From: Candidatus Levybacteria bacterium RIFCSPHIGHO2_01_FULL_37_17
Lineage (GTDB): Bacteria; Patescibacteriota; Microgenomatia; Levybacterales; UBA12049
Direction of reading: 5' to 3'
Assembly (NCBI GenBank): GCA_001782035.1
Contig: MFNL01000001.1
Span: 2,643 to 66,642 of the forward strand
DNA length: 64,000 nt
The translations under genes were made by a program, and so were the position numbers. This document shows positions 1 through 64,000 of the stretch, piece by piece (the first letter of the stretch is position 1; each line of letters starts with the position of its first letter). The notes beneath the pieces are model-generated. The model did no database searches. It was given only the letters and a program-made list of their open reading frames with translations, and was not told the origin of the DNA.

Positions 1-272
1 AAATCGTGCGTATAATAGTCGAGTAACAAATGGTATTTGAGTCCTTCTACAATTGGTTTGAATCTTGAATCGAGTGTTAAAGAATAAGCAAATTCGGAGT
101 GTATTTTATTTCTGTCAATTTTTCCTTTTGATGTCCAGGCAATGTCAGGGAAAATAGATGCAAATAAAAGATCGGCATTTTCGCTCTTGGAAAGAAAATT
201 GGCATGATAAACATGAGCTTGTGCAAACATAGAGGAATTATATCACTTCCTCTTTTTGGTAGAATACAGTTT

Positions 273-1109
273 ATGAATCTAGTGGCTTTGGGAAATGTTT
301 GTATAGACAAAAACAAAATTGAGAAAAGTCTCTACAAAAGCGCAGGCGGCCCCCCAAAATTTATGTCTTTATTTTTTAGCAAGGTGAAAGACGCCTCTTT
401 TGGAATAATTGCCTCATATGGAGCTGATTTTTTGCCTTATAAAAAAGGCTTGAATCTGTATCCGTTAAGGCCTAATGCTTCCAATACTTTAGTTTATGAA
501 AATATTATAAAAAACAGAAAAAGAACTCAGAAATGCCATTTTTATAAAGAGGCCTTACCACCTGTTATTGATAAAAACATAACAAATATTATAAGAAAAT
601 CAGATGTTTTATTTATAACGCCTCTTATTCCCCATTTTCCTGTTGAATATATTAAAAAGGCAGTAAAAATAGTCGGCAAGAATTGTTTGAAAATGCTACT
701 TCCGCAAGGCTATTTTAGGCAATTTGATGCCAACGGCAACGTACTTTTTAGAGAATTTAAAGAAGCAGAGGTAATTTTGCCGCTAGTTGATATTGTTATT
801 TTGAGTGACCAGGACTATCCAAACATAGAAAAATTGGCTTTGGAATGGAGTAACAAATACGGCACAACTTTTATAATTACAAAAGCCCATAAAGGAGCAA
901 CAGTGATTAATAAGAATAGAAGATCAATAATTAAGGTCAACCCTATTCCTGCCAAGCAAATTTTTGACTCAATTGGAGCAGGAGATGTCTTTGCTGCTGC
1001 ATTTGGGTATTACTATTTTAAAAACAAAGACCTGCTAAAATCGGTCAAATTAGCAAACCAAGCAGCGAGGGAAAAATTAATTTTGAATGCCACTATTCTG
1101 TCGCAATGA
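273..1109 (+). CDS. PfkB-family carbohydrate kinase (ribokinase-like); start moved to internal ATG at 273
   Basis: C-terminal GAGDVFAAAF matches the PfkB signature (GAGD); N-terminal MNLVALGNVCID resembles ribokinase N-terminus. The track ORF begins earlier at 204 with poor N-terminal sequence. Confidence 0.6.
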   Translation: MNLVALGNVCIDKNKIEKSLYKSAGGPPKFMSLFFSKVKDASFGIIASYGADFLPYKKGLNLYPLRPNASNTLVYENIIKNRKRTQKCHFYKEALPPVIDKNITNIIRKSDVLFITPLIPHFPVEYIKKAVKIVGKNCLKMLLPQGYFRQFDANGNVLFREFKEAEVILPLVDIVILSDQDYPNIEKLALEWSNKYGTTFIITKAHKGATVINKNRRSIIKVNPIPAKQIFDSIGAGDVFAAAFGYYYFKNKDLLKSVKLANQAAREKLILNATILSQ

Positions 1110-1640
1110 TCCAATTTGTGCTTGCCATCTTGGATACCATTCATCAATCATTTGGTAGTTTAAACCAAGTCTTGTTTGATGTGGTTGTCTAATAGTTGAT
1201 CTCGCAACCAAATCGTTTACAGCAAGCTCGACCGTTCTATTGATAATACGGACTTGCTCCTCTCCAATTGCTGCGACCTTATCAATTGATTCTCTTAGCC
1301 GCCCTTCTGCAGTGCGGCTTGCTTTTTCATAATCATCTCCCAATTTTACTAACCTCGAAAACAGTGGGATCCTTGATATATCTATTCTTTGTGGAAGTCG
1401 TGAGATAAAAGTCATGTCGTAATTGTCTGTTCTAATAATCCTTAATGCGAGGTTTTCTTTGAAAAGATACGTTTCGTTTCCTTTTAAACCCAACTTATCA
1501 AAAATTTCATATTTAGCACATACCATTTCTGCTCTTTGTCGGCCCCTTTCTATGATATGACCAACAAGCTCAGAGTCTTGCTTTTCCCTATTAATTGCAG
1601 CTGCTCTTGCTAAACCAGCAGAAGATCTCTCGTTTTTCAC
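1077..1640 (-). CDS. hypothetical protein
   Basis: 187-aa ORF, no recognised family. Has an R-x6-H motif (RSTIRQPH) near the C-terminus reminiscent of HEPN but unproven. Confidence 0.35.
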   Translation of the reverse strand: MKNERSSAGLARAAAINREKQDSELVGHIIERGRQRAEMVCAKYEIFDKLGLKGNETYLFKENLALRIIRTDNYDMTFISRLPQRIDISRIPLFSRLVKLGDDYEKASRTAEGRLRESIDKVAAIGEEQVRIINRTVELAVNDLVARSTIRQPHQTRLGLNYQMIDEWYPRWQAQIGSLRQNSGIQN

Positions 1641-1677
1641 AAAGAAGAATTATATAGGTTTTTAACTAAATTGCAAC

Positions 1678-1872
1678 TTATTTCTTATTTGCGGGATTAA
1701 CCATCCAGTCCCATGCAATACCTACTACAACTAACGCAATTCCTCCCCACAAAAGATAGGCTGTTAAGCTTGGGACAAAATATAAAACCAATAAAGCTAT
1801 ACCACCACCTGTTACCAAATGGGCAAGTGAATGCGGCTTCATGCACTCTTGCATCATTTTATCCATGTTCAT
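1678..1872 (-). CDS. small membrane protein (2 TM predicted by eye)
   Basis: 64 aa, two hydrophobic stretches rich in G/A/L/V. Confidence 0.3.
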   Translation of the reverse strand: MNMDKMMQECMKPHSLAHLVTGGGIALLVLYFVPSLTAYLLWGGIALVVVGIAWDWMVNPANKK

Positions 1873-1886
1873 TCAAATCACCCCCT

Positions 1887-2096
1887 TTAAATAAATTTAC
1901 CGTGTTTGCAACCAAAATACGAAAGAACTGCGGCAATTACAAATCCAAAATAGCTAGCCCACATGGGAATTTCGTATGGTCCAATACTAACGCTCCAGTT
2001 AAATAAAACTCTTAGCAGGTGAAAGGCGGCCACAAGTCCGAAAATGATTCCGGCTACTCGAAAATAATTTTGCGAAGTCAAATTAATCACCTCCAA
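1887..2096 (-). CDS. small membrane protein
   Basis: 69 aa, two hydrophobic segments; adjacent to and co-oriented with the previous small membrane ORF. Confidence 0.3.
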   Translation of the reverse strand: MEVINLTSQNYFRVAGIIFGLVAAFHLLRVLFNWSVSIGPYEIPMWASYFGFVIAAVLSYFGCKHGKFI

Positions 2097-2130
2097 TATC
2101 AGTGTTTCAGAAGCAGTCTAAATTGTCAAA

Positions 2131-3321
2131 TTAGTGCGGAGTTGGGGTTGGTGTTCCGGTTTTTGTCGGAGAAGGATAATATGTTGGCGTTGGCGTTCGT
2201 GTTGGAGAATAATTTGGAGTTGGAGTCGGAGTGGATTGAAAATATATGTTAAGCGTTGGCCAATTAAGATTATTTGAATTTTCTCTTGAGTAGAATATCA
2301 CATTGTCCGCCGAATCTGTCTGTAATCCAAGAGTTGCTAGTTTTCCTTGGTTTGCTTTAACCCAACTTGTAACGTCGAAGTAAACCAATGAATTTTTAAA
2401 GGCTTTTTTAACAGCACTGATACTTTGACCGATTGCTGGAGCGTTTTTATAAGTAATAGAAGTTTCAGACCACGAACTGTTTGAAACAGACTTAATGCTT
2501 TGAGTACCGTTTGACGCTGCGGCATTTGAATTTATTACTCTCATTGTAAGTGTAGCATTTGTAATTTTCCTGCCTGCAGTGCTTTTTAGATCAAACTTTA
2601 AATAAGAGTTAAATTTTGGACTTTTGTCGGCCCGCAGTGTTGTTTCCTTACCATAATTTTTATTGATATCCGACCTTACATATGCATCGGCAATTGGAGA
2701 TAGGGTGGAAGTAGTCGGAACCGGAGTAGATGTTGGGGTCGGGGTAGTCGACAATGTTGAAGTTGGCGTAATAGTTGCAGAAATTGTGGCAACAGGAGTT
2801 GGAGTAATGCTTGCGCAGGATGGCAATACGCTTGAATTATCCGAGACTACGACTTGAGTTGATTTAGTAATTGTTTGAAGCCCGTCTCTTGCTATAACTG
2901 TAAGCTGTGCGCAGCCGACTTCAAGCGCCGTTAGTTCTGTGATTTGTCCATTTATTAAAGACAATCTAGCAGCCGAGCTTGCAGAACTCATGCTCCATTC
3001 ATAAACTACTCCTGAATTAACCGGACTGCCATTCCCATCAAATGCCAAAGTCGAAAGAGCTTGTGTTTGACCCTTTAACATAAATACTATCCCTGGATGA
3101 ATGTCGACCCTTGCTATTCCCCCGCCCCCTGCGCTGCTTCGGGTCGAAAGCGTAATCGTAGTTATTGCTCCCGCAAATGTTAAAAAAAGAACTGTTGTGA
3201 CAACTAATGTTTTGGAGAATTTATCCAAAGAAGAAAACTTTTCCCAAAAAGCTTTAAGGGGATTTTGTTTTAAATCAGAATCTGTCCCGCCACCAGTTGC
3301 AATAATCTTTGGCATTCTCAA
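2131..3321 (-). CDS. secreted/cell-surface protein with N-terminal TM anchor, Ig-like (Big_2-like) domain, Thr/Pro-rich linkers and C-terminal beta-rich (DNRLRE/CBM-like) domain
   Basis: N-terminal hydrophobic anchor, TPTPT/TSTP repeats, C-terminus TPTPTPNYSPTRTPTPT; central TVIARDG..QVVV motif typical of Big_2. Confidence 0.45.
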   Translation of the reverse strand: MRMPKIIATGGGTDSDLKQNPLKAFWEKFSSLDKFSKTLVVTTVLFLTFAGAITTITLSTRSSAGGGGIARVDIHPGIVFMLKGQTQALSTLAFDGNGSPVNSGVVYEWSMSSASSAARLSLINGQITELTALEVGCAQLTVIARDGLQTITKSTQVVVSDNSSVLPSCASITPTPVATISATITPTSTLSTTPTPTSTPVPTTSTLSPIADAYVRSDINKNYGKETTLRADKSPKFNSYLKFDLKSTAGRKITNATLTMRVINSNAAASNGTQSIKSVSNSSWSETSITYKNAPAIGQSISAVKKAFKNSLVYFDVTSWVKANQGKLATLGLQTDSADNVIFYSRENSNNLNWPTLNIYFQSTPTPTPNYSPTRTPTPTYYPSPTKTGTPTPTPH

Positions 3322-3358
3322 TAATAGTGTGGTTTCCCCAACTGCTTGTCAAGTAGAA

Positions 3359-4297
3359 TTATCTTTGGTGATGTTCGATTGGCTGCTCTTCCATTCCATC
3401 TAACCATTTTTCAGCTTCAAGTGCTGCCGCAGAACCGTATCCTGCTGCAGTTACTGCCTGTTTATAATGGGAGTCATGTATGTCTCCTGCAACAAAAATG
3501 CCCTCTTTATTTGTTAAGTAATGTTCGTGAACCTTAATAAAACCGGCCTCATCTGTTTCTATATCTTTGAATTTTGCAGAGTTTGGAATGTGTCCAATGG
3601 CTACAAAAACACCGTCAATGGGCATATCGTAAGTCTCATTAGTTTTATTATTGAACAGGATTACAGACTGAACTCGGCCTTCACCCTTAATTTCTTTGAC
3701 CTCGCAGTTCCATAAAACTTTTATTTTAGGATTATCTAAAACTCTTTTTTGCATTATTTCCGAAGCCCTGAAAGAGTCTTTTCGGTGAACTATAGTAACC
3801 GAGGTTGCGAATTTAGATAAAACTGTCGCCTCCTCCATCGCACTGTCGCCTCCTCCAACTACTATTGTATTTTTGTTTCTGAAAAATACGCCGTCGCATG
3901 GAGCACACGAGCTTACTCCTCTTCCGATTTTATCCGCTTCTCCCGGAACCTCTAACCATTTTGTTTCTGCTCCCGTTGCAATAATTATTGCCTTTCCCTC
4001 GTATGTTTTTTCTCCTACGGTCACTTTAAAAGGCTTTTTTGAAAAATCAACGGACTCAAAATCCAAATCTATAAACTCTGTGCCAAACCTTTCTGCTTGT
4101 TTTCGCATAGCAGTCATTAAATCCGGCCCTTGAATGCCTTCCGGAAATCCGGGATAATTCTCAACTAAAGTAGTTAATTGGAGCTGTCCGCCCCATTTGA
4201 CGCCGGCTATAAGAAGCGTTTTTAAATCCGCCCTTGTTGTATAAATTGCTGCAGTTAAGCCAGCGGGGCCTGAGCCAAGAATTATGACGTCGTACAT
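3359..4297 (-). CDS. trxB: thioredoxin reductase
   Basis: MYDVIILGSGPAG FAD motif, CAPC redox-active disulfide, second GGGDSAMEEA NADPH motif. Confidence 0.9.
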   Translation of the reverse strand: MYDVIILGSGPAGLTAAIYTTRADLKTLLIAGVKWGGQLQLTTLVENYPGFPEGIQGPDLMTAMRKQAERFGTEFIDLDFESVDFSKKPFKVTVGEKTYEGKAIIIATGAETKWLEVPGEADKIGRGVSSCAPCDGVFFRNKNTIVVGGGDSAMEEATVLSKFATSVTIVHRKDSFRASEIMQKRVLDNPKIKVLWNCEVKEIKGEGRVQSVILFNNKTNETYDMPIDGVFVAIGHIPNSAKFKDIETDEAGFIKVHEHYLTNKEGIFVAGDIHDSHYKQAVTAAGYGSAAALEAEKWLDGMEEQPIEHHQR

Positions 4298-4300
4298 AAA

Positions 4301-4627
4301 TTATGAGGCAAGGACTGCGTCTATTTCCTTAGTATAATTGTCTTTGCTTTGGGCGCCAATCATGGTTTTAACCGGTTGTCCGTTTTTAAACAAAACAACA
4401 CTTGGTATACTCATTATTCCATAGTTTTGAGCTGTAATCCCGTTTGCGTCTACATCCATTTTGCCTACCTTTATTTTTCCGCTATAGTCTTTTGCAAGCT
4501 CTTCAACAATCGGGCTTACAATTCTGCATGGGACGCACCATGCAGCCCAAAAATCAACCACAACCGGGGTTTGGGATTGCAGTACTTCCTCTGCAAAGTT
4601 CTGATCTGTAAAAGTAAGGTCTGCCAT
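4301..4627 (-). CDS. trxA: thioredoxin
   Basis: 108 aa, WAAWCVPC active site; 3 nt upstream of trxB on the same strand. Confidence 0.85.
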   Translation of the reverse strand: MADLTFTDQNFAEEVLQSQTPVVVDFWAAWCVPCRIVSPIVEELAKDYSGKIKVGKMDVDANGITAQNYGIMSIPSVVLFKNGQPVKTMIGAQSKDNYTKEIDAVLAS

Positions 4628-4715
4628 TTCTACAATAGGATAACCAAAGACAAGGTTTTAGTCAACTAGTGAAATTATATACAATTATAAAAGGTATAAA
4701 AGGCGATGAACAATA

Positions 4716-5711
4716 TTATTGTCCAACTATGTTTACTAGAGCACCATTTAAGTAGCTTTTTATATTCGCATTATTTGTGTCCAAAATCTCATGCAAAGCC
4801 TCCGTACTATTAAAAGCATTATGCGGTGTAACAATTACATCGTCTCTTTGCAAAAGCACATGATTTATCAATTCTGTTTTATAGTCCTCGTTTGCAAGAA
4901 AATGTTTTGATAAAAATTGTCTTTCTTCCTTTAACTGCCCTTCTTCTTCCAAAACATCTAGCCCTGCTCCTTTTATAATGCCCTGCTCCAAGCCATAAAG
5001 AATTGCTTGTGTTTCAACCAATGCGCCTCTTGCCGTATTAATCAGGAAAGTTCCTTTTTTAAAATTGTTAATATTTTGCATATTTATAATATGCTCTGTC
5101 TCTTTAGTGTGCGGCAGATGGAGAGTTATGATGTCAGACAATGAGAGAACTTCATCGAGTGGCTTATAGACTACTCCCTTTTCTACTAAACCGGAGTCTT
5201 CATGATGATTATATGCCAACACCTTCATCCCCAAAGAAAGGGCTATTTCGCAAACGTTAGCCCCGATATGTCCAGTCCCCAAAACTCCCAAAGTTTTTCC
5301 GAACAAATCAAAGCCTGTTAGACCAACGCTATCGAAATTTCCTTTTTTCGCCCTCTCAACAGAGGGAATAATTTTCCTTGAAAGAGCTAGAATAAGGGAA
5401 AAAGTGTGCTCGGCAACAGTATGAGCGCCATAGTTTGGCACGTAAGAAACCGTAATATTTTTTGCTTTGCAGGCCTCTAAATCTATATGATCATAACCCA
5501 TAGAGCGTGTGCTGATAAATTTTAAATTGGGCAGTTTTGAAATAAGCTCTGCGGTAATTTCCGAATATATAAAAATAGAAATAACTTCAGAATCAGCAAA
5601 TTTAGCCGCCGCATCTTGAGTAAGTTTTTCTTCGCTAAACGCTGCGTCAGGAAACTGTTTGCTAATGTATTCTTTTTCCCAATCTTCAATTTCGAAAAAA
5701 ACTATTTTCAT
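4716..5711 (-). CDS. D-isomer-specific 2-hydroxyacid dehydrogenase family (D-lactate/phosphoglycerate dehydrogenase-like)
   Basis: GVLGTGHIGANV NAD-binding Rossmann motif, catalytic-domain layout of the D-2-HADH family, ~330 aa. Confidence 0.8.
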   Translation of the reverse strand: MKIVFFEIEDWEKEYISKQFPDAAFSEEKLTQDAAAKFADSEVISIFIYSEITAELISKLPNLKFISTRSMGYDHIDLEACKAKNITVSYVPNYGAHTVAEHTFSLILALSRKIIPSVERAKKGNFDSVGLTGFDLFGKTLGVLGTGHIGANVCEIALSLGMKVLAYNHHEDSGLVEKGVVYKPLDEVLSLSDIITLHLPHTKETEHIINMQNINNFKKGTFLINTARGALVETQAILYGLEQGIIKGAGLDVLEEEGQLKEERQFLSKHFLANEDYKTELINHVLLQRDDVIVTPHNAFNSTEALHEILDTNNANIKSYLNGALVNIVGQ

Positions 5712-6232
5712 TTTTTTAATTTTTTAGAAAGCATTGGCATTAAAAATCTATCCAAGCCTAACGCGCCTGATTTTTTCCAAAATGCCAAAATAACCAGCTC
5801 GCCCAAAAGCAAAACCGGATTTGTACTGACTGTCCCTGCAAAAAGATAATTGAAGTTCATAAAGGCCCCAAAAAAGGCTGCAAAAGGAGTTAGTGCACCT
5901 AAAATCAACCCTAATCCAACCGCTACTTCCCCAAAAGAAACAAGATAAGAAAATACTACTTTGTTTGGAAGGGCAATATTTTTGACAAATTCTGCGTACC
6001 ACCACTGGACACTTGGATGCTCTCCGCCTGTTTTTGTCAAGGCGCTTGTTAAAAATCCGCCAATCGCAGTTCCTGCTTTATCTCCTACCCAAGATGAACT
6101 GGTGATTTTTTCAAAACCTGCCGAAAGCCATTGCCATCCGACGTAAACTCGTATTAATAAAAGAACTATCGGAAGCAGTAAATTTTTACTCACTAATAAA
6201 AGCGTAACACAATTGTAATACTTTTCAAACAA
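5708..6232 (-). CDS. DoxX-family membrane protein
   Basis: RVYVGWQWLSAGFEK motif typical of DoxX, 4 hydrophobic helices, 4-nt overlap with the downstream dehydrogenase gene. Confidence 0.7.
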   Translation of the reverse strand: MFEKYYNCVTLLLVSKNLLLPIVLLLIRVYVGWQWLSAGFEKITSSSWVGDKAGTAIGGFLTSALTKTGGEHPSVQWWYAEFVKNIALPNKVVFSYLVSFGEVAVGLGLILGALTPFAAFFGAFMNFNYLFAGTVSTNPVLLLGELVILAFWKKSGALGLDRFLMPMLSKKLKK

Positions 6233-6267
6233 GTGCGTTATATTTTTAAAATAGGGAGGAGGTGAAA

Positions 6268-6462
6268 ATGCAAGCTATAAATTTAGAGTTTTCTTTAGGC
6301 AACTTTAACAGTTTTTTCGATTTTAAACAGCTGTTTGAAAAAATCAAAAAATCATTTGAAAAAGAGCAACGTGACATGCTATTTCACAGAAGGGCAAAAA
6401 GGCAGGTACAGGAATATTTTGACGTTATGAAATTCTTTTTTACCTCACCTGACCGCATTTAA
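6268..6462 (+). CDS. small hypothetical protein (64 aa) with strong Shine-Dalgarno
   Basis: GGGAGGAGG at 6254-6262, 5 nt before ATG 6268. Lys/Phe-rich basic protein, no family recognised. Confidence 0.35.
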   Translation: MQAINLEFSLGNFNSFFDFKQLFEKIKKSFEKEQRDMLFHRRAKRQVQEYFDVMKFFFTSPDRI

Positions 6463-6501
6463 GCCTTGACAATGCTTTTTTAAAACTTATATACTGCCTT
6501 T

Positions 6502-7335
6502 ATGGCAAAATCTCCAAACGCGCTAAAAAATATCTCCAAAACCGTATCCTCACTTAGAAAATACCAACCCAAATCCTATACCCCAATTCTTGCTATCCTT
6601 CTTATTGTCGCAGCTTTTTTAGTAGGCGTATTGTTTACAAAAGTGCAATACCTTGAAAAAGGCAGCACAACTGTTAATACAAACGTAACAAGCACAGATG
6701 GAACGACTCAGGCTCCATCCGTTTCAATTGAAAGTATCAAAGGGTTATTTAAAAAGGGGAATATATATTTTGGCGACGCAAATAAAAAGAACTTATTTGT
6801 AGAAGTAGCAGATCCAAGCTGTCCATACTGTCATATAGCAGCAGGGCTTAATCCTGAGCTTTCAAAACAGGTCGGGCCAAACTTTACTTATAAATCAGAT
6901 GGAGGAAGCTATGTACCCCCAGTTATAGAAATGAAAAAATTAGTTGATTCGGGACAAGCCGGCTTTGTATGGATTTACACTCCAGGACATGGAAATGGCG
7001 AGATGGGGACTAAGGCTTTATATTGCGCTTATGAGGTTGGGAAATTTTGGGAAGTACACGATAAGCTAATGACAAACGAGGGATACGATTTGCTCAATAA
7101 TGTCGTGTTAAATGATAAAACAAAATCAGGGGAACTGGTAAATTTCTTGTCTTCGGTGATTGATTCTTCAGCACTTAAACAATGTGTGGAAAGCGGAAAA
7201 TACGATAACAAATTAAGCGATGATACTTCTGTTGCACAAACCTTAGGTATAACAGGCACTCCCGGATTTTATATCAATACTACGCTATTTGGCGGAGCCT
7301 ACTCCTGGACAGATATGGAATCAGCCCTCAAATAA
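6502..7335 (+). CDS. DsbA-like thiol:disulfide oxidoreductase with N-terminal membrane anchor
   Basis: N-terminal TM, thioredoxin-fold CPYC active site (ADPSCPYCH), DsbA-family length. Confidence 0.65.
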   Translation: MAKSPNALKNISKTVSSLRKYQPKSYTPILAILLIVAAFLVGVLFTKVQYLEKGSTTVNTNVTSTDGTTQAPSVSIESIKGLFKKGNIYFGDANKKNLFVEVADPSCPYCHIAAGLNPELSKQVGPNFTYKSDGGSYVPPVIEMKKLVDSGQAGFVWIYTPGHGNGEMGTKALYCAYEVGKFWEVHDKLMTNEGYDLLNNVVLNDKTKSGELVNFLSSVIDSSALKQCVESGKYDNKLSDDTSVAQTLGITGTPGFYINTTLFGGAYSWTDMESALK

Positions 7336-7338
7336 ATT

Positions 7339-8118
7339 TTATCCATGAGGAATATAAGAAGTTGCAAGAAAGATAGAAACGATTCCCAAAATTAAAAATA
7401 AACTCTCCCAAAAAGCATAACCTTCTTTTTCTTCGTGATGAATTTCTGGTAAAAGATTAGTTAGAGCGATGTATAAAAAGAACCCTGTTGTTAAAGACAA
7501 AGAATATGGAATTATCCCCTCAATTCTTTCCCCTATAAAAAATGCTAGCAGCCCTCCGGCAACTGACAAAAGTGCTGAAAATATATTTATGATCAAAACT
7601 TTTTTCCTCTTCATTCCTTCATGAAGAAGAATTGCAAAGTCTCCTATTTCCTGTGGAATTTCGTGCGCAACAGTTGCAAAAGTTGTTATTAAACCAGCAG
7701 CCGGATTCACAATATAGGTAATTGAAATTACAACTCCATCAATAAAATTATGTACGCTATCACCTAAGATAACTAAGGGAATATTAACAGAGGTGTGTTT
7801 GCCTTTATTGACTTTTTGATGGTATTGAAACCAATGAATTCCCCTGTCTAAAAGATAAAAAAACAACATTCCGCCCAAAACCCAGAGAAAAACGTTAATT
7901 TCGCCACCTCCTGCATTTGCTACCTCTTCTGCGTGCTCTAGCGCTTCCGGTAAAAGTTCGAAAAAAGCAGTTCCCAAAAGCGCACCAGCTGCAAAAGATA
8001 CCAAAAGATGCACCAAGCCTTTGGAGATCTTTTTACCCAATAGAAGAAGTACGCCTCCTACAAGGGCTCCTACTCCTCCAACTAAGGTTAAAATAATAAT
8101 TACTTCGACTTGAGGCAT
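7339..8118 (-). CDS. ZIP-family (ZupT-like) divalent metal transporter
   Basis: HNFIDG and HEIPQEIGDFAIL motifs characteristic of ZIP/ZupT; multiple TM helices. Confidence 0.75.
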   Translation of the reverse strand: MPQVEVIIILTLVGGVGALVGGVLLLLGKKISKGLVHLLVSFAAGALLGTAFFELLPEALEHAEEVANAGGGEINVFLWVLGGMLFFYLLDRGIHWFQYHQKVNKGKHTSVNIPLVILGDSVHNFIDGVVISITYIVNPAAGLITTFATVAHEIPQEIGDFAILLHEGMKRKKVLIINIFSALLSVAGGLLAFFIGERIEGIIPYSLSLTTGFFLYIALTNLLPEIHHEEKEGYAFWESLFLILGIVSIFLATSYIPHG

Positions 8119-8198
8119 AATATGTGGATTATAGCATGGGTCACAGGCATAAGGGAAACCAAAAGGTCTCCCCTAATGCTTGTTAATTTCGGGTCCAA

Positions 8199-8375
8199 TT
8201 ATACAGACGCTGAGTCGTAATCGGCTTTGCTTACAAACTTTGTAAGCATTCTTCCATCGGAGGTTTTTCCTCTTAATGCGTATCTGGTTTGGCCATTTAC
8301 GTTATATTCTTTTCTCTCTGTAACCTCTGCGTCAACCTTTCTTCTTAATTTGACATCGTAAAATGTTGCGTTCAT
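8199..8375 (-). CDS. small basic protein (58 aa), below track length cutoff
   Basis: ORF MNATFYDVKLRRKVDAEVTERKEYNVNGQTRYALRGKTSDGRMLTKFVSKADYDSASV, preceded by strong SD AAAGGGGGTGAT 5 nt upstream of ATG. It sits in an otherwise empty 330-nt gap. Confidence 0.3.
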   Translation of the reverse strand: MNATFYDVKLRRKVDAEVTERKEYNVNGQTRYALRGKTSDGRMLTKFVSKADYDSASV

Positions 8376-8449
8376 TTAATCACCCCCTTTGTAGCTTTTA
8401 AATATTAGTTCAGTTGAGGCTGATTTGTCAAGTAGGAATCGAGGCTAAA

Positions 8450-8716
8450 CTACAGGATTAAAAAATCGTTAAGGGTTTCTTTATCTTCCGCCCATTCAAC
8501 AACTACATCTTTGACGTCTGAAAATATATTGCCCTGCTCTATTATTTTAATAAGCTCTACAATTTTTTCTTTATCTCCTTGTACAAGAACTTCTACTCGG
8601 GAGTCCGGCAAGTTTTTAACCCAGCCAGATAGTCCGAGCTGGTTTGCTTTTTTAGCTATGAATCGCCGCATTCCTACGCCTTGTACAAAACCTAAAATAA
8701 TTATATGAGCACTCAT
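8450..8716 (-). CDS. acyP: acylphosphatase
   Basis: VQGVGMRRF and GWVKNLPDSRVE match the two acylphosphatase signature motifs; 88 aa. Confidence 0.75.
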   Translation of the reverse strand: MSAHIIILGFVQGVGMRRFIAKKANQLGLSGWVKNLPDSRVEVLVQGDKEKIVELIKIIEQGNIFSDVKDVVVEWAEDKETLNDFLIL

Positions 8717-9258
8717 TTAAAGTGGAAATCTCCAATGTAGGCTAAGATAAGAAACCGCAAAAGCCTTCCTGTAAAAACGATCAAGAAATATTTTTTCAGG
8801 TCATATTTAAAAAAGCCTACAATAAGAGCTGCTCCGTCAAATATGGGATTTGGTATAAAAGATAAAATAAAAATAAGTGGGGTTGAATAAACCTTAAAAA
8901 TATCTTCAAGCACTCTAAACCAAAGCCTTTTTTCTAGTTTCCTCATCACTATATGTCTAGTTGAATAACCAAAGAAAAAAGACACAGCATCCCCAAAAGC
9001 AGTTCCAAGCGCTGCAACAATTGCAACTAAAACAGGTGGATAGACACTTCCTCCTGCAATAACAGTAAGAAAAGCAGGTCCGGAAATAAAAAATGTTGCA
9101 CTCGAGAAGAAGTTAATTAATAAAATACCAAGAAGGCCTAACGTTTGGCCGTCTTTGAATTGTTCTCTAAAAATAAAGGCAAGAATAGAAACTAAAGTTG
9201 AGAAAACAAAAAGAAAAATCCCAAATGCTTTTTCGTTATTTTTGAAAACTTTTATCAT
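8713..9258 (-). CDS. DedA/VTT-domain-like membrane protein (putative)
   Basis: ~180 aa, 4-5 hydrophobic helices, Gly-rich core (VIAGGSVYPP...LGTAFGD) resembling VTT/DedA. Weak assignment. Confidence 0.4.
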   Translation of the reverse strand: MIKVFKNNEKAFGIFLFVFSTLVSILAFIFREQFKDGQTLGLLGILLINFFSSATFFISGPAFLTVIAGGSVYPPVLVAIVAALGTAFGDAVSFFFGYSTRHIVMRKLEKRLWFRVLEDIFKVYSTPLIFILSFIPNPIFDGAALIVGFFKYDLKKYFLIVFTGRLLRFLILAYIGDFHFK

Positions 9259-9529
9259 CGGGTTTGAGATCTGGTTTTTGATTTTTTATCTCTTTCAACT
9301 TCCATAAAAACAGTGCAATTTTGTTGTCCGCGTTGCTGTCTTTTACGAAAGAAAGACACTGTTCAAGAACCGAGCGGTGATTAATTTTGGCAAGCCTAAT
9401 CCACATTCCTCTGTTTTTGTAGTCTTCCATTTCCTCCGCCAGCCAAATTCCAAATTGCTGAAAATCCCGCGATATATATTTGTCTTGCAGCGGATTAAAG
9501 CTTTTGAGAACTTGTTTAACTGACTTCAT
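9236..9529 (-). CDS. hypothetical protein
   Basis: 97-aa ORF, basic, no recognised motif. Confidence 0.3.
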   Translation of the reverse strand: MKSVKQVLKSFNPLQDKYISRDFQQFGIWLAEEMEDYKNRGMWIRLAKINHRSVLEQCLSFVKDSNADNKIALFLWKLKEIKNQKPDLKPDDKSFQK

Positions 9530-9546
9530 CCTTAAATTATAGCAGA

Positions 9547-10164
9547 CTATTTTGTGTTAAATTGGTTCATTGCGGATTGGATGTTTTTTTCTAAAGCAGC
9601 AGTTAAAGCTTGCGTTGCTCTTTTTACTAAATGTTTAACATCTCGGCTTTCTCCTCTTTGAAAAGTGTCCAAAACAAAATCGGATACATTTTTAAATTTA
9701 TGGTTTGCTATTTCAGCGTGCTTTTTCGAAGCACCAATTCCTAATCTAAATCTCCAAAATTTATCAGTTCCTAGGGACGAAATTATAGAATTTATACCGT
9801 GATGTCCGGCTCCGCTCCCACCCAGTCTTATTTTCATATATCCAAGTGGCAAATCGAGCTCATCTTGAACTATCCAAATATCAGATGGAGTGATTTTATA
9901 GAAACTTTTAAGAAGTGACACTGCCATTCCGCTATTGTTCATATATGTATGAGGTTTTGCAAATATTACTTTTTCGGCTGTTCCTTTTTTGGGAGTCCAA
10001 TCCATAATAAAGATTTCGCTTTTAAGCTTCGCGTTTTTATCCCACTTGGTTTTTGAAACAGTTTGTGAATCTTTGAGCAATTGATCAAGCACAATAAATC
10101 CAAGATTATGTCTTGTTTTTTCATACTTTTCCCCCGGATTTCCTAAGCCAACAATAAGTTTCAT
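9547..10164 (-). CDS. pth: peptidyl-tRNA hydrolase
   Basis: MKLIVGLGNPGEKYEKTRHNLGF canonical Pth N-terminus; conserved His and Asp positions. Confidence 0.9.
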   Translation of the reverse strand: MKLIVGLGNPGEKYEKTRHNLGFIVLDQLLKDSQTVSKTKWDKNAKLKSEIFIMDWTPKKGTAEKVIFAKPHTYMNNSGMAVSLLKSFYKITPSDIWIVQDELDLPLGYMKIRLGGSGAGHHGINSIISSLGTDKFWRFRLGIGASKKHAEIANHKFKNVSDFVLDTFQRGESRDVKHLVKRATQALTAALEKNIQSAMNQFNTK

Positions 10165-10778
10165 GAATGTAGGATACTAGAAACTTCGCTGTTTGTCACT
10201 TGAGGAAAATTTTGATAAAACTCCGACACTGCATAAAAATCCTTTGGTTTTTCCAAGTAAAACAAGCCATCAAAGTATCTTTTAATATCTCTTAGAGTAT
10301 CAGACGCAATTATGGGGGTGGCTAAATAAATTTTATTTACTTTGCTTTTCCTTAGAAATTCTTGTGAAGCAATAACAGTTGCGCCGGTTGCTACCCCATC
10401 ATCTGCCAAAATTACATTTTTGAAATATTTAAATTCTGGTATTTGCAGCTGTTTTTCAAGAATTTTTATTTCAGCCATTTTGGAATCTACTAAATAGTTC
10501 TTCTGTTTTTTACTTATTCTAAGTTTTTTTACTAAATCGGAATTCCAGTAAACATTCTTTCTGCCAACCATTGCGCCAATTGCCAGCTCGGAATTCCCAG
10601 GCGCTCCTATCTTTTTAACGATTAGGGGTTGAATTGGTAACAGAAGAAATTCCGAAATAACTTTTGCGGTAACTATTCCTCCCCGCAATAAGCCCAGTAC
10701 ACAAGTATCTGTGCTTTGCTCAAATTGTTTAAGCTTAGAGAGTAGTTTTTGGGCAGCATCTACTCTGCCGGCAAACAT
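10161..10778 (-). CDS. predicted phosphoribosyltransferase (COG1926-like type I PRTase)
   Basis: VILADDGVATGAT PRPP-binding loop; overall match to stand-alone putative PRTases. 4-nt overlap with pth. Confidence 0.6.
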   Translation of the reverse strand: MFAGRVDAAQKLLSKLKQFEQSTDTCVLGLLRGGIVTAKVISEFLLLPIQPLIVKKIGAPGNSELAIGAMVGRKNVYWNSDLVKKLRISKKQKNYLVDSKMAEIKILEKQLQIPEFKYFKNVILADDGVATGATVIASQEFLRKSKVNKIYLATPIIASDTLRDIKRYFDGLFYLEKPKDFYAVSEFYQNFPQVTNSEVSSILHS

Positions 10779-10786
10779 GCTTTAGT

Positions 10787-11278
10787 TTACTTATAACTTG
10801 ATTTAACCTGGAATAAGAAATACAGCTCTATTAAAAACCAGACAACCGCCATAACCAAGCCCACAACGCTAAAATAAAATAAGGTATTTCCAACTGCCGT
10901 ACTAATTAACCCTAGAACTAATACCCAAAACATTAAATTCCAACCGCTAAGAGCTCGTTTTTGCAAAGGCCTAAACGCTAAAAGCAAAAGTACCCCGCTT
11001 GCCAAGCCTAAAACTGTCGTGATTAAACCAAACCCTGCAAGGCTTACTGTGGCAGCACTTCCTGCTAAAGGAGCTAATACTCCTAGTGCTCCAAAGCCAA
11101 GCAGTGACACCGCAAATCCTAAAACTGAAAGTACCCCAAGAATTACTGCAACCCATGGAGCAACCATTACGATAAAATCTTTAACACCAGCCGGAAGACT
11201 GGGTGCTTTTGCATATACGTCTTCAAGCGGTTTAATCAACTGTTTTGTTTGTGCGTCTAATGCGTCCATTTTTATCAC
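10787..11278 (-). CDS. hypothetical membrane protein
   Basis: 163 aa, 4 hydrophobic helices rich in G/A/L. Confidence 0.4.
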   Translation of the reverse strand: MIKMDALDAQTKQLIKPLEDVYAKAPSLPAGVKDFIVMVAPWVAVILGVLSVLGFAVSLLGFGALGVLAPLAGSAATVSLAGFGLITTVLGLASGVLLLLAFRPLQKRALSGWNLMFWVLVLGLISTAVGNTLFYFSVVGLVMAVVWFLIELYFLFQVKSSYK

Positions 11279-11316
11279 CTCCTTTTTTAATTACAATAAC
11301 TTTATACTTTAGTTTT

Positions 11317-12663
11317 CTAAAAGTCAATGCCAAGCTGTGAACTACTTTTATCTTGCGCAACAGAAGAGGCATCGTTCCAGATTTTTACTACCCCATACTG
11401 ACCATCAAAGCCTGGGGAAATATCTATGTTTCCTTTTTTTACTTTTTGTAGTCCTTCTGCAACTTTTTCTCCTGCTTCTTTTTGGATACTTAAGCTGTCG
11501 ACCCTGAGTAAAACATTCAGCTCATTTCCAAATGTAAGAGTTAATTTATCATAAAGTTCCTTAACTCTTAAAGAGGCAACTGTTAAACCTAGGGACTCTG
11601 CGATTATTTCATTTAAGGGAACAAGTTTTACGAATGGGGGGTGTATTTTTTTAGGATCTAAAATCCACTTTACCCCGTTTGAATTAGATTTAATTAGCTC
11701 TTTCCCAAAATCTTTTTTAGATAGCTCCTCAACCCTGTGCATTACCCCAACAGTTAATGGCTTTTTGCACACCGGACATATTGTCCCATTCTTTCGGGTT
11801 TGTTCTGGTGTTTGCACAAACTGGCAGTTACGGTGCCCTGTAAAATGGTATTTCCCCTCTTCCGGATAAAATTCTACTGTATAGCCGATTTTGAGCTTTG
11901 CACTTTTATCTTGTTTTATAGCTGCTGTGATATCCCCGTAGGTCATATTCTGAATTTTGAACTTTGAATTCTCGGCTGTGTTTTTTGGAGCAAAAACTGT
12001 CGCTTCTCTCCCCATTTTTGCAGGAGAATGTGCATCGGAAAAAGATAGAATAGTGCGAGTTTCAAGCTCATCTATTTGCCAGTTCATATAGGGGTCAGAG
12101 GACAAGCCTGTTTCAACGGCATAAATTTGTTTGGCATACTTTCCAAAACACTCTTCTATGGAGTCAAACCCGGAGTTTGAGCCATATAAAGAAAACCATG
12201 GCGTCCAGGCATGACATGGAATAATCATGGCCTTCTCATCAATTGAAAAAACTAACTCAGTTAACGCTTCAGAGGTTAGCCCAATTATAGGGCGGCCGTC
12301 AGAATTTAAATTGCATCCTCTTTTTACAAGTTCTGCCCTTATTTTCTCGCTTGTTGAAATACTAGGAGAGAAAATTAAATTATGGATTCTTCGTACCTTT
12401 CCGCCTTGTGTGTAAATACTCGAAACTTCAACAGATAAAAGAAATAGCGTATTGCTGTTGTTTTTAAGCTTGAATAAACCGCTTTCCACTTCTTGTAGCT
12501 GCTGTTCTATTTCGCGAAGCCATAATGGGTGCGTCCAGTCACCGGTTGAAAGTAAATTCAACCCTTTTTTTTCAGCCCAAAGTGCCATTGTTTCTAAATT
12601 CATGTCGCGGGATACGGCTCTTGAGTACTTGGAGTGTAAATGGAGATCAGCAACAATTTCCAT
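11317..12663 (-). CDS. PHP-domain nuclease, endonuclease Q-like
   Basis: N-terminal ADLHLHSKYSRAVS and GDWTHPLW PHP metal-binding motifs. C-terminal CPVCKKPLTVGVMHRVEEL zinc-finger-like segment, ~450 aa, as in archaeal/bacterial EndoQ. Confidence 0.55.
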   Translation of the reverse strand: MEIVADLHLHSKYSRAVSRDMNLETMALWAEKKGLNLLSTGDWTHPLWLREIEQQLQEVESGLFKLKNNSNTLFLLSVEVSSIYTQGGKVRRIHNLIFSPSISTSEKIRAELVKRGCNLNSDGRPIIGLTSEALTELVFSIDEKAMIIPCHAWTPWFSLYGSNSGFDSIEECFGKYAKQIYAVETGLSSDPYMNWQIDELETRTILSFSDAHSPAKMGREATVFAPKNTAENSKFKIQNMTYGDITAAIKQDKSAKLKIGYTVEFYPEEGKYHFTGHRNCQFVQTPEQTRKNGTICPVCKKPLTVGVMHRVEELSKKDFGKELIKSNSNGVKWILDPKKIHPPFVKLVPLNEIIAESLGLTVASLRVKELYDKLTLTFGNELNVLLRVDSLSIQKEAGEKVAEGLQKVKKGNIDISPGFDGQYGVVKIWNDASSVAQDKSSSQLGIDF

Positions 12664-12703
12664 ACCGCCATTTTAACACAAACAACTTTGTTATAATCTT
12701 ATT

Positions 12704-13636
12704 ATGAAAGCATTTGAAGTAAGGGCAAATGGAAAAGTTCTAGATTATAGATTAGGGAAAGATTTGGATTTAGAGGAGGTTGGAAAATTTTTCAGAAAAA
12801 ACTACAACGTAAAAAAAATTTGGCAGGAAAAAAGACACGTTGTGGGAATTTTAGAAAAAAACAACGTTCATTACTTTTTGAAGCTGGCGCCCACAGAGGG
12901 AATTTCGGTTGTTACACAAATCGAGGCAGACTGGAATGATGAATTTAATAAGTTAGTTGCAAGGACTACAGAGTTTTGGGTTCCAAATAATTTTGATAGG
13001 GGCTTTTATAAGCAAGGACTTTTTTATCTTATTACTGACTATTTTGAGGGAGAGCTTTTGGCTAAAAGACCAACGCCTGAAAAGATTGAGCAAATCTTAA
13101 TCGAAGATCTGCCCAAAATAATAGAGTTCGGCGAATTAATCCAAAATTTGAATTTAACAATTCAAGGATTATCACAAAGAGAAAATGAAAGTTTTTTAGA
13201 CAGAACAAAATCCTGGTTTAACGAAGTCCCACAAAAAGTTGTTAAGGAATATGGTGTCGGCTCCCTACTTAACTTAGTTGAGAACAATTACCTTAAACTG
13301 GCTAAAAAGCCGCGGCATGGAGATTTTACTCCTTGGCATATGTTTAGATTAAAAAATAACAAACTGGGCTTGATTGACGGCGAGCATGCTATGAAAAATG
13401 GCGTACAATATTACGATTTAGGATATTTAATTCAGAGAGTTTATTCTGTAATGGAAAATCCGGCATTTGCTCAAACTATTCTTGAAGAGCTGCTTAAAAT
13501 AGGTTACGATTTGGAAAAATTAAAAGTAGTTTTAGCAGCCCGGGCGATTGGGGGATTTTGCGATGAAACACTGATTCGTAAAGAGCACGACTACGAGCGA
13601 GCAAACAAATTTAAAGAATGGGTTTTGGCATTATAG
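12704..13636 (+). CDS. aminoglycoside/choline-kinase-like phosphotransferase family protein
   Basis: HGDFTPWHM (catalytic HGD) and IDGEH (DxxxxN/D-type metal site) motifs of the APH/protein-kinase-like fold. Confidence 0.55.
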   Translation: MKAFEVRANGKVLDYRLGKDLDLEEVGKFFRKNYNVKKIWQEKRHVVGILEKNNVHYFLKLAPTEGISVVTQIEADWNDEFNKLVARTTEFWVPNNFDRGFYKQGLFYLITDYFEGELLAKRPTPEKIEQILIEDLPKIIEFGELIQNLNLTIQGLSQRENESFLDRTKSWFNEVPQKVVKEYGVGSLLNLVENNYLKLAKKPRHGDFTPWHMFRLKNNKLGLIDGEHAMKNGVQYYDLGYLIQRVYSVMENPAFAQTILEELLKIGYDLEKLKVVLAARAIGGFCDETLIRKEHDYERANKFKEWVLAL

Positions 13637-13645
13637 AGCTTCCCC

Positions 13646-14011
13646 TTGACAAGAACAAAATTTCGTGAAAATATAACTATAGGCAGTATTTATTACGTAT
13701 TGATGCTTGGCCGACGTATTGAAGAACAATCTAAAATTAGAATTTATACCGAAGAAGACGTAACTAAGGCGATGCTCAATTTTACTGGCCACGACATTAA
13801 ACCCCCCGATGATTTAATTGTAAGCTATGTTCCTTATTCAAGTTTAAAGTTAAAACCTTGGAAAGAAATAGAAGCTATGAATGCAGAAAATGCTTTAAGA
13901 CTACAAAACCAACCGGTTACAATTTTCGAAGCGCCAAGACCAATGCTTGAGGCTATACGTAGTAGATTTAGAAAAACAGCCTTAGTGTTCCTTGCGGGTA
14001 ATCATCGGTAA
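13646..14011 (+). CDS. hypothetical protein
   Basis: 121-aa ORF; start uncertain (internal Met at ~13706 possible). Confidence 0.3.
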   Translation: MTRTKFRENITIGSIYYVLMLGRRIEEQSKIRIYTEEDVTKAMLNFTGHDIKPPDDLIVSYVPYSSLKLKPWKEIEAMNAENALRLQNQPVTIFEAPRPMLEAIRSRFRKTALVFLAGNHR

Positions 14012-14044
14012 GCACTTTCCTTGTTGTGGAAAAACTGCTATAAG

Positions 14045-15772
14045 CTACTTCTTTTTATACTGATTTTCATAGAGTCTTTTAATTTCACTAACCTGCGTTG
14101 CATCCTCTGCGCTCTTATCTTTACCTCGAAAAGAGACCAGTCGTGGAAATCTTAGCGCAAAACCTAACTCACTTTCTGTTTTACCAGCTGTGTGTAAAGG
14201 AGAGCGAGTTATTTCATCGGCCAAAACTTCTATTACAATTTCTGGTGCAATCCAAACAGATGGAACAATAAGACTATTTACTCGAGCTGGTTTATGATCT
14301 ACCTTTATTTTATCTGCTCTCTTGTGGATTTCTTTCCACTCCTCATCTGTTAACCCCGTGCCAATTCTTGAAATTGAAACGAATTCGTCTTTGTCCTTTT
14401 CGTAAACTCCAACCAAAAGTGCCCCTGCTCCGAAAGCAGTTCGCTTGCCGCGCCCGGCAATATAGCCTAGTATCACGCAATCAATTGTGTCGGATAACTC
14501 CCCATCGGAGTGTCTTTTTAACTTTACCCAATTAAAGTTGCGGCCACCTGCCTCATACGGGCTTTGCAGCTTCTTAACTACCAAACCTTCCAAACCTTTT
14601 GAAATAGCGTCTTCAAGAAGAATTGAAAGCTCTTTTGGATCTCCAACTGTCTGATTTTTGGTACGAATCAAAACTCCGTCCTCTTTTATGGTTTCTTTAA
14701 GTATTTTGATGCGCTCTGTTAATGGTTTATCTAAAAGCTGCTTACCATCTTTATATAAAATGTCAAAAACAAATGCCTTTAGGGGAAGTTTAATCGCAGC
14801 TTCCTCGATTCCATGTTTTCTTCGCCTTTTGGTAGTCTCTTGAAAGGGCAAGAATTCTTCGGAATCAGGATTATAAGCAAGAGCCTCGGTGTCTAATATT
14901 GCCGTTTTTGCTTTCACCTGTGAAAGTGCTCCTTTAATGAGCTCCGGAAACATATGCGTCATCTCCTCTAAATTTCTTGAAAACATCCGTACTGTATCCC
15001 CGTCTTTATGGATTTGAACCCGAAAGCCATCATATTTATACTGAACGTCAACTTGGCCCATTTTTTCAATTACCTTTTCCGCTGTCGGAAGGCGTTCACA
15101 AAGTTCAGATCTTATTGGAGAACCTACTCTTACTTGCAGTTTTTCAACTGACCCTAGCCCTTTTTCCCACAAAGTTTTAGCAATCAGGCCTAAATCCGAA
15201 GTCCTGTTGTACGCTCCTTCAAGAAGTTTTCTCTTGGATTTGTCTCCCAATTTTGCTGTAGCTAGTGCATCAAGAATTGTAGGATCCCCAATTCCGAGTC
15301 TCGTGTTTCCAAGCGGAATTCTTACAAGATGCTTTGCCGATACTGCATCCACTTTTTTTAGTAATCCAGAAAGAAGCGCTTGTCTTTTTTCAACTGTCCC
15401 CTCACCCTTTGTTTTTGCAATCTCCCTTAAAGTCTCAAAAGCTTCCGATACTGTTAAGTTAGAGCTCTTTGAGGTTTTGGCAAGCTCATATGCAGTTTTA
15501 CCCATGTCCCCCAATTTGTTAAACAAACTTAGCACTTTTTCTTTATTAGAACCGTACGCGTTTGCAAGTGCTGCTGCAACGCTTTTTTCAGCCATCCCAA
15601 TTTCGGTTGCTTCAAAAAATGGGGCAATTCTTCCTTGAATTAAATAAACTATTTTTTCAATTTCAGAAGCCGGTGTTTCTTTAAAAAGTTGGGACAAAAT
15701 TTCTATTAAAGAAAGCCGCGAAGACGTTTCTTCAAGTTTTTCTAAATATTGTGTAAATTTACTAAATTTCAT
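14045..15772 (-). CDS. lig: ATP-dependent DNA ligase (archaeal/eukaryotic LigI type)
   Basis: KYDGFRVQIH adenylation motif I (KxDG), full ligase I domain order, 575 aa. Confidence 0.85.
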   Translation of the reverse strand: MKFSKFTQYLEKLEETSSRLSLIEILSQLFKETPASEIEKIVYLIQGRIAPFFEATEIGMAEKSVAAALANAYGSNKEKVLSLFNKLGDMGKTAYELAKTSKSSNLTVSEAFETLREIAKTKGEGTVEKRQALLSGLLKKVDAVSAKHLVRIPLGNTRLGIGDPTILDALATAKLGDKSKRKLLEGAYNRTSDLGLIAKTLWEKGLGSVEKLQVRVGSPIRSELCERLPTAEKVIEKMGQVDVQYKYDGFRVQIHKDGDTVRMFSRNLEEMTHMFPELIKGALSQVKAKTAILDTEALAYNPDSEEFLPFQETTKRRRKHGIEEAAIKLPLKAFVFDILYKDGKQLLDKPLTERIKILKETIKEDGVLIRTKNQTVGDPKELSILLEDAISKGLEGLVVKKLQSPYEAGGRNFNWVKLKRHSDGELSDTIDCVILGYIAGRGKRTAFGAGALLVGVYEKDKDEFVSISRIGTGLTDEEWKEIHKRADKIKVDHKPARVNSLIVPSVWIAPEIVIEVLADEITRSPLHTAGKTESELGFALRFPRLVSFRGKDKSAEDATQVSEIKRLYENQYKKK

Positions 15773-15773
15773 A

Positions 15774-16835
15774 TTATGCCATTATATACTTTGCGCCTTT
15801 TGTAACCCCATGTTTTTTAATTATTCCAACTTTTAGTAGTGCTTTGAGCTCGTTTAAAATTGTGTCCTCGGAAATCATGGGAAACAAGCTTTCAAAAGCT
15901 TGATTCTGCAAATATCCCACTTTTTGGATATATTCTATGATTTTAAGCTGCCTAGGGGTTAGCAAAATTGGTGACCCACCTAACTTCTCTTTGAGCTTCG
16001 CATCAATTGAAATTGTTTCTACTTTTTCCCTTATTTTTAATAGTTCGTATGATAGGCCCAGCGTATAGTATTCAAGCCATTTTGTTAAATCGCCCTCTGA
16101 TTTTTCAACACTTTGCAAAGCTTCGTAATACTTAAGAGCATCTTTGTCAAAATATTCTTCCAAAGAGAAAAAGCGTCGAATGTCATATCCTTCCAAAAAT
16201 AATATTAGGGTTGCAAAAGCGCGAGCCACTCTTCCATTTCCATCCAAGAAGGGATGAATTCTTACGAATTCGTAATGAACAATTCCAGACTCCAAAACCG
16301 GATGAATATCCTGTTCTTCTGAGCTTTCTGTAAACTCCAATAGATCTTTAATTTGGAATGAAACAGCAACTGCCATTGGGGGCCTAAATGAAATTTCTCC
16401 GGTTTGAGAGTTTTTAACAACCACCTGGGTTTTTCTGTACACTCCGCATTGCGCTTCCGGCAAAATTTTATTAACCGTCATTTTATGAAGTTCCTTAATT
16501 AAATCTTGATCTATTTTTACTTCTGCATCCTGCATTCTTAAATTTTCTATGTACCCCAGTACTTTTCTATAATTTATAACCTCCTGTACATCTCTTTCGC
16601 GTGCTGCAACATTCTGCCCCATCAAAACTTTTTCCGCCTCTGTAAAATTAAGTTCGTTTCCCTCGATATGGGTTCCGTAATGAACACTTCGAACAAGTGC
16701 GTCTTCTCTAAATTCCTTTTCAAAATAGGGCAAAAGAGGTGCGTGGTCTATTATTTCTTTGGATGCTTCGATGCTTCCAATATTTTTGAGGATCTGGTTG
16801 CTAATATAAAATTTAGGCTTGTACATGCGTAACAA
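15774..16835 (-). CDS. fic: Fic-family protein (AMPylation-type) with C-terminal winged-helix
   Basis: HPFLDGNGRVARAF is the complete Fic motif HxFx(D/E)GNGRxxR. It ends 1 nt before the ligase start. Confidence 0.8.
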   Translation of the reverse strand: MLRMYKPKFYISNQILKNIGSIEASKEIIDHAPLLPYFEKEFREDALVRSVHYGTHIEGNELNFTEAEKVLMGQNVAARERDVQEVINYRKVLGYIENLRMQDAEVKIDQDLIKELHKMTVNKILPEAQCGVYRKTQVVVKNSQTGEISFRPPMAVAVSFQIKDLLEFTESSEEQDIHPVLESGIVHYEFVRIHPFLDGNGRVARAFATLILFLEGYDIRRFFSLEEYFDKDALKYYEALQSVEKSEGDLTKWLEYYTLGLSYELLKIREKVETISIDAKLKEKLGGSPILLTPRQLKIIEYIQKVGYLQNQAFESLFPMISEDTILNELKALLKVGIIKKHGVTKGAKYIMA

Positions 16836-16882
16836 TTAACGCATAATTCCCGAAAAAAGTCAATTGTGATATAATTTTACCT

Positions 16883-17143
16883 ATGGCAAAGGAAACCGCT
16901 AGGGAGAAGAAGCTGCATAAAGAATTGGTTAGCCAAATGCTAACTTTGGCGACAAGCGGGTTTGGATTAGTTGCGGCACTCGCTTGGAATAGCTTAATTC
17001 AGGAGTTTGTTGCAACTTATGTAAAGAAGTTTTTGCCCAATGGAAGCGGAATAATTTCTCTTTTAATTTATGCTCTAATTGTTACAATTTTAGCAGTGAC
17101 TATAACCTACCAGCTTTCAAAGTTGAAGGATAAATTTGAATAA
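16883..17143 (+). CDS. small membrane protein
   Basis: 86 aa, two TM helices, reasonable SD-less start; family unknown. Confidence 0.4.
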   Translation: MAKETAREKKLHKELVSQMLTLATSGFGLVAALAWNSLIQEFVATYVKKFLPNGSGIISLLIYALIVTILAVTITYQLSKLKDKFE

Positions 17144-17393
17144 CTAGGAATTAATTCTATCCAACCTGTCTATAATACTTGATCCTCCTTGATACCAATT
17201 TTCTATTCTCCTTGCAAGTTTTATGCCGCTGAAATGTCTCTCGCCGGTTGCGTTATTGTAGCTTGCGCACGCTTCCTGGCAATCTAATTTAACTCTCGAT
17301 GACTTGGGTAAAGAATCTCTTCTTTCTATCGTATTTCCTCACCCCATTTCCCTACCACTTTAATAGTAGTCCCATTTTTTCACAAAAGTCAAA

Positions 17394-18098
17394 TCAAAGA
17401 GTCTCCAAAAACCAGTTAACAACTTTATCATCTGACTCTTTCTTAAGCTTCGGAATTTCTGAAATAGAATGAGATGCTCCTTTTAAAACAAACATTTCTT
17501 TCTTTATTGCATGTACCGCACTTGTTAGATAATTCTTTACTACCCATGGTTTGACAACTTCGTCTTTTTCATTTTTTATTATTAGAAGATTGCCTTTAAA
17601 CTTAGAGATTCCCTTATATGCAATAGAACTTAACCACTCTTCTCTTGAAAAATCCAATTCCTCAATGCTGTCGACATATGTATCCAAAGTTTCATCAGGG
17701 TAAACTGCCGGAGCTCTAAAAACAATTGATTTTATATGGTATTCTCCGGCTATTACAGCTCCAACAAACCCTCCAAAACTTGAACCAAAAATTCCAACTC
17801 TGTCCTTATCAACATTTTGTTTCAGTAAAAATTCTAAACCACCCCGTGCATCGTCAATCCCCATTCTTTGAGTTCCTTCTTCAAGTATTCCGTCGCTTTC
17901 GCCACATCCCCGAAAATCAAAGGCAAAAGCCATAATTCCATTTTTAGAAAGTTTCTTGCTTAAGTCTAAGTATCGACCTCTGCTAGAGCCTCTACCGTGA
18001 TAAATAACAACAGAAGGAAATGGACCTCTACCTTTTGGCGTAAAAAGTGAGCCTACTAAATTTAAAGCCCCTACTTTAAATTCAACTTTCTTTTCCAT
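17394..18098 (-). CDS. alpha/beta hydrolase (dienelactone hydrolase/esterase-like)
   Basis: GSSFGG nucleophile elbow (GxSxG), Asp and His in catalytic positions. Confidence 0.65.
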   Translation of the reverse strand: MEKKVEFKVGALNLVGSLFTPKGRGPFPSVVIYHGRGSSRGRYLDLSKKLSKNGIMAFAFDFRGCGESDGILEEGTQRMGIDDARGGLEFLLKQNVDKDRVGIFGSSFGGFVGAVIAGEYHIKSIVFRAPAVYPDETLDTYVDSIEELDFSREEWLSSIAYKGISKFKGNLLIIKNEKDEVVKPWVVKNYLTSAVHAIKKEMFVLKGASHSISEIPKLKKESDDKVVNWFLETL

Positions 18099-18102
18099 AA
18101 TT

Positions 18103-19149
18103 TTATAACTTTATTACTTTCATCTTTTTAAGATATTTTGCAGATACGAATTCTTTGTGAGTTGTAGAAATTATTGTCTGTTGTTTACCCATCTGTTCCA
18201 AAATAAGCTTAATATGACCGCTATCAAGTTCGGAAAATATATCATCCAGTATTAAAAGCGGCTTTTTGCCTAAGACTTTTTCTACGTACTCAAGCTCCAA
18301 ACTTTTAAGCTGTAAAACAGCTAATCTTTGTTGCCCTCTGCTTCCAAAGTATCTTACATCGTGAAGATCGTGGTTCTTCATAAGTAACGAAAAATCGTCT
18401 CTGTGCGGCCCAACCAAAGTTACACCTGCTGCAAGCTCTTCCCTTTCGTATTGCAAAAGTCGAGACTCTGAAATTTCACTTTTATCGTAATTTACTTTAA
18501 ACTCGAAAATATCTTTGGGAGAACTATTCACAAACTCAATAAATTCTCCACGTTTCTTAGTAATAATTTGTCCGTTTTCTATGATCTGATTGTCCCAGTA
18601 CTCAAATTGTTTTATAACTTTCGAGCCTGAATCGCGAGCTACTTCAAGTAGCGCATTTCGCTGTCTTAATGCTTTAATATATGCAATATTTGCAATTCTG
18701 TAGTCTCTGCCTACCTGCTCTAAAACATTGTTTAAAAACTCCCGCCGCAAGGTTGGCGAATCCACAATAATGTCTAAGTCTTGAGGTGAAAATAAAACTG
18801 CCGGCAAGTTTCCTTCAAAATCTACTCTTCTTTTAGCAACTCCGTTGAGTAAAAATTTTTTAAATTGAGATTTGTTTCCACCTAAGTTTCCGTTTGTCAG
18901 AATTACTTCGAGTTCTAGTTCTGAATCTTCTAGACTAGCTTTTACTCTTCCGATTTCTTTCCCAAAATAAATCATTTGCGGGTCTTTGTCCGCTCTGTTG
19001 CTTTTCCCCGTTGAAATTAAAAAAATAGCCTCGAGCAGATTGCTTTTTCCGGCAGTATTTGGTCCAACAATTAATGTTGAGGTGGGTGAAAACTCAAAAT
19101 CCGCCTTTTTATAACTTCGGAAATTTTGGAGGTAAATACTCTTAAGCAT
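18103..19149 (-). CDS. recF: DNA replication and repair protein RecF
   Basis: N-terminal MLKSIYLQNFRSY...GPNTAGKSNLLEAI Walker A; SMC-like signature and Walker B at C-terminus. Confidence 0.85.
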   Translation of the reverse strand: MLKSIYLQNFRSYKKADFEFSPTSTLIVGPNTAGKSNLLEAIFLISTGKSNRADKDPQMIYFGKEIGRVKASLEDSELELEVILTNGNLGGNKSQFKKFLLNGVAKRRVDFEGNLPAVLFSPQDLDIIVDSPTLRREFLNNVLEQVGRDYRIANIAYIKALRQRNALLEVARDSGSKVIKQFEYWDNQIIENGQIITKKRGEFIEFVNSSPKDIFEFKVNYDKSEISESRLLQYEREELAAGVTLVGPHRDDFSLLMKNHDLHDVRYFGSRGQQRLAVLQLKSLELEYVEKVLGKKPLLILDDIFSELDSGHIKLILEQMGKQQTIISTTHKEFVSAKYLKKMKVIKL

Positions 19150-19171
19150 GAATGCTGTTATTCTACCACAG

Positions 19172-20017
19172 TTACTTTTGATGAACTGGGCAAAAGTAGG
19201 TGCCGCGTCCGGCTAAGAAAGTTTTTTCTATAATTCCTTCATCGTTTTTAGAACATTTTTCACCTTGTCTACCATACGCCAAACTGTGGTGTTGATATTC
19301 TCCTTCTTGCCCTAATACATTTACAAAGTTTAATTCCGATGCTCCGCCATATTTCATACTTTTTTCCATTACTTTTAGTATTGAATCGTAGAGAGATTTA
19401 ATTTCGGAAGAAGTGAGGTCTTTTGCCCGCCTTTTAGGACTAATTCCTGCGAAAAAAAGAGCGTCATTTGCATAAATATTTCCTATCCCGCCTATTCTAG
19501 TTTGATCCATTAAGAGTGGCTTTATTACAGTTTGTTTGCCTGAAATTATCTTATTAAACAGTTCAAAAGTTAAATCTTTAAAAGGCTCCGGCCCCATGTT
19601 TTTAAAGAATGGCATTTTTGAAAGATCCTCAGTTTTTACTGCCCTTATCCAGCCAAAACGTCTTTTGTCATTGTAATAAAGATACGCACCCTTATCTAAT
19701 TTGAAAATTACGTGGGTAAATTGGTTAGGAATTTTATCCCCCACTTTTTGTGAGAGCATTATTTTTGAAGTTTTATCGTCTCTGTATATTAACTGTCCTG
19801 TTAATTTAATATGAATTGCGAGTGAATGTTTATTTGATAAATCAATAACCAAACCTTTTCCAAATCGGCGAGCATCAATTACTTTTGCTCCAACTACATC
19901 TTCTACTCTTCCTTCAAAAAGCTTTGCAACTTTAATTTCAACATCCAATATCTTGTGCCCGACAAGATATTTCTGGAGTCCTAATTTTACTGTTTCAACT
20001 TCTGGAAGCTCCGGCAT
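19172..20017 (-). CDS. mutM: formamidopyrimidine-DNA glycosylase
   Basis: MPELPEVETV N-terminus with catalytic Pro2/Glu3; C-terminal CPVH zinc finger. Confidence 0.85.
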   Translation of the reverse strand: MPELPEVETVKLGLQKYLVGHKILDVEIKVAKLFEGRVEDVVGAKVIDARRFGKGLVIDLSNKHSLAIHIKLTGQLIYRDDKTSKIMLSQKVGDKIPNQFTHVIFKLDKGAYLYYNDKRRFGWIRAVKTEDLSKMPFFKNMGPEPFKDLTFELFNKIISGKQTVIKPLLMDQTRIGGIGNIYANDALFFAGISPKRRAKDLTSSEIKSLYDSILKVMEKSMKYGGASELNFVNVLGQEGEYQHHSLAYGRQGEKCSKNDEGIIEKTFLAGRGTYFCPVHQK

Positions 20018-20155
20018 GGGGGAATTATATCACTAACTTTGGGGTTTTTGCGCTAGACGATCTCTTGACGCTATTTGATTTCTAATAGCCCTTGCTTCAC
20101 TTTCTGCTTGTAGCACAACTTCAATTCCGTTTTCACTAAATGCTCTTACCATTGA

Positions 20156-20434
20156 TTATTTTGCCTCGTCAAAATGTTCTTTAGCTTGCGTATAGCCATA
20201 TCCACTATTCTCACTTGAAGGCATAGCGCTAATCATTTTATCGTGAGTTGTATTGTATCTCGCAATCATTGCTCCGAACTCTTCCGAACTCCCTTTCGCA
20301 AAAATTTCTTCTGCAACTGCCCAAGCCCTTATCATTCTGACTGCATTTAGCCTTTTTTCATTCAACTGCTCTTGAAGTTCGTCAAAAGGGGGTCTTTCTA
20401 TACGCGGTGCTTGTCTTTCATGTGCATCTACCAT
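20156..20434 (-). CDS. hypothetical protein
   Basis: 92-aa acidic ORF, no recognised family. Confidence 0.3.
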   Translation of the reverse strand: MVDAHERQAPRIERPPFDELQEQLNEKRLNAVRMIRAWAVAEEIFAKGSSEEFGAMIARYNTTHDKMISAMPSSENSGYGYTQAKEHFDEAK

Positions 20435-20449
20435 GTGTAGTTTATACTG

Positions 20450-21562
20450 CTATCTCAAGCTTTTGTCAACAAATCTTTTTATTTCTTTTTTGAATCTTTC
20501 TTTAGAGAATTTTTGGGCGTGTTTTACAATTTCATCTGTATTGAACTTAATTTTATCAAACTTTTTGATTGCATCCGATAGGCTATTTACAGTAAGCTCG
20601 TCAAAAAATATTCCAGTTTTTCCATCAAGTACAGTTTCTTTTACCCCTCCCGAGTTATAAGCAATAACAGGAGCGCCTTTTGCCATTGCTTCAATAGGCA
20701 TTATCCCAAAATCCTCGTCTTGGCTTGAAAATATAAATGCTTTAGCGCCAGTGAATAATTCTTGTTTCTTTTTATCATCAACTTCTCCTAAAAATTCTAC
20801 ATTTGAACCTGCTAGTCCGCGGAGCTCGCTTCCGTAACCAGAGAATTCTCTTCCAAATATTTTGAGGGGTAGATTTAATTTTGTACAAACTTCTATTGCC
20901 AAATCTACGTGCTTTGGCCTCGCAAGCCTTCCTCCGGCAAGAAAATAAGTTCTTTTCATTGAAGAATTAGATGAGGCAACGTCAACTGGCGGATAAATTA
21001 CAGTCGAATCTCTTCTGTAAAATTTTTGGATTCTAGACTTTACCTCTTTAGAATTTGCAATAAATAAATGGGGCTTTTGTGCCGCTTTAAAATCGTAAAG
21101 TCGCAAAAGATGCATCGGGATTATTCCTAAAACTAAAAGGATTTTTCTCCACCAGACGCTTTTCCACGGGGCTGCAGTTGAGTATCCATATAAATATCTC
21201 GGCGGTGTGTGACAAAAGCAAATAAGCTTTGTTTTGGGACCAATTTTTACAAAATTTGGGCTAGTGTAGGTGCCCGTTGCAGACGTTATAACAAGCTTGT
21301 AACCAGATAAATCAATTCTTCCAAAAACCATTGGCGCAATAAGGCGAAAATAAGAAAGTAGCTTGTTTTTAAAAGGAACATATTGGAACCAAGTCGTATG
21401 AATTTTTAAATTTTTGAATCTTTCTTTGTGCGGGCCAAGGAAAGAGGGAGAGTAAAAAGCCGTATAAATATGCGCGTCCGGATAAATTTCGCAGAGTGCC
21501 TCCAACACTCTTTCGGCCCCTCCGAATTCCTTAATATAATCATGAACTATTGCGACTTTCAT
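20450..21562 (-). CDS. glycosyltransferase family 4 (GT-B, retaining)
   Basis: EDFGIMPIEAMAKGAPVIAYNSGGVKETV matches the GT4 C-terminal E-x7-E region. Confidence 0.8.
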   Translation of the reverse strand: MKVAIVHDYIKEFGGAERVLEALCEIYPDAHIYTAFYSPSFLGPHKERFKNLKIHTTWFQYVPFKNKLLSYFRLIAPMVFGRIDLSGYKLVITSATGTYTSPNFVKIGPKTKLICFCHTPPRYLYGYSTAAPWKSVWWRKILLVLGIIPMHLLRLYDFKAAQKPHLFIANSKEVKSRIQKFYRRDSTVIYPPVDVASSNSSMKRTYFLAGGRLARPKHVDLAIEVCTKLNLPLKIFGREFSGYGSELRGLAGSNVEFLGEVDDKKKQELFTGAKAFIFSSQDEDFGIMPIEAMAKGAPVIAYNSGGVKETVLDGKTGIFFDELTVNSLSDAIKKFDKIKFNTDEIVKHAQKFSKERFKKEIKRFVDKSLR

Positions 21563-22494
21563 AAAAGTTCCAATTGATTTTCTTCTTTTGCCTTTTGCGG
21601 CTGAGGAACTACTTCGTTTATTTCTGTTATTTCATCTACTTTTTCTAAATTAAATCTTTCGATTAGACTATTAAACTTTAGCATTTTAAAACTTGCATAC
21701 AAACTTTTTTCATCGATATCTTTTACTTTTGCTTCTTTGTTGTTAAATTTAATTGGGGCATTAACATCAATAGCTGCAAGTTTTTTAGCCAACGCTGCCT
21801 GCTCGGCATCGTTTGCCAGTTTTTCCGAAACTTTTGGGGCAACTTCACCTAAGTTTTGATAAAGGTTCTCGATTGTTTCGAATTGTTTAATAAGTTGAGA
21901 GGCTCCTTTTGGCCCAATCCCTGTGACACCAGGATAATTATCAGAGGGGTCCCCGACTAAAGCTTTGTAATCCGGGATTTGTTTCGGCTCTAAGCCGTAT
22001 TTATCTTTTACAGCTCCTTCGTCAAAAAATATAAATTTAGTAACACCAATAATTGGCGCCATTACTTTCACGTGCCCGTTTACCAGCTGCAAAAGGTCGC
22101 GGTCTCCCGACAAAATTACAACATCCTCCTTTGCCTGTTTAGAAATAGTTCCGATTAAATCATCTGCTTCAAACCCATCTACTTCGAATATTTTGAATTT
22201 TGCCACTTCTAAAACTTCGTGTATTAGACCAAATTGTGAGCTTAGTTCGTCAACCATTTTTGGCCTTTGCGCCTGATATCCAACATATAATTGCTGTCTA
22301 AAAGTCGGCGCAGCTCTGTCAAAACAGACCACAATATACTGCGGTTTTAAATCATTTATGACCTTTAAAATCATGGCGAAAAATCCGTAGACTGCATTTG
22401 TCGGTTTACCTTTATGTGAGTGCAAGGGAGGCAATGCATGAAAAGCGCGGTGAACTATAGCATTTCCATCAATTAACAAAAGCTTCTGGCTCAT
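21559..22494 (-). CDS. stand-alone 5'-3' exonuclease (Pol I N-terminal/FEN-like)
   Basis: MSQKLLLIDGNAIVHRAFHALP start, conserved acidic residues, helix-hairpin-helix region; no polymerase domain follows. Confidence 0.8.
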   Translation of the reverse strand: MSQKLLLIDGNAIVHRAFHALPPLHSHKGKPTNAVYGFFAMILKVINDLKPQYIVVCFDRAAPTFRQQLYVGYQAQRPKMVDELSSQFGLIHEVLEVAKFKIFEVDGFEADDLIGTISKQAKEDVVILSGDRDLLQLVNGHVKVMAPIIGVTKFIFFDEGAVKDKYGLEPKQIPDYKALVGDPSDNYPGVTGIGPKGASQLIKQFETIENLYQNLGEVAPKVSEKLANDAEQAALAKKLAAIDVNAPIKFNNKEAKVKDIDEKSLYASFKMLKFNSLIERFNLEKVDEITEINEVVPQPQKAKEENQLELL

Positions 22495-22539
22495 GGAGCT
22501 GATTATATCAGTTTATCCTGAATTTATTGAAGGGCAATA

Positions 22540-23130
22540 CTATTTTTCAGAAAGCTTGAGGTAAACGTAGGCTTGAGCAAGGGATGTAAGTGGCACTGTT
22601 ACTAAAAGTCCAACAACTAGAAGAAAAAATCCAAAAACATTTAAAAGAAGCGATACTATTCCAAGACCAAGTAGCGAATAAAAGTTATTTTTTGTTAACT
22701 TCCAGCTTGCTTTAACAGCCTCAATTGGTCCTATTCCCTTCTCTATAATTAAGAAGCTAACAAATTGAAGTCTTACCGCAAAAACAATTCCAGGAACAAT
22801 CAATGCTAGAAAGCCCAAAAATATTACTATAGCTGAAAGAAAATTTGCTGCAAGGAGCTTAAGGACTATCATGTAATCCTTGAGTCTGTCAGAAATTTTG
22901 GTTTTTCTTTTTTTTAAGATATTTATCATAAATGTCACCATTGCAATCTGTACCAAAGCACCGAAAATCCAGGACTCAATATTTGAGAGGATTGTATCGA
23001 GCTGGGAAAATATTGCGACATTTATTATAGAAATAACCCCAACTGCCACAAAAAATAAGATTATTTTTTTGAGGTTTTTTGTTAAAGTTTTCCAAGAGGC
23101 AGAAATAATTTGGTCTATATAGAGGTCCAT
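22540..23130 (-). CDS. hypothetical multi-pass membrane protein
   Basis: 196 aa, 5-6 hydrophobic helices. Confidence 0.4.
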   Translation of the reverse strand: MDLYIDQIISASWKTLTKNLKKIILFFVAVGVISIINVAIFSQLDTILSNIESWIFGALVQIAMVTFMINILKKRKTKISDRLKDYMIVLKLLAANFLSAIVIFLGFLALIVPGIVFAVRLQFVSFLIIEKGIGPIEAVKASWKLTKNNFYSLLGLGIVSLLLNVFGFFLLVVGLLVTVPLTSLAQAYVYLKLSEK

Positions 23131-23174
23131 AAGTTTATTATTTGTTCAATGGTTGTTTCTGTCAAGAAGCAAAA

Positions 23175-25034
23175 TTATATAAATACCTTGGCATAAGCAG
23201 CTTTTTTGGGGCCGATAAGTTTTTCAAATTCTTCTGATTCAATTGTCTCTTTTTTAAGCAGTTCCTCAGCTAGCACATCTAGCTTTCTTCTTAGCTTCTT
23301 AAGAACGTTTGAAGCTTTAATGTATGCCTCGTCAGTTATCTTTTTCACCTGCTTATCAATTTTTGCCGACATATCAGGAGAAATATTTGCACTTTCATAA
23401 GGCATTCGCCTATTCTCCCCATCCAGATTAATCGGGCCTAGTTCGCTCATTCCATATTGCACTACCATTGTTCGTGCAACTTCTGTAGCTTTTGCAATAT
23501 CATCAGATGCCCCGGTAGTTAATTCTTTAAACACTAGATTTTCTGCTGCTCTTCCTCCAAGCATTACGGCTATTTCTTCCATTAAATGCGTTTTTGTCTC
23601 ATGAACCCTGTCTATTGGTTCCATCATCGTGTGTCCCAAGCTCATTCCTCTGCTTACGATTGAAATCCTGTGAATTGGGTCCATGTTAGGCATAAACCAA
23701 GAAACAAGTGCGTGTCCTGCTTCATGATAGGCTGTCATTTTTCTGTCCTGGTCTGACTGAAGTCTTTTTTTCTCAGGCCCAAGTTTTACTTTTGTTGCCG
23801 CTTCTTCCAAGTCCTTCATATCTATATTTTTCTTGCCAAGCCTTGCCGCCAAAATTGCAGACTCGTTTAGCATGTTTTCCAAATCAGCTCCAGAAAATCC
23901 CACTGTTCTTTTTGCAACCCGTATCCAATCAACGCCTTTTTCAAAAGGCTTACCTCGTGCGTGGATTTTAAGAATAGCCTCTCTTCCGATAACATCCGGC
24001 AGCTCAAGCATTACGGTCCTATCAAACCTTCCCGGCCTAACTAAAGCAGGATCTAAAACATCAGGCCTGTTTGTTGCGGCCATAACAACCAGCTGCTCAT
24101 TTGGAGTGAATCCGTCCATTTCAACAAGAATTTGATTTAAGGTCTGCTCTCTTTCATCGTGTCCACCCATAAAACCCGCACCACGTTGCCTTCCAATTGC
24201 ATCAATTTCGTCAATAAATATAATTGCCGGTTGGGCTTTTTTAGCATTATTAAATAAGTCTCGAACACGGGAAGCACCAACGCCAACTAGCATTTCCATA
24301 AACTCGGATCCTGCCATAGAAAAAAATGCAACTCCAGCCTCGCCTGCAGTTGCTCTTGCAAGAAGCGTTTTGCCCGTTCCTGCAGGTCCAATCATGAGTA
24401 CCCCTTTTGGAGTTCTTGCTCCCATTGCCTTATACTTGCCCGGGTTTTTAAGAAAGTCTACAACCTCTGTTAACTCCTGCTTTGCTTCATCTACCCCTGC
24501 GACATCTCTAAAGCTAACTTTTGGTGTATCTTTGCTATACAGCTTTGCAGATGATTTCCCAAAAGAAAAGATTGACTCCTGCGCACCTCTTGCCTGTCTG
24601 AAGATAAACCAGAAAAACGCAACCATTAATACAATTGGTAAAATCCCAGTTAAAATATTTATCCAGTTATTTAGACTTGTTTCATCTTTTACCACAACTT
24701 TTGTTTTTCCTAAAGAAACGTTTGCATCTTTAAAAAGTTGATAAACGCTTGCATTAGTCTCTTTAAAGCTCTCAAGTATTTGGTCTTTTTGTTTTGCGAT
24801 TATTTTGTTTGGGTAAACTTCAATGGAGTTTACTTTTCCGCTCTTTACATCTGAAATTATGGTTGAAAGCGGAACGGTTTTGCTTTGTTCGGAAGTTCCG
24901 GTTCCACTAGGCTGAGTTATGCCAAAGAAAAGAAATGCGGTAAAGAGAATCAAGAATGCGTAGATTAAAATATTTTTCCACGACCATTTTATTTTTATAT
25001 TCTTAAGTCTTTTGGGCCTTTTTAAGGTTGGCAT
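23175..25034 (-). CDS. ftsH: ATP-dependent zinc metalloprotease FtsH
   Basis: N-terminal TM pair, [13 protein letters not shown] Walker A, second region of homology, HEAGHA zinc motif. Confidence 0.9.
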
Positions 25035-25077
25035 AAGTAGGCCAAATTATAGCATGCTCAAGCTTGTGGTTCAATGG

Positions 25078-26061
25078 TCAGGAGAAGAGTGATTTTAATT
25101 CTGAAAGCGTTTCTGCTGCGATAATTCTAGTTTTCTGTGCTCCCTCTTTTAAAATTAAATCTAATTCACTATCTTTAAAATCCAATCTTCTCTTTCTAAT
25201 CGGCTCTAAGAATTCATTTAGTATTTTTGTTAAATATTTTTTAACTTCTACATCTCCTACTTCTCCTTTTTCATATTGTTGCTTGAATTTATTGATTTGT
25301 TTTCTGTGTGAGTCAGAACCAAAAGCATCTAGATAAATAAAAACAGGATTTCCCTCAACAGTTCCGGGATCGTTGGCATGAATTCTTTTTGGATCTGTGT
25401 ACATTCCCATAACTTTTTCCTCTACTTCTAGCGTAGAATCAGATAAATATATTGTGTTATTTAAGCTTTTCCCCATTTTGGGGTTTCCATCAGTTCCAGG
25501 CAGTTTTCCAACTCTTCCTATTAAGGCTTTTGGATCTGGAAAAATCTCTGAGTTTGAGATTTTATTAAAAGTACGTGCTATTTCTCTTGTCTGCTCTAAA
25601 TGAGCCTCCTGGTCCTTACCAACAGGAACGAGCTCTGCTTTAACGCACAAAATGTCTGCAGCTTGTAATATCGGGTAGTTTATAAAGCCTAGGGAGAATT
25701 GGTCACCAAGCCCTTTGGAGGATATCTCATCTTTAATTGTCGGGTTTCTTAAAGCTCTGTTATGAGACACATACATACTGAAAATCGAGGCTAATTCATA
25801 TATTTCGGCGATTTCTGACTCTTTGAAAAAAGTTATTTTTTTGGGATCAAGCCCCACAGATAAATTATCCAGAAGTACTTCTTTTGTATACTCTTTTATC
25901 TTTTCGGGGGTCTCGGAAAGAGTTGTTAAAGCGTGTGTGTCTGCCAGTATAATGAAAACCTCGTACTCACTTTGAAGTTTTACGCGGTTTTCTAAAGTTC
26001 CAACGAAATGGCCTAGGTGAAGTTTGCCCGTAGGCGTATCACCTGTTAATATCCGTTTCAT
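25078..26061 (-). CDS. trpS: tryptophan--tRNA ligase
   Basis: Class I HIGH-type motif (GKLHLGHFVG) and KMGKS (KMSKS); ~327 aa typical of TrpS. Confidence 0.85.
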   Translation of the reverse strand: MKRILTGDTPTGKLHLGHFVGTLENRVKLQSEYEVFIILADTHALTTLSETPEKIKEYTKEVLLDNLSVGLDPKKITFFKESEIAEIYELASIFSMYVSHNRALRNPTIKDEISSKGLGDQFSLGFINYPILQAADILCVKAELVPVGKDQEAHLEQTREIARTFNKISNSEIFPDPKALIGRVGKLPGTDGNPKMGKSLNNTIYLSDSTLEVEEKVMGMYTDPKRIHANDPGTVEGNPVFIYLDAFGSDSHRKQINKFKQQYEKGEVGDVEVKKYLTKILNEFLEPIRKRRLDFKDSELDLILKEGAQKTRIIAAETLSELKSLFS

Positions 26062-26075
26062 GGACTAATTATACA

Positions 26076-27260
26076 TTAAAGCCAGGATTTTTTGAGAGTG
26101 GAGAAAGAATTATCAAGAATTGACTCTCTTATTTTTTTTGTTAAATTGAGAAGAAAGTGGACGTTATGCAGGCTCAATAAATTGTAGGAAAGTAGTTCGC
26201 GAGAACGGAATAAATGATGGATATATGCTCTACTAAAATTTTGGCACGCATAACATTTGCAGTTTGAATCTAGTGGTTTTGAATCTTGCCGGTATTGAGG
26301 CTTATCGATATCTGTTCTAAATCTATTTTTGATGTTACCTAATGGTGGTGAAATAAAAAAGAAACCAGTTCTGCCTATTCTTGTAGGAATTACGCAGTCG
26401 AAAGTATCTATTCCACGCTCTATTATTTCAAAAATATCATCAATTTCTCCAATTCCTAGCTGATGTCTTGATTTATCCTCAGATACATTTGCAACTGTCC
26501 AATCAATTACTTCGTACAAATTCTCTTTGTTTAAATGCGCCCCTCCCAAAGCAATGGCATCAAAATTTTTATCAACAAACTTTGCTGACTCAATTCTCAA
26601 TTCCCTGAATTTTCCTCCATGTGTTACTCCAAAAAGAAGCTGGTTTTTGTTTTTATGAGCTTTTTTTGAGCGTATTTCCCAACGATTTGTTAGCTCTAAG
26701 CTCTCTTTTGTCTTCTCAAAATTGTATTTGGGAGATTCCAAATCATCAAAGCAAACTATTAAATCTGCTCCCAGTTTTTCCTGAATTTCAATTGAGACTT
26801 CTGGACTTAATTTATGAGTCGAACCATCTATATGGGACTGAAAAGTAACTCCTTCTTCCGTAATTTTATTTAGTCTTGGCTTTGCTTCCTGCTCGATTTC
26901 ATATTTAGATTCATCCCGCAAAAACTTAACTCCTCCGCCTTCTTTTCCAACTCCTAAGGAGAAAACCTGAAATCCTCCGGAATCTGTCATAGTCGGCCCG
27001 TTCCAGCTCATCCATTTGGAAAGTCCCCCGAGTTTTTTAATGAGATCCTCACCGGGTCTAAGATGTAAATGGTAAGTATTTGCCAAAACTATTTGTGCAC
27101 CAGCTTCCATAAGCTCTCTTGGTGAAATCGCTTTTACGCTTCCTTGTGTCCCAACAGGAATAAAAGCAGGCGTCTCAATATCTCCATGAGGAGTTTTAAT
27201 TACCCCAGCGCGTGCTTTTGTCTTTTTATCTTTTTTAAGTATTCGGAATTTAGGCTTCAT
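26076..27260 (-). CDS. tgt: queuine tRNA-ribosyltransferase
   Basis: TPHGDIETPAFIPVGTQGSVK N-terminal TGT motif and CKCYACQNFSRAYIHHL zinc site (CxCxxC...H). Confidence 0.9.
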   Translation of the reverse strand: MKPKFRILKKDKKTKARAGVIKTPHGDIETPAFIPVGTQGSVKAISPRELMEAGAQIVLANTYHLHLRPGEDLIKKLGGLSKWMSWNGPTMTDSGGFQVFSLGVGKEGGGVKFLRDESKYEIEQEAKPRLNKITEEGVTFQSHIDGSTHKLSPEVSIEIQEKLGADLIVCFDDLESPKYNFEKTKESLELTNRWEIRSKKAHKNKNQLLFGVTHGGKFRELRIESAKFVDKNFDAIALGGAHLNKENLYEVIDWTVANVSEDKSRHQLGIGEIDDIFEIIERGIDTFDCVIPTRIGRTGFFFISPPLGNIKNRFRTDIDKPQYRQDSKPLDSNCKCYACQNFSRAYIHHLFRSRELLSYNLLSLHNVHFLLNLTKKIRESILDNSFSTLKKSWL

Positions 27261-27297
27261 AATTGACTAATTATACAATAGTGTTATAATCCCCTCC

Positions 27298-27795
27298 ATG
27301 GCAGCTGAGTTTCTTGTAGATTTAGAAGCGAGAATAAAAAGAACGGAAGCAAATGATCCAGATAGAAGTCTTTTTCGTGGTGTCCGCCAAATTACCAAAG
27401 CCTATCTTCGCGCAAGTCAAGAAAAACCTGCAAAAAAAGAAATGCCTTTGGAAGAAAGAAGAGAAGTTCTCGTCCAACGCCTCCATAATATGTTTAGAAA
27501 TGTGCCTGACGATACTCCCATCGGCATTGTAGTTCCCAAATTCAAAATTTCTGCTTCAGACAAGGAAAAGCTAGATTCTATGCAACATTATCCCGAATGG
27601 CATGCTATCGTCATCGATACAGATCCAAGAGATAGACAACTATTGTGGAGCATTTCCCGGTTGTATACTGTAGGTTTCTATCAAACTTTTGGTGAATTAA
27701 GAAGAGCACCTGAAGAGTCTTATTTATCTGTTCGTGTAATTGGCGAAAAAACAGCTCATTTTATAAAAAGAGTTTTCCCTACGCCTACAGATTAA
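27298..27795 (+). CDS. hypothetical protein
   Basis: 165-aa ORF on the opposite strand between tgt and murD; no family recognised. Confidence 0.35.
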   Translation: MAAEFLVDLEARIKRTEANDPDRSLFRGVRQITKAYLRASQEKPAKKEMPLEERREVLVQRLHNMFRNVPDDTPIGIVVPKFKISASDKEKLDSMQHYPEWHAIVIDTDPRDRQLLWSISRLYTVGFYQTFGELRRAPEESYLSVRVIGEKTAHFIKRVFPTPTD

Positions 27796-29110
27796 GTTTT
27801 CCTACTTCTTTTTTAAACTGCTCGCCGCGGTCTTTGTAGTTTTTAAACATGTCAAAAGAAGCACATGCCGGCGTTAGAAGAACTACATCACCAGAAAGAG
27901 CAATTTTAGATGCAGCCAAAACAATTTTCTCCATACTGTCTGCGCCTTCAATCAAAAGTATTTTGGAATTAGGCGACATTTCCGCTTTTATTCTTTCCCA
28001 TTCTTTTCCTATTCCAATTATTGCTTTTATATTCTTTTTTGAGCTCAAAACCTGGCCTAGTTCTTCGAAATTGCTGTTTTTAGAAGAGCCTCCAAGTATT
28101 AAAATTTCCGGATTTTCGAAAGACTCAATTGCCGCGATCGCAGCTTCAGGCACGACGGAAAACGAATCATTATAATATTCCACTCCGTTTACTTTACCAA
28201 CTAGCTCTAATCTGTGCTCGAGTCCTTTAAATGTTTTTAAAACTTCTTTTATATCCTCTACTTTTACTCCTTCCAAAAATGCGGCGAGCGCGGCAGAGCA
28301 CGCGTTTTCGAAATTGTGCTCACCTCGCAAGCCCAACTCACTTGTCTTAACTACCTCAATGTTCTCTCCGTTAGCTCGAATAACTATTTTTCCGTCTCTT
28401 GCAAAACACCCTTCCTCGACTTCGCGCTCTCTTGAGACAAAATAAACTTTTCCCTCAGTAAGAATGTCCGATTCGATACTGGGAGGATAGTCCCTATTAA
28501 GAATCGCAAAATCAGACTTAGTTTGAAAACGCAGAATATTTCTTTTGGCAGAGATATACTCCTCTACCGAGTCGTGATAATTTCTGTTGTTGGATCCGTC
28601 AAGATGGTCAGATGTAACCATTAACATTACTCCAATATGAGGGCTTTTGTGGAGATCCTGTAATTGGAAACTGGACAGTTCTAATACTACAACTGCCGAG
28701 GAATTTAATTGTTCAATAAATTCAAGAGGGGCCTTGCCTATGTTGCCGCCTAAATATACATCTTTTCCACTTTTTTTCAACATTTCATAAATTAATGTTG
28801 AAGTTGTTCCTTTTCCTTTGGTTCCGGTTACACCAATAATAGGACATGGACACATGTCAAAAAAGAGTTTTGTCTGAGAAGTAATTTTAGAAGTTATTTG
28901 TTCTGAATTATGAGTTATAAGTTTGCTAATTTTAATGCCGGGGGAACGGACTATTAAATCATATTTATCCAAACCGTCCAAGTAACTTTCCCCTTGAGAG
29001 ATGTCTAGAATTGTGACGTCTGCGCCTTTTCCTTTAAGAAATTTAGCGCTCGATTCTCCCTCAACAGCCTTACCAATTATAGCTATTTTTTTTTTGTTAA
29101 AGTCTTTCAT
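27785..29110 (-). CDS. murD: Mur ligase, MurD-like (UDP-MurNAc-L-Ala--glutamate ligase)
   Basis: GVTGTKGKGTT P-loop, N-terminal Rossmann-like domain of MurD, 441 aa. Not embedded in a dcw cluster in this window. Confidence 0.75.
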   Translation of the reverse strand: MKDFNKKKIAIIGKAVEGESSAKFLKGKGADVTILDISQGESYLDGLDKYDLIVRSPGIKISKLITHNSEQITSKITSQTKLFFDMCPCPIIGVTGTKGKGTTSTLIYEMLKKSGKDVYLGGNIGKAPLEFIEQLNSSAVVVLELSSFQLQDLHKSPHIGVMLMVTSDHLDGSNNRNYHDSVEEYISAKRNILRFQTKSDFAILNRDYPPSIESDILTEGKVYFVSREREVEEGCFARDGKIVIRANGENIEVVKTSELGLRGEHNFENACSAALAAFLEGVKVEDIKEVLKTFKGLEHRLELVGKVNGVEYYNDSFSVVPEAAIAAIESFENPEILILGGSSKNSNFEELGQVLSSKKNIKAIIGIGKEWERIKAEMSPNSKILLIEGADSMEKIVLAASKIALSGDVVLLTPACASFDMFKNYKDRGEQFKKEVGKLNL

Positions 29111-30323
29111 AAAACTTCATTAGGGAATCTTCCTTATATTCATCCCTCTTTGATGCTATTTCTAATGCTTTTTTAGCTTCCTGAGGGGTTCCAACACATT
29201 CAAACGGCTTAAAACCAGAAACTCCAATTGTTTCTTTAAGAAGAGGCAAAAGCTTCTCGTCCTCAAATAAATTTTTACCAAAAATTCCGATCAGCTCCTG
29301 CTTTGGAATAAAAGCCGAAAGTAGAATAAAAACAAATAAGCATTTTGGGCACTCACCACACCATCTTTTTCCCTTATTTCGATCATCGGAATTGATTTTA
29401 AAATTCCTGTTACAAGATGAAAACACGGTGAAATATTTATTATATTTTGAGAAAATTTCCGTTATTTCAAACTCATCTAGCTCTCTAAGATAGGACGAAT
29501 ACTCTACGTCTGGGGTTATAAATTTCTGCGAATAATCTTGGAATAAACGTTCGAATTCTTCTGATTTACTCCACTGGTGATTTATCTCCTCGCCTAAATA
29601 GTTTACGTTACCAAAGTTTGCGCTTTTTTCATTAGATACCACCACTTCTGAATAGTCGTAAAAAGCTGCAGCCATAATTCCCAAAAAAGCATAGATCGCA
29701 GATACGGGAACGTGACCATTATAGGTGTCTTGCCTCTGATTTAGTTCAAAAAGTTTAGTGTCTAATTCTGTTTTGATAACAATAGGAATCTTCCCTATAA
29801 TTTTTGCTATTTTTAATGGAATAGCGTGTTCTCCTATCATTAGGATATCAAACGGCTTTTCCATCTCTTTGAATTTTTCCGAAGTAACAATAGAGTCTTT
29901 TCCGCCACCCAACAGCACGAGAGACCGAGTTTTGCGCGGTATAGAGATAACGGAAGCGGCATTCACTTCATAAGGAAATTTAATAAGTCCTCTATAATCA
30001 ATCTTATTCTTGTAGAAAAACTCCCCAAGACCTTTTGTATAGACTTTATTCCAAAAGTCGGCCTGCTCTCGGTTTAAGCTATTTTTTTGAATTATGATTT
30101 GTTTTGGGCAATATAACTTCCAGTAGCTAATTCCCAATATCAAACTCAGATTATCAAAAATCTTTTTTAGAAACTGTTCTGGGATTTCTGCTTCTACTGA
30201 AGGGAAATAAATTTTTTCGACAAATTGATGACTTTCTTCTCCTTCAACTGAATAATCAAAGGAGGCTTGACCTTTCTCAAGGTCATATGTATAACCTTTG
30301 AATGTGAATTGAATGCTATTCAT
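29097..30323 (-). CDS. PP-loop (adenine nucleotide alpha-hydrolase superfamily) ATPase with C-terminal Cys cluster; function unknown
   Basis: LLGGGKDS PP-loop (SGGxDS-like) at ~aa 135, C-x17-CGECPKC cluster ~180 aa downstream (QueC-like spacing); 14-nt overlap with murD start. Confidence 0.5.
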   Translation of the reverse strand: MNSIQFTFKGYTYDLEKGQASFDYSVEGEESHQFVEKIYFPSVEAEIPEQFLKKIFDNLSLILGISYWKLYCPKQIIIQKNSLNREQADFWNKVYTKGLGEFFYKNKIDYRGLIKFPYEVNAASVISIPRKTRSLVLLGGGKDSIVTSEKFKEMEKPFDILMIGEHAIPLKIAKIIGKIPIVIKTELDTKLFELNQRQDTYNGHVPVSAIYAFLGIMAAAFYDYSEVVVSNEKSANFGNVNYLGEEINHQWSKSEEFERLFQDYSQKFITPDVEYSSYLRELDEFEITEIFSKYNKYFTVFSSCNRNFKINSDDRNKGKRWCGECPKCLFVFILLSAFIPKQELIGIFGKNLFEDEKLLPLLKETIGVSGFKPFECVGTPQEAKKALEIASKRDEYKEDSLMKFYERL

Positions 30324-30366
30324 TGAGGCTAATTATACTTATATTGAGGGCCTTAAGCAAGAAATG

Positions 30367-30438
30367 TACCAGGGGTGGGGATCGAACCCACGACCGCAGG
30401 GATATGAATCCTGTGCTCTACCACTGAGCTACCCTGGC
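30367..30438 (-). tRNA. tRNA-Met (anticodon CAU), elongator-like
   Basis: Cloverleaf read by eye: acceptor GCCAGGG/CCCTGGT (G1:U72), D-arm GCTCAGTGGTAGAGC, anticodon loop TTCATAT, T-arm GTGGGTTCGATCCCCAC; CCA not encoded. Confidence 0.75.
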
Positions 30439-30497
30439 GCGAGTCTATTTTAACAGTTGTTATAAACGAGGTCAAATGTTATAATTTATGCTCAACG

Positions 30498-30566
30498 CGC
30501 GGGGTAGTGTACAGTGCACGTGAGGCTCATAATCTCACAGGCTAGGCGCAACTCCTAGCCCCGCAA
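30498..30566 (+). tRNA. divergent initiator-like tRNA (anticodon CAU; C1xA72; noncanonical T- and D-loops); possibly functional tRNA-fMet or pseudogene
   Basis: Acceptor CGCGGGG...CCCCGCAA identical to E. coli tRNA-fMet ends, anticodon loop CTCATAA. T-loop is CGCAACT (no TTC) and the D-arm is 3 nt short; all four stems pair. Confidence 0.45.
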
Positions 30567-30571
30567 CAAAA

Positions 30572-31318
30572 TTACGGTTTTTGAGCTTGGAGCTTTGCAA
30601 TTGCCTGAAGCGTAAATCCATCCCCTGTTTCCGAAAGAAGCCTTGAATTAAAAAATTTTATTCCTTCCGGCTTTATTTTTTCATTAAGCTCTCTAATCTG
30701 TCCCTGCAGCTGCGGCGTAAATTTATATACATCTCTTCTTGAATCTTCTATAACTTTTTTGGTTCCATCTGGATTGACCTCGACTCTTTGACCTTTTCTT
30801 TTTAGTACTACCTCTTCGGATTTTACTTCCAATCCGAAAAACTTAACGCCCTCACCCTTTCTTGTATTTGCTACGAAAAATGCAGAATTAGGATTAACCC
30901 CTCTTCTGCCTATTGGTTTAATTCTTGAACCTAGGCTTTCTACACCCGTTTCCATTGCAAATTCCCTTTCTGCGGTATCTTGGTGTGATTCTTGAGGAAG
31001 AGAAAATCCCCTAGAAGCTTCTGTTGAAAGACCGCCCATTTTTTTTCTTTCCTGCCTAATGGTTCCAACGAATAACTCGCCGTCTAGCCAAAAGTAAGGA
31101 ATTGTGACAGATCCTCCGCCGTTTGGCTCTCTAATTGCCCATCCGTCGTATCCTTCCGGATTTTGACCATAAGAAACCTCAACGCCCATCCTGGCATTTT
31201 GTGATTTTAAAGCTGCAAGCTGTATTTCAGAGGTATTTCCTTCAAAATCTGTAGATGTTGCTTCCCAGCCTTGTTTTTCCCTATCAGGAACCGGCTGTAG
31301 AAAATCTTTTCCTTCCAT
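30572..31318 (-). CDS. NUDIX hydrolase-like protein
   Basis: GFSLPQESHQDTAEREFAMETGV fits Nudix box Gx5Ex7REUxEExGU with one deviation. Confidence 0.55.
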   Translation of the reverse strand: MEGKDFLQPVPDREKQGWEATSTDFEGNTSEIQLAALKSQNARMGVEVSYGQNPEGYDGWAIREPNGGGSVTIPYFWLDGELFVGTIRQERKKMGGLSTEASRGFSLPQESHQDTAEREFAMETGVESLGSRIKPIGRRGVNPNSAFFVANTRKGEGVKFFGLEVKSEEVVLKRKGQRVEVNPDGTKKVIEDSRRDVYKFTPQLQGQIRELNEKIKPEGIKFFNSRLLSETGDGFTLQAIAKLQAQKP

Positions 31319-31356
31319 ATCCTATAGCATAACAAGTCCTATATTACTTGTCAAGT

Positions 31357-31695
31357 TTAAAAGAAAAGGTTCAGCCACTGTTTCCAAAAAGGATCCTGTT
31401 TTTGAGGTTTTGCTTGGCTTTCACTTGGGATTAAATCAGGCGGAATAATGACATTTAGCTCCCCTTCTTTTACCCAAAAAAGCTTATTTCTTGCTTCTTC
31501 TTCCACAAATTGCTTCCTTTGAGCCAAGTCATATTCTGCCTTTAGTTTTGCATTTTTAGCTTTTTCTGCTTCAAGTTTTCTCTGGGCTTCTTTAACAACA
31601 TCCTGCTTTCCTAAAAGATCAAAAATCGACCCTACCAATCCGTTAATAATAAAGAGAAGGACTACAACAGCAATTAGGTAGGCAGCTTTTTTCAC
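31357..31695 (-). CDS. septum formation initiator (FtsB/DivIC-like) division protein
   Basis: N-terminal TM, coiled-coil (KLEAEKAKNAKLKAEYDLAQRK), then LFWVKEGE-type C-terminal motif. Confidence 0.55.
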   Translation of the reverse strand: MKKAAYLIAVVVLLFIINGLVGSIFDLLGKQDVVKEAQRKLEAEKAKNAKLKAEYDLAQRKQFVEEEARNKLFWVKEGELNVIIPPDLIPSESQAKPQKQDPFWKQWLNLFF

Positions 31696-31767
31696 AATAC
31701 TATAATAACATAACTTTAGAATTCCTAGTTGACTAACTGCAATTTACGTGATATTATAGGCCATTAG

Positions 31768-32628
31768 ATGAAACAAGTAAGCCTCCGCTCTGCCCTCGAG
31801 GAGTTTAAAAATTTTCTTAAAAACAACCAGAAAAGCAACTCAACAATAGTTGCATATGGTAAGGATATCGACCAGCTTTTAAGCTTTCTGGAAGGCCTGG
31901 GAAGGGCTGAAATAAGCCAAGTTAGCCGAGAGGATTTGGAAGGATTTTTAGCCAAACTTTCCAAGGAAGGATATACTCCAAAGTCAGTTTCCCGAAAAAT
32001 AAACTCAATTAGGACTTTTTATAGATTTCTTAAGGTTTCGGAATATATAGACGAGGACCCCTCGCTTTTAGTTTCCCACCCTAAATACGAGCTTGCACCG
32101 CCTAGAATTTTAACTCCAACAGAATATAGAGCATTGCGGGATGCTGCAAGATCGGACGGCCGAATGTTTGCAATAATCGAGCTTTTACTTCAAACGGGAA
32201 TTAGAATTGGAGAGCTTGCAAATTTAAGGCTATCTGACGTTGGAAAAGACACATTGCACATACTTCCCTTTGAAAAACACGAGGAAAGAACTATTGCTTT
32301 AAATAAAAGAGCTCAAGAAGCGTTGCAAAGATATATGACGTTGCGGCCAAAGGTGGTAGATGATCATTTGTTTGTTACCAAGAGCGGAAAGCCGTTTTTG
32401 ATTAGAAATATTAGAACCGCGGTAGAAAGATACTTTAGACTTGCAGAAATTCAAGCTGCAAAAGTTAATGATCTAAGGCATACTTTTGTAGCCCACCACT
32501 TAAAACACGGGGTCTCGCTGCAAGTATTGAGTAAAACGCTTGGCCACAAAAGGCTTTCTACAACCGAAAGATATCTTCAATACGTGCCCGAACGAGGCAA
32601 AGATACCTCGGTACTCACTGAACTTTAA
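31768..32628 (+). CDS. tyrosine recombinase XerC/XerD-like
   Basis: N-terminal SAM-like core-binding domain; catalytic R..HxxR..Y (LRHTFVAHHL...RLSTTERYLQY). Confidence 0.8.
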   Translation: MKQVSLRSALEEFKNFLKNNQKSNSTIVAYGKDIDQLLSFLEGLGRAEISQVSREDLEGFLAKLSKEGYTPKSVSRKINSIRTFYRFLKVSEYIDEDPSLLVSHPKYELAPPRILTPTEYRALRDAARSDGRMFAIIELLLQTGIRIGELANLRLSDVGKDTLHILPFEKHEERTIALNKRAQEALQRYMTLRPKVVDDHLFVTKSGKPFLIRNIRTAVERYFRLAEIQAAKVNDLRHTFVAHHLKHGVSLQVLSKTLGHKRLSTTERYLQYVPERGKDTSVLTEL

Positions 32629-33005
32629 TGACAGAACAAACATCAAAAACTCCGCGTATCGAATACTTACGTTCAGTTTTTGAATCAAATGTCCTCAGTA
32701 TAGATTTATCTGATCTAGTTGGAACAGTTGCTGATTCAATAATGGAAGAGGATTTAGAATCGCTTGAATTTGTCGCTACCAGAGCTAAAGAATGGTCCGA
32801 TCCATTTAAGGATGTACTAGGTAAACCTCAGGATCACGGATATGTAATTTATGAGGAGGACGATGTTTTTAAAAGCCACCTTATGGGAGTAATCCAAGGC
32901 ATAGGATTTGTCGCAGACAATGTTCTTCAGAAACTAAAATTGGGCGAGAGACCCATAAGACAGCAAACCTTTGGCTGGAATTATAGAGGCGAAGCGGTTA
33001 AATAA
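32628..33005 (+). CDS. hypothetical protein
   Basis: 125 aa; ATG overlaps xer stop as TAATG, implying coupling. Confidence 0.35.
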   Translation: MTEQTSKTPRIEYLRSVFESNVLSIDLSDLVGTVADSIMEEDLESLEFVATRAKEWSDPFKDVLGKPQDHGYVIYEEDDVFKSHLMGVIQGIGFVADNVLQKLKLGERPIRQQTFGWNYRGEAVK

Positions 33006-33006
33006 G

Positions 33007-33078
33007 TGCTCCCGCTTGGATTCGAACCAAGGACATCTACTTTATAAGAGTAGCGCTCTACCACTGAGCTACAGGAGC
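33007..33078 (-). tRNA. tRNA-Ile (anticodon UAU)
   Basis: Acceptor GCTCCTG/CGGGAGC, D-arm GCTCAGTGGTAGAGC, anticodon stem CTACT/AGTAG with loop CTTATAA, T-arm CTTGGTTCGAATCCAAG. Confidence 0.7.
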
Positions 33079-33093
33079 TTGTAACGTATTTTA

Positions 33094-35463
33094 TCAGAGG
33101 CGGGCGCGTTGGGCAATAATAGGCTCCAATTTATTTACAGGAACTCCATACTTTATTCTTGAAAGTTCTCTTATTAACTCTGCAACCCTGTTATTCTCTG
33201 CCTGTTTTTCCTTAGTCATATCTCTTGTTAAATCCATAGAAAAAGATGTAACAGGCTCGTTATTAACTATTGTTTTAACATAGGCATTATAAACATCAAC
33301 ATTTATTAAATCCGCCTCGGTAAAGGTAGGCTGGAATTCGTGCTGTAAATAATTAGCGTCCGTTACTCCGACTCTAAATGCAGCTAGTGTTCCAACATTT
33401 CCAAAAATTGCGTTTTTAACTTCCTCATCCATCTGCCCTATAAACTGGTTTGCAACTATTAAATTGAGCCTGTATTTTCTTGCTTCAGACAAAATCTGGG
33501 CAAAATCAGGGGTGGCAAAATTTTGAAACTCGTCTACGTAAAGGTAAAAATCACGCCTTTGGTCTTCCGGAACATCTTGCCTGCTCATTGCAGCAACTAA
33601 AATTTTGGGGACTAAAACTAGTCCTAAAAAGCTCGCATTTTCTTCGCCTATTTTTCCTTTTGACAAAGAAACGAGTAATATTTTACCTTCATCCATTGCT
33701 TTTCTAAAATCAAACGCGCTTTTGCTCTGCCCAATTATGTTTCTCATCATTTTGTTGGTAACAAATCGGCCGAATTTGGAGACAATATAGTCCAAGGTTT
33801 CCGATTTGTGGAAGTCTGAAGTTTGAGCAATCTGGTCTGTCCAGTAGCGCCGCACAATTGGATCGGCAACTTTAGGCAGAAGTTCTTGTACAAAAGACGA
33901 GTCGGTTAAGGCTCGGACTACTTCGATGAACGTGTTGCCCGGCTCGCTCATTACGGTTAACATTGCATTTCTTATAGCATGCTCAAAGCGGGGGCCTATT
34001 ATTCCGGTTTTGTTGGGATCATAAAGCTTATACATGAGTCCTACAATTGAGCTTACAATGTAGTGTTTTTCCTGCTCGGTTTGTGCCTCTAGCATGTTTA
34101 ATCCAAGCGGCATTTCGGTGTCTGAGGGATCAAACAAAATAACATCTTCCGCTCGCTCGGGGGGGATTAGGGGCAGCAGTTTATCAATAGTATCATGCGG
34201 GTCTATAAAGCAGACTCCTTCGCCATTTTTTATATCCTGCAAAATCATGTCTTTTAAAAACTCTGATTTCCCAGTTCCTGTTTTCCCTATTACATACATG
34301 TGTCTTCTTCTGTCGTCTTTTTGAATGTAAACGGGTTTTGCCATACCTCTGTAAGTGCTCATTCCAAGATAAAGGCCTTTGTCGGGAATTTGCACTGGAG
34401 CTGGCGCTTTTTTGGCATTTAGCCAGAAAATGTGGGGCGTCTGGATTGTCTTATTTGGGTAATGGTAGAGCCCGGCAAGCTCCTCACTTGTTAAAACGGA
34501 AAAGTTTCCGGTTGCAGGAAAGTAACGGTATATAAAATCAGTAATAAAGCTTCCTTTTAAAAATTGCTTTTGTTTTGTAAATTCATTAAATGATGCAAAC
34601 TGGTCAAACGCAGACTCCAAGTTATGCAAATGAGCCTCGGCTGCTTCCTTGGTAGACGAAGAAACAACAAGTCTTATTACTGTGTAAAACCCAGGTTTCC
34701 CGATTTTTTGCTCTACTGCTTCAAGCTCTTTTGGGTCTGATGAGTATTTTGCTGTTTCAGGATTTGATTCTCTTTTTTTTGTATCTGCAATGTAAGTACG
34801 GCCTAATTTGCTCCACTTTGAATCTGCTCCCGATATTAAAATCTGGATTGCCGCGCCTTCCCCCACGCTCATTTTTGCCAAAACCGAAGTAATTGAAGAG
34901 AGAGGATCCACAGCAAATTCTTTGTAAAATTTAAGTGGTTTATAATTGCTGTCCTTAAGCTTAAGAGTCTTATAGGCAACGCTTCCGGACTCTGAGAAAA
35001 TGTTGTACTCGTTGCCTAAAATATAGCCTTCCTTGGAATAGCGGGAAGTTGTTTCTTCAACTACTCTGATTTCAGCATCTGGGTATGAGGCATTTATCTG
35101 TTTTTCGACCATATCCTTGTATTTGTTGGGGGTGTAGATGAAAAAACGGATATCGCCGGGCATTCCTACAATTTCAAAAGAAATATGAGGCCTATACTTT
35201 AGAAATTGTAGCCTTCCGCTTGATTTTATTCCTGCAAAAGCGCTGAAAAGCTGCTCTGCCGCATCTATTTTTATTTCATTATCCCGAGGAAGCGCCACTT
35301 GAAGAAGCGTTGAGTCAAGGGAGTGTTTTTCCCGCTCTCTGTTTCGATACCAAATTGCCCAAATGTAAGCAAAGCCAGCCAAAGCTGCGGTTATCAAAGC
35401 AAGAGCTCCTGCAGTTATTACTAATGCAAATATCAAATTTGTAAGTGCGACTAAAGGATTCAT
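33094..35463 (-). CDS. membrane-anchored HerA/FtsK/VirD4(TraG)-superfamily P-loop ATPase
   Basis: N-terminal ~35-aa hydrophobic anchor, Walker A VIGKTGTGKSEF, Walker B FYLYVDEFQNF (DEF as in FtsK/VirD4), 789 aa. Confidence 0.55.
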   Translation of the reverse strand: MNPLVALTNLIFALVITAGALALITAALAGFAYIWAIWYRNREREKHSLDSTLLQVALPRDNEIKIDAAEQLFSAFAGIKSSGRLQFLKYRPHISFEIVGMPGDIRFFIYTPNKYKDMVEKQINASYPDAEIRVVEETTSRYSKEGYILGNEYNIFSESGSVAYKTLKLKDSNYKPLKFYKEFAVDPLSSITSVLAKMSVGEGAAIQILISGADSKWSKLGRTYIADTKKRESNPETAKYSSDPKELEAVEQKIGKPGFYTVIRLVVSSSTKEAAEAHLHNLESAFDQFASFNEFTKQKQFLKGSFITDFIYRYFPATGNFSVLTSEELAGLYHYPNKTIQTPHIFWLNAKKAPAPVQIPDKGLYLGMSTYRGMAKPVYIQKDDRRRHMYVIGKTGTGKSEFLKDMILQDIKNGEGVCFIDPHDTIDKLLPLIPPERAEDVILFDPSDTEMPLGLNMLEAQTEQEKHYIVSSIVGLMYKLYDPNKTGIIGPRFEHAIRNAMLTVMSEPGNTFIEVVRALTDSSFVQELLPKVADPIVRRYWTDQIAQTSDFHKSETLDYIVSKFGRFVTNKMMRNIIGQSKSAFDFRKAMDEGKILLVSLSKGKIGEENASFLGLVLVPKILVAAMSRQDVPEDQRRDFYLYVDEFQNFATPDFAQILSEARKYRLNLIVANQFIGQMDEEVKNAIFGNVGTLAAFRVGVTDANYLQHEFQPTFTEADLINVDVYNAYVKTIVNNEPVTSFSMDLTRDMTKEKQAENNRVAELIRELSRIKYGVPVNKLEPIIAQRARL

Positions 35464-35966
35464 TGAGTAAGTGTTTTTTTAGGTTTGAATAAATTCATGA
35501 ACTGGTAAATTTTGTGGACTAAAGTGGCTAAAAAAGCTTTCGATGGAGCTGTATAAACTCCCTCGTCTCCATGTTCTTTTACATCCAGATTTACTTGTTT
35601 TTGTGACTCTTTCATAATCCTTTGTGCTTCCTCGTCACTCATTGGAAGAGTAACGTTTGCTCCAGTATCTGCTCTTAAGGGAATTTCTGAGGGGGCGTGT
35701 TTTACTCCGATTTGATCGTGTTTCTCATCAAGCTCTGCCTGCTCGGTATGGGATTTTATTCCAATATCTTTTAGCTCTTGCTCCACGCTTGGTGCGGTTT
35801 CGGAAGAGACAGACTGCTGAATGTAATCGGAAACCGGTCTTTCCACTTCTTTAGCAGTACTCGAAACTGGATAGGATTGTTGAACTTGTGGCTGAACCTG
35901 CGTATTCTGATCAGCAGTGTTATCTTGAGAGCTATTTATCTGTTGTTTTATTTTTGAATCATCCAT
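35460..35966 (-). CDS. acidic, Gln-rich low-complexity protein
   Basis: 168 aa, QVQPQVQQ and D/E-rich; stop overlaps the ATPase start by 4 nt. Confidence 0.35.
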   Translation of the reverse strand: MDDSKIKQQINSSQDNTADQNTQVQPQVQQSYPVSSTAKEVERPVSDYIQQSVSSETAPSVEQELKDIGIKSHTEQAELDEKHDQIGVKHAPSEIPLRADTGANVTLPMSDEEAQRIMKESQKQVNLDVKEHGDEGVYTAPSKAFLATLVHKIYQFMNLFKPKKTLTQ

Positions 35967-36023
35967 TTGAATTTATTCTATCACAAAAATGGGGGTGGTC
36001 TTTATAAAAACTTTACAAAATGA

Positions 36024-36164
36024 CTAGGCTTTGGAGCTTCCGCAAACCGGACAATTTGTAAGCTTACCACTTGCAACGAGCTCGTATTCCAAATTATCTG
36101 GTTCCCACCCGCAATTTCTGCACTTAATTTTATAACAAATTTCGCAAGTTTTCTCTTTTTCCAT
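36024..36164 (-). CDS. 46-aa zinc-ribbon protein (below track cutoff)
   Basis: MEKEKTCEICYKIKCRNCGW...CPVCGSSKA: CxxC-x4-CxxC...CxxC. Starts 2 nt after the stop of the 388-aa gene. Confidence 0.35.
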   Translation of the reverse strand: MEKEKTCEICYKIKCRNCGWEPDNLEYELVASGKLTNCPVCGSSKA

Positions 36165-36165
36165 A

Positions 36166-37332
36166 TTAATTTAGTTTAGAATAAGGCGCGCTCTTTTTAC
36201 AATTAGGACAACTTATTGTACCGCCTCCAATTTCTGCCTCAACCTGTTTATTACAAAATGGGCATGTACAGCAAAGCTTGGTTTGCTCAATATCTTTTTT
36301 TTGACCAAACTGGCCGACGCTGTATGGAGCGCCTATTGTCTCTACTCCACCCATCATATTGAATCCCCCGGAAATACCAGGACATGGCCCGTTAGCGATT
36401 CTAGGCGTAATAAGGCCGATAATCATCGCTCTTTTTTCTACGTCTTCTCTTGATGAGAATGATGCCCATTTAATTAAGTTTTGTAATTCTTTTGTATCTC
36501 CACTTAATACAACGGCTAAAGCGTTATCAGATTCATTTAAAACCGCATTGTACTTTACCCTGTGGGTGAAAAAATCATAAGGATTTTCAACAAGAGAGTT
36601 AATATAGCTAGATATTACAGGCGCAATAATTCTATTTATAATTTCGAGTTTCTCTTTTTCTAAGGCATTAACTCCTTTATTTAAATACTTTTGAACATCG
36701 TCCGAAGTCTCGAAAACATCAGCTTCAATTGGGTTTTTCAGGAAATCTGAGGCTGTTTTATGTCCTTCGCAATCGGAAAACGGCTTTAGTTTTTCTTTGT
36801 ACTCCTCAAGCGTGAGTGTAGAGAGATATCTGTTTAGCTCGATAAATCTTCTACCATCTTCACCTACTTTTAGCTCGTAAACGTCAAAAAAATTATTTGT
36901 ATAATCGGAGCCCTCTTCGCCTTTTGATGAGACCGATATTCTTTTTGCTCCAGGTTTTGCTTCCTTTTTTGTTAGTTCCTTTTGGATTAATATAGCACCC
37001 GACAGCTCTGCTTCTTCTCTCTCAAAATCTAAGGGGTTTCCATATTCCTTCCTGTATTCAACTCCTGTTCTTATCATCTCTTCCATTGACTGATCCAAGC
37101 CCTTTGCGACCATTGTGTCTTCAACAATTTCAAAGCGGGTGGTCGATTTAATTACTTCTACACGCTCCCCGACATACGCTTCTAACTGTCTTCTTGTATA
37201 AGACTTAAGCTTTTCCCGCTCCGATGGAGGAAGCAAATGATAGCTCTTATAGTCTCTTTCATCAAAAGATGGATTGTAGACTAACCTTCTTTCTTCCCCA
37301 AAATTTGGCTTATATGCTCTTCTTTCTATCAT
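36166..37332 (-). CDS. hypothetical protein with C-terminal zinc ribbon
   Basis: 388 aa, soluble, C-terminus CCTCPFCNKQVEAEIGGGTISCPNCKK; 4-nt overlap with upstream PduO-type gene. Confidence 0.45.
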   Translation of the reverse strand: MIERRAYKPNFGEERRLVYNPSFDERDYKSYHLLPPSEREKLKSYTRRQLEAYVGERVEVIKSTTRFEIVEDTMVAKGLDQSMEEMIRTGVEYRKEYGNPLDFEREEAELSGAILIQKELTKKEAKPGAKRISVSSKGEEGSDYTNNFFDVYELKVGEDGRRFIELNRYLSTLTLEEYKEKLKPFSDCEGHKTASDFLKNPIEADVFETSDDVQKYLNKGVNALEKEKLEIINRIIAPVISSYINSLVENPYDFFTHRVKYNAVLNESDNALAVVLSGDTKELQNLIKWASFSSREDVEKRAMIIGLITPRIANGPCPGISGGFNMMGGVETIGAPYSVGQFGQKKDIEQTKLCCTCPFCNKQVEAEIGGGTISCPNCKKSAPYSKLN

Positions 37333-37874
37333 CTGCTTCTCCAGATAACTTCTTTTTTCTTCTCTTTTTTGTTAACAAGTCTTGCATACACGAACAGAAG
37401 ATCGGAGAGTCTATTTAGATAAATCAATATATCTTTGTTAACGCTTTCCTTTTCACTTAAGGCAACCACTCTTCTTTCTGCTCTTCTTGCTAATGTTCTT
37501 GCAAAATGAAGTTTTGAGCCTGATTTTGACCCAGAAGGAAGAATGAAGTTCTCAAGAACTGGCAGTTTTTTTGATAATGCGTCTATCTCTTGTTCAAAAC
37601 TCTGAACACGAGAAGTTAAAAAATCTGATAGTTTCGTATCTTTATTTTTAGCAATAGATGAAACTGCAGAGCCGATTTCAAACAAATCATTTTGAATACT
37701 AGTCAGCCTTAATCTTAATTTCTTGTCTCTAAGATCGGAAATAACAACTCCTAAGAAACTATTCAACTCATCTATTGTTCCGTATGCTTCTACCCGCAGT
37801 GATGCCTTGGAGACCGTTTTCCCTCCGTATAATGAAGTTTTTCCTTTATCCCCAAACTTTGTATATATAGACAT
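37329..37874 (-). CDS. ATP:cob(I)alamin adenosyltransferase, PduO/MMAB type
   Basis: MSIYTKFGDKGKTSL...RVEAYGTIDELNSFLG matches the PduO-type N-terminal signature; strong SD GAGGAG 7 nt upstream. Confidence 0.8.
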   Translation of the reverse strand: MSIYTKFGDKGKTSLYGGKTVSKASLRVEAYGTIDELNSFLGVVISDLRDKKLRLRLTSIQNDLFEIGSAVSSIAKNKDTKLSDFLTSRVQSFEQEIDALSKKLPVLENFILPSGSKSGSKLHFARTLARRAERRVVALSEKESVNKDILIYLNRLSDLLFVYARLVNKKEKKKEVIWRSR

Positions 37875-37879
37875 AAAAA

Positions 37880-38010
37880 AACTCCTCGTTCCCGAGAAGC
37901 TTAATAATTTCCTGGTCCCGGGAACTGCATAAGGTGGTTTTCCGACTTTACGGTAGCGGCACTGTGGAGGAATTACACCTCGCTTACCCTTTCCTTATTG
38001 ATACTTTTAT
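37880..38010 (-). promoter_or_regulatory. cobalamin (AdoCbl) riboswitch-like leader
   Basis: Minus-strand RNA reads AGGGUAAGC...GGUGUAAUUCC...CCGCUACCGUAA...AGUCGGAAAACCACC, matching GGUGnAAnUCC, the B12 box (CCGCCACUGUAA, 10/12) and AGYCAGGAGACC. Followed by GUUCCCG/CGGGAAC hairpin abutting the SD. Confidence 0.5.
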
Positions 38011-38032
38011 TAACAGGTTGGACAACACATAA

Positions 38033-40489
38033 TTAACATTCCGAATATCCGCATGCGTAACATTTTTTACAACCTTCTTCATATGCAAGAGATGCTGCCC
38101 CGCAGTCTGGGCAAATATCGTAAAGTCCTGTTTGTACTCCTGCTGCTACGAGCTCTCCTGTTGGACTTGAAGCAAGGGTTAATTGCTCAAGCTTTACAAC
38201 TTCCTGTTTCAGCTCAACTCCAGAATCGGGGGGTAGAATGTGAGATTCTTCTGCTTTAATCGTATTGCCGTTTGTATGTCCGTTTGAAAGACCGTTTCCG
38301 TTTGTTGAGTGGCCATTTATCAAAACATTTTTGTCTTCTACCACTCCGTTAACCCTAAATTCAAAGTGCCTCGACAAAACTTTTGCTACTGCATCAGGCA
38401 GCGAGCGTACCCGGTTTTCTCCAAATCCAACGCTTCTTGCGCCACCTATTCCAATAAGCTGGGCGACAACCTGTCTTACTCTTTCCCTTGGAGAAAGTAG
38501 TCCGTTTAATCTTAGGTTGAGAGATATCATTCTTCCTAAAGCATCTGCCATTGCCGCTACATCGGACCCCGATTTTCCAACTGTTATAAATACTTCGAAG
38601 GGCTCTTTTGAAGTATTGTGGTTAATTGTTATATAAGTTTTGCCAACGGGAGTTTCGGTTCCGTAAGTGACTCCTTCAACCACCATTGGCCTTGGAATAA
38701 CCGGCACTTGTGGGATTTGAACAACTTCTGCTTTAACTTCATCTTTTTTATCTTCTTTTCTTGACAGCACCCCTTCCCTGCTTCCATCTCTCATATAGGT
38801 TATACCTTTAAGCCCACTGTCATATGCCATTGTGTAGAGTTTTTTTACATCCTCTACTGTATGTGCATTTGGCGCATTAACGGTTTTTGAAATTGAACTA
38901 TCAATGTAGTCTTGGGCAACCGCTTGAACTTTGACATGTTCTTCGGGGGTCAAATCATTTGCCGACACAAAAAAGTTAGGTTTTTCTGCGCCTGCATTCT
39001 CTTTTTTCCATTCTTCAAATAGCGGATGGTACATTAAATGCTCACCGAGTCTATCCCGTCTTATAAATTCAAACTCATAAACCGGCTCAACTCCGGATGA
39101 TACTCCCGAAATAAGGGATGTCGTTCCAGTTGGTGCAATAGTTAAAAGGACCGCATTTCTTATTCCTTGTTTGTAGATTTTCTTTCTTATATCCTCCGGC
39201 AGTTTCTGGATATGATATCCTTTTTGATATAAATCTTTCTTGTATTTAGGAAAGCTTCCTTTCTCAATAGCAATATCGGAAGAAGCAATGTAAGCATTGT
39301 CTCTTAATGTTTTGAATATTTTCTCAATTACGGGAAGACTTTCTTCCGAGCCATATTTCATCTTCATTTTTATTAATGCATCGGCAAGCCCTAATATTCC
39401 AAGCCCAGTTCTTCTAATGTCCTTTGCCACTCTTTCATTTTCTTTATAAAAATAGTATGTTTCATCAATTACGTTATCCAAAAATCTCATCGCAACTCTT
39501 ACGTCTTTTCCAAAATTTCCATAATCAAAGACTCCTTTTTTGTTTACATATGCAGCCAAATTCATTGCTCCTAGGTTACATACTGCCCACGGAGAAAGAG
39601 GCTGTTCACCGCAAGGATTTGTGGCAGAAAGCCTCTCGAAATACCAAGTGTTGCTTCTTTTGTTGCTTCTATCCAAAAAGTGAAGTCCCGGCTCGGCAGA
39701 CCTCCAAGCCGCCGTACATATTAAATCCCACAAGTATTTTGCTTTAACAGTTTTATAAACCTTAAGCTTACCGCCTGCTTTTTTCCATTCTTCAACGTCG
39801 CCTTTCCACTTTTTGTCATATTTTTTATCGTCCAAATCAGGGAAAACGAGCTGCCAATCGCCGTCTTTTTTAACAGCGTCCATAAATGCATCTGACACAC
39901 AAACCGAAAGATTTGCTCCGTTTATTTTGCTTAAGTCTTGTTTTACAGTTATAAACTCCTCGATATCCGGATGCCAATCATGAAGCATCAACATCAGGGC
40001 ACCACGTCTACTTCCACCTTGCTGTACAATATCTTTCGTCGCCAAAGAATATAATTCTGCCCAGTTCATCGGACCCGAAGAAAATCCGTTTACTTTTTTT
40101 ACTCTTGCGCCTCGGGGACGCAACGAGGAAAGGTTAAGTCCAACACCACCTGCTCTTGCCATAATTTCAATCATTTGCGTGAGATTTTCCATTATTCCAC
40201 CCCTACTATCCGGAGGGTTTGGAATTACGAAACAATTAAAGTAAGAAACATCATAGCCAGTTCCCGCGCCTGAGAGTATTCGGCCTCCCGGAAGGAACTT
40301 AAAATCATACATTGCTTCAAAAAACTTCTTTTCCCACTTTTTACGGTTCTTTACTTTTTCGACACTGGCAATAGCGCGAGCCACTCTCCTCCACATCTCA
40401 TCAGGAGTTTTTTCCAGAGGATTTCCAGCAGTATCTTTTAATGAATACCTGTCTAAAAATACTTTTTGTCTTACGCCATCTAATTTCAT
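38033..40489 (-). CDS. nrdJ: ribonucleotide reductase class II, adenosylcobalamin-dependent
   Basis: 818 aa; class II RNR active-site region, C-terminal CPDCG...CKKCYACGYSEC redox tail. Confidence 0.9.
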   Translation of the reverse strand: MKLDGVRQKVFLDRYSLKDTAGNPLEKTPDEMWRRVARAIASVEKVKNRKKWEKKFFEAMYDFKFLPGGRILSGAGTGYDVSYFNCFVIPNPPDSRGGIMENLTQMIEIMARAGGVGLNLSSLRPRGARVKKVNGFSSGPMNWAELYSLATKDIVQQGGSRRGALMLMLHDWHPDIEEFITVKQDLSKINGANLSVCVSDAFMDAVKKDGDWQLVFPDLDDKKYDKKWKGDVEEWKKAGGKLKVYKTVKAKYLWDLICTAAWRSAEPGLHFLDRSNKRSNTWYFERLSATNPCGEQPLSPWAVCNLGAMNLAAYVNKKGVFDYGNFGKDVRVAMRFLDNVIDETYYFYKENERVAKDIRRTGLGILGLADALIKMKMKYGSEESLPVIEKIFKTLRDNAYIASSDIAIEKGSFPKYKKDLYQKGYHIQKLPEDIRKKIYKQGIRNAVLLTIAPTGTTSLISGVSSGVEPVYEFEFIRRDRLGEHLMYHPLFEEWKKENAGAEKPNFFVSANDLTPEEHVKVQAVAQDYIDSSISKTVNAPNAHTVEDVKKLYTMAYDSGLKGITYMRDGSREGVLSRKEDKKDEVKAEVVQIPQVPVIPRPMVVEGVTYGTETPVGKTYITINHNTSKEPFEVFITVGKSGSDVAAMADALGRMISLNLRLNGLLSPRERVRQVVAQLIGIGGARSVGFGENRVRSLPDAVAKVLSRHFEFRVNGVVEDKNVLINGHSTNGNGLSNGHTNGNTIKAEESHILPPDSGVELKQEVVKLEQLTLASSPTGELVAAGVQTGLYDICPDCGAASLAYEEGCKKCYACGYSEC

Positions 40490-40501
40490 AATTTGTCTTT
40501 C

Positions 40502-40951
40502 TTAATTGATAAGCCTTTTTACTTCTTTTTCAAAATCTTCAACGTCTACGAAGTTTTTAAACACACTTGAAAATCTTATATAAGCCACTTTGTCTAATTT
40601 TTTAAGTCTTGCTGCTACCATATTGCCTATTTTTTTACTTTCCACTTCAACTCCTGTTTCTCCTCTTAGTTCCATTTCGATATCTGTTACTATTTGCTCT
40701 ATTACATCAAGAGGAATTTTTGTCTTTTCGCAAGAGCGTATTATTCCTCTTTTTAATTTATCTCTATCAAATTGTTCCCGTCTTCCGTCCTTTTTAATTA
40801 CTATTAAATTTATATTTTCAATTCTCTCGTAAGTCGTAAACCTTTTATTGCATTGTCCACACTCGCGTCTTCTTCTTATAGTCTCTAAGTCTTCACTGTC
40901 TCTTGTTTCTACTACTTCTGTATCTGTTAATCCGCAATATGGACACTTCAT
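40502..40951 (-). CDS. nrdR: transcriptional repressor NrdR
   Basis: MKCPYCG...CGQCNKRFTTYE zinc ribbon plus ATP-cone; 12 nt upstream of nrdJ. Confidence 0.9.
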   Translation of the reverse strand: MKCPYCGLTDTEVVETRDSEDLETIRRRRECGQCNKRFTTYERIENINLIVIKKDGRREQFDRDKLKRGIIRSCEKTKIPLDVIEQIVTDIEMELRGETGVEVESKKIGNMVAARLKKLDKVAYIRFSSVFKNFVDVEDFEKEVKRLIN

Positions 40952-40959
40952 ACATTAAT

Positions 40960-40973
40960 CACTAGATTTAGTG
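40960..40973 (-). promoter_or_regulatory. NrdR-box-like palindrome, with putative promoter (-35 TTGACA at 41005-41010, -10 TATGCT at 40982-40987) just upstream of nrdR
   Basis: CACTAGATTTAGTG is a 5-4-5 inverted repeat, 12/14 to NrdR box core CACTATATATAGTG, located at the predicted TSS. Confidence 0.35.
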
Positions 40974-41181
40974 TTAGAAAAAGCATATGGCACTACATTT
41001 ACCCTGTCAACTATTAATATATATATCAAATAAGGTCAATTTGAAATTTAGCCTCAAAATATAATTTGTGGAAATAATTTTTAGATAAATTTTAAAACTC
41101 ACCGATTTTTTGTGAACAGTTTATAAAATGTCTAAAAAATTCTGTATAAAAAAAATGCTCTATTGGGGCAGTTTAAGCTGG

Positions 41182-41721
41182 TTAATCGGACTTTATTATT
41201 TCCAATCTTTCCTGAAAATCATGTGCCCTTGCTTCTAAAAATCTAAGATTTAAAAGCGTATCCCCTTTTTGTTCCGATTGCATTTCCCGAATTACAAACT
41301 GGTGTTTTTTAGAAGCGGTAATCATTTTATCTAAAAGTTGTTCTACATTTTCACCTTTTTTCTTTGCTTTAAAAATGTTAGAAATTGCGTCGTCAAAATA
41401 ATTTCCGCTTTTGGAAAGAGTTGTGATAGCTAGATCATCTTTTGCTTTTTCCAACAGTGCTTTTCCAGCTCCCAATCTTTTATCCGCCTGTAATAAATCA
41501 AACTCCGCTTTTTTCATTTCATCTCTTATCAAAAATTTTAAGATATTATCCCGTATTGCTTTTAAATAATATAAAGGGTTGTCGGGCAAGAGACCGGGAT
41601 AGACAAGTTCGTATTCAACTTTAGGAAGTGCAGAAGACGTTGATACGGTTTGGGCCAAAGATTTACTAAAGAATGATGAAATTAAGACGAGCAGTAAAAC
41701 GATTAAAATTCTTCTAAGCAT
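41182..41721 (-). CDS. secreted hypothetical protein
   Basis: Signal peptide MLRRILIVLLLVLISSFFSKSLAQ, helical, Lys/Glu-rich. Confidence 0.4.
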   Translation of the reverse strand: MLRRILIVLLLVLISSFFSKSLAQTVSTSSALPKVEYELVYPGLLPDNPLYYLKAIRDNILKFLIRDEMKKAEFDLLQADKRLGAGKALLEKAKDDLAITTLSKSGNYFDDAISNIFKAKKKGENVEQLLDKMITASKKHQFVIREMQSEQKGDTLLNLRFLEARAHDFQERLEIIKSD

Positions 41722-41742
41722 GTTAGGATTATAGCACTTTTT

Positions 41743-42798
41743 TTAAGAGGCAGAATATTTTTTACCAACCATTATTACTTCTTCAACTAATCTGTTCGCA
41801 TATCCGTATTCGTTGTCATACCAGGCTATAACCTTAACCATATTTCCTATTACTTGAGTCAGCGATAAATCGACAATGGATGAATAAGAACTTCCAATAA
41901 TGTCAGACGATACAATTGGGTCATCTGTTACAGTTAAAATGCCTTCAAATGCGGCGAGCTTACTCGCATTTCGCAGTGCGCTGTTTATTTCCTCTTTGGT
42001 CGTCTCTTTCTTAAGAATAAAGGTAAAGTCAGAAAGAGAACCAACGGGTACAGGGACTCGAATCGCAAGTCCGTTGAACAAACCTTTAAGCTCCGGCAAA
42101 GCTTCTGTTGCAGCAATTGTTGCACCTGTTGAGGTTGGAATTATATTTTGCGAAGCAGCCCTTGCACGTCTGTAGTCTTTATGTCCACCATCTTGGAGCT
42201 CTTGGTCTGAAGTAAACCCATGAATTGTCGTCATCATTGCCTTCTCCACCCCGAAGCTGTCTACCATTACTTTTGCAACAGGAGTTATGCAATTTGTTGT
42301 ACAGGACGCATTTGAAATTGCATTTTCTCCTTTGTATTCTTTGTCATTTACAGACAAAACATAAGTTGGAATGCTACCCTCTTTAACCGGGGCTGACAAA
42401 ACTACAGACTTTGCCCCCGCCCCTAAGTGTTTTTTTAATCCTTCTTCATCGGTAAACTTTCCCGTTGATTCGATTACGACATCCACACTTAAATCTTTCC
42501 AGGGTAAAAGGGTTGGGTCTTTTTGCGAAAAAACAGGAATTTTTTTATTGTTAAGAGCAATATAGCCAATCAAGTCCTGATGTGTTGAGTTTTTCTCTTT
42601 TTCCGCATATGAAACGTCCAGTGCATAAATCGGGCCGTAGCTTGTATCGTATTTTAAAAGATACATCCAACCCTTTATATCAGTTGAACTTCCTGCGTTT
42701 ATTGCAACGACATCAATTTGATCCGAATACTTTTCCAAAATTACCCTATGTGCAACTCTTCCGATTCTTCCATAACCATTTATTGCAAGTCTTACCAT
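41743..42798 (-). CDS. gap: glyceraldehyde-3-phosphate dehydrogenase
   Basis: INGYGRIGR NAD motif, SCTTNC catalytic Cys. Confidence 0.9.
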   Translation of the reverse strand: MVRLAINGYGRIGRVAHRVILEKYSDQIDVVAINAGSSTDIKGWMYLLKYDTSYGPIYALDVSYAEKEKNSTHQDLIGYIALNNKKIPVFSQKDPTLLPWKDLSVDVVIESTGKFTDEEGLKKHLGAGAKSVVLSAPVKEGSIPTYVLSVNDKEYKGENAISNASCTTNCITPVAKVMVDSFGVEKAMMTTIHGFTSDQELQDGGHKDYRRARAASQNIIPTSTGATIAATEALPELKGLFNGLAIRVPVPVGSLSDFTFILKKETTKEEINSALRNASKLAAFEGILTVTDDPIVSSDIIGSSYSSIVDLSLTQVIGNMVKVIAWYDNEYGYANRLVEEVIMVGKKYSAS

Positions 42799-42846
42799 AA
42801 ATTTAGTATAACAGAGGGATTAAAAATGGGACAAGGGGAAAACAAA

Positions 42847-43278
42847 TTATTGAGTTTTTAATTCATCTCTAACTCTCATTAAAGCTTTACCCATATGATT
42901 TGCTCCCCTTCCGTCTTTCCCGCTTCCCCAGAAATCATCATTTGGATTCTCCTCGACAATTTCTTTGTCGCCCGTTTTCATTAATGCATCTTTTACTTCT
43001 TCGTGTTGCATAACTTTTTCTCTCAAGAGTTCGTACATAATGTTTAATTTTATGCGTGACCAGTCTTCTCTTTTCCCTGGACGCGATCTCCCGATATTAA
43101 ATGCCATTAGGGGACTTTGCGCATTTCTAACTTCTTCTCGCGTGGGCTCGTCTAAGAACTTTTGAGTTTGAAAAGCGTGTTCTAAAGTGGGATATTCAAC
43201 TCCTTTATAAACTAACTTGTGGGGAGAGAAGTTTGAAAATAAAAAATAGGATGTTTCGTAATGTGGAATCTTTATCAT
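42847..43278 (-). CDS. NADAR (YbiA-like, DUF1768) family protein
   Basis: FLFSNFSPHKLVYKGVEYPTLEHAFQTQKF matches the NADAR N-terminal signature. Confidence 0.65.
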   Translation of the reverse strand: MIKIPHYETSYFLFSNFSPHKLVYKGVEYPTLEHAFQTQKFLDEPTREEVRNAQSPLMAFNIGRSRPGKREDWSRIKLNIMYELLREKVMQHEEVKDALMKTGDKEIVEENPNDDFWGSGKDGRGANHMGKALMRVRDELKTQ

Positions 43279-44312
43279 TTTTCTAAAACTTCTATTCCCG
43301 GAAGTTTAATACCAGCTAAAAATTCCAGCATTGCGCCTCCGCCCGTTGAAACAAATTTGAATTTTTTAAGTAGTCCTTCTTTTCTTAAAAACTCAATAGT
43401 TTCCCCTCCTCCTACTATTGTATAAACATTTGCGTTTGCAACTGCTTTTGCGATTTCGCGAGTTCCCAAGTCAAAACATTTTTCAAATTCCCCCATTGGT
43501 CCGTTCCAGACAATTGTTTTAGAAGAATTTATTACCTGAATAAAGTTCTGAATTGAAACCTCTGAAATATCTTCCTTATCAGAGGTTAAATCAGCTACAA
43601 AAAGTATTGATTTTTTTCCAGCTAGCTTTTCGTGAGCTACTTTTGCAAGTTCCCTTGTATGTTCCGCAATTTCTCCTCCAACCAAAACATAATCCGCCAA
43701 GTGGTGCATTTTTTCAACTAAGAGGAGTTTTGTTTCGATTTTTGCACCACCTATTATAATAGTTAGCGGACGAACAGGATCGTTGAGAATTTTTGAAAGC
43801 TCCTCTACTTCTTTTTGAAGTCTAAGCCCTGCATAAGATGGAAGAAATTGCGTTATTGAACTTACAGACGCATGTGCTCTATGAGAAACGGCAAAAGCAT
43901 CATTTACATAAAGGTCGGCGCAAGAAGCGAGTTTTTTAGCAAAATCTTCATTGTTTTCTTCCTCTTCTTTAAAAAATCGAAGATTCTCAAGTAGCACTAT
44001 TTTTTCTGCAACTTGGAAACCATCAAAATCTTCTATTTTAATTTCTTTAGTTTCCCATTCGAAATTTTTTGAAAACCAATCTGCTACAATTTTTAAACTA
44101 TACTTTTCATCCTTGCCGGCTGGCCGCCCAAGGTGACCAAGTATTATTATTTCTTGTGCTTTTTGCAGGAGATAGTCTATTGTTTCCAATGAGGATTCAA
44201 GTCTTGAGTCATCATTTATTTCCCCATTTTCAACTGGCACATCCAAATCAAGTCTGAGAAGAATTTTTTTTCCTTCTAAGTCTGCGACTTGAATTTTTTT
44301 CAAATTAATCAT
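43275..44312 (-). CDS. pgk: phosphoglycerate kinase (compact, ~345 aa); start set to ATG at 44312, which overlaps the upstream stop as TAATG
   Basis: LRLDLDVP and ILGHLGRP N-domain motifs, GGGA/GGGE C-domain motifs. The track start at 44333 is a TTG. Confidence 0.85.
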   Translation of the reverse strand: MINLKKIQVADLEGKKILLRLDLDVPVENGEINDDSRLESSLETIDYLLQKAQEIIILGHLGRPAGKDEKYSLKIVADWFSKNFEWETKEIKIEDFDGFQVAEKIVLLENLRFFKEEEENNEDFAKKLASCADLYVNDAFAVSHRAHASVSSITQFLPSYAGLRLQKEVEELSKILNDPVRPLTIIIGGAKIETKLLLVEKMHHLADYVLVGGEIAEHTRELAKVAHEKLAGKKSILFVADLTSDKEDISEVSIQNFIQVINSSKTIVWNGPMGEFEKCFDLGTREIAKAVANANVYTIVGGGETIEFLRKEGLLKKFKFVSTGGGAMLEFLAGIKLPGIEVLEK

Positions 44313-45310
44313 TAGTCTGTAAATTCCTGGCAATACATTTGGCCGTATACTCCTCCGTCTATTGCACCAATTCCCACTTTTCCAAAATCCTTTGACAAAA
44401 TATTTGCTTTATGGCCTTCGCTGTTCATAAGCCCTTGCATTGCCAGCTCAACATTTGGAGCCAGGGCAAGGTTTTCTCCGGCAAACTTAAAGTTTACATC
44501 TGCTGCAACCATTCTATCAAAAGGCGAAAGACCCTCGGGGGTGTAATGGGAAAAATATCCTCGTCTAAACATGTCGCTACAATGTGCGCGACCAACTTTT
44601 GCAAGTTGTTCTGAAAAGGAGAGAATGGAAAGCCCTTGAGAAGAACGCTCCATGTTTACTTTGGCAAACATTTCTTGCTCTGCGGCGTAATCAACGCTGA
44701 TATTTTCTGCTTTAAAGTTAAGTCCTACACTTTGATCAGATTGTGGCTCGACTGTAAGAAAAGATAGCGTATCGTTTACAGCCCCTCCGAAAACTTCATT
44801 TAAACCATGTGCAAAAACCTGTGTATTTGAAACTAAAACATTGCCAAACCTTGAATCTGTAACCGAATTTTTTAAAAAGACCGAAAAAGGAAGCGCTATT
44901 ATAAGACTTAATATAAAAGCGGAAAGAACCAAACCGGATAATACTCCCGGAAATACTCCTAGTAGTTTTTCGAAAGGCAAAAGCTTGCTTAAATTCGGGT
45001 TGGATTTCATAAAGGCAGGGAAAGAGAAAAAAATCTTCTTGAGTACCACGCTAAATATAATTTCAAACATTATTGCGGCAATTAAAAAACCTAAGGCGTT
45101 TGCAAAACCCTGCGGAATACTAAAAACTTGAACTAAAACTTCAGAAAGCCTGCTGTAAAAAGCAAGACCAAAAACAAATGAGAGAACAAAACTGATAAAG
45201 TCCACAAAAGAGGCAAAAAAACCTAAAAAGTAACCTTCAATCGCATAAATCGTTACTATTACAAGCAGAATGAAGTCAATCCAATTGAGGCCAAAATAAC
45301 TTACGTCCAC
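44312..45310 (-). CDS. CvpA-family membrane domain fused to CAP/SCP (PR-1-like) domain
   Basis: N-terminal 4-TM CvpA-like region. C-terminal GYFSHYTPEG and GENLA motifs of the CAP superfamily. Confidence 0.6.
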   Translation of the reverse strand: MDVSYFGLNWIDFILLVIVTIYAIEGYFLGFFASFVDFISFVLSFVFGLAFYSRLSEVLVQVFSIPQGFANALGFLIAAIMFEIIFSVVLKKIFFSFPAFMKSNPNLSKLLPFEKLLGVFPGVLSGLVLSAFILSLIIALPFSVFLKNSVTDSRFGNVLVSNTQVFAHGLNEVFGGAVNDTLSFLTVEPQSDQSVGLNFKAENISVDYAAEQEMFAKVNMERSSQGLSILSFSEQLAKVGRAHCSDMFRRGYFSHYTPEGLSPFDRMVAADVNFKFAGENLALAPNVELAMQGLMNSEGHKANILSKDFGKVGIGAIDGGVYGQMYCQEFTD

Positions 45311-45336
45311 TTAATTATTATAGTACACACTATTAA

Positions 45337-47574
45337 ATGGCTCAAGCCAAATATGGTATCATTGTGAATGTGAAAAAGAGCAACTTTTCTTATTATTTAA
45401 CTAGGGTTAAAGGTTTTCCAAGAATTCATTTAATCGCAGCTGCTTTGTGCTTGATTTTCCTTGGGGCATTTTACTTCTATATATTAAAAGACCTGCCTCT
45501 TCCTACAAATCTGTCTTCTTCATCAAACCCAGAGACGACTTTAATTTATGATAGAGATGGAAAGATTTTATACAATATCTACGACAAGCGAAACCAAATA
45601 TCTATTCCACTTGCTTCTATGCCCAAACATTTAAAGGAAGCGACACTTTCTATAGAAGATAAAAATTTTTACCACCATGGAGCTATTGATTTAAGGGGAA
45701 TGACAAGAGCAGCAATATCAATTGTTTTCAGGCAGCAAATACAAGGCGGCTCAACTCTAACCCAGCAGCTTGTAAAAAACAGCCTTCTTACCCAGGAAAG
45801 AACAATCCCCCGCAAAATTAAAGAGATCCTTCTTTCTTTTGCTACAGAATTTCTCTACACAAAAGACCAGATTTTGGAAATGTATTTAAACCAGACTCCT
45901 TACGGAGGCCTGGCTTATGGAGTTGAGGCGGCCGCAGATACTTACTTTGGAAAACACGCGAAAGACTTAACTCTGTCTGAGGCTGCACTTATTGTAGGGC
46001 TTCCGCAATCCCCAACCCGTTATTCTCCTTTTGGGGCCCGTCCTGAGCTTGCAAAAGCAAGACAACTTGAGGTGCTGAAGAATATGGAAGAAGCAGGATA
46101 TATAACATCTGCGCAGAGACAAAAAGCAGAGGGCGAAAAATTAAATTATAAAACTATTGCAACGGAAATTAAGGCACCGCATTTTGTTTTGTATATAAAA
46201 GATTTGTTGATTGAAAAATATGGCGAAAAGGTAGTAGAAGAGGGAGGATTAAAAGTTACAACGAGTCTCGATTTGACAATCCAAACTGCGGCAGAAGCCT
46301 CTGTTTCTGCACAAATTGACAGCCTCCCAAAATTCTACCACGTAACAAACGGTGCTGCTTTGGTCACAAATCCTTCAACTGGTGAAATTCTTGCAATGGT
46401 TGGAAGCAAAGATTATTTTGATAGCGAAATTGACGGAAATGTAAATTTAACAACTTCGCTAAGACAGCCAGGCTCATCTATAAAACCTATAAATTATGCT
46501 GTTGGTCTTATAAAAGGCTATAGCGCATCAACTGCTTTTGTAGACCAGGCCACCTGTTTTTCAAACCAGGGAGGAAGAAACTACTGTCCGAAAAACTATG
46601 ACAACCAATGGCATGGTCTAACTCAAGTTAGATATGCCCTTGCAAACTCATACAATATTCCGGCTGTTAAAATGCTCAAAACCAACACAATTCCTTCTAT
46701 GATTGCAACCGCATCTGCTATGGGAATAACAACTTTTGAGGATGCCTCAAATTATGGGCTTTCTCTAACTTTAGGGGGAGGAGAAGTGAGAATGACCGAA
46801 ATGGCAACAGCATTCGGAGTTTTTGCAAACGGCGGGTATAGAATAAACCTCCACCCAATACTTAAAGTGGTTGATAAAAAAGGGAAAGTTTTAGAGGAGT
46901 ACTCATCCCCCAAGAGTCCGATTTTTGGCAAAAAAATAATTGAGAGCGGAGTTGCTTTTATAATTTCAGATATTCTTTCTGATAATGGAGCAAGAACTGC
47001 CGCTTTTGGACCAAATTCACAGCTTAGAATAGATGGGAAAACGGTATCAGTCAAAACAGGTACTACAAACGACTATAAAGATAATTGGACAATAGGCTAT
47101 ACACCTTCATTTTTAGTTGCGACTTGGGTCGGGAATTTCGACAATACTGCGATGAGCGGGGTTGTATCTGGAGTAACAGGAGCAGCCCCCATTTGGAACG
47201 ATATAATGTCGTATGTTTTAGCAGGAAAGCCTGATGAACCTCCTTCAAGACCTGCCTCCATTGTTCAAAAACGGGTTTGTCAAGACACTGGGGTTGTTGC
47301 ATCTCTTGAGCAAGGTAAAGAGTGTGCAACAAGACTTGAGTACTTTATAAAAGGAACAGAAGGCGAGAAAAGTCCAATTACTCAACAGGATATATTTATT
47401 AAAAAAGGTTCGGAAGATATTCCTGCCCTAGATGACACAACAGACATTGAGGCTAAAAGCTTTTTGCTTTATGTTGACCCGACCGGGGATAAATATTGTC
47501 TAAATTGCAAAAATCCCGGAGGAATTCCTACTGTAAAATCATCTCCTACTCCAAGCCCTACTCCTTCTCCCTAG
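45337..47574 (+). CDS. class A penicillin-binding protein (PBP1A-type glycosyltransferase/transpeptidase), copy 1
   Basis: GT51 motifs EDKNFYHHGAID and GGSTLTQQL; TPase SSIKP (SxxK), SYN, KTGTT. C-terminal SPTPSPTPSP tail. Confidence 0.85.
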   Translation: MAQAKYGIIVNVKKSNFSYYLTRVKGFPRIHLIAAALCLIFLGAFYFYILKDLPLPTNLSSSSNPETTLIYDRDGKILYNIYDKRNQISIPLASMPKHLKEATLSIEDKNFYHHGAIDLRGMTRAAISIVFRQQIQGGSTLTQQLVKNSLLTQERTIPRKIKEILLSFATEFLYTKDQILEMYLNQTPYGGLAYGVEAAADTYFGKHAKDLTLSEAALIVGLPQSPTRYSPFGARPELAKARQLEVLKNMEEAGYITSAQRQKAEGEKLNYKTIATEIKAPHFVLYIKDLLIEKYGEKVVEEGGLKVTTSLDLTIQTAAEASVSAQIDSLPKFYHVTNGAALVTNPSTGEILAMVGSKDYFDSEIDGNVNLTTSLRQPGSSIKPINYAVGLIKGYSASTAFVDQATCFSNQGGRNYCPKNYDNQWHGLTQVRYALANSYNIPAVKMLKTNTIPSMIATASAMGITTFEDASNYGLSLTLGGGEVRMTEMATAFGVFANGGYRINLHPILKVVDKKGKVLEEYSSPKSPIFGKKIIESGVAFIISDILSDNGARTAAFGPNSQLRIDGKTVSVKTGTTNDYKDNWTIGYTPSFLVATWVGNFDNTAMSGVVSGVTGAAPIWNDIMSYVLAGKPDEPPSRPASIVQKRVCQDTGVVASLEQGKECATRLEYFIKGTEGEKSPITQQDIFIKKGSEDIPALDDTTDIEAKSFLLYVDPTGDKYCLNCKNPGGIPTVKSSPTPSPTPSP

Positions 47575-47634
47575 TTTTGCCTCTTTTCAAAATACTACAC
47601 CTATAGTATAATCCAAAAAACTCCTCATAAATAT

Positions 47635-49932
47635 ATGAAGTTTTTAGTTGATTTAATTAATGGGTTATTGTATTTATTCTCGGCAGTTGGGAATTTTGTG
47701 CTGTTTTACCTTAACCTCTTTTTGTGGATATTATTAAGGCTGACTAGCCTTGCCAAAGAAATCGTTGTAAAAGCACATACAAGTTCTTTGCAGAAATATA
47801 GAGGCGTTAAGGAGGCAGTGGCTTACGGTTGGCAGAATTTAGACAAAAAAGGAAAGCTTGCGACATTCCGGTTTTTTTTATCCTATAAGTCTTTCGGGGG
47901 AAAGCTTTCCGTAAAGGAGACAAAGAAACAAAGACCGAAAAAAAAGATAAATTCAGTAACTATATATCCCGCCCCAAAAAATATTTTCTTAAAGCTAAGA
48001 TATTTTGTTTTTGGCTTTTTAATATGCTTTGTTTTTATAATGATTCCTTTAACTCTTTATTTTTTGGTAAACAGCCTACCCAATCCGAAAAGCTTACAAA
48101 ATAGAGAGATACCCCAAACAACAAAAATTTATGATAGAAATAGAAAGCTTTTATATCAAATATACGCAAATGAAAACAGAACCCTAGTTCCCCTTTCTCA
48201 AATTCCCAAAAATTTAATTAATGCAACGATTGCAATAGAGGATAAGGATTTTTATAAAAATCCGGGCTTTGATGTTGCAGCAATTGCAAGAGCGGCAATT
48301 GCAGATTTATCGGGAAAACCGATTCAGGGTGGATCAACAATAACCCAACAGTTAATAAAATCAAGCCTTCTAAATCCTGAGGTAACTATTACTAGAAAAA
48401 TAAAAGAAATTATTCTTGCCTTCTGGGCCGAGAGACTTTACAGTAAAAACGAGATTCTCGAAATGTATTTCAATCAAGTGCCATACGGCGGAACAGCCTG
48501 GGGAGTCGAAGCTGCGTCTGAGACATATTTTGGGAAAAATGTAAAAGATTTAACCATCGCTGAAGCCGCTTTTCTTGCCGGAATGCCTCAAGCGCCTACC
48601 ACTTATTCTCCCTACGGACAAAATCCTAATTTATGGAAGAGAAGACAAACAGATGTTCTTAAAAGAATGAGAGATTTGAAATATATAGACCAGCAAAAGA
48701 TGGAGGAAGCCTTAGGCGAGGAGCTTTCCTTCAAATCACCACGGACTCCAATATATGCACCTCATTTTGTCATGTACGTTAAGGATTTGCTTGTGCAAAA
48801 GTACGGTCTTCCTCTGGTTGAAAAAGGGGGATTAAATGTTATAACGACTCTTGATTTAAATACTCAAAATATGGCCCAAAATATCGTCACAGCAGAGGTT
48901 GACAATGATTGGTATTTAAACCTGACAAACGGTGCAGCTTTGGTCACAAATCCTTCAACTGGTGAAATTTTAGCAATGGTTGGCTCAAAAGACTACAATG
49001 ACCTAAATGGCGGAAATGTTAATTTAACAACTGCACTAAGACAACCAGGCTCATCTATTAAGGTCGTGACCTACTCAGCGGCACTTGAAAACGGATTTAC
49101 CGCAGCGACAATTCTTGATGATTCTCCTGTTGTATATCAGATCCCGGGTTCGGTACCTTATGCACCTGTTAACTATGATGGCGGATTCAAAGGCAAAATT
49201 CCGCTTAGAATTGCATTTGCAAATTCACTGAACGTTCCTGCTGTAAAAACCTTGGCTAAAATAGGAATTTCTACAATGGTTGATACTGCTAAGAAAATGG
49301 GAATAACGACCTGGAAATCACCTCAAAATTACGGTCTTTCACTTACTCTTGGCGCAGCAGAAGTAAAAATGACAGAACTTTCAACAGTTTATGGAACCAT
49401 TGCAAATTCAGGAGAACGAATTGACTTAAATCCGTTTCTCAAAGTAACAAACAGAAATGGCGAGATTTTTTACCAAAGCGAAGAACCGATAGGAAAAAAA
49501 GTGATTGACGAAGGAGTCGCCTACATTATTTCAAATATTTTAGCTGATAATGCTGCTCGGTCTTTAGAGTTTGGCACCAATTCTCCCCTAAATATTCCCG
49601 GGCATGTTGTATCTGTAAAAACAGGGACAACTGACAATAAAAGAGACAACTGGACTGTTGGATTTACACCCAATTTACTTGTTGCAGTTTGGGTTGGAAA
49701 CAATGACAATTCCCCTATGAGTCAGCATCTTGCATCCGGAATAACAGGTGCTGCTCCAATCTGGAATAAGATAATTACAAATCTGCTTTCAGACCAAAAA
49801 AGTGTTGCAACGGCTACGCCTTCAAATCTGATTTTAAAAAGATGTGGTGGAAGAATTGAATATTTTATAAAAGGGACTGAGAATTTATCAAACTGCGCTT
49901 TTTCTGCAACTCCGTCAGCTGCCCCTATCTAG
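47635..49932 (+). CDS. class A penicillin-binding protein, copy 2
   Basis: Same GT51 and TPase motifs (EDKDFYKNPGFD, SSIK, KTGTT). A 33-nt stretch is identical to copy 1. Confidence 0.85.
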   Translation: MKFLVDLINGLLYLFSAVGNFVLFYLNLFLWILLRLTSLAKEIVVKAHTSSLQKYRGVKEAVAYGWQNLDKKGKLATFRFFLSYKSFGGKLSVKETKKQRPKKKINSVTIYPAPKNIFLKLRYFVFGFLICFVFIMIPLTLYFLVNSLPNPKSLQNREIPQTTKIYDRNRKLLYQIYANENRTLVPLSQIPKNLINATIAIEDKDFYKNPGFDVAAIARAAIADLSGKPIQGGSTITQQLIKSSLLNPEVTITRKIKEIILAFWAERLYSKNEILEMYFNQVPYGGTAWGVEAASETYFGKNVKDLTIAEAAFLAGMPQAPTTYSPYGQNPNLWKRRQTDVLKRMRDLKYIDQQKMEEALGEELSFKSPRTPIYAPHFVMYVKDLLVQKYGLPLVEKGGLNVITTLDLNTQNMAQNIVTAEVDNDWYLNLTNGAALVTNPSTGEILAMVGSKDYNDLNGGNVNLTTALRQPGSSIKVVTYSAALENGFTAATILDDSPVVYQIPGSVPYAPVNYDGGFKGKIPLRIAFANSLNVPAVKTLAKIGISTMVDTAKKMGITTWKSPQNYGLSLTLGAAEVKMTELSTVYGTIANSGERIDLNPFLKVTNRNGEIFYQSEEPIGKKVIDEGVAYIISNILADNAARSLEFGTNSPLNIPGHVVSVKTGTTDNKRDNWTVGFTPNLLVAVWVGNNDNSPMSQHLASGITGAAPIWNKIITNLLSDQKSVATATPSNLILKRCGGRIEYFIKGTENLSNCAFSATPSAAPI

Positions 49933-50563
49933 ATTCAAGAATTTTTAATAGATTTTTATATGCCTCAAGTGGATTTTCGTCAAAAATATAACTCGTTGTA
50001 ACAAACCTTTCCGCACCCTTCTCTGCAAGTTTCAGTATATTTTCATCGTTTACGCCGCCGTCTATTTCTATGGGAATAAAAGTTTTTGCAGACAGAGAGC
50101 TTATTTTTTCAAATACTTTATCTTGAAGTTTTTGTCCAGAATCTCCTGCTTTGGTTCCCATAAGAAGAATACAATCTAAATCTTCCATATTGATCTTTAC
50201 AAAATCTATTTCTGTATCTATATCAAGCGCAAGTCCTACTTCTCCCAAAAGTTGCCCTTTTGCCACAAACTCTTCTATATTTTCCATTTTTTCAACGTGT
50301 CCAATAAATCTTTTAAAACCAGCCTCAGCAAACGGTTCTAAAAATTTAAGCGGGTTAGAAACCATTAAATGGGCTTCTAAAAAGAGCTCATCTGCGTATT
50401 TTGAGAATGGTTTTGGGTCTAAAAAAGTTTGGTTTGGGGAAAACTGTCCGTCAATTATATCAATGTGGATTGTCTTATTTAATATCCTAGCGGTTTCAAT
50501 TTTTTTCTCAATTTCAGTCCAATTTTTTTCTAAAATTCCAGGAATAATTCTATCCATTTTCAA
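49925..50563 (-). CDS. rpe: ribulose-phosphate 3-epimerase (divergent)
   Basis: HIDIIDGQFSPN, EAHLMV and IEIDGGVN match Rpe motifs HVDVMDGHFVPN / DVHLMV / IEVDGGV. Confidence 0.65.
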   Translation of the reverse strand: MKMDRIIPGILEKNWTEIEKKIETARILNKTIHIDIIDGQFSPNQTFLDPKPFSKYADELFLEAHLMVSNPLKFLEPFAEAGFKRFIGHVEKMENIEEFVAKGQLLGEVGLALDIDTEIDFVKINMEDLDCILLMGTKAGDSGQKLQDKVFEKISSLSAKTFIPIEIDGGVNDENILKLAEKGAERFVTTSYIFDENPLEAYKNLLKILESR

Positions 50564-50996
50564 TTTCTTTAATTTTATCTATTCTTCTTTTATGTCTTTC
50601 TTCATTTGAAAATGGTGTTTCCAAAAATACTTTGACAAGTTCTATTGCTTTTTGTTCATCGACGAATTGCGAACCCAAAGCTAGCAAGTTAGCATCGTTA
50701 TCTTGTCTTGCGAGCTTAACATTCTCTGCACTGAATCCTAAAATTGCTCTAACGTTTTTAAACTTATTTGCGACTATTTCTTCTCCGCTTCCCGATTTAC
50801 CAAAGACTATTGCTTTAGAATCTGGATTCTCTGAAACTTTTTTTGCAGCAACGGAAATAAAATCGGGATAATCGTCGTTGTTGTCTTCTGCGTAATCTCC
50901 GCAATCCTCTATTTCATAACCCTGCTTATAAAGGTAAGCTGCAATTTCTTTCTTTAAAGAAAACCCTGCGTGGTCGGAGGCTAAATAAATCTTCAT
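50550..50996 (-). CDS. rpiB: ribose-5-phosphate isomerase B
   Basis: MKIYLASDHAGFSLK RpiB/LacAB N-terminal signature; 148 aa. Confidence 0.85.
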   Translation of the reverse strand: MKIYLASDHAGFSLKKEIAAYLYKQGYEIEDCGDYAEDNNDDYPDFISVAAKKVSENPDSKAIVFGKSGSGEEIVANKFKNVRAILGFSAENVKLARQDNDANLLALGSQFVDEQKAIELVKVFLETPFSNEERHKRRIDKIKEIENG

Positions 50997-51616
50997 TACT
51001 TACCTATTATAACAAGAGCGTCAGAGGAAAAACCATTGGAAAGGTTTGCGGATGTGCTTCCAACGGTATAGGTAAAACCCAAATCTTTTTTCAAAAGATT
51101 TAGAAATTCACTCTTACCTGATTTAACCAGTATGGATACATTTGCATATTCGAAATTATCGGCATTTCCTGTTCCAACAACATTATATCCAAGGTTTTTT
51201 AACGTATCTGAGCCTTTTGATGCCACCCCTGATTCACCACTTCCGTTTTGAACAGTGACAGAAAGCTCGCTTCTGTCAAGCCCTGTTTGTGTATCCACGG
51301 GGTTGATTGTGGGCTTTGGAGTTGGGGTATTTGTAGGAGTTGGTGTTGGAGAATCACTTGGGGAAGGAATTGATGTTTCAGTGGGAAAAACTGTGGGGGT
51401 TAAAACTTTGGGTTTATCATCTACGCTTTCGTTTGTTGAGCCTAGAATTTTAAAAGCAAAAAATATTAATAAAGCCAAAACGACAAGAGCTAAGTAGATA
51501 AATTTTTTGTTTATCTTTCTTTTGGGCGGGGGGAATGTTGGAACCGACTCAAGCGGTGCTTCTTCCATATCCTGCCTTTCAAAGAGAAGGGTATCAAAAT
51601 TTTTTCCTTTTCGCAA
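50996..51616 (-). CDS. LytR_C-domain membrane protein with Pro/Thr-rich linker
   Basis: TM anchor, SPSDSPTPTPTNTPTPKPT linker. C-terminal VTVQNGSGESGVASK...LGYNVV pattern of the LytR C-terminal domain. Confidence 0.5.
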   Translation of the reverse strand: MRKGKNFDTLLFERQDMEEAPLESVPTFPPPKRKINKKFIYLALVVLALLIFFAFKILGSTNESVDDKPKVLTPTVFPTETSIPSPSDSPTPTPTNTPTPKPTINPVDTQTGLDRSELSVTVQNGSGESGVASKGSDTLKNLGYNVVGTGNADNFEYANVSILVKSGKSEFLNLLKKDLGFTYTVGSTSANLSNGFSSDALVIIGK

Positions 51617-51635
51617 GGTACTATTTAAGATTCTT

Positions 51636-51644
51636 TGGTATAAT
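51636..51644 (+). promoter_or_regulatory. extended -10 promoter (TGgTATAAT) for the SpoIID-like gene
   Basis: TGGTATAAT 10 nt upstream of ATG 51654; no clear -35. Confidence 0.25.
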
Positions 51645-51653
51645 AAGAACTCA

Positions 51654-53300
51654 ATGAAAAAAATTTTGCTCTCGTTTTTTTTATCCTTTTTTATAATATT
51701 TTTCTCTTTTATAAATGTTCCTCAGGGCTCATCAGATGAGCTAGACGATATCATTAAGCAAATAAATGAGCTAACTAATGCCTTAAACATGTCAATTAGT
51801 GCAACAAAGCCGCTTGAAGATCAAGTCAATTCAATAAAAAAAAGAGTCGCTGTAATTGAATCAGACTTAACAGTTAAAGAAAAAAGTATTAACGACGGGT
51901 ACAAAAACCTGGAAAAACAACAGGAAATTCTAAATGCAACCATCAGGGACTATTACATAAAGAGTTATTATAATTCCCCACTTTTAATTGTTCTTACCAC
52001 AAATTCTGCATCAGAGCTTACTCAGGTTTTAGGTTATCAAAGAGCAACAGCAGATAGGGACAAAGCATTAATTACTAGCCTAGTTATTTCAATATCAACT
52101 CTTGAAGAAAGAAAAAAAGCACTTGAAAGTGAAAAGAAAAGAATAGTTGTAATTAAAGACCAGCTTTCTAAAATCGTGACTGAGGCTAAAGCATATCAAG
52201 CAGATCTTTCCGGAAAAATTGCAGCATTATCTGCTAAACAGCAGGAGATTATTAATTCAAGATCAGGAACATTTACGGCAACCATAGGAGACAGTAACCT
52301 TGCAGATGATTACAACGCTTCAATTAACGGCTTTAGGGCCTCGGCTCCTGGTGGATATTTTGCAGCATTTTCGTTTGGAGCTTACACGCATAGAAAAGGG
52401 ATGAGCCAGTATGGAGCAAGGGGTAGGGCAATGAATGGACAAACTGCAAACCAAATTCTTTCAAAATATTATGGGAAAGAACCAGTAAGTAAGGATACAG
52501 GCGGCGATATAAGCGTTTCCGGTTTTGGATCGATGAATTTTGAAGACAGGTATTTAATGGGTATTGCCGAAATGCCTTCAACTTGGCACCCTGAAGCACT
52601 AAAAGCTCAAGCAATCGCTGCAAGAACTTATGCTTATAGATATAAGGTCGAGGGGAAAGAAATATGCACAACTGAAGCGTGTCAGGTGTTTTCATCTTCA
52701 AAAGCAGACAACACACCGCAGACTTGGCGCGATGCAGTAAATGCAACCCGAGGACAAGTGCTTGAAGACGTTGTAACTTACTATGCATCAACACATGGAG
52801 GCTACACCACAACAACTGGTTGGGACACAACTGATAACTCCGGTGGTTCCAATTTCATAGACAAAGCATGGGACGCAAAAGGAGGTTCTCCCTGGCTATA
52901 TAAAGCTTGGTACACGCAAGGATACAGTACAAGTTCTGACAAATGCGGCAGGTCTAATCCGTGGCTGTCTCCGGAGGAAATGGCAGACATAGTTAATGCG
53001 GCAATTGCTCTTAGAACTGGCGGTATTGATACTTCAAGAATCACTCCTGTTACAACTTCGTGTTGGGGAGGAAACCCCTACTCTATGGATGAGCTGAGGA
53101 ATTTGGTTTCTGGAAATGGTGGTATATCGCAAGCTACGTCTGTTTCTGTTTCACAAGGAGATGGAACTACCAGCAATGTTACAATAAATGGAATAAATTT
53201 TAGCGGTTCTGAATTTAAAAAAGCATTTAACTTAAGAGCGCCCGGAAGACTTTCTATTCCACAGTCAGGCTTTGCTTTTTATAACATCGAGAAAAAGTAA
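51654..53300 (+). CDS. SpoIID/LytB-domain protein (amidase enhancer-like) with N-terminal signal/anchor and coiled coil
   Basis: AQAIAARTYAY SpoIID signature. Start taken at MKKILLSFF (signal peptide), not the 51507 track start. Confidence 0.65.
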   Translation: MKKILLSFFLSFFIIFFSFINVPQGSSDELDDIIKQINELTNALNMSISATKPLEDQVNSIKKRVAVIESDLTVKEKSINDGYKNLEKQQEILNATIRDYYIKSYYNSPLLIVLTTNSASELTQVLGYQRATADRDKALITSLVISISTLEERKKALESEKKRIVVIKDQLSKIVTEAKAYQADLSGKIAALSAKQQEIINSRSGTFTATIGDSNLADDYNASINGFRASAPGGYFAAFSFGAYTHRKGMSQYGARGRAMNGQTANQILSKYYGKEPVSKDTGGDISVSGFGSMNFEDRYLMGIAEMPSTWHPEALKAQAIAARTYAYRYKVEGKEICTTEACQVFSSSKADNTPQTWRDAVNATRGQVLEDVVTYYASTHGGYTTTTGWDTTDNSGGSNFIDKAWDAKGGSPWLYKAWYTQGYSTSSDKCGRSNPWLSPEEMADIVNAAIALRTGGIDTSRITPVTTSCWGGNPYSMDELRNLVSGNGGISQATSVSVSQGDGTTSNVTINGINFSGSEFKKAFNLRAPGRLSIPQSGFAFYNIEKK

Positions 53301-53336
53301 TTGCACCCCAGATGTATAATGTACTAAATTGAAAGT

Positions 53337-53987
53337 ATGGCAGATATTTTTGTAGCTTCCAGGGAAGAAAAGAACGCTCCTGTACCTAAAATTTCTTCTG
53401 ATAAAATTGAGGCCGAAAAGAGCACTTTTGACGATAAGGTGCATTTGTTCTCCTCTTTCAGCCTAAATCCTACGGATGTTTCTTTTGAAAATCAGGAAAA
53501 AGACGAAAAAATACTTTTGTTTGTAAGAAAATCAAAAATTCTAAACCTTAAATGGATAGGAGTAGCTATCGGCTTGACTGTAGCGCCTCTTTTTATAATC
53601 TTTCTGATTGATTGGACTTTACTGCTGGGTCTTGTCTCTTTTAAATACGTCTTTTATTTTGCAGCTTTATATTTTCTTGTGGTTGTAGCATATGCGTATG
53701 TAAATTTTATTACTTGGTATTTCAATATTGCATTAATTACCAATTTAAGAGTTATTGACGTTGATTTTGCAGGATTAATTTATAAAAATATAGCAATAAC
53801 AAAATTAAGCTTGGTGCAGGACGTTAGCTCTACCCAGGTGGGAGTAGTTAGAAATATGTTTAATTACGGGGATATTTTGGTCCAAACAGCAGGGAATGTC
53901 GACAATTTTATTTTTGAGGCGGCGCCCAATCCTGAAAAGGCATCAAGAATTATTGAAAATTTAATAGGAAAGCATGGAACTGTTTAA
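53337..53987 (+). CDS. membrane protein with bacterial PH (bPH_2/YdbT-like) domain
   Basis: Two TM helices followed by the NLRVIDVDFAGL...GDILVQTAG bPH_2 pattern. Confidence 0.5.
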   Translation: MADIFVASREEKNAPVPKISSDKIEAEKSTFDDKVHLFSSFSLNPTDVSFENQEKDEKILLFVRKSKILNLKWIGVAIGLTVAPLFIIFLIDWTLLLGLVSFKYVFYFAALYFLVVVAYAYVNFITWYFNIALITNLRVIDVDFAGLIYKNIAITKLSLVQDVSSTQVGVVRNMFNYGDILVQTAGNVDNFIFEAAPNPEKASRIIENLIGKHGTV

Positions 53988-54204
53988 CTTTAACTATAGC
54001 AATATACTACTTTTTTCAACAAAAATTGTGTTTATTGTTCTTAATTTATTATTTTTAGCCTTTTTGCTCGTTGTTTATCGACAATTTAACAACATGAATA
54101 CCATTGTGCACGACATGCAAGACACCCCAATTCTTAAATCAACAATAATTACAATCTTGCTTATTGCCATTTCGCTTTTATTGACAAGCCTTGTTATACT
54201 ATAG
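53974..54204 (+). CDS. small membrane protein
   Basis: 76 aa, two TM helices; overlaps the previous gene by 14 nt. Confidence 0.3.
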   Translation: MELFNFNYSNILLFSTKIVFIVLNLLFLAFLLVVYRQFNNMNTIVHDMQDTPILKSTIITILLIAISLLLTSLVIL

Positions 54205-54221
54205 AGGATAAAATAGAGCAA

Positions 54222-55979
54222 ATGACTACATCAAATCTTAGCTTTGCCAAGATAGTTGCAAACCCTTCCGCTTTAGGATGGTCTCAAGTTTATTCCGCAG
54301 GCAAACTTTTTGCGGCCATTTCGCTTGAAAAAAGCGAAGAGGGGCAAGAAAAAGATTACTTAAATGTCTTAGGAAAAGAAATTTTAAGCACGCTTGAGCA
54401 AGAATTTTTTACCCTTGAAACCAAAGACCAGGAATCGATAAGAACAGCAGTTATGTCCACTGCTCAAAAAATTCCCGCGGGTATAAAAGTATCTTTTATA
54501 TCCGGGGCAGTTGTTGGCAATGTTTTATACTTATATATTTTAGGCTCTGGTAAGGTAGAAATAAAAAGAGGACAAACTTTAGGCACTCTTTTGGAGGCAA
54601 AAGAAGATGAAGGTAAAGAGTTAAAGGAGGCATCGGGATTTTTACAAGACAAAGATATTGTAATTCTTGAAACTAAAGCATTCGCAGATGAAATAAATGA
54701 GTCGACGCTTCTTGAGTTTTTAGAAAAACCATCAATTGAGGAGGCTTCGGAAAATCTTGCTCCCTTAATTCATGAAAAAGAAAACCCACTTGTGTCCTCA
54801 ATTTTAGTCTTGTATAAAGAGGGCGAAGAAAACAAGGAGGAAGAGGCAATTGTTGCGCCCCTCGAAGAGCAGAAAAAAGCTGAAGAACAAAAAGAGGAAG
54901 AAAAACAACCAGATGAAGCAGAGGCAAGATCACAAACTTCCTCCTCAGTTTTTCCAAATCTAAGAAGACCTACTTTTAATCGCTCATTTAGAATTAAGGG
55001 AACAAGAAATTTAGTAATTCTCCTAATTATTGTGGTTCTTATTATTTTTGCAGCAAGCGTACTATTTGCAGTAAAAAAACAGGAAAATGATAAATTAATC
55101 GCAGCCTTTAATTCCGTTTATCCTGCAGCCGAGAAAAAATATAACGAGGGCGAAAGCTTAGTGGACCTAAACTCATCCTTGGCAAGAGACAGCTTTCTTG
55201 AAGCAAAAAAAATACTTGACGATGGAAAGTCTACATTTCCAAGCGGCTCAAGCCAATTGAAACAGATCGAAGCACTTCTTTCCAAAGTTAATTCTGCAAT
55301 TGAAGACAGCGCTAAGGCAAATATGAAAGAGGCTACCGAAGTGGCGGAATCTGAAAGTTTTTATTTAGCTACTGTAAAGGGTACAAAAGCGCTTGCTTTT
55401 GCAAAAGATGATAAAAATGTCTATTACATAACTTCGACTGGAATATTTTCCCTGCCTAACGGATCCAGCACCGAAAAAGAATTGGTTAAAAACGACAGCG
55501 ACTGGTCAAGTGTTGGAGGCTTATCAATATATAATACAAGCCCTTATGTGGTTGACAAAAGCAACGACCAAATTCTTAAGTTTTTAAACACAGGAAGTGC
55601 TTATCAAAAGTCGGAATATTTAAAAGCAGAAGTTGATTTTGCAAAAGCAGCAGCAATTACTATAGATAATAATATTTACGTGCTCCACTCAGACGGTACG
55701 GTTTCAAAATACTTTAAAGGGGAAAAAGTTGATTTTTCATTAAAAGGCTTGGATAAACCACTTAAAGGAGCAACAAGAATTTATTCAAGCCCTGACTTTG
55801 ATAACATTTATATTCTGGATAAAGGAAATGGTCGAATTGTAGTAGTGGATAAAACGGGAAGTTTTACGGCTCAATATCTGTCTAGCGTTCTGGCAAATGC
55901 AGTTGATTTTGAAGTGCTTGAGGCAGACAAAAAGGTATATATATTATCAGGCGAAAAGATTTATAAAATTGACCTCTAA
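54222..55979 (+). CDS. bitopic membrane protein, unknown function
   Basis: ~240-aa cytoplasmic domain, E/K-rich linker, single TM (NLVILLIIVVLIIFAASVLFAV), ~300-aa extracytoplasmic beta-rich domain. Confidence 0.4.
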   Translation: MTTSNLSFAKIVANPSALGWSQVYSAGKLFAAISLEKSEEGQEKDYLNVLGKEILSTLEQEFFTLETKDQESIRTAVMSTAQKIPAGIKVSFISGAVVGNVLYLYILGSGKVEIKRGQTLGTLLEAKEDEGKELKEASGFLQDKDIVILETKAFADEINESTLLEFLEKPSIEEASENLAPLIHEKENPLVSSILVLYKEGEENKEEEAIVAPLEEQKKAEEQKEEEKQPDEAEARSQTSSSVFPNLRRPTFNRSFRIKGTRNLVILLIIVVLIIFAASVLFAVKKQENDKLIAAFNSVYPAAEKKYNEGESLVDLNSSLARDSFLEAKKILDDGKSTFPSGSSQLKQIEALLSKVNSAIEDSAKANMKEATEVAESESFYLATVKGTKALAFAKDDKNVYYITSTGIFSLPNGSSTEKELVKNDSDWSSVGGLSIYNTSPYVVDKSNDQILKFLNTGSAYQKSEYLKAEVDFAKAAAITIDNNIYVLHSDGTVSKYFKGEKVDFSLKGLDKPLKGATRIYSSPDFDNIYILDKGNGRIVVVDKTGSFTAQYLSSVLANAVDFEVLEADKKVYILSGEKIYKIDL

Positions 55980-56014
55980 TTTACAATTCTCCCCTTTTGT
56001 CCTATCATTGAGGG

Positions 56015-56446
56015 ATGAAAATAATAAATAGAAAAGCGTTTTTTGAATACGAAATTCTTGAAACGTTCGAGGCTGGAATTAATTTATTCGGAAATGAGGT
56101 AAAATCTGTTCGTCTTGGCAAAGCAGATTTGGCCGGCTCTTTTGTTAAAGTTATTGGTTCAGAAATATATTTGATAAATGCCAAAATTTGGGAGTATCAA
56201 CCGGGGCAAATAGAAGGATACGATGAAAGAAGGACAAGAAAACTTTTACTGCATAAAAAACAAATTATTTCCTTAAAAAGCAAGGCCGAAGGCTCGAACT
56301 TGAATTTAGTTCCAATATCAATGTATTTAAAAAACGGCTTTATAAAAGTCGAGGTTGGGTTAGGAAAAGGCAAGAAAAAGTATGAGAAGAGACAGGCTTT
56401 AAAAAGGAAAGATTTACAAAGGGATTTGGAACGCGAACTGGGTTAG
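56015..56446 (+). CDS. smpB: SsrA-binding protein
   Basis: MKIINRKAFFEYEILETFEAGINLFGNEVKS canonical SmpB; C-terminal basic tail. Confidence 0.9.
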   Translation: MKIINRKAFFEYEILETFEAGINLFGNEVKSVRLGKADLAGSFVKVIGSEIYLINAKIWEYQPGQIEGYDERRTRKLLLHKKQIISLKSKAEGSNLNLVPISMYLKNGFIKVEVGLGKGKKKYEKRQALKRKDLQRDLERELG

Positions 56447-56730
56447 GCTTTGACTTTATTGGTAAGAGAAAAGAACGCTATTGCAAAGACAGCAAAAAGA
56501 GAAGCAAAAAACATATTCCCTAAAGCATTTGTAATTTGCCCTAAGCCATTAACTAAAACTCCGGACAATCCTCCAAAAACAGAAAAGAGAGCTACTATTA
56601 AGATGAATTTTCTTGTGGGTATATTCTTTAGCTTTTTCCAGTATCTTTTAACAAAATATGCAATCAAAGATCCAATTATTATAAATCCTAAAATGTTTCC
56701 AAATGAAAAAATTAAATATAGCCAATTCAT
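56443..56730 (-). CDS. small membrane protein
   Basis: 95 aa, three hydrophobic helices; preferred over the overlapping plus-strand ORF on composition. Confidence 0.4.
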   Translation of the reverse strand: MNWLYLIFSFGNILGFIIIGSLIAYFVKRYWKKLKNIPTRKFILIVALFSVFGGLSGVLVNGLGQITNALGNMFFASLFAVFAIAFFSLTNKVKA

Positions 56731-56774
56731 TGCCTAGTTAATAAACGCAAAAAATGAAAATTAGTAATAAAAAA

Positions 56775-56800
56775 CCCCGCATTTAGCAGGGTTTTATTTG
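56775..56800 (-). terminator. rho-independent terminator following tmRNA
   Basis: Minus strand AAAACCCUGCUAAAUGCGGGGUUUUUUAUU: GC stem plus U tract immediately after tmRNA 3' end. Confidence 0.5.
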
Positions 56801-57163
56801 TGGAGATGTCGGGAAGTGATCCCGAGTCCAAGAAGGTATTTTTTCAAACTTCTACAAGCTTATTTTGTTATTTTTTTGATCGCCTTATTCTTTGAAAACA
56901 AACATCCATAAATAAGGTCAAGGTTATAAATTCAAAAGAGTTCTAACCATCTACTCTTTCAATTTCTCGACTAAGTTTATGCCCAAAATGTTTCATCGAG
57001 AAAAAACATTAAGGACAGCTCAACTAGTTAAGCAAAAGCAAAACGAGTTGGAGCGAATGAAGAGTTTCCTCTATCATTTATATTTTTGACTTAGTTTTAC
57101 GACTGTGAGTCTCGTCGGCTTGCAGTTTTTAAAGAACTATCTTGTCGATGCATTTGCATCCCC
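56801..57163 (-). ncRNA. ssrA: tmRNA (ssrA), standard one-piece
   Basis: 5' GGGGATG pairs with 3' CATCTCC (G3:U wobble) + discriminator A; T-arm-like CGGGATCACTTCCCG. Internal tag frame ...NDRGNSSFAPTRFAFA-TAA (stop at 57028-57030). Lies 350 nt from smpB. Confidence 0.7.
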
Positions 57164-57172
57164 AATGAGCGA

Positions 57173-57201
57173 ATTCTATCATACTGATGCTCTAAAGTCA
57201 A
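57173..57201 (-). promoter_or_regulatory. putative tmRNA promoter (TTGACT-17-TAGAAT)
   Basis: Minus strand -35 TTGACT (57196-57201), 17-nt spacer, -10 TAGAAT (57173-57178), ~10 nt before tmRNA G1. Confidence 0.4.
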
Positions 57202-57218
57202 CAACAACGTCCTATAGC

Positions 57219-57247
57219 TTGACAATTCCCATACGAAGGGCTATAAT
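57219..57247 (+). promoter_or_regulatory. consensus sigma70-type promoter TTGACA-17-TATAAT driving a leaderless transcript
   Basis: TTGACA 57219-57224, 17-nt spacer, TATAAT 57242-57247; ATG at 57256 is 9 nt after the -10, no SD. Confidence 0.5.
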
Positions 57248-57255
57248 CTTTGCTC

Positions 57256-58305
57256 ATGGATATTGAAAGACAAGGTGTAATCTCACGCGTTAGAAATGCT
57301 GTAGAAAGCAGGGTTAATCCCAATTGGGAAACCGAGCAAGTTTGGCGAGATTATTTCCATAAGTCAAGATCAATTAGAGAACTCGAAGCAATAGTTACTG
57401 ATCCTCAAAAAGATCCAGTACACCAGCAAAGAGCATTAGATATTCTACTTGCCCCTGATGTAAATTCACTTGCCTTTCATGCTAATCTTGAATTTTCAAC
57501 AAGTCCAGTTCGCTTAATTAACCACGAATTTATTACCTCTCTTACAGACACACAGGCAGAGTATGCAGCCGCGATTGTTTCTGGAAATATCAATAGGTTT
57601 AGAAGGCAGTCCACATCTGAAGATCGCAACAGAGCATATGAAGCAAGACAAAGAATCGAGGACTATAACCATGTAATTCTTTCGCTTCTCCCAAAGTTGC
57701 CTCCAACGCAAGCAGATAAATTGTTTAGTGATTATATAATGATTGATGAAACGCTCTCGGATGAAAGCTTCCATAAATACGAGCCTGTAGAGTTACTTTT
57801 GCGAGTCGTTGACTTACCCTCAAAATATAGACTTCGAGCAATCAACTGGATGCACTCAAGAGCCGAGGATCTTAGAATAGAGGGAAAAGAGAAAGAATTA
57901 CAAGGCTTCTTAAATAGTTATGAAAGGCTATTAGATAGTATCTCTTTCACAGACGATTTGCCAATTCCGCAAGAGGCATTTGAAAACGAAGTGTCTTATT
58001 TACTTGGAACTTTTGACAGAAGCTTTTCTGATGGTTGGAATACGCATTACATCTTAAAGCATCTTGGTAGAGATGTAAAACATGCTTTGGTAAGAAGAAT
58101 TATATTAAACGGTGGAAACTTACATGATGAGAAATCTCTAGTAAAAGAGTTCGAAGAAGACCAAGAACTTGTCGAAGCCATACAAACAAAACTAACCGAG
58201 CAAGAGGCTAGAAATCGTTCCTGGGCAGAGCGACAAAGACAGGAACAAGAGACAGAGGCAGCTATTCTTCAGCGAATGAACAAAAAAGAACCCTCTGCAA
58301 GCTAA
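57256..58305 (+). CDS. hypothetical protein (349 aa), probably leaderless
   Basis: ATG 57256 (the track starts at TTG 57250). Helical, Arg/Glu-rich C-terminus; no family recognised. Confidence 0.4.
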   Translation: MDIERQGVISRVRNAVESRVNPNWETEQVWRDYFHKSRSIRELEAIVTDPQKDPVHQQRALDILLAPDVNSLAFHANLEFSTSPVRLINHEFITSLTDTQAEYAAAIVSGNINRFRRQSTSEDRNRAYEARQRIEDYNHVILSLLPKLPPTQADKLFSDYIMIDETLSDESFHKYEPVELLLRVVDLPSKYRLRAINWMHSRAEDLRIEGKEKELQGFLNSYERLLDSISFTDDLPIPQEAFENEVSYLLGTFDRSFSDGWNTHYILKHLGRDVKHALVRRIILNGGNLHDEKSLVKEFEEDQELVEAIQTKLTEQEARNRSWAERQRQEQETEAAILQRMNKKEPSAS

Positions 58306-58994
58306 TCTCTTGCCAAAGTTAGGCCGAAAACTTGCTTTGCCCCAGCTCGCTTGAGCACATTTGCTGCTTCTTTTAGCGTTGCGCCGGTTGTAACAACATC
58401 ATCAACAAGAAAAATATTTCTAGCATCTAGCTTCAAGCTTCTAGCATCTAGTTCAAAAGCTCCCTTGATGTTCAATTCGCGTTCTTTCCTTTTGAGCTTG
58501 AATTGGTTTTGTGTATCTTTTGTTCGCACAAGTAGATTTTGAGCAGGAATTTTGAATTTTTTAGACAATGCAGTTGATAAAATTTCCGACTGATTATATC
58601 CCCTTTTACGCAGCTTAGAACTTGAAAGCGGAATTGGAATAAAAATAAATTCAGATTTTTCTACTAAATTTACAAAATCCTCGTTTTGGATAATGCTCTC
58701 TATAAAAAGCTCTGATAGAAAAGTTTTAAGATCCGAAAGATAAGGCTTATACTTAAAGCTGTAAATTAACTTTTGCGCAATTTTGTTGTAAGAAATAGCG
58801 CTAAAACAACCATCAATTGAGTATCTATTTATACACCTAGGATGAGTAAGGCTATTATATGTTGGCTTATCGCAAACAAGACACAATTTTTTAACATCAA
58901 ACGAAATAAAAGTAAAGCAGTTTGAGCATACGTATTCCCCGCTCTTGCCGCAGTTTACGCATCTTTTTGGAAAAATTAAATCAAGTAAATTCAT
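58302..58994 (-). CDS. comF: ComF-family protein (competence, PRTase-like domain)
   Basis: N-terminal CVNCG...CSNC double zinc finger, C-terminal PRTase motif FLVDDVVTTGATL. Confidence 0.75.
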   Translation of the reverse strand: MNLLDLIFPKRCVNCGKSGEYVCSNCFTFISFDVKKLCLVCDKPTYNSLTHPRCINRYSIDGCFSAISYNKIAQKLIYSFKYKPYLSDLKTFLSELFIESIIQNEDFVNLVEKSEFIFIPIPLSSSKLRKRGYNQSEILSTALSKKFKIPAQNLLVRTKDTQNQFKLKRKERELNIKGAFELDARSLKLDARNIFLVDDVVTTGATLKEAANVLKRAGAKQVFGLTLARD

Positions 58995-59035
58995 TGCTAA
59001 CTTAGATAGTAAATGGTAAATTGTAAATAGTAAAT

Positions 59036-59593
59036 ATGGTCAAGATTTTCATTTTCCGCCATGGAGAAACATATGATAATAAACATCATGATTTCTCAGG
59101 CTGGAGGAATGTCGATTTGGACGAAGCAGGAATAATAGAGGCTCAAAAAATAAGAGACGCACTAAAAGACGAGAATGTAAACAAGGCCTACCAATCAGAC
59201 CTAATTCGCTCACAAACTACTCTTCAAATTGTTTTGGAGGGACACGAAAATGTCGATATTGTTACTGATACTCGAATTAAAGAAAGAGACTACGGAGACC
59301 TAACCGCTCTTAGCAAAGACGAGATAGCATTAAATGATCCAGAAGCTTTTAAGAGTTGGCACAGATCTTATGAAACTCCTCCCCCAAATGGAGAGAGTAT
59401 AAAAGATGTGGAAGAAAGAGTTTTATCATTTTTAGCAGAAGAGTTACCAAAGTGGAAGGCAAACGACGTAGTTTTTATTTCAGCTCATGGAAACTCAATT
59501 AGAGCGATGAGAAGATTTTTTGAGAATATAAGCATAGAAGAAATGTGTTCTTACGAAAATATCCCCGGCAAAATCTACGAATACACTATTTAA
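59036..59593 (+). CDS. histidine phosphatase family protein (phosphoglycerate mutase-like)
   Basis: IFIFRHGETYDN (RHGE) catalytic motif, second His in SAHGNSIRA. Confidence 0.75.
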   Translation: MVKIFIFRHGETYDNKHHDFSGWRNVDLDEAGIIEAQKIRDALKDENVNKAYQSDLIRSQTTLQIVLEGHENVDIVTDTRIKERDYGDLTALSKDEIALNDPEAFKSWHRSYETPPPNGESIKDVEERVLSFLAEELPKWKANDVVFISAHGNSIRAMRRFFENISIEEMCSYENIPGKIYEYTI

Positions 59594-59618
59594 CTTCCGA
59601 GTGTTATAATTATTCCGA

Positions 59619-59712
59619 GGAGAAGTCGCATAGTTTGGTCCATTGCGAGGGTTTGCTAAACCCTTGAGCCTGAATAAGGCTCGCGTGAGTTCGAATCTCA
59701 CCTTCTCCGCCA
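59619..59712 (+). tRNA. tRNA-Ser (anticodon GCU), CCA encoded
   Basis: Acceptor GGAGAAG/CTTCTCC, anticodon stem AGGGT/ACCCT loop TTGCTAA, long variable arm GAGCCTGAATAAGGCTC, T-arm GTGAGTTCGAATCTCAC, GCCA end. Confidence 0.8.
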
Positions 59713-59715
59713 TTC

Positions 59716-60216
59716 ATGCAGATTTTAAAAACAATTCACGAGGATTATCTGCGCTCATTAATGTTTGGACTCCAAGACGGAATTGTTTCTACTACGGGAG
59801 TGGTTATAGGGATTTCAACCGGGGTCGAAAACAAAGCAATAATAATCCTTGCTGCTTTTGTTGCAATAGCTGTTGAGGCTACTTCTATGGCAGCGGGCCA
59901 ATATTCTTCTGAAAAAGCAGTTCATCAAATGGATAAGACCGGAAGGCATACAGATAGTCTTGTTTTAGGAGCAATAATTATGTTTTTTGCGTATCTTTTA
60001 GGAGGAGCTTTCCCAATACTTCCAATTATATTTTTCCCGCAGGAAATATTTAGAATAATCGCTATTATTTCAGCATTTTTTGGTTTATTTTTAATCGGGT
60101 ACTTAAAAGGTCAACTTGTTGAACACAGACCGCTACGTTCTGCGATAGAATTATTTATAATTGGCTCTGTTGCAACAATTGTTGGGGTTGTGGTGGGTTA
60201 CTTGTTTAGAGTTTAG
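59716..60216 (+). CDS. VIT1/CCC1-family (DUF125) membrane protein
   Basis: GLQDGIVSTTGVVIG motif of VIT family, 4-5 TM helices; starts 4 nt after the tRNA. Confidence 0.6.
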   Translation: MQILKTIHEDYLRSLMFGLQDGIVSTTGVVIGISTGVENKAIIILAAFVAIAVEATSMAAGQYSSEKAVHQMDKTGRHTDSLVLGAIIMFFAYLLGGAFPILPIIFFPQEIFRIIAIISAFFGLFLIGYLKGQLVEHRPLRSAIELFIIGSVATIVGVVVGYLFRV

Positions 60217-60217
60217 G

Positions 60218-60301
60218 CGGAAGGTAGAGGATTCGAACCTCTGAGAGCTTTCGCTCACTGGTTTTCAAAACCAGCGCCATGAACCGCTCGGCCAACCTTC
60301 C
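60218..60301 (-). tRNA. tRNA-Ser (anticodon UGA)
   Basis: Acceptor GGAAGGT/ACCTTCC, anticodon stem CTGGT/ACCAG loop TTTGAAA, long variable arm, T-arm GAGGTTCGAATCCTC. Confidence 0.8.
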
Positions 60302-60327
60302 TTGGCTCAATTTTAACATAGGAAAAG

Positions 60328-60747
60328 CTATTTTAGTAGTTTTCGAGCTTCTTTCCAAACCTTTTTATCCGATGGATAAGTTAGTGTTTGTTCAACCTTT
60401 TCTTTTTCTGTCCATTTTACTTGACTCATTTCCCAATCGTGCTTTTTTACGTCCCCTCCGACTGCTTTCATAAGAAAATAATAAACAGTTTTTCTTCTTT
60501 TTTCTTCATCCCAAACATACCAATAAGTTATGGGAGTTAACGCTTTTTCAATTTTTGCCTCAACGCCGGTTTCTTCTTTTACTTCACGTATTGCGGCTTC
60601 TTCTTTGCCCTCGCCTTTTTTATGGTCGCCAATTAGTCCTTTGGGGAAAACCCAACCTTTGTGTCCTGAATGTTGTCCGAGAAGAATATAAATACTTCCA
60701 GCCTCTTTTTTGTGGACTATTCCTCCTGCAGAAAACTCAAATCTCAT
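60328..60747 (-). CDS. NUDIX hydrolase
   Basis: Perfect Nudix box GDHKKGEGKEEAAIREVKEETGV. Confidence 0.75.
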   Translation of the reverse strand: MRFEFSAGGIVHKKEAGSIYILLGQHSGHKGWVFPKGLIGDHKKGEGKEEAAIREVKEETGVEAKIEKALTPITYWYVWDEEKRRKTVYYFLMKAVGGDVKKHDWEMSQVKWTEKEKVEQTLTYPSDKKVWKEARKLLK

Positions 60748-60762
60748 TTATTCCTTTCGTTG

Positions 60763-60853
60763 TGGCGGAGAGGGGGAGATTCGAACTCCCGGTCGTCTTA
60801 CGACGACATTCACTTTCCAAGCGAACGCACTAGACCAGCTATGCGACCTCTCC
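60763..60853 (-). tRNA. tRNA-Ser (anticodon GGA), CCA encoded
   Basis: Acceptor GGAGAGG/CCTCTCC, anticodon stem TTCGC/GTGAA loop TTGGAAA, long variable arm GTCGTCGTAAGACGAC, T-arm GGGAGTTCGAATCTCCC. Confidence 0.8.
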
Positions 60854-60911
60854 TTGGTTTTCAATTATAATTAATGTTGACTTATTTCTCAATCTCTCAT
60901 ACAGTTAAATT

Positions 60912-61433
60912 ATGCCCGAACATCACGCAAAACCCCATGAAATTAATGACGTTAAAACTCTTTACGAATGGCAATCTCCCGGACGGCCTTTTAAAAAAAG
61001 AGGTAGACAATTTTATCTAACTTCCGTTTTGATTGCTTTATTTGTTGAAGCAATACTTTTCCTTTTTTCCCAGTATCTATTAATGGTCGTGGTTGTTGCA
61101 CTTGTTTTTGTTGCTTTCGCACTTTCTTATGTTCCTCCGAAAAATTTTTACTATAAAATCTCAACCGAAGGAATTATGGTTGAGGACAGGTTCTTCTTAT
61201 GGAAAGAGCTTTATGATTTCTATTATAAAAAAAGCGAGAATTTAGAAACTCTCCACATTAGAACCGAAGCATTTATTCCGGGCGAACTTATTCTAACCTT
61301 CCACGAATCTGATAAGGAAAAAATAAAACACGCACTAATTCCATATCTTTCCTTTAGGGAATATATAAGGCCTACATTTGTAGACAAAGCAGCGGATTGG
61401 CTAAGTCGCAATTTTCCCCTGGAGAATAAGTAA
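60912..61433 (+). CDS. hypothetical membrane protein
   Basis: 173 aa, two central TM helices, Tyr/Lys-rich C-terminal domain. Confidence 0.4.
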   Translation: MPEHHAKPHEINDVKTLYEWQSPGRPFKKRGRQFYLTSVLIALFVEAILFLFSQYLLMVVVVALVFVAFALSYVPPKNFYYKISTEGIMVEDRFFLWKELYDFYYKKSENLETLHIRTEAFIPGELILTFHESDKEKIKHALIPYLSFREYIRPTFVDKAADWLSRNFPLENK

Positions 61434-61467
61434 TTTGAGCTCCAAAATGCTATAATTGAAGCCAGGA

Positions 61468-61540
61468 GTGCCCGTAGTTCAATGGATAGAACGCCCGGTT
61501 GCGGACCAGGTGGTTGGAGGTTCGATTCCTCTCGGGCACG
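61468..61540 (+). tRNA. tRNA-Arg (anticodon GCG)
   Basis: Acceptor GTGCCCG/CGGGCAC, D-arm GTTCAATGGATAGAAC, anticodon loop TTGCGGA (one C:A mismatch in stem), T-arm GGAGGTTCGATTCCTCT. Confidence 0.6.
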
Positions 61541-61544
61541 CAAA

Positions 61545-61630
61545 GGAGGGTTCGCATAGCGGCCAATTGCACGAGTTTCGAAAACTCGAGGAGCAATCCT
61601 ACGCAGGTTCGAATCCTGCACCCTCCGCCA
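61545..61630 (+). tRNA. tRNA-Ser (anticodon CGA), CCA encoded
   Basis: Acceptor GGAGGGT/ACCCTCC, anticodon stem CGAGT/ACTCG loop TTCGAAA, long variable arm, T-arm GCAGGTTCGAATCCTGC. Confidence 0.8.
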
Positions 61631-61669
61631 CACTTGACTTCCTGTAAATTTTAGGTATTATACTTTTCA

Positions 61670-63241
61670 ATGAAAGAAAGAAAACTAAGAGGACTTTCTG
61701 CAACTCTAACTTCTATACTTCTTGCGGCCTGCGCACCTTCTGCGCCCGCCCCTACTCCTCGAGAAACCCAAACGCCACAACCAACTCCAACATCAAGGGC
61801 TACTGAGGTACTCGGAAGTAATATCGGTGAATTTTTAACATTTCCCATACATCCAAGTGAGGGATATTTTACAGGTGGTCCACATTCTGATGGACTATCA
61901 AATGGGGTTAGATATGCGCTTGATTTTGCTCCAAAAGAAAGAGTTCCTTGTCCGGGTGGAGTATCCGACGTGGTGGCAGAGGCTTCCGCTGCGGGTAAGG
62001 TAATCAGGGTAGGAAATGAGAGTGATCCAAGCGACCCATACCATAGCATTGTGGAGGTTGAAAATGATAATGGCTTCATCTTAGGCTACATGCATCTTTC
62101 AAATTTATTAGTTGATGTGGGCGATGAAATTGGACCTTTGCATCCATTAGGAAATGTGTCTTGTGAGATACCACCAGGGGGAGAAACGACTGGGGCTCAT
62201 GTTCATGAATACTTAAAAGACGCAAGCGGTAATCCACTACCAATTGCAGGAACAATATTTGAAGGATTTACTGTTAGAGAACTACCCCGAAATTACGACG
62301 GACTTTTGATAAATGGGGCTGATGTAAGAACAGCCGATAAAAGAAGATGCGGACCCAACCAAGCCTCAATTAATGCTTGTGGAGGAATTAGAAATGATTT
62401 AAATTATTCACCTTTTGCCACCGAAACGCCTGCGCCAACAACCTCGATTGCCGAAATATTGCAGGAGCCGCAAATCGATAACCCCTTGCTTGGCGCAAAG
62501 CAAAAAGTGCTTCAGCTTTGGGCAAGCACATGGAATCAAGACTATAGTTTTAGCTTTAACCAAGACGATGTATCAGATACAGACCATGATAATTTCGACA
62601 CAACTATATATATTAATTCAAATGCCGTAAATTTTAACGAGTGGTACAGCGCCGAGAAAGACAGCTTACTCAACAGCGCTGAGACAACTACTCCCCTTCA
62701 AATAACTTTAGACTACACACTTGAAGAATTTAGAGACAACAAGGCAACGGCGAGTCGATTTATAGTTGAAATGGAATTTAACAATATCAAGTTAAATAGC
62801 ATTGATTATAATATGGTGTCTGAGGCAGATAGAGCCAATGGAATTACCTGGGCGGGACAAGGAAATCTGCATTTTATATGGCGTTACCGAGCGATTAATT
62901 ATTATGTAAAAGACGACTATTACATATCCAATTGGGGGGATAGAGATAAAATTGAAAACTGGATTGAAGAAACGCCTGATGACCAGCTTCCTGACTTTGG
63001 ACAGTGGAGGCCGGGAGGAGTAAATGGAAACGGATATGGAATTGCATTAAAGGCTGTCAACGGCAGTTGGCAACTTTTAGATTTGATAAATCAACGCAAG
63101 GAAAGCCCCTGGACCAGAGTAATAGATCGCTATTCTCCCCAATTCACCTACGCTCTACCGATAGACGGTAATTTAAACGACATATGCACTTATACCAACG
63201 TTGATCCTTGCGAAAAGATTGAAATAAATTTCTCCAATTAA
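61670..63241 (+). CDS. secreted lipoprotein with M23 (LytM/lysostaphin-like) metallopeptidase domain and ~300-aa C-terminal domain of unknown function
   Basis: Signal + lipobox LLAAC, Pro/Thr-rich linker, M23 HxH motif GETTGAHVHEY, Trp/Asn/Tyr-rich C-terminal domain. Visibly GC-richer than surroundings. Confidence 0.6.
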   Translation: MKERKLRGLSATLTSILLAACAPSAPAPTPRETQTPQPTPTSRATEVLGSNIGEFLTFPIHPSEGYFTGGPHSDGLSNGVRYALDFAPKERVPCPGGVSDVVAEASAAGKVIRVGNESDPSDPYHSIVEVENDNGFILGYMHLSNLLVDVGDEIGPLHPLGNVSCEIPPGGETTGAHVHEYLKDASGNPLPIAGTIFEGFTVRELPRNYDGLLINGADVRTADKRRCGPNQASINACGGIRNDLNYSPFATETPAPTTSIAEILQEPQIDNPLLGAKQKVLQLWASTWNQDYSFSFNQDDVSDTDHDNFDTTIYINSNAVNFNEWYSAEKDSLLNSAETTTPLQITLDYTLEEFRDNKATASRFIVEMEFNNIKLNSIDYNMVSEADRANGITWAGQGNLHFIWRYRAINYYVKDDYYISNWGDRDKIENWIEETPDDQLPDFGQWRPGGVNGNGYGIALKAVNGSWQLLDLINQRKESPWTRVIDRYSPQFTYALPIDGNLNDICTYTNVDPCEKIEINFSN

Positions 63242-63290
63242 TTTCGTTCGAACTTGACATAGGTTTGAAAATATCTCAAACTGAGATTAG

Positions 63291-64000
63291 ATGAGAAAAA
63301 TTCTGTCCGTCTTTCTGCTTATTGTTTTTAGCTTATTCATCTTAATCACTCCTTCTTTTGCTCAATCGCCTACCAAAACCACACAAAAAACGAACTCTGC
63401 GCAGTATCTTACTCCAAATACAAACGAGGATGTTCCTAAAAATCTCCACACCTGGACTCAAAATATAATGATAGAAGTTTTATCCGCCGGTGTTTGCCAG
63501 CTTTCAGGGGTAGATCTAATTAACCCTGATAAAGGATGTTTGGGAATTGATTCAAAATCAGGAAAAATAGGTTACGTTAAATCAGGCGGGGGATTAATTG
63601 GAATTACCGCTTTAGCAATTGGGTCAACTTATACGCCGCCACTTCATACTGGGGACTATGTTAGATATTTATCGCAGAACTTTGGTATTGCCAAATCAAC
63701 TTACGCACAAGGATTTGGCTTTCAGGCGCTAAATCCTTTAATTCCTATCTGGTCTATTTTTAGAAACTTAGCATATGTAGTTTTAATTGTGATTTTCTTA
63801 ATTATTGGAATAGCAATAATGCTGCGTGTCCGAATTGATCCGCGTACTGTTATGACAATCCAAAACCAAATACCAAAAGTTGTAATATCGTTAGTTTTAA
63901 TTACTTTGTCCTTTGCAATTGCAGGATTTTTAATTGATTTAATGTATGTTTCCTTATTTCTTATTTATAATTTATTTGCGGGATTCAACATTGCAATAAC
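63291..64000 (+). CDS. partial CDS (runs off window): secreted protein with C-terminal multi-TM region
   Basis: ATG 63291, signal peptide MRKILSVFLLIVFSLFILITPSFAQ, ~150-aa soluble part, then consecutive hydrophobic helices; no stop before 64000. Confidence 0.4.
   Translation, partial: MRKILSVFLLIVFSLFILITPSFAQSPTKTTQKTNSAQYLTPNTNEDVPKNLHTWTQNIMIEVLSAGVCQLSGVDLINPDKGCLGIDSKSGKIGYVKSGGGLIGITALAIGSTYTPPLHTGDYVRYLSQNFGIAKSTYAQGFGFQALNPLIPIWSIFRNLAYVVLIVIFLIIGIAIMLRVRIDPRTVMTIQNQIPKVVISLVLITLSFAIAGFLIDLMYVSLFLIYNLFAGFNIAI

Follow-up and report, generated by a model that had tools for sequence, protein, structure and literature searches.

The slot gene, named here for the variable position that it occupies (61670..63241, plus strand, ATG start, 523 residues), combines two modules: a predicted zinc endopeptidase of the LasA/beta-lytic type (M23A) with its catalytic residues all present, and a fast-evolving, beta-rich domain of 260 residues without known relatives. 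It lies in the window, a 64,000-nucleotide stretch of DNA from the genome of an uncultured groundwater member of the Levybacteria (CPR), and opens a gene cluster, found across Microgenomatia, of a membrane protein, a large cytoplasmic protein, a Trans_reg_C regulator, a VirB2-like pilin array and PrgI. We propose, at a probability of roughly 50%, that its product may be a peptidoglycan endopeptidase that docks, as an accessory, to a CPR T4SS/pilus apparatus, and a functional analogue of VirB1 and PrgK. The open reading frame is a genuine gene, and the sequence-level observations of a preliminary description of this DNA all hold.

Lipid anchor and peptidase module

The protein begins with MKERKLRGLSATLTSILLAAC, a lipoprotein signal peptide (residues 1–21, 61670..61732, plus strand; assigned from sequence, hydrophobicity and alignment) that comprises a positively charged n-region, a hydrophobic stretch and an L-A-A-C lipobox of the form [LVI][ASTVI][GAS]C. 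The lipobox cysteine, Cys21, occupies a column that is invariant across all nine aligned homologues, in agreement with the lipobox protein first described, and the single hydrophobic segment of the protein spans residues 9–27. Behind the anchor lie, on the same strand, a Pro/Thr/Ala-rich tether (residues 22–57, 61733..61840), which has the highest GC of the gene parts (GC2 0.63), the LasA-type peptidase domain (residues 58–245, 61841..62404; Pfam and profile comparison with the PDB), a short Pro/Thr/Ala linker (residues 246–263, 62405..62458; sequence, alignment and composition), and a previously undescribed C-terminal domain, C-dom (residues 264–523, 62459..63238). With a pI of 4.5 and a net charge of −34, the mature protein is strongly acidic, and it is predicted to be extracytoplasmic and held at the cytoplasmic membrane via lipid-modified Cys21 and the 36-residue Pro/Thr-rich linker. 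Only the 21-residue lipoprotein signal and this low-complexity tether precede the peptidase domain, which is to say that there is no large propeptide.

M23 was the sole Pfam match; SLT/lysozyme and CHAP domains were not found in the slot protein. The PF01551 match covers residues 104–179 (E=2e-6, 28.4 bits), which for this single sequence is 0.3 bits under the Pfam cut-off of 28.7 bits, and the precomputed PF01551 domain is present on all eight homologues found with the full-length query. An NCBIfam scan of the protein gave weak matches only (E of at least 0.013), mostly M23-related, with one unrelated YopJ-family match. When a profile of the domain was compared with the PDB, the top three matches were 6ik4 (5.5e-12), 3it5 (LasA; 6.6e-12) and 8af1 (2e-11), whereas other non-M23A chains scored 4e-9 to 4e-5, and canonical M23B lysostaphin and LytM merely 2e-3 to 9e-3.

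The residues of the predicted active site point in the same direction. In PHSDGLSNGVRYALD, H72 and D85 are separated by exactly 12 residues, and both align with the H and D of 6ik4; by alignment, H72-x12-D85, H142, H177-x-H179 and Y209 correspond to LasA H23/D36, H81, H120/H122 and Y151. Accordingly labelled after LasA, H72, D85 and H179 are the predicted zinc ligands, and H142, H177 and Y209 the predicted catalytic residues (LasA residue roles, the M23 H(x)nD and HxH motif definitions together with a third His some 30 residues ahead of HxH, and the LasA H(x)12D spacing are from PMC9662197). Across the family, H72/D85, H142 and H177-V-H179 vary little or not at all; Y209, found in 'RNYDG' and aligned with LasA 'SNYDN', is kept in 8 of 14 members, the slot protein included. 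The domain also has conserved cysteine pairs at 94/165 and 227/237. Two relatives deviate: HxD replaces HxH in P0002 and P0050, and P0002 has lost the conserved cysteines. All catalytic and zinc-binding residues and both cysteine pairs are intact in the slot protein and most homologues.

An M23 catalytic core with HxH, as first described, is therefore borne out by H177/H179 and by a profile that reaches solved M23 structures at 5e-12. Its assignment to the lysostaphin/LytM type gives way to LasA/M23A, since the first motif is H-x12-D, pseudoalterin, LasA and 8af1 lead the PDB matches, and the M23B enzymes match at 2e-3 to 9e-3 versus 5e-12. A first motif of the M23B type, HxxxD, is absent at D85: Arg81 stands at position −4, and the liganding His is found 13 positions upstream.

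With LasA (staphylolysin), beta-lytic protease and pseudoalterin, the slot protein shares the H-x12-D ... H ... HxH zinc site, the oxyanion Tyr, and the 'CE..GG..G.H.H' motif context of these M23A enzymes. The differences are considerable: the slot protein has a ~190-residue core with a family-specific tail (RTADKRRCGP...CGGIRNDL); it is lipid-anchored, whereas the LasA group is secreted with a propeptide through T2SS; it comes from a monoderm-like CPR bacterium rather than from proteobacteria; and it is acidic (pI 4.8), fused to a 260-residue domain of no known family, and located in a T4SS-pilin gene context. With lysostaphin and LytM (M23B) it shares the M23 fold family, HxH and, as predicted, zinc-dependent Gly-X endopeptidase chemistry, but it has no SH3b wall-targeting domain, and the M23B spacing is H-x3-D. 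Known until now as secreted lysins of proteobacteria, the M23A subfamily hereby gains lipid-anchored CPR proteins.

C-terminal domain and variable slot

The large W/N/Y-rich C-terminal domain without known match was correctly recognized at the outset. The C-terminal half contains 3.8% W, 10.8% N, 9.6% D and 5.4% Y, compared to 0.9, 4.6, 5.0 and 3.5%, respectively, in other ORFs, and Pfam, NCBIfam, PHROGs and PDB sequences returned noise only for C-dom (YopJ, E 0.03; AcrB, E 0.3). A Foldseek structure search against BFVD gave no match. A VirB8-like or NTF2-like T4SS domain (TraM, DotI, PrgL, TcpC) was considered as the identity of C-dom and rejected, since significant structural similarity to VirB8, TraM, DotI or PrgL was looked for and not found.

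Near-invariant residues of C-dom are E369, D387, A389, N390, G391, G396, R405, W446, P497, C506 and C514. Across relatives its identity is 21–43%, compared to 39–55% for the membrane protein and 68–76% for the upstream gene. At least 9 of ~50 clusters contain fusions of C-dom with M23 domains; most family members are stand-alone proteins of ~250–310 residues, and lipobox patterns are common among them. C-dom represents a new extracytoplasmic domain family that has repeatedly been joined to wall hydrolases. A CHAP domain had been guessed on P0051, for which Pfam gave no confirmation.

A full-length query against 5.8 billion proteins found eight homologues, and a profile search with the domain alignment among GTDB species representatives, a set that does not include the window genome, found two loci. 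The slot is bounded by a tRNA-Ser gene on one side and a conserved polytopic membrane protein of ~600 residues on the other. Homologues fill it in loci L001, L008, L011, L013, L014/15 and L017, and it is empty in L019 and L020. The occupants in L011 and L014 are C-dom-only orthologues without M23 (P0009 and P0013); the remaining occupied slots hold M23A plus C-dom. Elsewhere, the C-termini on M23A modules vary (Kelch, redoxin-like and others). The tRNA-Ser gene directly precedes the slot gene in six loci, and a membrane-protein homologue lies directly 3′ of it in six independent loci (L001, L011, L013, L014 and L017 among them). In L010 (Daviesbacteria) the order is rearranged, yet the M23A lipoprotein still lies between an array of five pilin genes, directly upstream, and the membrane-protein homologue; a Ca. 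Daviesbacteria entry of equal length shares a 90% cluster with this protein, and the pilin arrays at the locus are of the CPR type. In L009, the M23A lipoprotein has no pilin genes within 8.7 kb.

Base composition and the neighbouring tRNA genes

Two tRNA genes precede the slot gene on the plus strand, both identified by ARAGORN and Rfam: tRNA-Arg(GCG) at 61468..61541 (Rfam 62.6 bits), and tRNA-Ser(CGA), directly 5′ of the slot gene, at 61545..61630. The ATG is 40 positions past the tRNA-Ser end, a spacer of 39 nt, which matches the close spacing reported earlier. The tRNA-Arg gene is part of a cluster, together with four tRNA-Ser genes, that is kept in related genomes. Within the spacer, a sigma-70-like promoter match, TTGACT-16-TATTAT (61634..61661, plus strand), agrees with 10 of 12 consensus positions; it is a consensus match only, and promoter-like sites across the region are in total no more numerous than expected from shuffling. 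The −10 hexamer stops 9 nt short of the ATG, hinting at a leaderless or near-leaderless mRNA.

The preliminary description had taken a GC-rich gene behind tRNAs as a sign of horizontal acquisition. The gene is indeed GC-richer than its surroundings: at 42.2%, compared to an ORF mean of 37.4%, it is the highest of 60 ORFs (z ~2), and it ranks in the top 1.85% among all 1572-nt windows, so the excess is more than chance. However, the excess sits in codon position 2 (GC2 0.427 versus 0.344), and hence reflects amino-acid composition; the nearby membrane-protein and pilin genes show a GC2-driven excess as well, as do homologues from other genomes. As a foreign signal, base and codon composition fails, since GC3 (0.332; z 0.9, rank 9/60) and codon-usage distance (Karlin B residual; z 0.9, rank 11/60) are both typical of the genome. 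A search for att sites found no repeat of the tRNA 3′ end downstream, with matches to only two tRNA T-loops, and no integrase match occurred among the flanking ORFs scanned with Pfam. Relatives show synteny of the tRNA-Ser/Arg cluster and of both flanking genes, and the C-dom tree and the neighbour-gene tree share the same closest pair. Taken together, these sequence comparisons do not support recent horizontal transfer of the slot gene. The idea of an insertion behind the tRNAs survives in part: the slot 3′ of tRNA-Ser is evolutionarily labile, but there is no att repeat, and homologues sit in the same slot. The occupancy is compatible with an ancestral gene that was later lost in places, or with old transfers inside the lineage. 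A locally GC-rich gene beside tRNAs is, on its own, no evidence of horizontal transfer.

Pilin cluster and candidate functions

Directly downstream, the 5′ part of a gene for a 648-residue polytopic membrane protein (63291..64000, plus strand; signal peptide and at least five TM segments) runs out of the window. Locus L002, which is the window sequence itself (identical over 12,331 nt) and reaches beyond the window end, gives the order as this membrane protein, a gene of ~1065–1067 residues on the minus strand, Trans_reg_C, five T4SS_pilin genes and PrgI; the same type of order occurs in L001, L014, L019 and L020. The pilin array (VirB2-like) and PrgI (VirB3-like) lie 6.6–9.6 kb downstream of the slot gene. 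A plus-strand terminator was searched for in the 49-nt gap between the slot gene and the membrane-protein gene and none was found; the two are probably co-transcribed. The membrane-protein family numbers at least 668 proteins, none of them annotated ('hypothetical'), and the named ones all come from Microgenomatia or Patescibacteria. Because the 648-residue protein has no Pfam, NCBIfam or PDB match, and no precomputed Pfam domain occurs on its relatives among the best 120 matches listed, a VirB6 assignment cannot be made. The large minus-strand genes of L002 (1067 residues) and L010 (1390 residues) have no BLASTP similarity. VirB4 was not seen adjacent to the slot gene; the sole T4SS ATPase seen in the window is at 33094–35463, 26 kb away.

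A membrane-associated wall hydrolase within or beside T4SS genes is a trait that the slot protein shares with VirB1, PrgK of pCF10, TraG of pIP501 and TcpG, and PrgK also has a LytM/M23 module. In contrast to these proteins, it has no SLT, lysozyme or CHAP domain, and it has no sequence homology to VirB1, TrsG or CD419; compared to the VirB1-type muramidases, it is a predicted endopeptidase, optional in its cluster, and does not adjoin VirB4. VirB1 is not detectable in most Patescibacteria with VirB2 arrays, Peptidase_M23 domains occur on some patescibacterial VirB1 homologues, and in Microgenomatia VirB6 is scarce and VirB8 essentially missing (PMC12102498). CPR/Patescibacteria are host-dependent, T4SS and pilin arrays are essential in the one tractable model, and a peptidase and a lysozyme beside virB4 are essential for epibiotic growth of S. 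epibionticum (PMC12102498). In the proposed role at the T4SS/pilus apparatus, the M23A module would cut peptidoglycan peptide cross-links locally, allowing the pilus/T4SS to pass the sacculus, and C-dom would dock the enzyme to the envelope apparatus, with the co-transcribed membrane protein as the simplest partner, or alternatively wall glycan. The slot enzyme may then stand in for VirB1/PrgK/TraG, which standard profiles miss in most Patescibacteria. The wall that is cut is more likely the cell's own than that of a host at the contact site, because the slot protein is a short-tethered lipoprotein. The T4SS link rests on gene neighbourhood, and most of the supporting loci are from related genomes, so the synteny may be plain inheritance. 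Moreover, the empty slots of L019 and L020, and C-dom without M23 in L011 and L014, show that the apparatus can do without the peptidase.

Other functions were weighed against this role. The slot protein could be a horizontally acquired lytic weapon, that is, an M23A enzyme released or displayed at the surface that breaches host or neighbour peptidoglycan for attachment, feeding or killing, with C-dom recognizing the target wall. Use against a host or neighbour wall had been raised in the preliminary description, for the case that the organism is an epibiont. The characterized M23A enzymes LasA, beta-lytic protease and pseudoalterin are all bacteriolytic exoenzymes directed against other bacteria, and an epibiont lifestyle is common among CPR bacteria (PMC12102498); the gene is accessory and variably present, with two slots empty, the C-termini on M23A modules are varied, and C-dom evolves much faster than its neighbours, which fits a specificity determinant. 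We nevertheless consider this function unlikely, given the lack of a foreign GC3/codon signal, of an att repeat and of an integrase among the Pfam-scanned flanking ORFs, and given relatives with homologues in the same slot and an identical closest pair in the C-dom and neighbour-gene trees. In addition, the lipobox and 36-residue tether would keep the enzyme at the producer's own membrane, neither propeptide nor release signal is evident, and a pI of 4.5 and charge of −34 are unlike many cationic wall-targeting lysins (PMC9662197).

The lipid anchor, which puts the enzyme beside its own sacculus, would also suit a housekeeping autolysin for wall growth or daughter-cell separation, whose position beside the pilin cluster would be inherited synteny without functional meaning. 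Division and wall remodelling are common roles of M23 lipoproteins (PMC9662197), and wall synthesis is well represented in the window (two class A PBPs, SpoIID and a Mur ligase). However, L019 and L020 lack the gene in the slot, and L011 and L014 do without its M23 module; eight homologues among 5.8 billion proteins are rarer and more variable than would be expected of a core division enzyme; M23A has no known housekeeping members, and the tight pairing with the membrane protein is kept across loci, rearranged L010 included. Such a role is accordingly improbable. A mainly non-catalytic adaptor, in which the C-dom lipoprotein would be the conserved unit and structural partner of the membrane protein, and M23 an optional wall-binding or regulatory appendage comparable to degenerate LytM factors, would account for the C-dom-only orthologues in the same slot, the stand-alone majority of the C-dom family, and the HxD variants P0002 and P0050 (the former also without the conserved cysteines). 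The intact catalytic and zinc residues and cysteine pairs of the slot protein and most homologues argue instead for purifying selection on catalysis, and we regard an adaptor as very unlikely.

Beyond the accessory endopeptidase role that we favour, it is conceivable, though rather doubtful, that the C-dom lipoprotein and the ~600-residue membrane protein are unrecognized structural parts of the Microgenomatia T4SS/VirB2 pilus, taking VirB6-, VirB7/8- and VirB1-like roles that lack homologues in this group, with the LasA-type module as an optional, lineage-specific 'drill' through host peptidoglycan and a C-dom diversity that tracks host wall type. The locus provides a testable candidate set for missing T4SS parts, namely the large membrane-protein family and a variable lipoprotein that in some cases bears a LasA-type peptidase.

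Architecture of the lipobox protein

The open reading frame at 61670..63241 (+) encodes 523 aa from an ATG start, exactly where the preliminary description placed it. It begins directly after tRNA-Ser(CGA) (61545-61630), as described, with a spacer of 39 nt; tRNA-Arg(GCG) (61468-61541) also lies just upstream. The N-terminus, MKERKLRGLSATLTSILLAAC, combines a charged n-region, a single hydrophobic stretch and the L-A-A-C lipobox already recognized, whose Cys column is invariant in 9/9 aligned homologues. With a pI of 4.5 the mature form is very acidic, and it would be lipid-anchored outside the membrane. The -10 hexamer of a promoter-like TTGACT-16-TATTAT match (61634-61661, +) stops 9 nt short of the ATG, and the start codon has no visible Shine-Dalgarno sequence ahead of it, together suggesting a leaderless transcript that begins right after the tRNA-Ser gene.

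In Pfam, the protein matches Peptidase_M23 (PF01551) with E=2e-6, although the 28.4 bits fall just under the 28.7-bit cut-off. For a domain profile built from 8 homologues (alignment A2), the top solved structures are three M23A enzymes (pseudoalterin 6ik4, 5.5e-12; LasA 3it5, 6.6e-12; 8af1, 2e-11), whereas lysostaphin and LytM reach just 2e-3 to 9e-3. Moreover, the first zinc motif, PHSDGLSNGVRYALD, reads H72-x12-D85, a spacing that separates LasA from HxxxD enzymes (PMC9662197). The M23 peptidase with an HxH motif proposed earlier therefore stands, but its lysostaphin/LytM type is revised to LasA/beta-lytic (M23A). In printed alignments, H142, H177/H179 and Y209 correspond to LasA H81, H120/H122 and Y151, respectively. 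The catalytic and zinc residues and the Cys pairs 94/165 and 227/237 are all present, as they are in most relatives; HxD replaces HxH in two (P0002 and P0050). Unlike known M23A enzymes, which have a propeptide, this protein carries only the lipobox and a 36-aa tether. As read from its sequence, it joins a lipobox and an intact LasA-type M23 site to a new C-terminal domain (C-domain, aa 264-523).

The unusual composition reported for the C-terminal half is evident, with W (3.8% vs 0.9%), N (10.8% vs 4.6%) and D (9.6% vs 5.0%) all raised, and K low. A full-length query of 5.8 billion proteins returned only 8 relatives, just 2/8 of which share this half: P0001 (47% identity) and P0002 (38%). An exhaustive HMM search from three C-terminal domains recovered 50 cluster representatives. 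Most family members, at 250-310 aa, stand alone, and many carry lipoboxes; fusions join the C-domain to LasA-type M23 (P0027, P0038, P0048, P0050, P0053 and fragment P0030), another M23 (P0055), a SecDF-P1-head domain (P0015) or a PsbP-like domain (P0045). The 32-sequence C-domain alignment (A4) displays the motifs GE.E(I/F)NN, (S/T)DAD.ANG..W.G, R.R, P.FS.W and NG.W, and a terminal Cys...Cys pair. No member matches Pfam, and the C-domain profile has zero matches in the PDB. The AF2 model obtained with A4 is confident (pLDDT 84.9, pTM 0.83) and predicts three helices packed against a long, strongly curved antiparallel sheet. An early hint of a VirB8/TraM-like fold rested on a poor model and did not survive.

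A variable slot heading a T4SS-pilin cluster

The 523-aa sequence is the same as that of OGH02876.1/OGH36452.1 ('hypothetical protein A2798_00405, Candidatus Levybacteria bacterium', Rifle aquifer) and occurs on 16 contigs. Locus L002 matches the window exactly across 12.3 kb and reaches beyond it, continuing with a 648-aa protein, an oppositely oriented 1065-aa gene, a Trans_reg_C regulator, five T4SS_pilin genes (PF18895) and PrgI. The 648-aa protein (L002 11622-13568, starting at window 63291) has a signal peptide and at least five TM segments, and matches nothing in Pfam, NCBIfam or the PDB. The 49-nt gap preceding its gene holds no + strand terminator, and the two genes are probably co-transcribed. 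Its family numbers at least 668 proteins, with E below 1e-148 for each of the best 120; none of these 120 carries a functional annotation or Pfam domain, and the organism-named entries among them are all Levybacteria, Daviesbacteria, Microgenomates or 'Patescibacteria group'. The family appears restricted to Microgenomatia/Patescibacteria.

Pairing with this polytopic membrane protein at the head of the T4SS-pilin cluster is conserved, with variable occupancy of the slot between it and tRNA-Ser. The M23A and C-domain gene fills the slot in the window and L002 (after tRNA-Ser(CGA)), in L001 (P0002; downstream order as in L002), in L008 (P0001; no tRNA between it and an upstream 172-aa gene 76% identical to the window's), in L013 (P0053; after tRNA-Ser(TGA), with the membrane-protein N-terminus next) and, with a PsbP-like domain between the modules, in L017 (P0027; after tRNA-Ser(GGA), membrane protein 38% identical, E 1e-120). 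Only the C-domain occurs in L011 (P0009), where the flanking genes are as in the window and the same five tRNA anticodons recur, every isoacceptor matching, and in L014/L015 (P0013), where the same cluster follows, pilins included. The slot is empty in L019 and L020, in which tRNA-Ser(GGA) immediately precedes the membrane protein, and the large minus-strand gene and pilins come next; a Trans_reg_C regulator is called between the latter two in L019, not L020. Gene order is rearranged in L010 (Ca. Daviesbacteria), yet there too an M23A lipoprotein, here with a different C-terminus, sits between an array of five pilins and a membrane-protein homologue, separated from the latter by a MazE/PIN toxin-antitoxin pair. 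No pilins occur within 8.7 kb of the L009 M23A lipoprotein, which has a redoxin-like C-terminus.

L009 and L010 (GTDB representative MAGs CAZLVB01 and CAYNFQ01) are titled 'uncultured Gammaproteobacteria'. The L010 pilin arrays are nonetheless of CPR type, and its 590-aa M23 ORF equals in length a protein deposited as Candidatus Daviesbacteria, with which its shorter gene call (P0004) shares a 90% cluster, so the title probably misstates the taxonomy. Two different genomes, L010 (7261-7659) and L020 (15785-16153, 17621-18025), have genes for '23S rRNA-intervening sequence protein' (PF05635) scattered within their T4SS pilin arrays.

Origin and possible function of the gene

The preliminary description took the gene to be visibly GC-rich and a candidate for horizontal acquisition. 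The visual impression was real, given that the gene ranks first in GC among 60 ORFs of at least 100 aa (42.2% vs mean 37.4%, z ~2) and within the top 1.85% of same-length windows. However, the surplus lies at codon position 2 (0.427 vs 0.344) and peaks where the signal and tether, with their Ala, Pro and Thr, are encoded (GC2 0.63), whereas GC3 (0.332; rank 9/60, z 0.9) and length-corrected codon-bias distance (rank 11/60, z 0.9) are typical. The 648-aa membrane-protein gene and most pilin genes behave alike (GC ~0.41, GC2 0.37-0.45), and homologues elsewhere exceed their own loci by ~1-5 GC points, mostly ~2. The surplus is therefore an amino-acid-composition effect common to these secreted and membrane proteins, not a foreign signature. 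No att-like repeat flanking the gene was found, relatives hold homologues in the slot, and neighbor-joining (NJ) trees of the membrane protein and the C-domain share the same closest pair (window and L001). Recent horizontal acquisition is thus not supported. In the NJ trees, slot-empty L019 is sister to slot-filled L017; an ancestral gene that was lost repeatedly is the simpler scenario, while older transfers within the lineage are still conceivable.

Overall, the gene product is a putative wall hydrolase that carries a new accessory domain and is encoded in a T4SS context. On the favored reading, the M23A module would cleave peptidoglycan cross-links locally to serve the pilus/T4SS apparatus, and the C-domain would dock or target the enzyme. 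In a 2025 survey, most Patescibacteria with VirB2 arrays lacked detectable VirB1, VirB6 was scarce in Microgenomatia and VirB8 essentially missing; in S. epibionticum, two essential genes beside virB4 encode a peptidase and a lysozyme (PMC12102498). The M23A enzyme cannot be obligatory in the apparatus, since some relatives have the gene without its M23 module and others have no such gene at all. Action on a host wall, the earlier idea, is a live rival: every characterized M23A enzyme attacks other bacteria, and the gene is accessory and fast-evolving, the C-domain (21-43% identity) diverging much faster than the membrane protein (39-55%) or upstream gene (68-76%). Conversely, the short lipid tether and acidic charge favor action near the producer's own membrane. 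The most interesting by-product is the unannotated pair of C-domain and membrane protein tied to CPR pilin arrays.

Other features of the window

A 788-aa ATPase (33094-35463, -) lies 26 kb from the pilin cluster; its TrwB_AAD_bind, DUF87 and TraG-D_C matches indicate a T4SS coupling protein or VirB4-like enzyme. The window also encodes a Mur ligase, two tandem class A PBPs with transglycosylase and transpeptidase domains (45337-47574, 47635-49932, +) and, a few kb downstream of these, a SpoIID-domain protein (51507-53300, +); SpoIID also lies directly upstream of the L010 pilin array.

An AdoCbl-II riboswitch (37929-37998, -; 47 bits) directly precedes a PduO-type cobalamin adenosyltransferase gene (37329-37874, E 5e-58) and is downstream of genes for a class II-like, TSCPD-containing ribonucleotide reductase (38033-40489) and for NrdR (40502-40951), in what looks like a compact B12 salvage/usage unit of a CPR genome. 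Rfam detects a full-length tmRNA (56798-57163, -; 109 bits) adjoining the SmpB gene (56015-56446); ARAGORN missed it here but does call one at the syntenic position of both L011 and L019. A CBM96 carbohydrate-binding ORF (2131-3321, -; E 1e-30) has the highest GC2 in the window (0.526). All four tRNA-Ser isoacceptors (GCT, TGA, GGA, CGA) and tRNA-Arg(GCG) fall within 2 kb (59619-61630), interleaved with small genes (VIT1, NUDIX, DUF5673-like), a cluster kept with local rearrangements in several Microgenomatia genomes (L011, L015, L019, L020).
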